Shown one piece after another: positions 1 to 37,865 of a stretch of DNA of 37,865 bases (its first letter is position 1; each line of letters begins with the position of its first letter). The position numbers and the translations under genes were made by a program. The notes below the pieces were generated by a model. The model saw nothing but the letters and a program-made list of their open reading frames with translations. It was not told the DNA's origin and did not search any database. This stretch comes from a virus (Duplodnaviria; Heunggongvirae; Uroviricota; Caudoviricetes): the IMG/VR virus record IMGVR_UViG_2548876954_000011; one strand, given 5' to 3'.

Positions 1-1032
1 TCAAAAACTTGCTATTGATGTTGGTAGTGTTGCCAGCGGATTAAACCGTAATGCAGTTTCCAGATGATCTGGTGCCAGATGTGCGTAACGCATAGTCATT
101 TTTATATCGTGGTGTCCGAGAATTTTTTGTAAGGCGAGAATGTTTCCACCCGACATCATGAAGTGCGCCGCAAACGTATGGCGCAGAACGTGTGTGAGTT
201 GACCGCGAGGGAGCACGATAGACGTTTTTTCCATCACGGATAAAAATCGAAAATAGCAGTCTGTGAAGAAATTGAACCCATCAAGCGCCATGATCTCTTC
301 GTAAAGCTCTTTACTGATAGGGATGCTTCTGTTTTTCTTCCCCTTCGTTCTTACAAAGGTAATTCGGTATTTGGTCACCTGTGAGCGGGTAAGATTTACG
401 GCTTCACGCCAGCGTGCGCCTGTGCTTAAGCATATCTTAACTACCAGTGCCAGAATTGGGTCCTGACGTTTGCAATCAGCCAGTAATTCAACAATCTGCT
501 CATGGGTAAGCCATGCCATCTCTTTTTCTGCGATGGTGAATTTTCGCATGTTCTCCAGTGGGTTCGGATACGACCATTCGCCCAGGCGGGATAGTTCGCT
601 AAAAACACTACTTAGATAGCTTTGCTCCAGGTTAATGGTGACCGGGCTTGCTCCTTTCTTCCATTTCTCGCTGAAGTAGATCTCTCCTGTCAGGCGTTTA
701 TCTCGATAGTGGGCAAACATTTTAGATGTGAGATCGGTTGCAAGGGGATTGCCCAGAGCGTCAACCATCAACAGCAGTTTGTCATAGACATGCTGGCCAG
801 CTGTCAGAGATTTACCATGTAGTTTGAACCATAGTTCAACCACGTCTTTCAGTGTTCGACGATCCACTGATTCGCCCAGCCAGGGCTTTGCTTCGGTTTC
901 TTCCATCGTGTGACGCTCAAAAGCCAGAGCTTCGCCTTTGGTGGCGAATTGTTTACGCACACGACGTCCGCTACGTCCGGCGGGGTAACATTCGCAAAGC
1001 CATTTTCCTGTGGTGAGTTTTCGTACTGCCAT
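1..1032 (-). CDS. int: Tyrosine site-specific integrase (P2/186 Int family)
   Basis: 343 aa; C-terminal catalytic region ...HVLRHTFAAHFMMSGGNILALQKILGHHDIKMTMRYAHL (R-H-R-Y type); stop codon is window positions 1-3; position next to the repressor as in 186. Confidence 0.9.
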   Translation of the reverse strand: MAVRKLTTGKWLCECYPAGRSGRRVRKQFATKGEALAFERHTMEETEAKPWLGESVDRRTLKDVVELWFKLHGKSLTAGQHVYDKLLLMVDALGNPLATDLTSKMFAHYRDKRLTGEIYFSEKWKKGASPVTINLEQSYLSSVFSELSRLGEWSYPNPLENMRKFTIAEKEMAWLTHEQIVELLADCKRQDPILALVVKICLSTGARWREAVNLTRSQVTKYRITFVRTKGKKNRSIPISKELYEEIMALDGFNFFTDCYFRFLSVMEKTSIVLPRGQLTHVLRHTFAAHFMMSGGNILALQKILGHHDIKMTMRYAHLAPDHLETALRFNPLATLPTSIASF

Positions 1033-1113
1033 AAAAAATACCCTCCAGTGGAGAGTATTTTTGCTGTATATATAACCAGTGTCAATGTATTAGATACATG
1101 TTGTCATACATCA

Positions 1114-2091
1114 TCACTTTTGGGTAACAATGTCATCATTTGCTGCTGATTTTTTATCTGCAAGTGTGCCTAGAATGTTAAATAAATTTGGAGGTGGCTG
1201 CGTTTTATCTGCGAATGCAGAATTAGCTGACATGTTCCAATCTTTAAACACATCAATAGCATCTTGTTTTGTCGCAGTTGAACCATAAATTTGTAAGAAG
1301 ACCTCACCAAACATTAGAGCGTGTTGTCTGTCTTTTCTTATGATTGCTTCATGTGTGTATTTTTTTGAATTGTTTAAACAAAAATAAGAAAGCCAAGAAA
1401 GTAATGCAACCCCAAGTAAGCCCCTAGTGAAATAATAAAAAAGTTCAATGGGGGTGGCGTCTTTTATATCTATTTTATAGAAAAATGTTAAAAAGGCGGC
1501 ACTTATAGATAATAATGATAAAAGTATTCCGGCTATCGCCCAATTGTAAGACATTGCAGTGAAATCCTTATCGTCCTGATGTAATTTTGCTTTGACACCC
1601 TGCACATATTCAGGAACTTTTTCGTCAATTTTATTTTGTTGAATTTTGCTTGAAAGTTTTTGGTTTTGAAGCTTTAACTCTTTGTTTTGGGCGTGTTGGA
1701 GTTTTAGCTGTGATGCTAGTTTTTCTTTACTGTCCATTGCAGTTAATAACTCTATCTGCAACTTGTTGAATTGGTCTAACTGCGAATTATGGCTTTTTTG
1801 AAACTCGCGTAGTTTATGTTCTAACTCATCAATTTTTAAAAGGTACTTATCTGCTTCACTGTTTTGCAATGATGTATGGTCAGGCATGAAGGACTCATAC
1901 ATATATTTTTTTTTAGAAAAATTTCGACTGTAAGCATCAAGCAGTATATCGAATTCATCAAACTCTAGAGAATCCAATAGGTTTTTCAAAGTATTATAGG
2001 TGTCATTAGATAAATGTGATTTTAATTCTCCTAATTTAATACTTCTAGACGTATATTTTTCACTATTACTTTTATAATCAGAACCACTCAT
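1114..2091 (-). CDS. Hypothetical coiled-coil protein with two predicted transmembrane helices; cargo gene inserted between repressor and integrase
   Basis: 325 aa ORF; Lys/Glu/Gln-rich heptad-like N-terminal half (…LQIELLTAMDSKEKLASQLKLQHAQNKELKLQNQKL…), hydrophobic segments AIAGILLSLLSISAAFLTFFY and GLLGVALLSWLSYFCL; visibly AT-rich compared with the phage backbone; same strand as repressor and int. Confidence 0.6.
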   Translation of the reverse strand: MSGSDYKSNSEKYTSRSIKLGELKSHLSNDTYNTLKNLLDSLEFDEFDILLDAYSRNFSKKKYMYESFMPDHTSLQNSEADKYLLKIDELEHKLREFQKSHNSQLDQFNKLQIELLTAMDSKEKLASQLKLQHAQNKELKLQNQKLSSKIQQNKIDEKVPEYVQGVKAKLHQDDKDFTAMSYNWAIAGILLSLLSISAAFLTFFYKIDIKDATPIELFYYFTRGLLGVALLSWLSYFCLNNSKKYTHEAIIRKDRQHALMFGEVFLQIYGSTATKQDAIDVFKDWNMSANSAFADKTQPPPNLFNILGTLADKKSAANDDIVTQK

Positions 2092-2103
2092 TCCAATATC
2101 CTT

Positions 2104-3048
2104 TTATAATTCTTCTATCAGAATAAAATTGCATTTTGCAATAACATCAATATCTGAAATTTTACATTCAAATGATAAATCATTGTCTGAAATTTTTAAT
2201 CTTCCTACAGGAATTCTAGTTAGGGTTCGAATGCTCACTTTCCCTTCTATTTCAACAATCCATTTACCATCTGTAATTTCATCGAATGATTGATTACATA
2301 GGTATGTTTTTTTTTCGGTGCTAACAATCAATGGTAATTGGATTGAGTCTGGTAGTAATGCTTTATCAAGCATATAGAAATTTGAATCAAATAGATTCCC
2401 GTCAGTAATTTTTTTGTGAGTAATAGCAATTACATCATTTCTTGCATCGTCAAACTTTGGGCCTTTACCAGTAGTTAGCCACATTAGTGAAGTACCCGTT
2501 TCGAGAGCGCACTTAATTATCCAGTCTGAAGGAAAAACATCACGCATATATCTTGTGGCTAATGTGCTTTTTGAAATACCTAAGTGATCAGCTAAGGCTT
2601 GGCGAGTCTTATAACCGTAAGCCCTAACAATTCGCTCTATTGCTTCCTTGCCACCCCGAGAATAATCAATGGTGTTTTCATTATCGAACTTTGGTTGTTT
2701 ATAGTGAACGTCATGATAAGAACCATCTTCGGAGTGTGTTTCAACATGCTGTTCTGGTGAAGGGGATGGCATTTGTTCGTCATCATCTGAACCAAATGCT
2801 AGCCATTTAATTGATGCTCCAGTTTCCATTGAGCAGATAACAACCCAATCTGCAGGAAATGTATCGCGGGCATATCTGTTAGCCATCGTGCTTTGGGAAA
2901 TACCTAGATGGTTACAGAATGCTTGGCGTGACTTGAAGCCATAAGCCATGAGTATCCGCTCGATTACTTTCTGACCACCGCGATTTTGTATGACAACGGC
3001 TTTCATATCGTCATCAATATGGCGAAATGTGAATTTTTGAGTTGACAT
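2104..3048 (-). CDS. CI-type immunity repressor candidate with two tandem CI-like HTH domains plus a C-terminal domain
   Basis: 314 aa; residues ~24-86 (GGQKVIERILMAYGFKSRQAFCNHLGISQSTMANRYARDTFPADWVVICSMETGASIKWLAFG) and ~132-194 (GGKEAIERIVRAYGYKTRQALADHLGISKSTLATRYMRDVFPSDWIIKCALETGTSLMWLTTG) are about 60% identical to each other and look like the phage CI-repressor N-terminal domain; divergent from the Apl/Cox-like gene, i.e. in the cI position of 186. Confidence 0.65.
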   Translation of the reverse strand: MSTQKFTFRHIDDDMKAVVIQNRGGQKVIERILMAYGFKSRQAFCNHLGISQSTMANRYARDTFPADWVVICSMETGASIKWLAFGSDDDEQMPSPSPEQHVETHSEDGSYHDVHYKQPKFDNENTIDYSRGGKEAIERIVRAYGYKTRQALADHLGISKSTLATRYMRDVFPSDWIIKCALETGTSLMWLTTGKGPKFDDARNDVIAITHKKITDGNLFDSNFYMLDKALLPDSIQLPLIVSTEKKTYLCNQSFDEITDGKWIVEIEGKVSIRTLTRIPVGRLKISDNDLSFECKISDIDVIAKCNFILIEEL

Positions 3049-3136
3049 ATTCTTTATGTGAACCTATTCTCCGTTTTGTGATGTTGTTATCACGATTAAA
3101 ACCAGCTCACCACAAGCTAAAAGGAGATGTTGCATC
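3049..3136. promoter_or_regulatory. Divergent lysis/lysogeny switch region (pL-like and pR-like promoters and operators expected)
   Basis: 88-bp intergenic region between the divergent repressor and Apl/Cox-like genes; AGGAG Shine-Dalgarno at 3122-3126 ten nt before the ATG at 3137. Individual operators were not resolved. Confidence 0.4.
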
Positions 3137-3358
3137 ATGACCCCTAACATTTCAATAACTCTGAATACGCCACATGTCACAATTGAGCGTTATAGCGAAC
3201 TTACTGGTCTTTCAATCGACACAATCAACGATATGCTGGCTGATGGCCGCATCCCTCGACATCGTCTCCGGAAGGACAAGAAAAGAGAAAAGGTAATGAT
3301 CAACCTTGCTGCTCTTACCGTTGATGCACTTACTGATTGCAATGTTGTATTCAACTAG
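3137..3358 (+). CDS. Small Apl/Cox-like excisionase or early regulator
   Basis: 73 aa basic protein, first gene of the rightward early operon, divergent from the repressor; family assigned from position only. Confidence 0.45.
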
Positions 3359-3390
3359 TTCCATTTTGGGATATGTCAGGGGTGTCGACC

Positions 3391-3900
3391 ATGTTTGATT
3401 ACCAAGTTTCCAAACATCCACATTTTGATGAAGCCTGTCGTGCATTCGCACTGCGCCACAATCTGGTGCAACTGGCAGAACGTGCAAGCATGAATGTGCA
3501 GATTCTGCGGAACAAGCTGAACCCAGCTCAACCTCATTTATTAACCGCACCAGAAATCTGGCTGCTTACCGATCTGACTGAAGATTCAACGCTGGTAGAT
3601 GGTTTTCTGGCACAGATTCATTGTCTGCCATGTGTACCGATTAATGAGGTGGCAAAAGAGAAACTGCCACATTACGTCATGAGTGCAACCGCAGAGATCG
3701 GGCGTGTTGCTGCAGGTGCGGTATCTGGCGATGTAAAAACCAGTGCCGGTCGTCGTGATGCCATCAGCAGCATTAATTCTGTAACACGACTGATGGCGCT
3801 GGCGGCTGTTTCATTGCAGGCCCGTTTACAGACTAACCCTGCGATGGCGAGTGCAGTTGATACTGTGACTGGCCTCGGTGCTTCATTCGGTTTGCTGTGA
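3391..3900 (+). CDS. 186 CII-like regulatory protein
   Basis: ATG at 3391 gives 169 aa ([49 protein letters not shown]…), which matches my recollection of the phage CII (CP76-type) family and the length of 186 CII; the ORF-track start at 3337 is in frame but probably upstream of the true start. Confidence 0.7.
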
Positions 3901-3907
3901 GGTGCTT

Positions 3908-4204
3908 ATGCTGACGAAAGAACCATCATTTGCATCGCTGCTGGTAAAACAAAGCCCGGCAATGCACTACGGTCACGGCTGGATCATGGGAGAGGATGGT
4001 AAACGCTGGCATCCATGTCATTCACAAGATGAATTGCTGTCTGAATTGACCACGAGAAAATGGAGAAAGTCCAAATGTATGCGGCAGAAAGTGAAGTGGT
4101 TTATCAGTTTCGTTACAGAGGGGAGAGTTATTCAGTACCTGAAGATGATTTGCTCTGTTGCTATCCGTCGTTGTCGGGCGATGGTAGCTACTTTTTCACG
4201 CTAA
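3908..4204 (+). CDS. Hypothetical early protein (extent uncertain)
   Basis: ATG at 3908 within the 3878-4204 ORF; N-terminal ~50 aa look protein-like, C-terminal part is W/C/R-rich and overlaps the better-looking 4060-4299 ORF in another frame. Confidence 0.3.
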   Translation: MLTKEPSFASLLVKQSPAMHYGHGWIMGEDGKRWHPCHSQDELLSELTTRKWRKSKCMRQKVKWFISFVTEGRVIQYLKMICSVAIRRCRAMVATFSR

Positions 4205-4299
4205 AGGATGGAACCTTTATACGTGGTGAAAAAGTACAAGAAGTGATGCGTATAAAGACATCACCTCTTGAATGTTATCGGCGAAGTATTTATCGGTAA
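4060..4299 (+). CDS. Hypothetical early protein
   Basis: 79 aa ORF with a balanced composition (MEKVQMYAAESEVVYQFRYRGESYSVPEDDLL…); position corresponds to fil/dhr-type small early genes of 186-like phages, homology not established. Confidence 0.4.
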   Translation: MEKVQMYAAESEVVYQFRYRGESYSVPEDDLLCCYPSLSGDGSYFFTLKDGTFIRGEKVQEVMRIKTSPLECYRRSIYR

Positions 4300-4538
4300 C
4301 GATCTATCAGTGTCTGTATCAGATGAGTGAATTCTTGTTGTTTAACCGAACCTAAAGGAAGTTTGTTTAATTCTTCGCGGAGGAGCTCAAAAAATGCAGA
4401 TTGATTTGCTGAGTCAGTTCGAAATAAGGAGTGGATCAGACCTGAAACAAGAATTCGTTGAACAGCAACCTCATCGCGAAGACTGGAGATCTCGTTTTCA
4501 AGTTGCTCTAAACGCTCTCTTTCAACCGGGTTCAACAT
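4290..4538 (-). CDS. Hypothetical small coiled-coil protein, antisense to the early operon
   Basis: 82 aa (MLNPVERERLEQLENEISSLRDEVAVQRILVSGLIHSL…); AGGAA-type Shine-Dalgarno about 8 nt upstream on the minus strand; AT-rich region. It overlaps a less protein-like plus-strand ORF (4394-4630). Confidence 0.4.
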   Translation of the reverse strand: MLNPVERERLEQLENEISSLRDEVAVQRILVSGLIHSLFRTDSANQSAFFELLREELNKLPLGSVKQQEFTHLIQTLIDRYR

Positions 4539-4619
4539 TGATGATTCCTTCTAGCTATCAATATGTTGGTAATGGATCATATCAAAAATTTTTTAGTAGA
4601 TGTGTTGTGGGATGCATAA

Positions 4620-4961
4620 ATGGCTATTGAAGGCGCTGCGGCGACTGTTCCATTAAGTCCCGGTGAACGCCTGAATGGACTTAATCACATAGCGGAATTA
4701 AGGGCGAAAGTATTTGGCCTGAATATTGAGTCAGAGCTTGAGCGGTTTATTAAAGATATGCGTGATCCACGGGATATCAATAATGAACAAAATAAACGGG
4801 CACTGGCTGCCATATTCTTTATGGCAAAAATTCCAGCTGAACGTCATAGCATCAGCATTAATGAGCTGACCACTGACGAAAAGCGGGAGCTGATTAAAGC
4901 AATGAATCATTTTCGTGCAGTGGTGAGCTTATTTCCCAGACGGCTAACCATGCCGAATTAA
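4620..4961 (+). CDS. Hypothetical protein
   Basis: 113 aa ORF in the AT-rich part of the early region; no recognisable motif. Confidence 0.4.
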   Translation: MAIEGAAATVPLSPGERLNGLNHIAELRAKVFGLNIESELERFIKDMRDPRDINNEQNKRALAAIFFMAKIPAERHSISINELTTDEKRELIKAMNHFRAVVSLFPRRLTMPN

Positions 4962-5028
4962 CCAACTAATGAAATTAATGGCGTAAACCCGCCGGGCATC
5001 CCTTTATCTAAATTCAGGAGAATTGATT

Positions 5029-5262
5029 ATGCGTAATATTGAAATCCTCACGACTAAAACCGGACCGGATGACGCAGGGCTTAATATTTTACTGACAGAG
5101 GCTCGTCTGGAAGAACGTCGGGCAAGGGCTGAAGCAATGGCAGCTCGCCTTGATAGCCTGGCGTGTCATATCACATCCCGCCAGCTAAACCACGTCGAAG
5201 CGGCAGAACTGCTGCGTGTAACTGCTGAAGCAATCCAGAACGAAGCGCAGGAGATCCACTAA
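5029..5262 (+). CDS. Hypothetical small early protein
   Basis: ATG at 5029 preceded by AGGAG (5016-5020); 77 aa; its stop overlaps the next start (TAATG). Confidence 0.5.
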   Translation: MRNIEILTTKTGPDDAGLNILLTEARLEERRARAEAMAARLDSLACHITSRQLNHVEAAELLRVTAEAIQNEAQEIH

Positions 5263-5489
5263 TGGCTGATGCAATGGATCTCGTACAGCAGCGCGTTGAA
5301 GAAGAACGCCAGCGCCATATCCGTGCTGCCCGTGCCAGAACGCCGGGCGTGTCTCGTGTGCTTTGCATTGAGTGTGAAGCGCCAATTCCGCCAGCACGAC
5401 GCCGCGCCATTCCGGGTGTGCAGCTTTGCATTACCTGCCAGGAAATCGCAGAGCTGAAAGGCAAACATTACAACGGAGGTGCTGTATGA
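5262..5489 (+). CDS. TraR/DksA-family C4 zinc-finger protein (P2 Orf82-like)
   Basis: 75 aa with CxxC…CxxC ([28 protein letters not shown]), typical of phage TraR-type zinc fingers. Confidence 0.7.
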
Positions 5490-5788
5490 CAAGGGCTGTG
5501 CGTATCCATCAATTAAAAATTGCACCTAAGTATTTCAACGCTGTGGTTGCAGGTCAAAAGACGGCTGAACTTCGTAAAGACGATCGTGGCTATAAAGTTG
5601 GTGATGTTCTTTCTCTTTGCGAATGGAAGCATGGCGTATTTACGGGTAGGGAATGGGCCGCTGTTATCTCTCATGTGCTTCCGGTTAATGACGTCATGGC
5701 AGTTTCAGAACAATGGGTGATGCTATCAATTCGCCCATTAACCCCATTAGAAGCTTTAGGATATGTTATTGCAGGAGGTGCTGTATGA
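5486..5788 (+). CDS. ASCH/DUF3850-like small protein
   Basis: ATG at 5486 preceded by GGAGG; 100 aa ([42 protein letters not shown]…); family recalled from memory. Confidence 0.5.
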
Positions 5789-6642
5789 GTACCATCCTGA
5801 AATGGGCGGGTAATAAAACTGCCATTATGTCCGAACTGAAAAAACATCTTCCTGCTGGCCCGCGACTGGTTGAACCTTTCGCGGGTTCCTGTGCTGTGAT
5901 GATGGAGACGGATTACCCCAGCTATCTTGTTGCGGATATTAATCCTGATTTAATCAACCTCTATAAAAAGGTTGCTGCTGATTGCGAGGCGTTTATATCT
6001 CGTGCCAGAGCTTTATTTGAGGAAGCAAACAGGGAGTTGGCTTATTACAACATAAGGCAGGAGTTTAATTACTCCACTGAAATTACTGATTTCATGAAAG
6101 CGGTATATTTCCTGTATCTCAATCGTCATGGTTACCGTGGGTTATGTCGTTATAACAAGAGCGGGCATTTCAACATTCCATACGGTAATTATAAAAATCC
6201 GTATTTCCCTGAAAAAGAAATTCGCGCATTTGCAGAGAAAGCCCAGCGAGCAACGTTTATCTGCGCCAGCTTTGATGAAACGCTGGCGATGCTGCAGGTG
6301 GGGGATGTGGTGTATTGCGATCCGCCTTATGACGGTACGTTTTCCGGCTATCACACTGACGGCTTCACTGAAGATGACCAGTATCACCTGGCATCTGTTC
6401 TTGAATATCGATCATCAGAAGGTCATCCAGTCATTGTTTCTAACAGTGACACATCCCTGATCCGTTCGCTGTATCGAAATTTCACTCACCACTACATCAA
6501 GGCAAAACGCAGCATCGGCGTGTCGGCTGGCGAGAGTAAATCTGCAACAGAAATCATCGCTGTTTCCGGGCCGCGCTGCTGGGTGGGATTTGATCCTTCG
6601 CGTGGCGTGGATAGTTCTGCCGTGTACGGAGTGCGTGCATGA
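5785..6642 (+). CDS. dam: DNA N6-adenine methyltransferase (Dam family)
   Basis: [23 protein letters not shown]…EPFAGSCAV (AdoMet motif) and [11 protein letters not shown] (DPPY catalytic motif); about 285 aa. Confidence 0.85.
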
Positions 6643-9053
6643 GCCATGCTGATATGAACAACTGCAGCGGCTTTAACGAGGCCGCCGCAGCATTCTCATG
6701 GAACAGCCCGAAAAAGGCTATTAACCCTTATCTGGACCCGGCGGAAGTTGCGCCGGTTTCTGCGCTTTCAAACCTGATCACTCTGTACGCTGCCGATAAC
6801 GAGCAGGAACAACTGCGCCGCGAGGCACTGAGTGATCAGGTCTGGGAGCGTTATTTCTTTAATGAATCCCGTGATCCTGTCCAGCGCGAAATGGAGCAGG
6901 ATAAGCTCATTAGCCGGGCAAAGTTGGCGCATGAGCAGCAGCGTTTTAACCCGGACATGGTCATTCTGGCAGACGTTAACGCCCAGCCTTCCCATATCAG
7001 CAGGCCGCTGATGCAACGTATTGAATACTTCAGCAGCCTTGGCAGGCCAAAGGCTTATTCCCGCTATTTGCGTGAGACGATTAAGCCATGTCTGGAACGG
7101 CTGGAGCATGTACGCGACAGTCAGCTATCCACTTCTTTTCGCTTTATGGCAAGCCATGAAGGGCTGGACGGCCTGCTGATTCTGCCTGAAATGAGTCAGG
7201 ATCAGGTGAAACGCCTGTCCACCCTTGTTGCTGCGCATATGAGCATGTGCCTTGATGCAGCTTGTGGCGATTTGTATGCCACCGATGACGTTAAGCCAGA
7301 AGAAATCCGCAAGACATGGGAAAAGGTGGCAGCAGAAACCCTGCGACTGGATGTCATACCGCCTGCGTTTGAGCAACTCCGCCGGAAAAGAAACCGCCGT
7401 AAACCCGTGCCCTATGAACTCATTCCGGGTTCGCTGGCGCGTATGTTGTGCGCCGACTGGTGGTACCGGAAATTATGGAAGATGCGTTGCGAATGGCGGG
7501 AAGAGCAGTTGCGTGCTGTTTGCCTGGTCAGCAAAAAAGCATCTCCCTATGTCAGCTATGAAGCCGTGATGCATAAACGTGAGCAGCGCCGTAAGTCGCT
7601 GGAGTTTTTCCGTTCTCATGAACTGGTGAACGAAGACGGCGACACGCTGGACATGGAGGATGTGGTAAACGCCAGCAGCAGCAACCCTGCGCATCGCCGC
7701 AATGAGATGATGGCCTGTGTTAAAGGTCTGGAGCTTATCGCGGAAATGCGCGGTGACTGCGCCGTTTTCTACACCATCACCTGTCCGTCACGTTTCCATT
7801 CCACGCTAAATAACGGCAGGCCCAACCCGACCTGGACAAATACGACGGTAAGACAAAGCAGTGATTATCTGGTCGGCATGTTTGCTGCATTTCGTAAGGC
7901 GATGCACAAAGCCGGATTGCGCTGGTATGGCGTGCGGGTGGCTGAGCCGCATCATGACGGTACAGTTCACTGGCACCTGTTGTGTTTTATGCGCAAAAAA
8001 GATCGCCGCACCATTACTGCTTTGTTGCGTAAGTTTGCCATTCGTGAAGACCGCGAGGAGCTGGGTAATAACACAGGACCACGCTTTAAGTCTGAGCTGA
8101 TAAACCCGCGCAAAGGTACGCCAACAAGCTACATCGCGAAATACATCAGTAAGAACATTGACGGGCGTGGTCTGGCTGGCGAGATCAGCAAGGAAACGGG
8201 TAAATCCCTGCGTGATAACGCTGAATACGTTAATGCCTGGGCGTCTCTTCATCGTGTTCAGCAATTCCGCTTCTTTGGCATTCCGGGGCGTCAGGCTTAC
8301 CGTGAACTGCGATTGCTGGCTGGTCAGGCGGCAAGGCAACAGGGGGACAAAAAAGCAGGTGCGGCGGTACTGGATAACCCACGCCTTGATGCCATCCTGG
8401 CTGCTGCTGATGCTGGTTGTTTTGCCACCTACATCATGAAGCAGGGCGGCGTACTGGTTCCCCGCAAATATCACCTCATCAGAACCGCTTATGAAATCAA
8501 CGAAGAGCCGACCGCCTATGGCGATCACGGCATTCGTATTTATGGCATCTGGTCACCCATTGCAGAGGGCAAGATCTGCACTCATGCAGTGAAGTGGAAA
8601 ATGGTTCGTAAGGCCGTTGACGTTCAGGAGGCGGCAGCCGACCAGGGCGCTTGCGCCCCTTGGACTCGTGGCAATAACTGTCCCCTTGCTGAAAATTTGA
8701 ACCAACAGGAGAAAGATAAATCAGCTGATGGGGACACCAGAACGGATATTACCCGCATGGATGACAGGGAGTTGCACGATTACCTGCACAGTATGAACAA
8801 AAAAGAGCGCCGGGAACTGGCTGCAAGGTTACGTCTGGTGAAACCGAAACGGCGTAGAGACTACAAACAGCGAATTACAGACCATCAACGACAGCAGCTC
8901 GTCTATGAACTGAAGTCCAGAGGATTTGATGGCAGCGAGAAAGAGGTCGATTTACTCCTTCGCGGCGGCAGTATTCCATCAGGAGCAGGCTTGCGTATCT
9001 TCTATCGGAACCAGCGTCTGAAGGAAGATGATAAGTGGCGGAACCTGTATTAA
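6639..9053 (+). CDS. A: Replication initiation endonuclease (P2 gpA-like rolling-circle initiator)
   Basis: 804 aa; HUH-type motif [10 protein letters not shown] (around 7963-7992) and active-site tyrosine region YIAKYISK (around 8131-8154); position after dam in the early operon. Confidence 0.9.
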
Positions 9054-9147
9054 TTACGCGGGTTAACAATTCGTGCTCTTAATAATACCAGGAATATCAG
9101 GCCGATGAACGTAAAAAAACGTTTTACATCAGTAAGATTATTATATA

Positions 9148-9163
9148 CTGTAAATATAAACAG
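9148..9163. promoter_or_regulatory. LexA box (SOS operator) overlapping a promoter for the downstream Tum/DinI-like genes
   Basis: CTGTAAATATAAACAG fits the CTGT-N8-ACAG LexA consensus exactly; TTTACA (9123-9128) and TATACT (9144-9149) give possible -35/-10 elements; sits 43 bp upstream of the ATG at 9206. Confidence 0.6.
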
Positions 9164-9205
9164 TGGTTATGTATACAGTATTGCTTTGGTGTCATAGGAG
9201 GAAAG

Positions 9206-9394
9206 ATGCAGGACTATTTTTTGGAGTCTTTGAAGCTCCAGCGCATTGATTTTTTTCTTAAGCTTGTAGCGGCTAGTGAGTGTAGTGATGAAGAGAAGGG
9301 GCTGGCTCTGCAGTGGGTTTCTGAATTAACTGATGAACTCATGGCAAAAATCAGAACCCATGAATACAACCGCTCAATGGATGTCATCAGTTGA
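9206..9394 (+). CDS. Hypothetical small protein, first gene of the SOS-controlled module
   Basis: 62 aa; AGGAGG at 9196-9201 just upstream of the ATG. Confidence 0.5.
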   Translation: MQDYFLESLKLQRIDFFLKLVAASECSDEEKGLALQWVSELTDELMAKIRTHEYNRSMDVIS

Positions 9395-9405
9395 GGTGAC
9401 TTTTT

Positions 9406-9639
9406 ATGCGCATTGAAATAATGATCGATAAAGAGCAGAAGATTAGCCAGTCTACCCTGGACGCCCTTGAATACGAGCTTTACCGCAATCTGCGCCCCCT
9501 ATATCCAAAAACGGTAATTCGCATCCGCAAAGGTAGCTCTAACGGTGTGGAACTGACCGGACTGCAACTGGACGAAGAAAGGAAGCAAGTGATGAAAATT
9601 ATGCAGAAAGTGTGGGAAGACGACAGCTGGCTGCATTAA
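9406..9639 (+). CDS. DinI-family protein (186 Tum-like antirepressor candidate)
   Basis: 77 aa, MRIEIMIDKEQKISQSTLDALEYELYRNLRPLYPKTVIRIRKG…WEDDSWLH, resembling DinI (MRIEVTI…); sits downstream of a LexA box, as tum does in 186. Confidence 0.7.
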   Translation: MRIEIMIDKEQKISQSTLDALEYELYRNLRPLYPKTVIRIRKGSSNGVELTGLQLDEERKQVMKIMQKVWEDDSWLH

Positions 9640-9772
9640 GAAACGTTGCTGGCGTCTGAACTTGCTTCTGGCGTCAGCAAGGTTGAACAACGAGCTGTGC
9701 GAGGCGTTAGCTCTGTGGTGCATGTCTATACCGCATAAGATCGCATGATTGTTTGAGGATCGTTTTTGCTCA

Positions 9773-9798
9773 GGCCCGCCAGAACTGGCGGGCTTTTG
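9773..9798 (+). terminator. Rho-independent terminator (possibly bidirectional)
   Basis: Perfect 9-bp GC-rich stem GCCCGCCAG / CTGGCGGGC with a 2-nt loop, followed by TTTT; an A/T run also lies on the other side. Confidence 0.5.
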
Positions 9799-9842
9799 CG
9801 TAGATCATGCAGGTGCATGAAAACCACTACATAAAGCGGGCA

Positions 9843-9861
9843 GGCGTGGCGGGGATACGAG
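9843..9861. other. Putative cos (cohesive end) site
   Basis: GGCGTGGCGGGGATACGAG resembles my recollection of the 186/P2 19-nt cohesive ends (GGCGTGGCGGGGAAAGCAT / GGCGAGGCGGGGAAAGCAC), 13 of the first 13 nt matching 186; recalled, not verified. Confidence 0.3.
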
Positions 9862-9889
9862 CGCGCGCTGAAAAGGTTTAGCTAAATTT

Positions 9890-9919
9890 TTGTCGATAGG
9901 TAGTTTTAGTTGTTATACA
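9890..9919 (+). promoter_or_regulatory. Putative sigma70 promoter for the ATPase/protease cassette
   Basis: TTGTCG, 17-nt spacer, then TTATAC/TATACA, inside a very AT-rich T-tract region upstream of the ATG at 10053. Confidence 0.3.
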
Positions 9920-10052
9920 AAAGTGTCACTGGTTTTGTTTTGAGCATTTGTGGTGCTAAAAATATTTTTTTTGGTTCAAAATTACCTTAAAAAGGTTTTT
10001 TTGGTGTATGATTGTTTGAAAAGTGGTTCAGTTTTGCCATAAGGGTGGTTAG

Positions 10053-11135
10053 ATGATAAACGTTACAAACGAAATGCTCATTGATGTTGTCAGTGATGCT
10101 CTTACCGGGAAGAGGGAAAGTCTCCTCATGCGGTTGCGGATTATGGCAAAAAAACTAAAAAAAGAATCTCCTGAATTAGCGGGTAAATTAGAAGATTTAC
10201 TTATTAATACAGGTGGCGCAATTGCAGTCGAAAGGGCTAATCCAGTTGTTCCTAAAATAACACCTGTTGATGCGGATACAAGACAAAAGCTGCTAGTTGA
10301 AACATATCCTGTGGTCATTGATGTTGAACCTGTTTGGCCAACAAAAACTGATGTTCAACTGAATCGATTTGTGGCTGAGTGGGAAATGAAAGAACGCCTT
10401 TATAAAGAAGGGTTGCATCCGTCCAAATCTCTTCTTATGGGAGGACCACCCGGTGTGGGGAAGACTTTGGCTGCAAAGTGGCTCGCTTTTAAACTCGATA
10501 TGCCATTGTTAACATTAGATCTCGCAAGTGTAATGAGTAGCTACTTGGGGAAAACGGGTAATAATATTAAGGCAGTCCTCAATTATGCTTCGTCATTCCC
10601 TTGTGTACTGCTTCTTGACGAATTTGATGCGATTGCTAAAAAAAGGGATGATGCAACAGATGTTGGAGAACTAAAAAGATTAGTTACAGTATTATTGCAA
10701 GCAATTGATGAATGGCCAAATACGTCTGTTCTTATAGCAGCAACTAACCATGCGGAGCTGCTTGATCCTGCTGCATGGAGAAGATTCGATCGAGTTATTG
10801 ATTTTGAATATCCAACACAAGACCTAATGAGAAGATATCTCTGTTCTAAAAATATTGGAGATAGCTTATCGTACTATATTGCTACAAAACTCGAAAAAGT
10901 TTCATATGCAGTTCTTGAGAGAGCTATAAATCAAGCTAAAAGAAATGCCATTATAGAAGATATTCCTTTAAGTTCAGCTTTAATTGATGAGTTGTTAGAT
11001 GGCGTGTCACTTGATGATGTTATAAAAAACATGTCAAACAACAATGTATCACAAAGAAAAATCGCTTTAGATTTGGGGATTTCAAGGTCACAAGTACGTA
11101 AGGTTTTGACGGTTGAGGATGAAGACAATGAATGA
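10053..11135 (+). CDS. AAA+ ATPase (IetA-like), first gene of the cargo cassette
   Basis: 360 aa; Walker A GGPPGVGKT (around 10440-10466), Walker B LLLDEFD (around 10610-10630); C-terminal HTH-like segment SQRKIALDLGISRSQVRKVL; AT-rich; stop overlaps the protease start (ATGAATGA). Confidence 0.85.
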   Translation: MINVTNEMLIDVVSDALTGKRESLLMRLRIMAKKLKKESPELAGKLEDLLINTGGAIAVERANPVVPKITPVDADTRQKLLVETYPVVIDVEPVWPTKTDVQLNRFVAEWEMKERLYKEGLHPSKSLLMGGPPGVGKTLAAKWLAFKLDMPLLTLDLASVMSSYLGKTGNNIKAVLNYASSFPCVLLLDEFDAIAKKRDDATDVGELKRLVTVLLQAIDEWPNTSVLIAATNHAELLDPAAWRRFDRVIDFEYPTQDLMRRYLCSKNIGDSLSYYIATKLEKVSYAVLERAINQAKRNAIIEDIPLSSALIDELLDGVSLDDVIKNMSNNNVSQRKIALDLGISRSQVRKVLTVEDEDNE

Positions 11136-13320
11136 TAAAAATATGCTTCTTGGCTATGGTGAAACACTAACTAACCCTGTTAAACTTAACAGAGGTGGAG
11201 GTGAAAAGAATAAACCTTACTCTTATTCAGAAAATAAACCAGTGATATCTGCTCAACTGGAAGAGTTGATTGAGGAAATTAATACCCTTCCATTGTTAGC
11301 AATGCCTGAAGGTAAGGCTGTAGCAAAATTTGTTTTGCATCCGGCATTCTTAGCAAAAAGTTATTTTCCAGTAAGTCTTTTTGAGCGATTTTCCCTAGAA
11401 AGCATAGGCAGTAAGGCTGTAAAAGTAAAACCTAGAAAAGATATTAAAAAAAGAGGGCGAAAAGAGGAATACACTACAGCGTGTATTTATGTTTCTGGCA
11501 AAAAAGAAAGTTTTCAATCATTCTTAGACTCTGTAAATCAAGATACCCTAACGAAAGGGCAGCAAAATGATTTTGTCACCTTAGAAAATATTTCAATACT
11601 GGAAGTTTCAGATAAAGTAAAAACGATTAATAGCAATGAAGTTATGAGTATTGAGGTCGCCTTACATACTCCTGATACAAGTTCCTCTATTGTCGATAGT
11701 TTTGAAGTTTTTGCTTCGCAAAATGGTGCTGTTATAGATAAGGCAAGAAGTATAAAGGTTAAGGGGCTAACCTTTATGCCTATTAAGGCTAGTAAAGATG
11801 TAGCTTTAAAAGTTGCAGAGTTTTCATTTCTCAGGACTTTGAGAGAACTTCCTGAATTAAGGCTAAGTGAGCCTGTTATATCACGTTCTGTGATTCAAAC
11901 ATCTAACCTTAGTTTACCATCTGAAGGAGCGGTAAACCCACATATAAAGGTTGCCATATTCGATGGTGGATTGGGGATCGATGATTTCAATCCTTGGGTA
12001 ACAGAGTACACTTTCAACGGTAATGCTAGTACTAATGCAAAACTTCTTTCTCATGGACAAGATGTCACCTCTACTGTGTTATTTGGTGTTCTTGGCTCTG
12101 AAACGGAAAAATTAAGTGTTCCTTATTGTAATATTGACCATTATCGTGTACTGGATTCCAATGTTAATAACTCAGATGTCGATCTTTTTGACGTTCTGAT
12201 CCGTATTAAAAGTGTATTAGAACAAAAAAAATATGATTATATCAATCTGAGCTTAGGACCTAGATTACCTGTTGATGACGATGACGTGCATGTGTGGACC
12301 TCAACTCTTGAGGAGATACTTGCATCAGGAGAAACACTTTGTACTGTCGCGGTTGGAAATGATGGTCAGCTGCCTGCCAAGTTAAATCGAATTCAACCAC
12401 CTGCTGATTTAGTTAATGGTCTGTCAGTAGGTGCAGCAACCTCTTTATCTGATAGTTGGGAAAGATGTTCTTACAGTTGTATTGGTCCTGGACGAAGCCC
12501 TGGCTTTGTGAAGCCTGATGGAGTTGCATTTGGAGGACATTCTGATGAGCCATTCCAGGTATACAGCCCTATGGTTAATGGTCTTGCCCGCACTGCGGGG
12601 ACTAGCTTTTCAGCTCCATTAGTCCTGAGGCAAGCAATCGCGTTAAGTGCTTCTCTAAATTACAACATTACACCACTTACGGCTAAAGCTCTGCTTATAC
12701 ATCATGCGGAGAGCAATAATATCAATCGTGCTGAAGTTGGTTGGGGACGATTTCCTCATGATCTTAGTGAAGTAATATTTTGTGATGATGATGAAGTTAA
12801 AGTTATATATCAAGGTACTTTAAAACCATCACAACACATGCGAGCACCTATTCCGTTTCCAGATGTACCTATGCGTGGATGTGTAAATTTAAGAGCGACA
12901 TTCTGCTTTTCCAGTCCTGTAGATGCGGAACATCCTTTGAATTATACAAGAAGCGGTCTAGAAGTAACCATGAGAAAAGGTGTTTCAGATAGTTCCGGGT
13001 TAACGTTTCCTCTTTTTAATCTAAAAAATGTTTATGCAGATGAAAATGAGCAACGTGTTGATGCACATAAATGGGAGACTACGTTAAGAAGTGAACACAA
13101 ATTTAAACCGAATGAGCTGACAAACCCATGCTTTGATATTATCTACTATGGTAGAGACTGTGGTATGCCTATTGATGTTGACGAGTTAGAAGAACTACCA
13201 TATGTTCTTGTCGTGACTTTATCTGCTGAAGAAATGCCGGATTTATATAACCTAATTAGGCAGAAATATCAAACCTTACAGCCTATACAAGTTCAACAGC
13301 AAATTATGTTACGTACTTAA
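11128..13320 (+). CDS. Subtilisin-like serine protease (peptidase S8 family, IetS-like), probably cytoplasmic
   Basis: 730 aa from the ATG at 11128 (GAGGA about 9 nt upstream; in-frame alternatives at 11113 and 11119); S8 catalytic motifs in the right order: D in VAIFDGGLG (codon 11962-11964), H in LSHGQDV (12052-12054), oxyanion N in AVGNDGQ, S in AGTSFSAP (12604-12606); no N-terminal signal peptide evident. Confidence 0.85.
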   Translation: MNDKNMLLGYGETLTNPVKLNRGGGEKNKPYSYSENKPVISAQLEELIEEINTLPLLAMPEGKAVAKFVLHPAFLAKSYFPVSLFERFSLESIGSKAVKVKPRKDIKKRGRKEEYTTACIYVSGKKESFQSFLDSVNQDTLTKGQQNDFVTLENISILEVSDKVKTINSNEVMSIEVALHTPDTSSSIVDSFEVFASQNGAVIDKARSIKVKGLTFMPIKASKDVALKVAEFSFLRTLRELPELRLSEPVISRSVIQTSNLSLPSEGAVNPHIKVAIFDGGLGIDDFNPWVTEYTFNGNASTNAKLLSHGQDVTSTVLFGVLGSETEKLSVPYCNIDHYRVLDSNVNNSDVDLFDVLIRIKSVLEQKKYDYINLSLGPRLPVDDDDVHVWTSTLEEILASGETLCTVAVGNDGQLPAKLNRIQPPADLVNGLSVGAATSLSDSWERCSYSCIGPGRSPGFVKPDGVAFGGHSDEPFQVYSPMVNGLARTAGTSFSAPLVLRQAIALSASLNYNITPLTAKALLIHHAESNNINRAEVGWGRFPHDLSEVIFCDDDEVKVIYQGTLKPSQHMRAPIPFPDVPMRGCVNLRATFCFSSPVDAEHPLNYTRSGLEVTMRKGVSDSSGLTFPLFNLKNVYADENEQRVDAHKWETTLRSEHKFKPNELTNPCFDIIYYGRDCGMPIDVDELEELPYVLVVTLSAEEMPDLYNLIRQKYQTLQPIQVQQQIMLRT

Positions 13321-13326
13321 CAATGT

Positions 13327-13350
13327 GGAGGGGTTCCCCCTCCTTTATTA
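13327..13350 (+). terminator. Rho-independent terminator after the protease gene
   Basis: GGAGGGG-TTC-CCCCTCC hairpin (7-bp GC stem) followed by TTTATTAA; occupies most of the 38-bp gap before the convergent portal gene. Confidence 0.55.
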
Positions 13351-13358
13351 AGATTTAT

Positions 13359-14408
13359 CTATGTTGATTGTGGGTCATCGTTTATTAAGTTATATTTTTC
13401 AAAATGGATAATATTAATTCCTAACCATTCATTAAATTCCTGTAATCGTTTTTGTAAAGGCATTAATTCATTTCGAACAAACACTCGACTCGCCTTCTCC
13501 ACATCCCCAAACCCCCCAACATTATTCGGCATAATCCCCATCATTTGCGGCGGCACACGATGCGCTGCCATCATGTCATCGCGGCTGACATTTTTGATAT
13601 TCAGAAACTCATCCTTCGCCGCGACTTCTGACAACGGGATGATCTGAAGCCCGTCCTTTTTGCCGTTAGGCGAGTACATAAACAGGTTGCGGAAGTTGCC
13701 AGGGCCTTTGGCGCTTTTCATCGCATTGCGGAGGTTGTTCACATCCTCCTGGTTCTGCGCGGCATCGGTCATGTACATGATGAAGCCTGCATGACTGCCG
13801 TTAATGTAATACTTGCGGCGGAACAGCGTGGCGGACTCGTTGAGCAGGGCTGATGGAATGGCAGAAAGATAACCTGGCAGGCCGTAGATCTCCTGGTTGA
13901 TGTCCGGTTCCATCAGATGAAAAATGCTGCCTTTCGTGAACTGATACGGCTGGGTTGTCATACCGTATTGCACAAACCAGTAGGTATCCAAGTCTAACCC
14001 GCGTCGGGTGTATTTTGCCAGAGCAGGCTCAAGGGCGATAACTTCACCGAAGCGGTTCGTGCGTTTCTCCAGGTAGGCGTTACCAAATACCAGATAGTCC
14101 TGCACAAAACGTGAAAAAGCCTGCTGGCTGAGCAGCGGGTGAGGGATGTAGGTACTGGTCAGAATGTTGCATTTCACCGCAATTGGTGAACTGTGATGCA
14201 CGGCGGCGCGGAAGGTGCGCGCCAGTCCGTCAAAGCTTACTGGCGGCTCATACCAGCGATCTGTCTGTACGCATTCCACATAGTCCAGCAGTTCGCGGCG
14301 GTCCAGAACAGGAACGGGATCGCCGAAGCTGAATGCCTCTGCTGAAGTCTGGCTTTTATGCTGGGTCTGGTTCTGCGACGCAGCGCGGTTCTTCTTACTC
14401 TTTCCCAT
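13359..14408 (-). CDS. Q: Portal protein (P2 gpQ-like)
   Basis: About 349 aa; first gene of the leftward late operon, overlapping the terminase stop (TGATG); length and position match P2 Q. Confidence 0.85.
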   Translation of the reverse strand: MGKSKKNRAASQNQTQHKSQTSAEAFSFGDPVPVLDRRELLDYVECVQTDRWYEPPVSFDGLARTFRAAVHHSSPIAVKCNILTSTYIPHPLLSQQAFSRFVQDYLVFGNAYLEKRTNRFGEVIALEPALAKYTRRGLDLDTYWFVQYGMTTQPYQFTKGSIFHLMEPDINQEIYGLPGYLSAIPSALLNESATLFRRKYYINGSHAGFIMYMTDAAQNQEDVNNLRNAMKSAKGPGNFRNLFMYSPNGKKDGLQIIPLSEVAAKDEFLNIKNVSRDDMMAAHRVPPQMMGIMPNNVGGFGDVEKASRVFVRNELMPLQKRLQEFNEWLGINIIHFEKYNLINDDPQST

Positions 14409-16174
14409 CAAAAAATCTCCACAATATTGCTGGTATTGGCGGACTCGCCCTGCAGCGGTTCGTTAAACAGTGCGTGCATTGTTGCCCAGGCCAGATCGGC
14501 ATGGCTGGCTTCTTCGCTGCGGCTGGCTTCATAGGTCGGGCGGTTGCCGCTGGCGGTGGTGGCGCGACGGATTGCCATAAATGACTGCGCTATGTCGGTG
14601 TGTCCGGCGTCAAACTCCAGACGACGGTGACTGATAATGTCGTAGGCTTTGAGTACCAGGGCGTTTTTAACGTTGGGGTTGTAGACAAACTCCCGGACGG
14701 CAGGAAAGAACGCTTTCACGTTCTCGTAAACCCCGTGACCAACACCTGTCGAGTCGATGCCGATGTATGTCACGTTGTACTGTTCGGTCAGTTTTTTGAT
14801 GGCGTCAGCCTGGGCGCGGAAGTCCATCCCGCGCCACTGGTGACGCTCAAGAATGCGGAACTTACCGCCCGGCACGGCTGGCGGTGCCACCACCACGCAC
14901 CCGGCGCTGTCGCCGTTTTGCGTACCTTTTGCCGGGTCATAACCGATCCATACTTCGCGCCAGCCAAACGGGCGCAGGGCCAGTGCATGAAAGTCGGTCC
15001 AGACTTCCCAGCTGTCCACCATGCACGCCTGCAGCTCGCTGAGCGGGAACACGGACGCGAGATCGTCCACGAACTCGCACATCAGCAGGTTCTGGTATTC
15101 GTCCGGGCTGTACTCCATGCGCAACTGGTCAAGGTCGAACAGGTTACAGCCGCCGCGCACCGCATCTTCCACGGTGACTATCTGGCGGTATTGCCCGTCT
15201 GCGCACAGCAGGCCGGGGGCCAGATTGCTATGGGACAGGTCGATGTCCACCTTGTCGGCTTTGTTGCGTCCACGGTTGAACAGCGCACCGGACCAGAACG
15301 GATAAGCACTGTGGGTCAGGCTGGATGGCGTGGAAAAATAGGTTTGTCGCCATTTTTTGTGAATAGCCATACCGGAAGCCACTTTGCGCAGCTCCTGGAA
15401 TTTCGGTATCCAGAAATATTCATCCAGATACAGGTTGCCGTGGTAACTCTGGGCCGTGCGGGCATTGGTGCCGAGGAAGTAAAGCGTGGCCCCGTTGGGA
15501 AGCACCATCGGATCGCCTTTCAGCTCCACCTCCACTTCTTTGGCGAAGTCGATGATGTACTGTTTAAAGACGTGGGCCTGTGCCTTACTGGCGGAAAGGA
15601 AAATCTGGTTACGTCCGGTTAGCAGGGCGTCAATCAGGGCTTCACGGGCAAAATAGAAGGTCGCGCCGATCTGGCGTGACTTCAGCAGGTTGCGGATGCG
15701 GTTGGTTTTTCCGGCTTCCCACCAGTGGCGCTGGTAGTTGAACATGGAGGAATGGAAGATTTCTTCCAGCTTCTCAATCTGCTCATCGGTGAAGACATTT
15801 TTTTCCGGCTGACGGCGCGGGCCTTTGTTGCGGTTGGCGACGTTAGGGTTTAAGTCAGCTTCGTTGCCGCCATTGTTAAACTTGCCGATCCGCGCGTGGC
15901 GCTCAGACTGGCGCGCCAGCAGGTCAATCTCTTTGAAATCTTTCCCTTCTTTGTGCTCCTTCATAATGAGCTGGCAGTAGCGTGCGGCGGTGGTGAGCTG
16001 CATCTGATCCAGCGGCCCATAGTCACCCCACTTGTCGCGTTTTTTCCAGCTGTGAACGGTTGCAACTTTCTCGCCCAGCATTTCAGCAATGCGGGCGACG
16101 CGGTATCCCTGAAAGTACAGCAGCATGGCCTGCCGACGGGGATCGAGATCTGCGGGTGTCAGTGTGGTGTTCAT
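14408..16174 (-). CDS. P: Terminase large (ATPase) subunit (P2 gpP-like)
   Basis: 588 aa (P2 P is about 590 aa); N-terminal HTH-like region, ATPase and nuclease regions; divergent from the O gene. Confidence 0.9.
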   Translation of the reverse strand: MNTTLTPADLDPRRQAMLLYFQGYRVARIAEMLGEKVATVHSWKKRDKWGDYGPLDQMQLTTAARYCQLIMKEHKEGKDFKEIDLLARQSERHARIGKFNNGGNEADLNPNVANRNKGPRRQPEKNVFTDEQIEKLEEIFHSSMFNYQRHWWEAGKTNRIRNLLKSRQIGATFYFAREALIDALLTGRNQIFLSASKAQAHVFKQYIIDFAKEVEVELKGDPMVLPNGATLYFLGTNARTAQSYHGNLYLDEYFWIPKFQELRKVASGMAIHKKWRQTYFSTPSSLTHSAYPFWSGALFNRGRNKADKVDIDLSHSNLAPGLLCADGQYRQIVTVEDAVRGGCNLFDLDQLRMEYSPDEYQNLLMCEFVDDLASVFPLSELQACMVDSWEVWTDFHALALRPFGWREVWIGYDPAKGTQNGDSAGCVVVAPPAVPGGKFRILERHQWRGMDFRAQADAIKKLTEQYNVTYIGIDSTGVGHGVYENVKAFFPAVREFVYNPNVKNALVLKAYDIISHRRLEFDAGHTDIAQSFMAIRRATTASGNRPTYEASRSEEASHADLAWATMHALFNEPLQGESANTSNIVEIF

Positions 16175-16220
16175 GGCACAAACCTACAGCCTTGAATGAA
16201 GGCTTTCCCCGCCTGCGGTT

Positions 16221-16238
16221 TGTGTGGTTGTCGGTACA
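16221..16238. promoter_or_regulatory. Ogr-type late promoter activator site (TGT-N12-ACA) in the P/O divergent region
   Basis: TGTGTGGTTGTCGGTACA between the divergent P and O genes; P2 late promoters carry a TGT-N12-ACA dyad near -55. Confidence 0.45.
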
Positions 16239-16316
16239 AATACCGCGCATTGTTTCACTGCCCCCATCACCGCAACCATAAGGCTCCAGTAAGTTTTTTC
16301 TAACGGAGCACGGCTC

Positions 16317-17150
16317 ATGACAGTGAAAGCAAAGCGTTTTCGCATCGGGGTGGAAGGTGCCACCACCGATGGACGCGAAATCCAGCGTGAATGGCTGGAA
16401 CAGATGGCAGCCAGCTACAACCCGGCGGTGTATACCGCGCTGATTAACCTTGAGCACATCAAGTCTTATCTGCCGGACAGCACCTTTAACCGCTACGGCA
16501 AGGTGACGGCGCTGTTTGCTGAAGAAATCACGGAAGGTCCGCTGGCAGGCAAGATGGCGCTGTATGCCGACGTTGAGCCAACGGAGTCCCTGGTGGAACT
16601 GGTGAAAAAAGGCCAGAAATTATTCACCTCTATGGAAGTCAGCCCGAAGTTCGCTGATACGGGCAAAGCCTACCTGGTCGGCCTGGCTGCCACTGATGAC
16701 CCTGCCAGTCTGGGTACGGAAATGCTGACATTCAGCGCCAGTGCAGCCCATAACCCGCTGGCAAACCGCAAGCAGAATCCTGCCAATCTCTTTACCGCTG
16801 CAGAGGAAACGGTGATCGAACTGGAAGAAATCCAGGACGACAAACCGTCCCTGTTTGCCCGCGTCACGGCGCTGTTTACCAAAAAAGAGCAGTCCGATGA
16901 CGCCAGGTTCTCTGATGTGCATAAGGCCGTGGAGCTGGTCGCCACTGAGCAGCAGAACCTGAGCGCACACACCGAAAAATCCCTGTCTGAGCAGGAAGAA
17001 CGTCTGTCTGAGCTGGAGACTGCCCTGCAGGCACAGCAGACCGCCTTTAACGAACTGGTGGACAAGCTGAGTCATGAAGACAGCCGCCAGGACTACCGCC
17101 AGCGTGCAACAGGCGGTAACGCCCCCGCTGACACTCTGACCAATTGCTGA
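16317..17150 (+). CDS. O: Capsid scaffolding protein (P2 gpO-like)
   Basis: 277 aa; MTVKAKRFRIGVEGATTDGREIQREWLEQMAASYNP… N-terminus typical of the GPO family; precedes the major capsid gene. Confidence 0.85.
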   Translation: MTVKAKRFRIGVEGATTDGREIQREWLEQMAASYNPAVYTALINLEHIKSYLPDSTFNRYGKVTALFAEEITEGPLAGKMALYADVEPTESLVELVKKGQKLFTSMEVSPKFADTGKAYLVGLAATDDPASLGTEMLTFSASAAHNPLANRKQNPANLFTAAEETVIELEEIQDDKPSLFARVTALFTKKEQSDDARFSDVHKAVELVATEQQNLSAHTEKSLSEQEERLSELETALQAQQTAFNELVDKLSHEDSRQDYRQRATGGNAPADTLTNC

Positions 17151-17166
17151 TGGAGCACAAAACCCG

Positions 17167-18225
17167 ATGAAGAAGAATACCCGCTTTGCTTTTAACGCTT
17201 ACCTGCAGCAGCTGGCGCGTCTGAATGGTGTGGCAGTTGAAGAACTGTCCAGCAAATTCACTGTGGAGCCGTCTGTGCAGCAGACGCTGGAAGACCAGAT
17301 CCAGCAGTCCGCCGCTTTCCTGACGCTGATTAACGTCACGCCAGTGACTGAGCAGTCCGGTCAGCTGCTGGGGCTGGGTGTTGGCAGCACCATTGCCGGA
17401 ACCACTGACACCACCGCGAAAGAGCGTGAACCTGTCGATCCGACGCTGATGGTCGATGTGGAATATAAATGCGAGCAGACCAACTTTGACACGGTGCTGA
17501 CCTACGCGAAGCTGGACCTGTGGGCGAAGTTTCAGGATTTCCAGGTGCGTATCCGTGACGCCATCGTGAAACGTCAGGCACTGGACCGCATCATGATCGG
17601 CTTTAACGGCGTGAAGCGTGCGAAAACCTCCAACCGTAGTGAAAACCCGCTGCTGCAGGATGTAAACAAAGGCTGGCTGCAGAAAATCCGTGAGGATGCA
17701 CCGGATCACGTCATGGGCAGCACCACCACGGGCGGTGAAACCACACCGGGCGCGGTGAAAGTCGGTAAAGGTGGCGAATATGCCAACCTGGACGCCGTGG
17801 TGATGGATGCCGTTAATGAGCTTATCGACGTGGTCTACCAGGACGATGACGATCTGGTGGTGATTTGCGGCCGTGAACTGCTGTCTGACAAGTATTTCCC
17901 GCTGGTCAACAAAGAGCAGGAAAACAGTGAAAAACTCGCTGCCGATATGATCATCAGTCAGAAACGCATGGGTGGCCTGCAGGCGGTGCGTGCGCCGTTC
18001 TTCCCGCCGAATGCACTGCTGATCACCCGTCTGGATAACCTGTCCATCTACTGGCAGGAAGACACCCGCCGCCGTTCAGTTATCGACAACCCGAAACGTG
18101 ACCGGATTGAAAACTTTGAATCCGTTAATGAAGCCTATGTGGTTGAGGACTACCGCTGCGCCGCACTGGTGGAAAACATCCAGATTGGTGATTTCAGCGC
18201 CGCCGCAGCCGAAACCGGAGCGTAA
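17167..18225 (+). CDS. N: Major capsid protein (P2 gpN-like)
   Basis: 352 aa (P2 N is about 357 aa); position between O and M. Confidence 0.9.
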   Translation: MKKNTRFAFNAYLQQLARLNGVAVEELSSKFTVEPSVQQTLEDQIQQSAAFLTLINVTPVTEQSGQLLGLGVGSTIAGTTDTTAKEREPVDPTLMVDVEYKCEQTNFDTVLTYAKLDLWAKFQDFQVRIRDAIVKRQALDRIMIGFNGVKRAKTSNRSENPLLQDVNKGWLQKIREDAPDHVMGSTTTGGETTPGAVKVGKGGEYANLDAVVMDAVNELIDVVYQDDDDLVVICGRELLSDKYFPLVNKEQENSEKLAADMIISQKRMGGLQAVRAPFFPPNALLITRLDNLSIYWQEDTRRRSVIDNPKRDRIENFESVNEAYVVEDYRCAALVENIQIGDFSAAAAETGA

Positions 18226-18228
18226 TCC

Positions 18229-18879
18229 ATGAGCCTGAGTCCCGCACGGCAGCATCGCCTGCGCGTTCAGGCTGAACAGGCCGCCCGCGAGGGCGGCAGT
18301 GTTCGCCACGCATCGGGCTATGACCTGATGCTGCTGCAACTGGCGGAAGACCGCCGCCGTCTCAAGGGCGTTCAGTCCACGGTCAAAAAAGCGGAAATCA
18401 AGGTGGAGCTGCTGCCGAAATATGCCGCCTGGGCGGAGGGAGTCCTGGCTGCCGGAGGCGCTCAACAGGATGACGTGCTGATGTACGTGATGCTGTGGCG
18501 CATTGATGCCGGAGATTATGCCGGGGCGCTGGAGATCGGGCGTCATGCCCTGCGTCATGGCTGGGTGATGCCGCTGGGTAACCGCAATGTGCAGACCGTG
18601 CTGGCAGAGGAAATGGCAGACGCGGCACAGAGCGCAATGCTTGCCACTACCGGGTTTGATGCCGATCTGTTGCTGCAGACGCTGGAGCTGACAGACGGTC
18701 TGGATATGCCGGACCAGTCACGGGCGCGTCTGCATAAAGCGATTGGCGCAGTCCTGAGTGAAAGCAATCCGGCTTCCGCCCTTAATCATCTCAACCAGGC
18801 GTTACAGCTCGATCCCCGCTGTGGCGTGAAAAAAGACAAACAGCAGCTGGAGCGCAGACTGCGCAATGACAGCCGCTGA
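18229..18879 (+). CDS. M: Terminase small (endonuclease) subunit (P2 gpM-like)
   Basis: 216 aa following N; synteny with P2 M. Confidence 0.8.
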   Translation: MSLSPARQHRLRVQAEQAAREGGSVRHASGYDLMLLQLAEDRRRLKGVQSTVKKAEIKVELLPKYAAWAEGVLAAGGAQQDDVLMYVMLWRIDAGDYAGALEIGRHALRHGWVMPLGNRNVQTVLAEEMADAAQSAMLATTGFDADLLLQTLELTDGLDMPDQSRARLHKAIGAVLSESNPASALNHLNQALQLDPRCGVKKDKQQLERRLRNDSR

Positions 18880-18974
18880 CAGAACGTGCCCCCGCGCACG
18901 GGCGGCACGGGGTGGCGAAAGGCACTGCCACATCAAAACCCCGTCCACCGCCCTCTATTTCAGGAGAAAGCAGC

Positions 18975-19439
18975 ATGAAGTTTGTTGCGCCAGAACAGAC
19001 ACCGGAACAGGCGGAAATCATCAGGAATACGCCGTTCTGGCCTGATGTGGACTTGTCGGAGTTTCGCAGTGTCATGCGCACTGACGGCACGGTGACGCAG
19101 CCGCGTTTAAAGCAGGTTGCGCTGTCGGCAATTTCGGAGGTCAACGCAGAGCTGTATGAGTTTCGCAGACGCCAGCAGATGCTGGGGTATGCCTCGCTGG
19201 AAGAGGTTCCGGCAGAACAGCTGGACGGGAAAAGTGAGCGCATTCAGCACTATTTCAACGCGGTTTACTGCTGGGCACGCGCCATGCTCAACGAACGATA
19301 CCAGGACTATGACGCCACGGTATCCGGTGTGAAGCGGGGCGAGGAACTGGCAGAAGCCAGCGGTGATTTGTGGCGTGACGCCCGCTGGGCCATCAGTCGG
19401 GTGCAGGATGCGCCGCATTGCACAGTGGAGCTTATCTGA
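18975..19439 (+). CDS. L: Head completion/stabilisation protein (P2 gpL-like)
   Basis: ATG at 18975 preceded by CAGGAGA; 154 aa; stop overlaps the X start (TGATG). Confidence 0.8.
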   Translation: MKFVAPEQTPEQAEIIRNTPFWPDVDLSEFRSVMRTDGTVTQPRLKQVALSAISEVNAELYEFRRRQQMLGYASLEEVPAEQLDGKSERIQHYFNAVYCWARAMLNERYQDYDATVSGVKRGEELAEASGDLWRDARWAISRVQDAPHCTVELI

Positions 19440-19642
19440 TGAAAGTGCGTGCGCATCAGTATGACACGGTGGACGCGCTTTGCTGGCGTCATTACGGGCG
19501 CACGCAGGGTGTCACGGAGCAGGTACTGAAGGCAAATCCGGGGCTTGCCGAATTTGGCCCCTTTTTACCTCACGGGCTGCAGGTGGAGCTGCCGGACATT
19601 CCGACCACCACTACCGTGCAGACCGTCCAGCTATGGGACTGA
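19439..19642 (+). CDS. X: Tail protein X (P2 gpX-like)
   Basis: 67 aa from the ATG at 19439, the same length as P2 X. Confidence 0.7.
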   Translation: MKVRAHQYDTVDALCWRHYGRTQGVTEQVLKANPGLAEFGPFLPHGLQVELPDIPTTTTVQTVQLWD

Positions 19643-19645
19643 ATT

Positions 19646-19861
19646 ATGACGCTTGAGCGAATCAGCGCCTTTATCACGTATTGCATCGCCGTTGTGCTGG
19701 CCTGGCTGGGCGATTTGTCCATCAAGGATGCCTCAACGCTGGGCGGCCTGATGATCGGTGTGCTGATGCTGGCTATCAACTGGTACTACAAACACAAAGC
19801 CTACCAGCTTCTGCGCGACGGGCAGATCTCGCGGGAGGACTATGAATCCATCAATCGTTAA
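19646..19861 (+). CDS. Small two-TMD holin (pinholin-like)
   Basis: 71 aa with two hydrophobic helices (ISAFITYCIAVVLAWLG; LGGLMIGVLMLAINWYY) and a charged C-terminus; immediately upstream of the endolysin. Confidence 0.6.
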   Translation: MTLERISAFITYCIAVVLAWLGDLSIKDASTLGGLMIGVLMLAINWYYKHKAYQLLRDGQISREDYESINR

Positions 19862-20357
19862 ACGCTGCCTTGTCGGGGCTGTGCTGGCTATTGCTGCCAC
19901 GCTGCCGGGTTTTCAGCAACTTCACACCTCCGTGGAGGGGCTGAAACTGATTGCCGATTACGAAGGCTGTCGTCTGCAGCCGTATCAGTGCAGCGCGGGT
20001 GTCTGGACCGACGGCATTGGTAATACATCTGGCGTCATTCCAGGCAAAACTATTACGGAACGACAGGCAGCGGAAGGGCTGATCTCCAACGTGCTACGTG
20101 TGGAGCGGGCGCTGGAAAGATGTGTGAAGCAACAGCCGCCGCAGAAGGTGTATGACTCGGTGGTGTCGTTTGCCTTCAACGTGGGAACGGGCAATGCCTG
20201 CAGTTCCACACTGGTGAAATTACTCAATCAGCGGCGCTGGGCAGATGCGTGCCGACAGTTGCCGCGCTGGGTGTATGTAAAAGGTGTTTTTAATCAGGGG
20301 CTGGATAACCGCCGTGCGCGGGAGATGGCCTGGTGCCTTAAAGGAGCTGGACTATGA
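19842..20357 (+). CDS. Endolysin (phage lysozyme) with an N-terminal SAR-like hydrophobic segment
   Basis: 171 aa; N-terminal CLVGAVLAIAATLPGF followed by a lysozyme-like core (…LIADYEGCRLQPYQCSAGVWTDGIGNT…). Confidence 0.8.
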   Translation: MNPSIVKRCLVGAVLAIAATLPGFQQLHTSVEGLKLIADYEGCRLQPYQCSAGVWTDGIGNTSGVIPGKTITERQAAEGLISNVLRVERALERCVKQQPPQKVYDSVVSFAFNVGTGNACSSTLVKLLNQRRWADACRQLPRWVYVKGVFNQGLDNRRAREMAWCLKGAGL

Positions 20358-20782
20358 CGCGTGCGCTGGCAGTAGTGGTGGCGCTGATACTCGTTGCGCT
20401 GGGCTGGCAGTCGTGGCGGCTTAACAGCGCCAGCCACACCATCGAAACGCAGCGCGCGGCGCTAGAAAGTAAAGCGCAGGAACTAACGAAGAAAAATAGC
20501 CAGTTGATCAGTCTGTCCATTCTGGCTGAAACCAACAACCGGGAGCAGGCGCGGCTCTATGCCGAATCAGAACAGACCAGCGCGCTGCTGAGACAACGAC
20601 AACACCGGATCGAGGAACTGAAACGTGAGAACGAGGATTTACGCCGCTGGGCTGATATTCCTTTGCCTACTGACATTATCCGGCTGCGGGAACGTCCGAC
20701 ACTCACCGGAGGTGCAGCTTACCGTCAGTGGTTGTCCGCGAGTGACGCCGTGTCGGCTGGATCAGGCAACGCCGCGCACTAA
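20354..20782 (+). CDS. i-spanin (Rz / P2 LysB-like)
   Basis: 142 aa; N-terminal TMD (ALAVVVALILVALGW) followed by coiled coil; AAGGAG at 20341-20346. Confidence 0.7.
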   Translation: MTRALAVVVALILVALGWQSWRLNSASHTIETQRAALESKAQELTKKNSQLISLSILAETNNREQARLYAESEQTSALLRQRQHRIEELKRENEDLRRWADIPLPTDIIRLRERPTLTGGAAYRQWLSASDAVSAGSGNAAH

Positions 20783-20915
20783 CGGTGATCTGAACGCGTT
20801 GCTGGATGAAACGGAGGCCGCCTGGGCGGTCTGTGCAGACAAAGTGGATATGATTATTGCTTGTCAGGAGCGAAACAGTGAACAAACCACAATCCCTGCG
20901 CCACGCCCTCAATAA
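20625..20915 (+). CDS. o-spanin lipoprotein (Rz1 / P2 LysC-like), embedded in and extending beyond the i-spanin gene
   Basis: Signal peptide with lipobox LTLSGC (MRTRIYAAGLIFLCLLTLSGC…); GTG start at 20625; different frame overlapping the 3' end of the i-spanin, the usual spanin arrangement. Confidence 0.55.
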   Translation: MRTRIYAAGLIFLCLLTLSGCGNVRHSPEVQLTVSGCPRVTPCRLDQATPRTNGDLNALLDETEAAWAVCADKVDMIIACQERNSEQTTIPAPRPQ

Positions 20916-21309
20916 AGCGGTGCCTTATGTCCGCAATAACCCGGACAAACTGCATCTGTTTGTGGATAACGGTTCGCTGGTTGCCACGGGGGCCAGCTCC
21001 ATGTCATGGGAGTACCGCTACACCCTGAACGTGGTGATTGAGGATTTCAGCGGCGACCAGAATCTGCTGATGGCCCCGGTTTTGCTGTGGTTGCGGGATA
21101 ACCAGCCCGATGCCATCAATAACCCGGCGTTACGGGAAAAGCTATTCACCTTTGAGGTGGATATTCTGCGCAACGATGTCTGTGATATCAGCCTTAACCT
21201 GCAACTGACGGAGCGTGTGCTGGTCAGTACTGACGGCAGTGTGTCGAGCGTTGAAGCTGTAGCAGAACCCGATGAACCTGAAGAAATGTGGACGGTGAAA
21301 CGTGGCTGA
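20878..21309 (+). CDS. R: Tail completion protein (P2 gpR-like)
   Basis: GTG at 20878 preceded by AGGAG (20865-20869); the ORF track starts it at 20857 (TTG); about 143 aa against 155 aa for P2 R. Confidence 0.65.
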   Translation: MNKPQSLRHALNKAVPYVRNNPDKLHLFVDNGSLVATGASSMSWEYRYTLNVVIEDFSGDQNLLMAPVLLWLRDNQPDAINNPALREKLFTFEVDILRNDVCDISLNLQLTERVLVSTDGSVSSVEAVAEPDEPEEMWTVKRG

Positions 21310-21748
21310 ACTGCAGAAGATGGACGACTGGCTGAGTGCCTTGCTGGCGAATCTGGAACCAGCCACGAGAAGCCGCATGATGCGCCAGCTGGCGCAGGAA
21401 CTGCGCCGGACACAGCAGCAGAATATCAGGATGCAGCGCAATCCAGATGGCAGCAGTTATGAACCGCGCAGGGTAACAGCACGCAGCAAAAAAGGCCGCA
21501 TCAAACGTCAGATGTTTGCAAAGTTGCGCACCACAAAATACCTGAAAACTGCCGCCAGCGCCGACTCTGCCAGCGTACAGTTTGAAGGCAAGGTGCAGCG
21601 TATTGCCTGTGTTCACCATTACGGCCTGCGTGATCGCGTCAGTCGCAAAGGACCGGAGGTCCGTTACGCAGAGCGCCGCCTGCTGGGTGTAAATGATGAT
21701 GTTGAGGCAATGACCCGCGACATGATTCTGCAATGGCTGGCGGGATGA
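21302..21748 (+). CDS. S: Tail completion / virion morphogenesis protein (P2 gpS-like)
   Basis: 148 aa; follows R; synteny. Confidence 0.7.
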   Translation: MAELQKMDDWLSALLANLEPATRSRMMRQLAQELRRTQQQNIRMQRNPDGSSYEPRRVTARSKKGRIKRQMFAKLRTTKYLKTAASADSASVQFEGKVQRIACVHHYGLRDRVSRKGPEVRYAERRLLGVNDDVEAMTRDMILQWLAG

Positions 21749-21752
21749 TCTT

Positions 21753-21770
21753 TGTATCAGCACTGATACA
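21753..21770. promoter_or_regulatory. Ogr-type late promoter site upstream of V
   Basis: TGTATCAGCACTGATACA, a perfect palindrome of TGT-N12-ACA form, centred about 55 bp upstream of the V ATG (21817). Confidence 0.5.
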
Positions 21771-21816
21771 AGTTGCAGCACTGCCGCCTTTCTTCCCCTG
21801 ATGGCAACCTTTCCCT

Positions 21817-22395
21817 ATGAACGCACAATTAACCGAAATCATGCGCCTTATCACCAACCTGATCCGCACAGGGGTAGTCACCGAAGTGGACAGGGAAAAC
21901 TGGCTTTGCCGGGTGAAAACGGGCGAGCTTGAAACCAACTGGATCAGCTGGCTGACGCTGCGTGCCGGGAATGCCCGTACATGGTGGCGACCATCGGAAG
22001 GTGAGCAGGTGGTGCTGCTGAGTCTGGGCGGCAATCTGGAAACCGCCTTTGCGCTGCCCGCTGTCTATTCGAATCAGTTCGCACCACCGTCGACGTCGGC
22101 GGACGCCTGCGTGACAGAACATCCTGACGGTGGCTGGTTTGAATACGAACCCGCCACCGGGCGCTGGTATGTCAGGGGCATCAAATCAATGGTCATTGAG
22201 GCTGCTGACAACATCACCATGAAAACCAGTGAGTTTGTACTGGAGGCTGACCGCACGCGCATTAACAGCGAAGTGGTGATCAATGGTGGTGTTACCCAGG
22301 GCGGCGGAGCGATGAGTTCTAACGGGATCGTGGTTGATGCGCATCAGCATACTGGCGTCCTGAAAGGCGGCGATACAACCGGAGGCCCGGTATGA
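21817..22395 (+). CDS. V: Baseplate spike/hub protein (P2 gpV-like)
   Basis: 192 aa; first gene of the baseplate operon; synteny with P2 V. Confidence 0.85.
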   Translation: MNAQLTEIMRLITNLIRTGVVTEVDRENWLCRVKTGELETNWISWLTLRAGNARTWWRPSEGEQVVLLSLGGNLETAFALPAVYSNQFAPPSTSADACVTEHPDGGWFEYEPATGRWYVRGIKSMVIEAADNITMKTSEFVLEADRTRINSEVVINGGVTQGGGAMSSNGIVVDAHQHTGVLKGGDTTGGPV

Positions 22396-22751
22396 CGCTT
22401 TATAGCGGGATGAACAATACCAGCGGCAAAGTCATTACTGATATTGATCATCTGCGCCAGTCGGTGCGGGACATTCTGCTGACACCGCAGGGTAGCCGTA
22501 TTGCCCGCCGGGAATATGGTTCCCTGCTGTCGGCACTGATAGATCAGCCACAAAATCCGGCATTACGCCTGCAGGTCATGTCGGCAGTGTATGTGGCGCT
22601 GAGTCGCTGGGAGCCACGGTTGACGCTGGATTCCATCACCATCAACAGCAATTTTGACGGTTCAATGGTGGTGGAGCTGACCGGGCGGCGGAATAACGGT
22701 GTGCCTGTGTCCCTTTCCGTATCAACAGGAGCAGAGAATGGCAGTGATTGA
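22392..22751 (+). CDS. W: Baseplate wedge protein (P2 gpW / T4 gp25-like)
   Basis: 119 aa (P2 W is about 115 aa); start overlaps the V stop. Confidence 0.85.
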   Translation: MTLYSGMNNTSGKVITDIDHLRQSVRDILLTPQGSRIARREYGSLLSALIDQPQNPALRLQVMSAVYVALSRWEPRLTLDSITINSNFDGSMVVELTGRRNNGVPVSLSVSTGAENGSD

Positions 22752-23646
22752 CCTTTCGCAGTTGCCTGCACCGCAGATTGTGGATGTGCCGGACTTTGAG
22801 ACGCTGCTTGCCGAACGCAAGGCAGAATTTGTGGCGCTTCATCCGAAAGATGAGCAGGAAGCAGTGATCCGCACGCTGGAACTGGAATCTGAACCCGCCA
22901 CTAAATTGTTGCAGGAGAACGCTTACCGTGAGTTGCTTCTGCGCCAGCGTATTAACGAAGCCGCGCAGGCGGTGATGGTGGCTTACGCGATGGGCGGCGA
23001 TCTTGACCAGCTCGCTGCCAACTACAACGTGACACGCCTGACGGTGACGCCTGCTGATAATGATGCTGTGCCGCCCGTTGCAGCTGTGATGGAAAGCGAT
23101 GAAGCGTTGCGCCTGCGTGTGCCTGCAGCCTTTGAAGGGCTTTCTGTTGCGGGGCCAACTGCAGCTTATGAATTTCATGCCCGAAGCGCCGACGGTCGGG
23201 TGGCGGATGCCAGTGCAACCAGCCCGGCACCTGCAGAGGTGGTGCTGACTGTCCTTAGCCGCGAAGGCGATGGAACTGCAGAAAAAGACCTGCTGGACGT
23301 GGTGGAAAAAGCTCTGAACAGTGAGAACGTCCGCCCGGTGGCTGACCGTCTTACGGTTCGCAGCGCAGAAATCATCCCGTATCGCGTGGAAGCCACCATT
23401 TTTCTCTATCCGGGACCGGAAGCAGAGCCGGTAATGGCAGCGGCAAAAGCTAGTCTGCAGAAGTACATTGCCAGCCAGACGAGGCTTGGTCGGGATATTC
23501 GCCGTAGCGCCATCTTTGCTGCTCTGCATGTTGAGGGTGTTCAACGTGTGGAACTGGCTTCTCCGCTGGCGGATGTGGTCCTGAACAAAACACAGGCGGC
23601 ATCATGTACGCAGTGGAGCGTAACCAACGGAGGAACGGATGAATAG
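22738..23646 (+). CDS. J: Baseplate protein J (P2 gpJ-like)
   Basis: ATG at 22738 preceded by AGGAG gives 302 aa, the same as P2 J. Confidence 0.85.
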   Translation: MAVIDLSQLPAPQIVDVPDFETLLAERKAEFVALHPKDEQEAVIRTLELESEPATKLLQENAYRELLLRQRINEAAQAVMVAYAMGGDLDQLAANYNVTRLTVTPADNDAVPPVAAVMESDEALRLRVPAAFEGLSVAGPTAAYEFHARSADGRVADASATSPAPAEVVLTVLSREGDGTAEKDLLDVVEKALNSENVRPVADRLTVRSAEIIPYRVEATIFLYPGPEAEPVMAAAKASLQKYIASQTRLGRDIRRSAIFAALHVEGVQRVELASPLADVVLNKTQAASCTQWSVTNGGTDE

Positions 23647-24244
23647 TCTGCTGCCACCGGGTTCAACTTCACTGGAGCGCCGACTGGCGCAAACCTGTAG
23701 CGGGATTTCTGATTTGCAGGTGCCGCTTCGTGACTTGTGGAATCCGGCTACCTGTCCGGTCAGCTTCCTGCCTTATCTCGCCTGGGCGTTCTCTGTGGAT
23801 CGCTGGGACGAGGGCTGGACAGAAAGCGTCAAACGCCAGGTAGTGAAGGATGCTTTTTATATTCATCAGCATAAAGGAACCACCAGTGCCGTGCGGCGGG
23901 TGGTGGAACCGTTCGGATTCCTGATCCGCATTATTGAGTGGTGGCAGACCGGAGAAACACCGGGCACGTTTCGCCTGGATATCGGCGTGCAGGACCAGGG
24001 CATCACTGAAGATACCTATCTGGAACTTGAGCGACTGATAAGCGATGCCAAACCATGTAGCCGCCACATGATCGGCATGTCCATCAATCTGCAGACCAGC
24101 GGCCCGCATTGGGTGGGAGCCGCCAGCTATCTTGGCGAAGAAATCACGATCTATCCGTATATCAACGAAACGATTATTTCCGGTGGCACCGCGCATGAAG
24201 GCGGGGCGGTCCATGTTATTGACACAATGAGAGTGAATCCATGA
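23639..24244 (+). CDS. I: Baseplate protein I (P2 gpI-like)
   Basis: 201 aa; overlaps the J stop; synteny. Confidence 0.8.
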   Translation: MNSLLPPGSTSLERRLAQTCSGISDLQVPLRDLWNPATCPVSFLPYLAWAFSVDRWDEGWTESVKRQVVKDAFYIHQHKGTTSAVRRVVEPFGFLIRIIEWWQTGETPGTFRLDIGVQDQGITEDTYLELERLISDAKPCSRHMIGMSINLQTSGPHWVGAASYLGEEITIYPYINETIISGGTAHEGGAVHVIDTMRVNP

Positions 24245-25647
24245 GCACAAAATTTTATACCCTGCTGACGGATATTGGCGCGGCGAAACTTGCCAGCGCC
24301 GCCGCGCTCGGTGTGCCGCTAAAAATTACCCATATGGCGGTGGGCGATGGCGGTGGAGTATTGCCAACGCCGGACGCAAAGCAGACGGCACTGGTAAATG
24401 AGAAACGCCGGGCTGCGCTGAATATGCTTTATATCGACACGCAGAACAGCAGCCAGATTATTGCCGAACAGGTGATCCCTGAAAACGAGGGCGGTTGGTG
24501 GATACGTGAAGTGGGCTTGTTTGATGAGTCCGGGGCATTGATTGCCGTGGGCAACTGCCCGGAAAGCTATAAGCCGCAACTGGCTGAAGGTAGCGGGCGC
24601 ACTCAGACCGTGCGCATGGTGCTGATTACCAGCAGCACGGACAATATCACCCTGAAAATCGACCCTGCTGTAGTGCTGGCAACCCGCAAGTATGTGGATG
24701 ACAAGGCACTGGAGCTGAAGGTGTACGCGGATGATCAGATGGCAAAACATCTTGCCGCACCGGACCCGCATTCACAGTACGCGCCAAAAGCCAGCCCGAC
24801 ATTTACCGGAACCCCCAAAGCGCCAACGCCAGCGGCGGGGAATAATACCACGCAGGTTGCGACCACTGCGTTTGTACAGGCGGCACTGACGGCCCTTATT
24901 AATGGTGCGCCAGCCACGCTGGACACGCTGAAAGAAATAGCCGCAGCCATTAACAATGATCCGAATTTCAGTACCACCATTAACAATGCGCTGGCACTAA
25001 AAGCACCGTTGTCGAGTCCGGCACTCACCGGAACGCCAACAGCCCCCACGGCGGCGCAGTCGGTCAACAATACACAGATTGCCACTACGGCTTTTGTGAA
25101 ATCGGCGATTGCAGGAATGGTGGGTTCTGCACCTGCTGCACTGGATACACTGAACGAACTGGCGGCGGCACTGGGGAATGATCCGAACTTTGCCACGACA
25201 ATGCTTAATGCGCTGGCAGGTAAACAACCGCTGGACAATACGCTTACCAATTTGAGTGGAAAGGATGTAGCTGGTCTTCTCACATACCTTGGTTTAGGAG
25301 AAGCGGCGAAAAGGGATGTGGGCACAGGAGATAATCAGATACCTGATATGTCTTACTGGTCTTCACCGGCAGGCGGAATTAATTTCCCGAATGGGTTCCA
25401 GATGCGATTCGGGACTATCGCTGGTACTGGTGGAAAATTATTTTCTACGCCATTTACAAATCAGTGCTATGGCATTGTTTTCGGACAAACATATGGAGCC
25501 AACTACTGGATGTTCAGCCCGATGTACAGAGCATCTGATCTGAGTAATACCGGTTTTGCATTCATTAACAAAGCCTGGTCTGGCGTTCCGGGGGTAGGTT
25601 CTCAGGACGCTGGTGAATCAGTTTTTTATATTGCAGTAGGGTATTAA
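24241..25647 (+). CDS. H: Tail fibre protein (P2 gpH-like) with an invertible C-terminal segment (current orientation)
   Basis: 468 aa; N-terminus MSTKFYTLLTDIGAAKLASAAALGVPLKITHMAVGDGGG is the conserved P2 H-type N-terminal domain; internal tandem ~72-aa repeats; the C-terminus beyond GLGE (from 25303) lies inside the invertible segment. Confidence 0.8.
   Translation: MSTKFYTLLTDIGAAKLASAAALGVPLKITHMAVGDGGGVLPTPDAKQTALVNEKRRAALNMLYIDTQNSSQIIAEQVIPENEGGWWIREVGLFDESGALIAVGNCPESYKPQLAEGSGRTQTVRMVLITSSTDNITLKIDPAVVLATRKYVDDKALELKVYADDQMAKHLAAPDPHSQYAPKASPTFTGTPKAPTPAAGNNTTQVATTAFVQAALTALINGAPATLDTLKEIAAAINNDPNFSTTINNALALKAPLSSPALTGTPTAPTAAQSVNNTQIATTAFVKSAIAGMVGSAPAALDTLNELAAALGNDPNFATTMLNALAGKQPLDNTLTNLSGKDVAGLLTYLGLGEAAKRDVGTGDNQIPDMSYWSSPAGGINFPNGFQMRFGTIAGTGGKLFSTPFTNQCYGIVFGQTYGANYWMFSPMYRASDLSNTGFAFINKAWSGVPGVGSQDAGESVFYIAVGY
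24790..25218 (+). repeat. Two tandem ~72-codon repeats inside the tail-fibre gene
   Basis: ASPTFTGTPKAPTPAAGNNTTQVATTAFVQAALTALINGAPATLDTLKEIAAAINNDPNFSTTINNALALK followed by APLSSPALTGTPTAPTAAQSVNNTQIATTAFVKSAIAGMVGSAPAALDTLNELAAALGNDPNFATTMLNALAGK. Confidence 0.7.
25277..25302. repeat. Left crossover site of the invertible segment (hix/gix/cix-like 26-bp site) inside gene H
   Basis: TTCTCACATACC-TT-GGTTTAGGAGAA, an imperfect palindrome of the Hin/Gin/Cin site type; encodes …LLTYLGLGE; inverted-repeat partner at 27074-27099. Confidence 0.6.
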
Positions 25648-25648
25648 T

Positions 25649-26092
25649 ATGGAAATGGTTTATAGCGCCTCAAATAATAGTTTTTTCGCTAAAAATGATG
25701 TGGCGAAATATGAACAGGCCGGATGGGAACTTGCTGATATTGTCGAAGTGACATATGACACTTACCTGGAATTTATTGAAGACAGAACGTTGCAAGGGAA
25801 AGTACGCATCGCGGGTGATGATGGCCTTCCCACCTGGGGGGAAATTCCACCGCCAACTCATGAGGAACAAATTGCCGCAGCCGAACTGGAAAAGCAGCAA
25901 TTGATTAATCAGGTCAACGAATACATATACAGTAAGCAATGGCCTGGTAAAGCAGCGATTGGTCGCCTGAAAGGTGAGGAACAGGCGCAATATAATTTGT
26001 GGCTGGATTATCTGGACGCACTGGAACTGGTTGATACCTCCAGTGCTCCAGATATTGAATGGCCTACGCCTCCGGCAGTTCAGGCCAGATGA
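25649..26092 (+). CDS. G: Tail fibre assembly protein (P2 gpG / Tfa-like), paired with the current H C-terminus
   Basis: 147 aa immediately after H; …NLWLDYLDALELVDTSSAPDIEWPTPP C-terminus typical of Tfa chaperones. Confidence 0.75.
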   Translation: MEMVYSASNNSFFAKNDVAKYEQAGWELADIVEVTYDTYLEFIEDRTLQGKVRIAGDDGLPTWGEIPPPTHEEQIAAAELEKQQLINQVNEYIYSKQWPGKAAIGRLKGEEQAQYNLWLDYLDALELVDTSSAPDIEWPTPPAVQAR

Positions 26093-26675
26093 CATCCGGC
26101 GCGGTGCTCGTATCTGTTGCCGTCACCGCGTCAATGTAATCAAGCACGGCGTTAAGCCGGGTGGTTTCTGCCTGCGTCAGCTTCCGCCCGGCCTGTAATT
26201 TCAGCTGAATCAGACTGATCGAAGCCATTGCAGCATCAATCAGTGACTGGCGCTGTGCTTCTGCCGCTTCTACTGCGGCGCTATGCTGTGCCTCAGTATC
26301 TGTCACCCATTTCTCACCATCCCATTCATCGTATGGAGTTAACGGGGCGATAGTGGTTGTATTTTCAGGATATTCGCCAATTTCGGTGATGGTGATTTCA
26401 TCGCCGTTTTCAGTGTTGTAAACAGTTTCGCCACGATGGTCAGCAACGTATTCCCAACTGGTTAAATCAGCCTTGCGGCAGATTGCGAAACCTTCTTTTT
26501 TGCTGCCCGGCGCATCAACGCAGGAATTAGCTGGAACGCCAGCGCCAACCGGCAGATATTCAACGGATGAACCAATATATTCACGCGTTTCGCCATTGTA
26601 GTTGTAAACGGTAATAAATCCAGCCTCAGTGGCAAAACCGTTTTCATCCAAAGTGATTTTTTTTGTGGTCATCAT
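26064..26675 (-). CDS. Alternative tail fibre assembly protein (Tfa'), paired with the alternative fibre C-terminus
   Basis: 203 aa on the opposite strand; C-terminus …RLNAVLDYIDAVTATDTSTAPDVIWPELPEA parallels that of the plus-strand Tfa; its start overlaps the stop of the alternative fibre segment. Confidence 0.7.
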   Translation of the reverse strand: MMTTKKITLDENGFATEAGFITVYNYNGETREYIGSSVEYLPVGAGVPANSCVDAPGSKKEGFAICRKADLTSWEYVADHRGETVYNTENGDEITITEIGEYPENTTTIAPLTPYDEWDGEKWVTDTEAQHSAAVEAAEAQRQSLIDAAMASISLIQLKLQAGRKLTQAETTRLNAVLDYIDAVTATDTSTAPDVIWPELPEA

Positions 26676-27073
26676 GCTGCCCTTACAATGTAGTTAAATG
26701 CAATGTTGCGCGGCCTTGTTTCAGTCCCACCCGTCGCATTAGTTTCCCTACTGGAGGTGCCTCCGGTTTTTAATACATCATCTGCGCTGGTAGCTGATGT
26801 TGCCCCGCTAACTCGGATAGCTAATAAATGCGTATGAGATTGGATTGCTCCTCCCTGCGCAGATAGCAATGCACGGCCACTATCTATCCCTCGACCATCA
26901 TCCCAGCCACGAATAAATTCACCGCGTAAATCAGGCACTTTATTTGTCGGATAAGCCTTCGCCAGTTCCGGGTATTCTTCAGCAGAAAAAGCGGCACCGT
27001 TGCATTTCAGCCAGCCTGTTGGCGGAGTGGCGGAAGGCCACGGAACAGGCACGCCAACGGGTAATGCCGAACC
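26672..27073 (-). other. Promoterless alternative tail-fibre C-terminal coding segment, expressed only after inversion
   Basis: Minus-strand frame reads …FLNVGLGE|GSALPVGVPVPWPSATPPTGWLKCNGAAFSAEEYPEL…; the GLGE junction is encoded by the right crossover site; resembles Mu/P1/e14-type variable fibre C-termini. Confidence 0.6.
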
Positions 27074-27099
27074 TTCTCCCAAACCAACGTTTAAGAAAA
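27074..27099. repeat. Right crossover site of the invertible segment
   Basis: TTCTCCCAAACC-AA-CGTTTAAGAAAA; its left half is the reverse complement of GGTTTGGGAGAA, matching the right half of the 25277-25302 site (GGTTTAGGAGAA) at 11 of 12 positions. Confidence 0.6.
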
Positions 27100-27154
27100 T
27101 GCAGAGGTAACAGCTAACTGGCATCATCTCCGGTTTTTATTCAGGGGGATGATC

Positions 27155-27721
27155 ATGCTTATTGGCTATGTACGCGTGTCAACAAATGACCAGAACACCG
27201 ATTTGCAACGTAATGCACTGAACTGCGCGGGATGTGAGCGGATTTTTGAGGACAAAATCAGTGGCACTAAGTCCGACAGACCGGGGCTGAAAAAACTACT
27301 CAGGACACTATCGGCAGGAGACACGCTGGTTGTCTGGAAGCTGGACAGGTTGGGGCGCAGTATGCGACATCTTGTTACGCTGATAGAAGAGTTGCGCCAG
27401 CGTGGTGTGAATTTCAGAAGCCTGACTGACAGTATTGATACCAGTACCCCAATGGGCCGTTTCTTTTTTCATGTCATGGGTGCCCTGGCTGAAATGGAAC
27501 GCGAACTGATAGTTGAACGTACCAGGGCAGGGCTGGCTGCAGCTCGTGCCAAAGGCAGAGTAGGTGGACGCCGTCCTAAGTTGACCACCGAACAGTGGGC
27601 ACAGATTGGGCGTTTACTCGAGGCCGGAGAATCAAGACAGCGTATTGCACTGATTTTTGATGTAGGCGTTTCTACCATTTATAGAAAATTTCCGGCAAAT
27701 AAGATCAATGAATCCCCCTGA
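27155..27721 (+). CDS. Serine DNA invertase (Gin/Hin/Cin/Pin family)
   Basis: MLIGYVRVSTNDQNTDLQRNAL… is near-identical to my recollection of the Mu Gin N-terminus; catalytic Ser in YVRVST; C-terminal HTH; adjacent to the invertible fibre segment. Confidence 0.9.
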   Translation: MLIGYVRVSTNDQNTDLQRNALNCAGCERIFEDKISGTKSDRPGLKKLLRTLSAGDTLVVWKLDRLGRSMRHLVTLIEELRQRGVNFRSLTDSIDTSTPMGRFFFHVMGALAEMERELIVERTRAGLAAARAKGRVGGRRPKLTTEQWAQIGRLLEAGESRQRIALIFDVGVSTIYRKFPANKINESP

Positions 27722-27769
27722 ATCAGCATTATGTTGATTATCCCTGCAAGCAGACAAATACCGTTATTT

Positions 27770-27787
27770 TGTGTGAATAACGACACA
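27770..27787. promoter_or_regulatory. Ogr-type late promoter site upstream of FI
   Basis: TGTGTGAATAACGACACA (TGT-N12-ACA) about 85 bp upstream of the FI ATG at 27864. Confidence 0.45.
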
Positions 27788-27863
27788 ACTGCGCTTAGCT
27801 GTTTGTCAGGCACAATCACTTCAACATAGGGCGAAGCCTAATCCAATCAGGAGGTTCGCCACT

Positions 27864-29036
27864 ATGGCTCAGGATTACCACCACGGGGTGCGCGTTGTTG
27901 AAGTCAACGAAGGCACCCGATCTATTACCACGGTGAGCACCGCCATCGTGGGTATGGTCTGCACGGGCGATGATGCCGATGCAAAAATGTTTCCTCTTAA
28001 TAAACCCGTGCTGATCACTGATGTGCTGACTGCCAGCGGTAAAGCGGGTGAGTCAGGTACTCTGGCCCGTTCGCTGGATGCCATCGCTGACCAGGCAAAA
28101 CCCGTGACCATTGTTGTGCGTGTGCCGCAGGGTGAAACGGAAGACGAAACCACGACCAATATCATCGGCGCAGTGACTGCTGAAGGTAAAAAAACAGGTA
28201 TGAAAGCCCTGTTATCTGCCCAGTCACAGCTCGGCGTTAAACCGCGCATTCTCGGCGTGCCAGGCCACGACACCAAGGCGGTAGCTACTGAGTTGCTGAG
28301 CGTGGCGCAAAGCCTGCGTGGATTTGCTTACCTGTCAGCGTATGGCTGCAAGACAGTGCAGGAGGCGATCACTTACCGCGAAAACTTCAGCCAGCGCGAA
28401 GGGATGCTGATCTGGCCTGACTTTACTGGCTGGGACACGGTGCTGAATGCCGAAGCAACGGCATATGCTACCGCCCGTGCGCTTGGTCTGCGCGCCAAAA
28501 TTGACGAGCAGACCGGATGGCACAAAAGCCTGTCCAATGTGGGCGTGAACGGTGTCACCGGAATTTCTGCAGATGTGTTCTGGGATCTGCAGGACCCGGC
28601 AACCGATGCAGGTCTGCTGAACCAGAACGACGTCACCACGCTTGTGCGTAAAGACGGTTTCCGCTTCTGGGGTTCCCGCTGCCTGAGTGATGACCCGCTC
28701 TTTGCCTTCGAAAACTACACCCGCACGGCGCAGGTGCTGATGGACACGATGGCAGAAGCACACATGTGGGCGGTGGATAAACCGCTTAACCCGTCGCTGG
28801 CCCGCGACATTATCGAAGGTATCCGCGCCAAAATGCGCAACCTGGTCAGTCAGGGCTATCTCATTGGTGGTGATTGCTGGCTGGACGAGTCGGTGAACGA
28901 CAAAGACACGCTTAAAGCCGGAAAACTCACCATCGACTACGACTACACGCCAGTGCCGCCACTTGAAAATCTGATGCTGCGCCAGCGCATCACCGATCAG
29001 TACCTGGTGAATTTCGCCAGCCAGGTCAGCGCGTAA
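27864..29036 (+). CDS. FI: Tail sheath protein (P2 gpFI-like)
   Basis: 390 aa (P2 FI is about 396 aa); first gene of the tail operon. Confidence 0.9.
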
Positions 29037-29045
29037 GGGGACAAC

Positions 29046-29561
29046 ATGGCTTTACCACGTAAATTAAAACATCTGAACTTGTTTAACGACGGGAACAACT
29101 GGCAGGGGATCGTTGAGTCGCTGACGCTGCCGAAATTCACCCGCAAATATGAGAAGTATCGCGGCGGCGGTATGCCGGGGGCGGTGGATGTGGATCTGGG
29201 ACTGGATGACAGTGCACTGGATACAGAATTTTCCATTGGTGGTACTGAACTGCTGCTGTTTAAGCAGATGGGCAAATCCACGGTGGATGGCATCCAGCTG
29301 CGCTTTACCGGCTCTATCCAGCGTGACGATACCGGGGAAGTGCAGGCCGTGGAGCTTGTCGTGCGTGGACGTCACAAAGAAGTGGATTCCGGCGAGTGGA
29401 AGACGGGCGAAAGCAACACCACCAAAGTGACCAGTACCAACAGCTACGCGAAGCTGACCATCAATGGTGAGGTGCTCTATGAAGTGGACCTTATCAACAT
29501 GGTGGAAATTGTGGACGGTGTGGACCTGATGGAAGCGCACCGCAACGCCCTCGGCCTCTGA
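29046..29561 (+). CDS. FII: Tail tube protein (P2 gpFII-like)
   Basis: 171 aa (P2 FII is about 172 aa). Confidence 0.9.
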   Translation: MALPRKLKHLNLFNDGNNWQGIVESLTLPKFTRKYEKYRGGGMPGAVDVDLGLDDSALDTEFSIGGTELLLFKQMGKSTVDGIQLRFTGSIQRDDTGEVQAVELVVRGRHKEVDSGEWKTGESNTTKVTSTNSYAKLTINGEVLYEVDLINMVEIVDGVDLMEAHRNALGL

Positions 29562-29615
29562 TATATCTGAACGGCGCGGAATGCCGCGCCAGAACCTAAT
29601 TTACAGGACAACAAA

Positions 29616-29918
29616 ATGAGCGATAAACAGACTGAAAAGACCATTCAACTGGATACCCCCATCATGCGCGGTAAAACAGAAATTACCGAAATTGTGTTGC
29701 GTAAACCGCAGTCTGGTGCGCTGCGCGGCACACGCCTGCAGGCCATTATGGATATGGATGTGAACGCGATGATGACCGTGATCCCCCGCATCTCCAGTCC
29801 GGCACTGACTGCACAGGAAATCGCAGAGATGGACCCGGCAGATCTCACAGCCATGTCGGTTGAGGTTGTCACTTTTTTGTTGAAGAAGTCGGTGCTTGCC
29901 GGTTTACCGACAGCCTGA
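29616..29918 (+). CDS. E: Tail assembly chaperone (P2 gpE-like)
   Basis: 100 aa immediately upstream of the tape-measure gene; contains the slippery site. Confidence 0.8.
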   Translation: MSDKQTEKTIQLDTPIMRGKTEITEIVLRKPQSGALRGTRLQAIMDMDVNAMMTVIPRISSPALTAQEIAEMDPADLTAMSVEVVTFLLKKSVLAGLPTA

Positions 29919-30052
29919 CGGTTGACGATCTGGTGGCAGATATCGCCACCATTTTTCACTGGCCGCCATCCGTTACTGACGTTATGCCGCTGACCGAAGT
30001 GCTGGAATGGCGGTATAAAGCGATTCAGAGAAGCGGGGCCAACGATGAGTGA
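29616..30052 (+). CDS. gpE+E' -1 frameshift extension product (tail assembly chaperone, long form)
   Basis: Slippery heptamer TTTTTTG at 29874-29880; the -1 frame stays open to a TGA at 30050-30052 (…FFVEEVGACRFTDSLTVDDLVADIATIFHWPPSVTDVMPLTEVLEWRYKAIQRSGANDE), overlapping the T start; this is the conserved E/E' (lambda G/GT-like) arrangement. Confidence 0.55.
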
Positions 30053-33000
30053 TAACAACCTGCGTCTGCAGGTCATTCTTAATGCGGTTGACAAGCTCAC
30101 CCGCCCATTTCGATCTGCGCAGGCCAGTTCAAGAGAACTGGCTGCTGCTGTCAAAAAATCCCGCGATGCAATAAAGCAGCTTGATCAGGCCGGGAGCAGT
30201 CTGGACAGCTTCCGAAAGCTGCAGGCAGAAAATCAGAAATTAGGCGACAGGCTGAACTATGCCCGCCAGCGTGCAAATTTGCTCAGTCAGGAACTGGGAG
30301 CGATGGGGCCGCCTTCGCAACGTCAGGTTGTTGCTCTGGGCCGTCAACGGCTGGCTGTTCAGCGCCTGGAAGAACGCCAGAAAAAGCTGCAGCAGCAGAC
30401 GGCGCTTGTGCGTGCTGAACTGTACCGGGCGGGAATTTCTGCGAAAGACGATGCGGGAGCAACTGCCCGTTTAGCCCGTGAAACATCACGTTATAACCAG
30501 GAACTTTCGAAACAGGAGGCGCGGCTGAAGCGACTGGGGGAAGCTCAGCGCAGGATGAATGCAGCGCGTGCCAGTTATGCCCGTTCGCTGGAGGTGCGTG
30601 ATCGTATTGCAGGTGCCGGAGCCACCACCACGGCTGCAGGGCTGGCAATGGGTGCGCCAGTGATGGCGGCAGTAAAAAGCTATACCAGCATGGAAGATGC
30701 CATGAAAGGTGTGGCAAAGCAGGTCAATGGTCTGCGTGACGATAATGGCAACCGCACTGCACGTTTTTATGAAATGCAGGATGCCATCAAGGCTGCCAGC
30801 GAATAGTTGCCGATGGAAAACGGTGCGGTGGACTTCGCTGCACTGGTTGAAGGTGGTGCGCGCATGAACGTCGCAAACCCTGACGACAGCTGGGAAGATC
30901 AGAAACGTGACCTGCTGGCCTTCGCCAGTACGGCAGCAAAGGCGGCAACAGCCTTTGAGCTGCCAGCGGATGAACTGTCAGAAAGTCTGGGGAAAATCGC
31001 CCAGCTCTACAAAATCCCCACCCGCAATATTGAACAGCTCGGTGATGCGCTGAACTATCTGGATGATAACGCCATGTCGAAAGGGGCAGACATCATTGAT
31101 GTGATGCAACGTCTGGGCGGTGTGGCTGACCGTCTGGATTATCGTAAAGCGGCGGCGCTGGGTTCCACCTTCCTGACACTGGGCGCTGCGCCAGAGGTTG
31201 CAGCCAGTGCAGCAAACGCGATGGTGCGTGAATTGTCCATTGCCACCATGCAAAGCAAGAGTTTCTTTGAAGGGATGAATCTGCTGAAACTCAATCCTGA
31301 AGTGATTGAAAAGCAGATGACGAAGGATGCGATGGGAACCATCCAGCGCGTGCTGGAGAAGGTAAACGCGCTGCCGCAGGACAAGCGCCTGTCTGCCATG
31401 ACTATGTTGTTTGGTAAAGAGTTTGGCGATGACGCGGCGAAACTGGCAAACAACCTGCCGGAACTGCAGCGTCAGTTAAAACTGACAGCGGGCAATGATG
31501 CGCTCGGCTCCATGCAGAAAGAATCCGACATTAACAAGGATTCACTTTCTGCGCAGTGGTTGCTGGTCAAAACCGGAGCGCAGAACACCTTCAGCAGCCT
31601 GGGCGAAACGCTGCGCCAGCCGCTGATGGATATTCTGTACACGGTGAAAAGCGTCACGGGGGCGTTGCGTCGCTGGGTGGAAGCTAACCCGGAACTGACA
31701 GGCACACTGATGAAAGCATCGGCTGTTGTGGCTGCGGTTACCGTCGGCCTCGGCACCTTAGCGGTGGCGCTGGCTGCAGTGCTGGGGCCGCTGGCAGTGA
31801 TCCGTCTGGGATTCTCTGTGTTGGGTATCAAAACGTTATCTTCCGTTACGGCAGCAGTAACTCGAACCAGCAGCGCGTTGTCCTGGCTGGCTGGCGCGCC
31901 ACTGGCACTGCTGCGACGCGGGCTTGCTTCATCGGGCAACGCCGCAGGTTTACTTACTGCGCCGTTGTCGTCTTTGCGCCGCACGGCATCACTGACGGGA
32001 AATGTCCTGAAAACTGTAGCAGGTGCGCCGGTTGCACTTTTGCGGTCTGGATTATCCGGTTTACGTGCTGTTGCTGTGATGTTTATGAATCCTCTGGCGG
32101 TACTGCGCGGTGGACTGGCCGCCGCAGGCACGGTGCTGCGAGTACTGGCATCTGGTCCACTGGCGATGCTGCGCGTTGCCCTGTATGCCATATCTGGTCT
32201 GTTAGGTGCTCTGCTCAGTCCGATAGGTCTTGTGGTTACTGCACTGGCGGGCGTGGCGCTGGTTGTCTGGAAATACTGGCAACCCATCACCGCATTTCTC
32301 GGTGGCGTGGTGGAAGGATTCAAAGCGGCGGCAGGTCCCATCAGTGCAGCGTTCGAACCGCTTAAGCCCGTGTTCCAGTGGATTGGCGACAAAGTGCAGG
32401 CGCTGTGGGGCTGGTTTACTGATCTGCTGACGCCCGTTAAGTCGACCTCTGCCGAACTGCAGAGCGCAGCGGCAATGGGGCGACGATTCGGGGAGGCACT
32501 GGCAGAAGGGCTGAATATGGTCATGCATCCGCTGGACTCCCTGAAATCCGGCGTTTCCTGGTTGCTGGAGAAACTCGGCATTGTCAGTAAAGAGGCTGCA
32601 AAGGCGAAACTGCCGGAAAGCGTGACGCGTCAGCAACCTGCGACGGTGAATGCAGACGGTAAAGTGATGATGCCATCGGGTGATTTTCCGTCATGGGGAT
32701 ATGGCTTTGCGGGGATGTATGACAGCGGCGGCTATATCCCGCGCGGGCAGTTTGGCATCGTCGGTGAAAACGGGCCGGAAATTGTTAACGGCCCGGCAAA
32801 CGTGACCAGCCGGAGAAATACAGCTGCACTGGCTGCCGTTGTCGCCGGAATGATGGGTGTTGCTGCCGCGCCAGCAGAGCTTCCACCGTTGCATCCTTTG
32901 GCGCTTCCCGCAAAAGGCGGTGAAGCGATGGTGAGTCGTGCAGCTACTGTGCCGCCCATTTACCGGATTGAAGCACCGACGCAGATCATCATCCAGACAC

Positions 33001-33122
33001 AGCCAGGACAAAGTGCGCAGGATATTGCGCGGGAGGTGGCCCGCCAGCTTGATGAACGTGAACGCAGGCTGAAGGCAAAAGCCAGGAGTAACTACAGCGA
33101 TCAGGGGGGATACGACGCATGA
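30045..33122 (+). pseudogene. T: Tail tape-measure protein (P2 gpT-like) interrupted by an in-frame TAG at 30804-30806
   Basis: ORFs 30045-30806 and 30807-33122 are in the same frame, separated only by TAG (…DAIKAASE*LPMENGAVDF…); together about 1025 codons with tape-measure features (N-terminal coiled coil, long Ala/Gly/Leu-rich helical repeats). Could be a nonsense mutation, a sequencing error or suppressor-dependent readthrough. Confidence 0.5.
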
Positions 33123-33604
33123 TGATGGTGCTGGGATTGTACGTGTTTATGCTGCGCACCGTGCCGTATCAGGAGCTGCAGTATCAACGCAGCTGGCGAC
33201 ATGCGGCAAACAGCCGGGTAAACCGACGTCCGTCCACGCAGTTTCTGGGACCGGACAACGACATGCTGACGCTTTCCGGTGTTCTTATGCCGGAGATAAC
33301 AGGTGGCAGGCTGTCGTTGCTGGCACTGGAGCAGATGGCAGAACAGGGGAAAGCATGGCCCCTGATTGAAGGCAGTGGCACGATTTATGGCATGTATGTG
33401 ATTGAGGGACTGAATCAGACTAAAACGGAGTTTTTCCGCGACGGTATGCCGCGCCGGATTGAGTTCACCCTGTCGCTCAAACGGGTGGATGAATCCCTGT
33501 CCGATATATTCGGTGATCTCAGTGCGCAACTGAATAATCTGCAGGACACAGCAACGTCTGCCTTAAGCGATATCAGTAAAACGGTGGGAGGGCTGCTGTC
33601 ATGA
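33119..33604 (+). CDS. U: Tail protein U (P2 gpU-like)
   Basis: 161 aa (P2 U is about 159 aa); overlaps the T stop. Confidence 0.85.
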   Translation: MMMVLGLYVFMLRTVPYQELQYQRSWRHAANSRVNRRPSTQFLGPDNDMLTLSGVLMPEITGGRLSLLALEQMAEQGKAWPLIEGSGTIYGMYVIEGLNQTKTEFFRDGMPRRIEFTLSLKRVDESLSDIFGDLSAQLNNLQDTATSALSDISKTVGGLLS

Positions 33605-34701
33605 ATTTCAGCTCTGAACTGCTTAACAAAGGCAACAAAACTCCCGCATTCAGCATCAGTATTGAGGGCAGGGATATCACCACTGTGCTGGATAACCGCC
33701 TGATGAGTTTGACGCTGACGGACAATCGGGGCTTTGAAGCGGACCAGCTTGATCTGGAGCTGGACGACGCCGACGGAAAAATCGTGCTGCCGCGCCGTGG
33801 TGCGGTTATTACGCTGGCGCTGGGCTGGAAGGGGCAGCCGCTTTTCCCGAAAGGGGCATTCACGGTGGACGAGATTGAACACACTGGCGCACCGGACCGC
33901 CTGACTATCCGGGCGCGAAGTGCTGATTTTCGTGAAACGCTGAATACCCGCCGTGAAAAGTCGTGGCACAAGACCACCGTCGGGGAAGTGGTGAAGGAAA
34001 TAGCTGTGCGGCACAAACTGAAGATGGCATTGGGTAAAGACCTGTCAGATAAACCCGTGGAACATATAGACCAGACCAATGAGAGTGACGGCAGTTTTCT
34101 GATGCGGCTGGCGCGCCAGTACGGTGCTATTGCGTCGGTGAAAAATGGCAATCTGTTATTCATCCGGCAGGGACAGGGTAAAAGCGCCAGCGGTAAACCA
34201 CTACCGGTTATCACTATCACACGTAAGGACGGCGACAGTCACCGCTTTACCCTGGCAGATCGCGGAGCCTACACGGGCGTAATTGCCAGCTGGTTGCATA
34301 CCCGCGAACCCGCGAAGAATGAAAGCACCACGGTGAAGCGTAAGCGCAGGACTAAGAAGCAGAAGAAAGAGCCGGAAGCGAAGCAGGGCGATTACCTGGT
34401 GGGTACAGATGAAAACGTGCTGGTACTTAATCGCACCTATGCCAACCGGAGCAACGCCGAACGGGCGGCGAAAATGCAGTGGGAACGCCTGCAACGCGGC
34501 GTTGCGTCATTCTCGCTACAACTGGCAGAAGGTCGGGCAGATCTCTACACGGAAATGCCAGTGAAAGTCAGTGGCTTTAAACAGCCGATAGATGATGCGG
34601 AATGGACCATTACGACTCTGACGCATACCGTCAGCCCCGATAACGGTTTTACAACCAGTCTGGAGCTTGAAGTGAGGATTGATGATTTCGAAATGGAATG
34701 A
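33601..34701 (+). CDS. D: Tail protein D (P2 gpD-like)
   Basis: 366 aa; last structural gene before ogr. Confidence 0.85.
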   Translation: MNFSSELLNKGNKTPAFSISIEGRDITTVLDNRLMSLTLTDNRGFEADQLDLELDDADGKIVLPRRGAVITLALGWKGQPLFPKGAFTVDEIEHTGAPDRLTIRARSADFRETLNTRREKSWHKTTVGEVVKEIAVRHKLKMALGKDLSDKPVEHIDQTNESDGSFLMRLARQYGAIASVKNGNLLFIRQGQGKSASGKPLPVITITRKDGDSHRFTLADRGAYTGVIASWLHTREPAKNESTTVKRKRRTKKQKKEPEAKQGDYLVGTDENVLVLNRTYANRSNAERAAKMQWERLQRGVASFSLQLAEGRADLYTEMPVKVSGFKQPIDDAEWTITTLTHTVSPDNGFTTSLELEVRIDDFEME

Positions 34702-34791
34702 TTCTTCGCAATGGAGAACTTTTAAGTTTGCAAAATGGAATAATGCGGTATCATTATTGTGAATTTAGCAAAAATGGGGAGAACTCGAAAA

Positions 34792-35010
34792 ATGATGATT
34801 TGCCCACTGTGTGGAAGTGCCGCCCATACTCGCAGCAGTTTTCAGGTATCTTCATTGACCAAAGAGCGTTACAACCAGTGCCAGAACATTAACTGCAGCC
34901 ATACTTTTGTTACCCATGAAACTTTTGTTCGTTCGATTGCAACGCCAAAAGAGTCAAATCCGGTTCAGCCGCATCCAATGAAATCAGGACAGGTGGCGCT
35001 CTCTCTTTGA
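34792..35010 (+). CDS. ogr: Late gene transcriptional activator, zinc-finger (P2 Ogr / 186 B-like)
   Basis: 72 aa from the ATG at 34792; CPLCGSAAH…CQNINCSH zinc-binding motif, resembling P2 Ogr (…CPLCQHAAH…CQNVNCS…). Confidence 0.8.
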   Translation: MMICPLCGSAAHTRSSFQVSSLTKERYNQCQNINCSHTFVTHETFVRSIATPKESNPVQPHPMKSGQVALSL

Positions 35011-35096
35011 CGCTGCCGCCATTTTGTCGCCATCGTTAAAAAACAGTGTTTCTAACGTCATGATTTTAAACAGCTTAAATTTCAGGCAACAAAAAA

Positions 35097-35133
35097 CCCA
35101 TCAACCTTGAACCGAAATGGCGGGGTTGATGGG
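35097..35133 (-). terminator. Hairpin followed by a T-run on the minus strand (possible ybjL terminator and/or part of the prophage-host junction)
   Basis: CCCATCAACC…GGTTGATGGG 10-bp stem with a 17-nt loop; AAAAAA on the plus side (TTTTTT on minus) at 35091-35096; about 110 bp downstream of the ybjL stop. Confidence 0.35.
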
Positions 35134-35245
35134 CTCCACAAAATGGGGACATCAAAGAAAAGCAGTGGCACTAATTAAGACTGATGCCCTGCGGAAAAGT
35201 TCTGCGGTTGTGCAAAAAAATTTCATTTTCAGGGCAACTTCAGTT

Positions 35246-36931
35246 TTATCCTAATCCTGGCCATACCATGACGATGATTGTCCCTGCCAGCGTCAGCAGG
35301 ACGTTGGCGATTGCATAGGTGCCCGCATAGCCCAGCGCCGGGATGTTACTGCGAGCTGTATCACTGATGATCTCCATTGCCGGCGCGCAGGTGCGTGCGC
35401 CCATCATTGCGCCGAACAACAGTGCGCGGTTCATTCGCAATACATAAGCACCGAACAAGAAACAGATAACCACTGGCACAAGACTGACAATCAATCCGGC
35501 AATCAACATCTGACCGCCAATCGCGCCCAGGCCGTTATTAATACCGCTACCGGCGCTCAGACCAACGCCTGCCATAAACACCATTAAGCCGAACTCTTTC
35601 ACCATGCTTAATGCACCCTGCGGAATGTAACCGAAGGTCGGGTGGTTAGCGCGCATAAATCCCAGCATAATTCCGGCGAATAACAACCCGGCAGCGTTCC
35701 CCATGCCGAAACTGAATGTGCTGAACTGGAAGGTGATCATCCCGATCATCAGCCCAATAACAAAGAAGGCGCAGAATGCCAGCAAGTCAGTGACCTGGCT
35801 GTGAATCGAGATAAAGCCGATGCGATCGGCGATGGTTTTTACGCGACGGGCATCGCCGCTGACTTGTAAAACGTCACCTTTGTTAAGCACGACGTTGTCA
35901 TCTATCGGCATCTCAATCTGGCTACGAATGACGCGGTTAAGGAAGCAACCGTGATCGGTCAACTTCAGTTGTGCGAGACGTTTGCCCACGGCGTTATGGT
36001 TTTTAACGACCACTTCTTCAGTGACGATACGCATGTCGAGAAGGTCACGATCGAAAACTTCTTTGCCGTTACGGAAGCTGGGATCGAGTCGTGCGTGGGC
36101 GTCGGGATAGCCTACCAACGCTATTTCATCGCCCATTTGTAGCACAGCATCACCGTCTGGATTCGCCAGAATCCCGTTACGTCGAATACGTTCAATGTAG
36201 CAGCCAGTTTGTCGATAAATACCCAGTTCACGCAGATTTTTGCCGTCGGTCCAGGCCACCAGCTCCGGGCCGACGCGGTAGGCGCGGATCACCGGTAAAT
36301 AAACCTTACGGTTGGCATCAGTGTCCAGACCACGTTCGCGGGCGATTTGCTGGGCGCTGGTCTGTAAGTCCTGATGCTGCAATTTCGGCAAGTAACGCGC
36401 ACCAACAATCAAACTCACCAGACCGATTAAATAGGTTAAGGCATACCCGAGGCTCAGATTATCCAGTGCCAGTGAGAGCTGCCTGCTTTCCATGCCGGAA
36501 TGACGCAGTGTATCGCCAGCACCGACCAGAACCGGTGTCGACGTCATAGAGCCAGCTAACATACCGGCCGTCAGGCCAATATCCCAGCCAAACAGCTTAC
36601 CTAACCCTAAGGCGATCACCAGCGCACTGCCAACCATCACCAGTGCTAACATTAGGTAATTTTTCCCATCGCGAAAAAAAATGGAAAAAAAGTTCGGTCC
36701 GGCTTCGACCCCGACGCAGAAAATAAACAGCATAAAGCCAAGATTAAGCGCGTCGGTGTTAATGCTGAAATGTTGTTGGCCTAATAACAGCGATACGACT
36801 AAAACGCCAATGGAATTACCCAGTTGGATCGAACCAAGTCGTAATTTCCCGAGACATAGCCCAAGCGCGAGGACCACAAATAATAACAGAATGTAATTCC
36901 CATTTAACAATTCGGCGACGTTTATATTCAC
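35246..36931 (-). CDS. ybjL: Putative transport protein YbjL (host)
   Basis: 561 aa, N-terminus [39 protein letters not shown]… matches the E. coli YbjL inner-membrane transporter in length and sequence as I recall it. Confidence 0.85.
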
Positions 36932-37200
36932 GGAGGCTAACTTCTTGTTTACTAGTAAGCTGTTGAAAGAAATGGTAATTTACGATAATGTTTTTTACCA
37001 GAATTCAGGGCGCAGATTCATTCAGCGCACCTAAACGATAGTAAAGTAACAATATATTTTACTAGTGTAATCACATTAGGTATCAACGGCTATATGAATT
37101 GCGTTGGCCTATATTAGCATGGAATGCGAAGCGGCTTTATCTTACTGAACGCCACACTGGCGAAAAATGTGTTCGATAGACGCAGTGTCAGGAGGAACGA

Positions 37201-37578
37201 GTGAAACATAAACAACGTTGGGCGGGGGCAATTTGCTGTTTTGTCCTCTTCATTGTGGTGTGTCTTTTTCTGGCGACGCACATGAAAGGCGCTTTTCGGG
37301 CTGCCGGGCATCCTGAAATCGGTTTGCTATTTTTCATTCTTCCTGGTGCAGTTGCCAGCTTCTTTTCACATCGTAGAGAAGTCCTGAAACCTCTGTTTGG
37401 CGCAATGCTGGCGGCACCCTGTTCGATGCTCATTATGCGGCTGTTTTTTTCACCGACGCGCTCATTCTGGCAAGAGCTGGCATGGTTATTAAGTGCGGTG
37501 TTCTGGTGTGCGCTGGGGGCATTGTGTTTCTTATTTATCAGTAGTTTGTTTAAACCACAGCACAGAAAAAATCAATAA
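37201..37578 (+). CDS. ybjM: Inner membrane protein YbjM (host)
   Basis: 125 aa hydrophobic protein between ybjL and grxA, as in the E. coli K-12 gene order. Confidence 0.7.
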   Translation: MKHKQRWAGAICCFVLFIVVCLFLATHMKGAFRAAGHPEIGLLFFILPGAVASFFSHRREVLKPLFGAMLAAPCSMLIMRLFFSPTRSFWQELAWLLSAVFWCALGALCFLFISSLFKPQHRKNQ

Positions 37579-37600
37579 AGCCCTCAACGCGAGGGCTTGT
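37578..37600. terminator. Bidirectional rho-independent terminator between the convergent ybjM and grxA
   Basis: AAGCCCTC-AACGC-GAGGGCTT hairpin flanked by A/T on both sides. Confidence 0.5.
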
Positions 37601-37607
37601 CAGACGA

Positions 37608-37865
37608 TCAGGCGTCCAGATTCTCTTTCACCCATGCAGCAAAATCGGTATAGCCGCCGATATGTTGCTGATCGACAAAAATCTGCGGCACGGTTTCTAC
37701 GGGTTTTCCTGCCTTTTGTTGTAGATCTTCTTTAGTGATCCCTTCCGCACGAATATCTACATACTGATACTGGAAATCATCGCGTTCATTGCTCAATTTC
37801 TCAGCCAGATCTTTTGCACGCACACAGTAAGGGCAACCCGGACGACCAAAAATAACGGTTTGCAT
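37608..37865 (-). CDS. grxA: Glutaredoxin 1 (host)
   Basis: 85 aa, MQTVIFGRPGCPYCVRAKDLAEKL… with the CPYC active site; the ATG is the last three bases of the window. Confidence 0.9.
   Translation of the reverse strand: MQTVIFGRPGCPYCVRAKDLAEKLSNERDDFQYQYVDIRAEGITKEDLQQKAGKPVETVPQIFVDQQHIGGYTDFAAWVKENLDA

Follow-up and report, generated by a model that had tools for sequence, protein, structure and literature searches.

A naturally occurring amber codon in the tail tape measure gene of an otherwise intact P2/186-family prophage of Escherichia coli

An in-frame stop codon inside the gene for a phage tail tape measure raises the question of whether the stop is real, whether translation gets past it, and what has become of the phage that carries it. 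We examined this question for a prophage contained in a stretch of 37,865 nucleotides of viral DNA, the whole of which is referred to here as the window. A first-pass annotation had noted that a single TAG splits the tape measure gene and had proposed that an otherwise intact prophage would be tail-defective unless the codon is suppressed, and could be regarded as cryptic or domesticated. Sequencing error and context-dependent readthrough were named as alternatives, a comparison with the tape measure genes of close relatives was suggested, and two findings were named that would speak against a broken gene, namely a sense codon on resequencing or the occurrence in relatives of two separate genes with a ribosome-binding site and start codon at the junction. 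We therefore compared the locus with its relatives, established the distribution of the allele among independently assembled samples and their host flanks, and evaluated the signals through which expression of the interrupted gene might be restored.

The prophage and its interrupted gene T

The window contains a P2/186-family prophage that extends from the integrase gene (1-1032, minus strand) through ogr (34792-35010), is integrated beside ybjL and is followed by the host genes ybjL, ybjM and grxA. The genes of its tail cluster are arranged in the order FI-FII-E-E'-T-U-D, which matches the order in P2, and the neighbours of T have 99-100% amino acid identity to annotated homologues (Table 1). 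At the TTTTTTG that begins at 29873, the -1 frame runs into a 39-aa E' segment with 100% identity to a protein annotated as a member of the GpE family. Also encoded in the prophage are a Dam methylase, a tail-fibre invertase that is active and the intact defence pair IetAS; in one relative (L006) an IS1 element lies in the dam gene.

Table 1. Amber codon, interrupted gene T and neighbouring tail genes, with coordinates in the window.
Feature	Coordinates	Strand	Basis
Amber codon TAG in place of CAG (Gln254), one C>T transition at 30804	30804..30806	+	Five CAG relatives (L001-L005) compared with the window and 7 samples (L007-L012, L016-L019)
Gene T, P2 gpT-type tail tape measure, 1,025 codons, broken at codon 254	30045..33122	+	Length and position match annotated 3,078-nt CDSs
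N-terminal truncation ORF, 253 aa, ~27 kDa; the sole product sure to be made	30045..30806	+	ORF call
Remaining C-terminal ORF, of 769 aa if begun at ATG 30813 and 771 aa if begun at TTG 30807	30813..33122	+	Gene call of 769 aa in carriers
Tail sheath FI (27864-29036) and tail tube FII (29046-29561), intact	27864..29561	+	Annotated homologues
Tail assembly chaperones E (29616-29918) and E' (-1 frame, ends 30052), T6G slippery site 29873-29879, intact	29616..30052	+	P2 record annotates the homologous E/E+E' frameshift
Tail genes U (33119-33604) and D (33601-34701), intact, 3' of the TAG	33119..34701	+	100% aa identity to annotated gpU and gpD homologues

In the window sequence the TAG at 30804-30806 is in frame with the open reading frame 30045-30806 and stands in the codon context GCC AGC GAA TAG TTG CCG ATG GAA. 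Past the TAG the frame of T remains open until a TAA at 33120-33122, with potential start codons at 30807 (TTG) and 30813 (ATG). When joined, the two parts form a frame of 1,025 codons with one internal stop, which confirms the split that the first-pass annotation had described. The joined frame is collinear with an annotated 1,025-aa 'phage tail tape measure protein', to which it has 99.4% amino acid identity in a full-length tblastn alignment that is interrupted by one stop.

Domain and homology searches place both parts of the frame within one type of protein. The Pfam domain PF10145 (PhageMin_Tail) spans amino acids 246-457 of the T protein of an intact relative (E = 2e-18) and is also recognized in the C-terminal fragment of the window's T (E = 3e-19); the TAG falls 8 residues into this domain and not at a domain boundary. 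A BLASTP comparison of T with gpT of P2 gave collinear matches in the C-terminal region (E = 2e-38) and the N-terminal region (1e-19), and residues 4-178 of T from the intact relative L001 are homologous to residues 3-177 of P2 gpT. Because PF10145 is present and the similarity to P2 gpT is collinear at both ends, we assign the gene to the gpT type of tape measure. The length of the 769-aa remnant, which is close to that of the 815-aa P2 gpT, suggested that the N-terminal fragment might be a lineage-specific extension; this was ruled out, as P2 gpT aligns from residue 3 and the break lies inside PF10145. A Pfam match of the N-terminal fragment to Mis12 was weak and below the cut-off, and was set aside as a coiled-coil artefact.

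The remainder of the prophage was assessed by aligning to the window 47 proteins (44 phage, 3 host) of two annotated relatives. A stop was encountered only in T, and 41 of the 47 proteins align over their full length; the shortfalls concern the C-termini of the integrase and CI, the last residue of the lysozyme, and the variable tail-fibre proteins (H, tfa and an alternative fibre). No deletion or IS insertion was found in the window's prophage, and the aligned proteins revealed no stop or frameshift in genes other than T. Together with the sense codon present in every relative read (see below), this supports the earlier description of an amber nonsense codon in an otherwise intact prophage. 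T is the longest gene of the prophage, with 9.3% of its coding nucleotides, and offers the largest single target for nonsense hits by G:C>A:T changes, with 9.6% of all such paths; on both counts it is the most probable gene for a first nonsense hit.

Codon 254 in relatives and the descent of the TAG allele

Four annotated relatives encode the tape measure in a single CDS of 3,078 nt, the same length as the joined frame of the window, and codon 254 is CAG (Gln) in all five relatives that were read at the nucleotide level (L001-L005). The comparison with close relatives that had been suggested at the outset thereby returned a sense codon. The CAG relatives reach down to 94.6% identity and include Klebsiella phages. 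Among named phages, Escherichia phage 500465-1 (Wadgaonvirus) comes nearest to the window's T with 98.9% identity, and Klebsiella phage 4LV2017 is next with 94.6%; intact orthologues of 3,078 nt with the same neighbours occur in these two phages (NC_049342 and NC_047818, respectively) and in ~900 E. coli prophages, at 94.6-99.9% nucleotide identity. From the nearest intact allele, that of L001, the window's T differs only at the amber codon and by K113E, the latter being private to L001. As the frame is one collinear unit, and the relatives have a CDS of equal length with CAG at this codon, we conclude that a single gene was hit by one C>T change and that these are not two open reading frames adjacent by chance. 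In four of the five CAG relatives the 30 nt on either side of the codon match the window exactly, so that nothing has co-evolved with the stop; in the fifth, a single synonymous change lies three bases upstream.

A stop shared by diverged relatives is a hallmark of recoding sites, and this was not observed among the relatives, the TAG being confined to one clone. Nor did any of them show a two-gene split with a ribosome-binding site at the junction, the arrangement that would have spoken against a broken gene; they have one continuous CDS. A 61-nt probe centred on the codon found matches in 913 records of complete E. coli genomes and in 32 phage records; none was exact, so that none of these records contains the 61-mer that bears the TAG. 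A TAG-bearing 41-mer likewise had no match among GTDB species representatives, a result that is uninformative because the carrier clone is not a species representative. Since the relatives have one gene with CAG and the TAG had no match in the collections, the stop is neither a conserved site of recoding nor the junction of a naturally split gene. The locus is not a member of either class, the defining features of which were tested for and found to be absent.

The absence of the 61-mer at first pointed to an error or a private allele, an interpretation that was overturned by an exact-protein look-up. The exact 253-aa product is called as a gene on 24 contigs (44 index blocks), of which ~23 are true TAG carriers, and in almost all contigs matched it is followed by a separately called 769-aa open reading frame. 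At the nucleotide level the TAG was confirmed in seven independently assembled samples from different pipelines. These comprise four isolate assemblies at NCBI (GCA_007647075.1, GCA_976941965.1, GCA_017117405.1 and GCA_001266195.1), an ENA metagenome (ERZ27246628) and Logan assemblies of the SRA runs SRR10127160 and ERR13952768. With these samples standing in for resequencing, each was seen to have TAG and not a sense codon at this position. One of the samples differs from the window only by five indels of the kind typical of long-read noise, and it retains the TAG. A further record, CP183678.1, was considered as an eighth carrier and rejected; it represents a different prophage, with 55 mismatches in 3.7 kb, in which the start of the record cuts the gene after codon 253. 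The TAG is a real, heritable allele.

The carriers are closely related in both phage and host sequence. Over 7,911 positions of the tail region they show 0-3 differences from the window, compared with 53 for a CAG relative, and all carriers whose contigs include host flank are integrated at one site at ybjL. Three carriers with long host flanks (L016, L017 and L019) are mutually identical over 5,490 nt (0 differences) and identical to the window over its 2,855 nt of flank, compared with 50 differences in 2,855 host positions for a non-carrier lysogen at the same ybjL site. The nearest matches to this flank, at 99.7-99.8%, come from B2-type strains, E2348/69 and ST95 being examples. No clone-mate with a 100% match to the host flank is present among 5,426 complete E. 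coli genomes, which is why this collection missed the TAG allele. Within the carriers, a sub-branch of two samples shares the derived changes A429V in T (31330) and K132Q in D (33994), both of them nonsynonymous, at positions where all outgroups have the state of the window. As these changes arose on the TAG background, the allele has been transmitted for long enough to accumulate further change. The TAG has a single origin, in a prophage that one E. coli clone already carried, and its inheritance since then has been vertical. Among the carriers examined, which represent one clone with one integration site and identical host flanks, nothing indicates that the prophage spread horizontally once the mutation had occurred. 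The other phage genes checked are full length across all carriers examined, which may mean that the event is too recent for further decay or that these genes are still under some selection; the observation fits both alike.

Error, readthrough and reinitiation as explanations of the stop

The surroundings of the junction contain little that would favour expression of the downstream part. No promoter or terminator was found near the junction, and no tRNA gene is present in the 37.9-kb window. The RNA 3' of the TAG shows no unusual structure (for the fold of 30795-30900, z = -1.29, with 19 of 200 shuffles at least as stable), and the base that follows the UAG is U. No Shine-Dalgarno sequence precedes TTG 30807 or ATG 30813, for which the anti-Shine-Dalgarno duplexes amount to -3.0 and -0.5 kcal/mol, respectively, whereas 30 real gene starts have a median of -6.9. 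An internal promoter or ribosome-binding site that makes a second gene was considered and rejected, there being neither a promoter-like site nor a Shine-Dalgarno sequence. As it lacks a ribosome-binding site, the C-terminal remnant would be translatable only through termination-reinitiation or readthrough. In systems of programmed readthrough, such as that which yields the read-through protein of the Q-beta coat, an in-frame stop likewise lies within a longer conserved frame; such sites are conserved among relatives and usually combine a leaky stop with a stimulatory context. The stop in the window, in contrast, is private to one clone and is followed by U and by unremarkable RNA. Context-dependent readthrough, one of the alternatives put forward in the first-pass annotation, consequently finds no support in either the conservation of the stop or the structure downstream of it.

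The alternatives to a disabling mutation differ in how much of this evidence they can accommodate. A sequencing or assembly error, with CAG as the true codon, would explain why the TAG allele is absent from 5,426 complete E. coli genomes and the phage collection, but it would have to have been made identically in seven independently sequenced samples held at NCBI, ENA and Logan, among them a metagenome and an assembly with long-read-type indels. Because of this recurrence an error is excluded for practical purposes, and we assign it a negligible probability; the phylogenetic substructure among the carriers also argues against it, as does the position of the TAG outside any homopolymer and outside Dam (GATC) and Dcm (CCWGG) motifs. 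A functional split gene, in which reinitiation at TTG 30807 or ATG 30813 yields pieces of 253 and ~769 aa that together support tails, perhaps shorter ones, is very improbable. The two start codons do lie 0 and 6 nt after the TAG, gene callers recognize the 769-aa frame in carriers, and reinitiation could relieve polarity. The arrangement is, however, absent from every relative examined, is served by the weak duplexes described above, and breaks the protein 8 residues inside PF10145. Conservation of the first 175 residues reaches even to P2 gpT, so that they are not a dispensable extension, and a tape measure acts as one continuous ruler, as in the case of lambda gpH and T4 gp29. Termination-reinitiation is most efficient at very short spacings and can take place without strong secondary structure (PMC12548453).

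A leaky or conditionally suppressed amber codon we consider unlikely, although several observations would suit it. Full-length T might be supplied by a near-cognate Gln-tRNA, by a supE-like suppressor of the host (glnV, anticodon CUA) or, in trans, by a co-resident P2-like prophage; few copies of the tape measure suffice per tail, all other genes of the prophage are intact, and it is common for an E. coli genome to contain two or more prophages of this P2/186 family, at up to five places per genome. Efficient amber suppression favours a 3' purine, but the base here is U, no stimulatory structure follows it, and the window provides no tRNA gene. The confinement of the carriers to one clone and one site, with identical host flanks, also fits poorly with a phage that still spreads horizontally, and the two nonsynonymous tail-gene changes on the TAG background are consistent with relaxed constraint, tiny as their number is. 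Near-cognate decoding of UAG in E. coli has been documented to insert Gln, Tyr, Trp, Lys and Glu (PMC4333366), and since the ancestral residue is Gln, insertion of Gln would yield a wild-type tape measure.

With these alternatives weighed, we hold it to be highly probable that the locus records a spontaneous CAG to TAG nonsense mutation of single origin that has been inherited vertically and has left a prophage probably unable to build tails. The mutation itself, its reality, its single origin and vertical inheritance, and the intactness of the other genes are matters of observation. The tail-defective phenotype is probable by analogy with P2, in the record of which T is annotated as 'essential tail protein; putative tail length determinator', and in view of what tape measures generally do. 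The earlier claim that the prophage would be tail-defective unless suppressed is thus in keeping with the evidence, with the phenotype itself predicted from these comparisons.

Consequences for the prophage, its host and its annotation

The course of events that best fits these observations would begin with one C>T transition in a resident prophage, creating an amber codon at Gln254 of an essential gene. Translation would normally end after 253 residues, leaving little or no full-length tape measure of 1,025 aa, and the TAG may possibly exert polarity that lowers the expression of the downstream genes U and D. On induction, the prophage would presumably still excise, replicate, package and lyse, its remaining genes being intact. 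In cells without a tape measure the assembly of tails of defined length would be expected to fail, such that few or no infectious particles would be released. A phage of this kind would be unable to spread and would be inherited only vertically, a mode of inheritance that matches the pattern seen in the carrier population.

The closest known counterparts are the laboratory amber (sus) mutants of P2 gene T, in which the amber codon likewise lies in the homologous tape measure gene, at the same place of the operon after the E/E+E' pair, and for which the corresponding phenotype would be the lack of functional tails unless suppressed. The allele described here differs from them in being natural and in residing in the prophage of a wild E. 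coli clone, whereas those of P2 came from mutagenised laboratory stock. The phages also belong to different genera, that of the window being closest to Wadgaonvirus, and their T proteins differ in length (1,025 aa compared with 815 aa in P2) and are similar only at the termini, with 28% and 44% identity. The window's allele can be viewed as the equivalent in nature of the classical amber mutations in tail genes of phages. With defective, cryptic or 'grounded' prophages it shares the inactivation of one essential morphogenetic gene by a point mutation and vertical inheritance; it is set apart by its very early stage, with a single lesion. In a survey of in-frame stops in prokaryotic genes, such stops were most enriched in the phage and transposon category and were mainly read as pseudogenisation (PMC7918605). 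A literature search on premature stops in connection with prophages and tape measures retrieved stops in other genes.

On the best reading, a prophage intact in other respects has taken its first visible lesion with the TAG, which represents early prophage decay, or 'grounding'. Of the two terms proposed in the first-pass annotation, a recently disabled and vertically inherited element is what the data describe; 'domesticated' exceeds them, as nothing in them points to the defect having been selected for. In mechanism nothing is new, this being the ordinary first step of prophage pseudogenisation, and the importance of the case lies mainly in annotation and curation, with no new biology implied. 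Tools that score prophage completeness would rate the element as intact, yet its tails are very probably not made. Exact-sequence look-ups over independent assemblies also proved of value as a method, in that they separate real nonsense alleles from errors without recourse to reads.

It is distinctly unlikely that the amber allele is other than null, with Gln decoding and/or reinitiation at the TTG or ATG sustaining a natural 'sus' phage that persists in a wild clone. Were that so, the prophage would be a low-output or conditionally infectious phage, the virions of which depend on translational fidelity, a suppressor tRNA or a helper prophage. As an early stage of decay, the locus provides a clean and datable case of the first inactivating hit on a prophage, consisting of one substitution in an identifiable clone. 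The host may retain the benefits of the element, given the IetAS pair, the Dam methylase and the invertase aboard, while the phage itself would no longer spread.

Changes on the amber background and an invertible tail-fibre segment

Two derived nonsynonymous changes, A429V in the tape measure gene T (window 31330) and K132Q in the tail gene D (window 33994), are common to isolate GCA_017117405.1 and metagenome contig ERZ27246628, both of which carry the same amber-bearing prophage (loci L009/L017 and L010/L018). These changes arose on the TAG background and are compatible with relaxed constraint on the tail genes, but are far too few for a test of it. The prophage also contains an invertible segment encoding alternative fibre C-termini and assembly chaperones, bounded by an inverted repeat with the core TTGGTTT(A/G)GGAGAAG. 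Because this segment lies in the opposite orientation to that of the window in the clone-mate GCA_007647075.1 (L016/L007), the Din-family invertase must be active in the TAG-bearing clone.

One apparent carrier was rejected. CP183678.1 (L013/L020, record positions 1-10759) holds another, distinct member of this prophage family (98.5% identity), in which the tape measure gene is broken off precisely behind codon 253 because the 5.19-Mb record begins at that point. The 'partial' protein left by this cut is identical to the truncated T product of the window, and exact-sequence look-ups therefore list the record falsely as a carrier.

Comparison with related prophages

The immunity region (window 1114-3048) is unlike the version found in relatives, and the CI repressor has just 61% identity with that of the relative L006. 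Between the integrase and CI genes, the position occupied in L006 by HEPN and GmrSD genes holds a 325-aa ORF with no family match in Pfam or PADLOC, which may represent an uncharacterised cargo gene. The integrase is also shorter than the 350-aa protein of L006, with the final ~11 residues unaligned. The first base of the window falls exactly at the integrase stop codon, and attL and the left host junction therefore lie outside the window.

Features of the prophage by window position
Feature	Position	Strand	Description
Integrase	1-1032	minus	343 aa
Coiled-coil-like ORF	1114-2091	minus	325 aa; between int and CI
186-type CI repressor	2104-3048	minus	PF07022 + PF16452
Dam methylase	5713-6642		309 aa; PF02086; intact
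IetA, AAA ATPase	10053-11135		PADLOC E = 7e-84
IetS, S8 peptidase	11128-13320		PADLOC E = 2e-48
Invertible tail-fibre segment	25286-27090		1,805 bp; imperfect inverted repeat at both ends
Din-family invertase	27155-27721

A LysA-like gene (DNZ54_00345 family) sits between the lysozyme and lysB genes in the relatives L005 and L006 and, in comparison with these, is missing from the window (window 20348-20357 compared with L005 1856-2233), where the lysozyme gene (19842-20357) abuts lysB (20354-20782). The Dam methylase gene of L006 (7463-9097) is interrupted by IS1A, which is an independent case of decay within the same prophage family.

Defence cargo

The IetA/IetS defence pair (10053-13320) is placed between a DinI-like gene and the portal gene Q, and both proteins are 100% identical to the L006 copies. 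The defence cargo is still intact in the disabled prophage.
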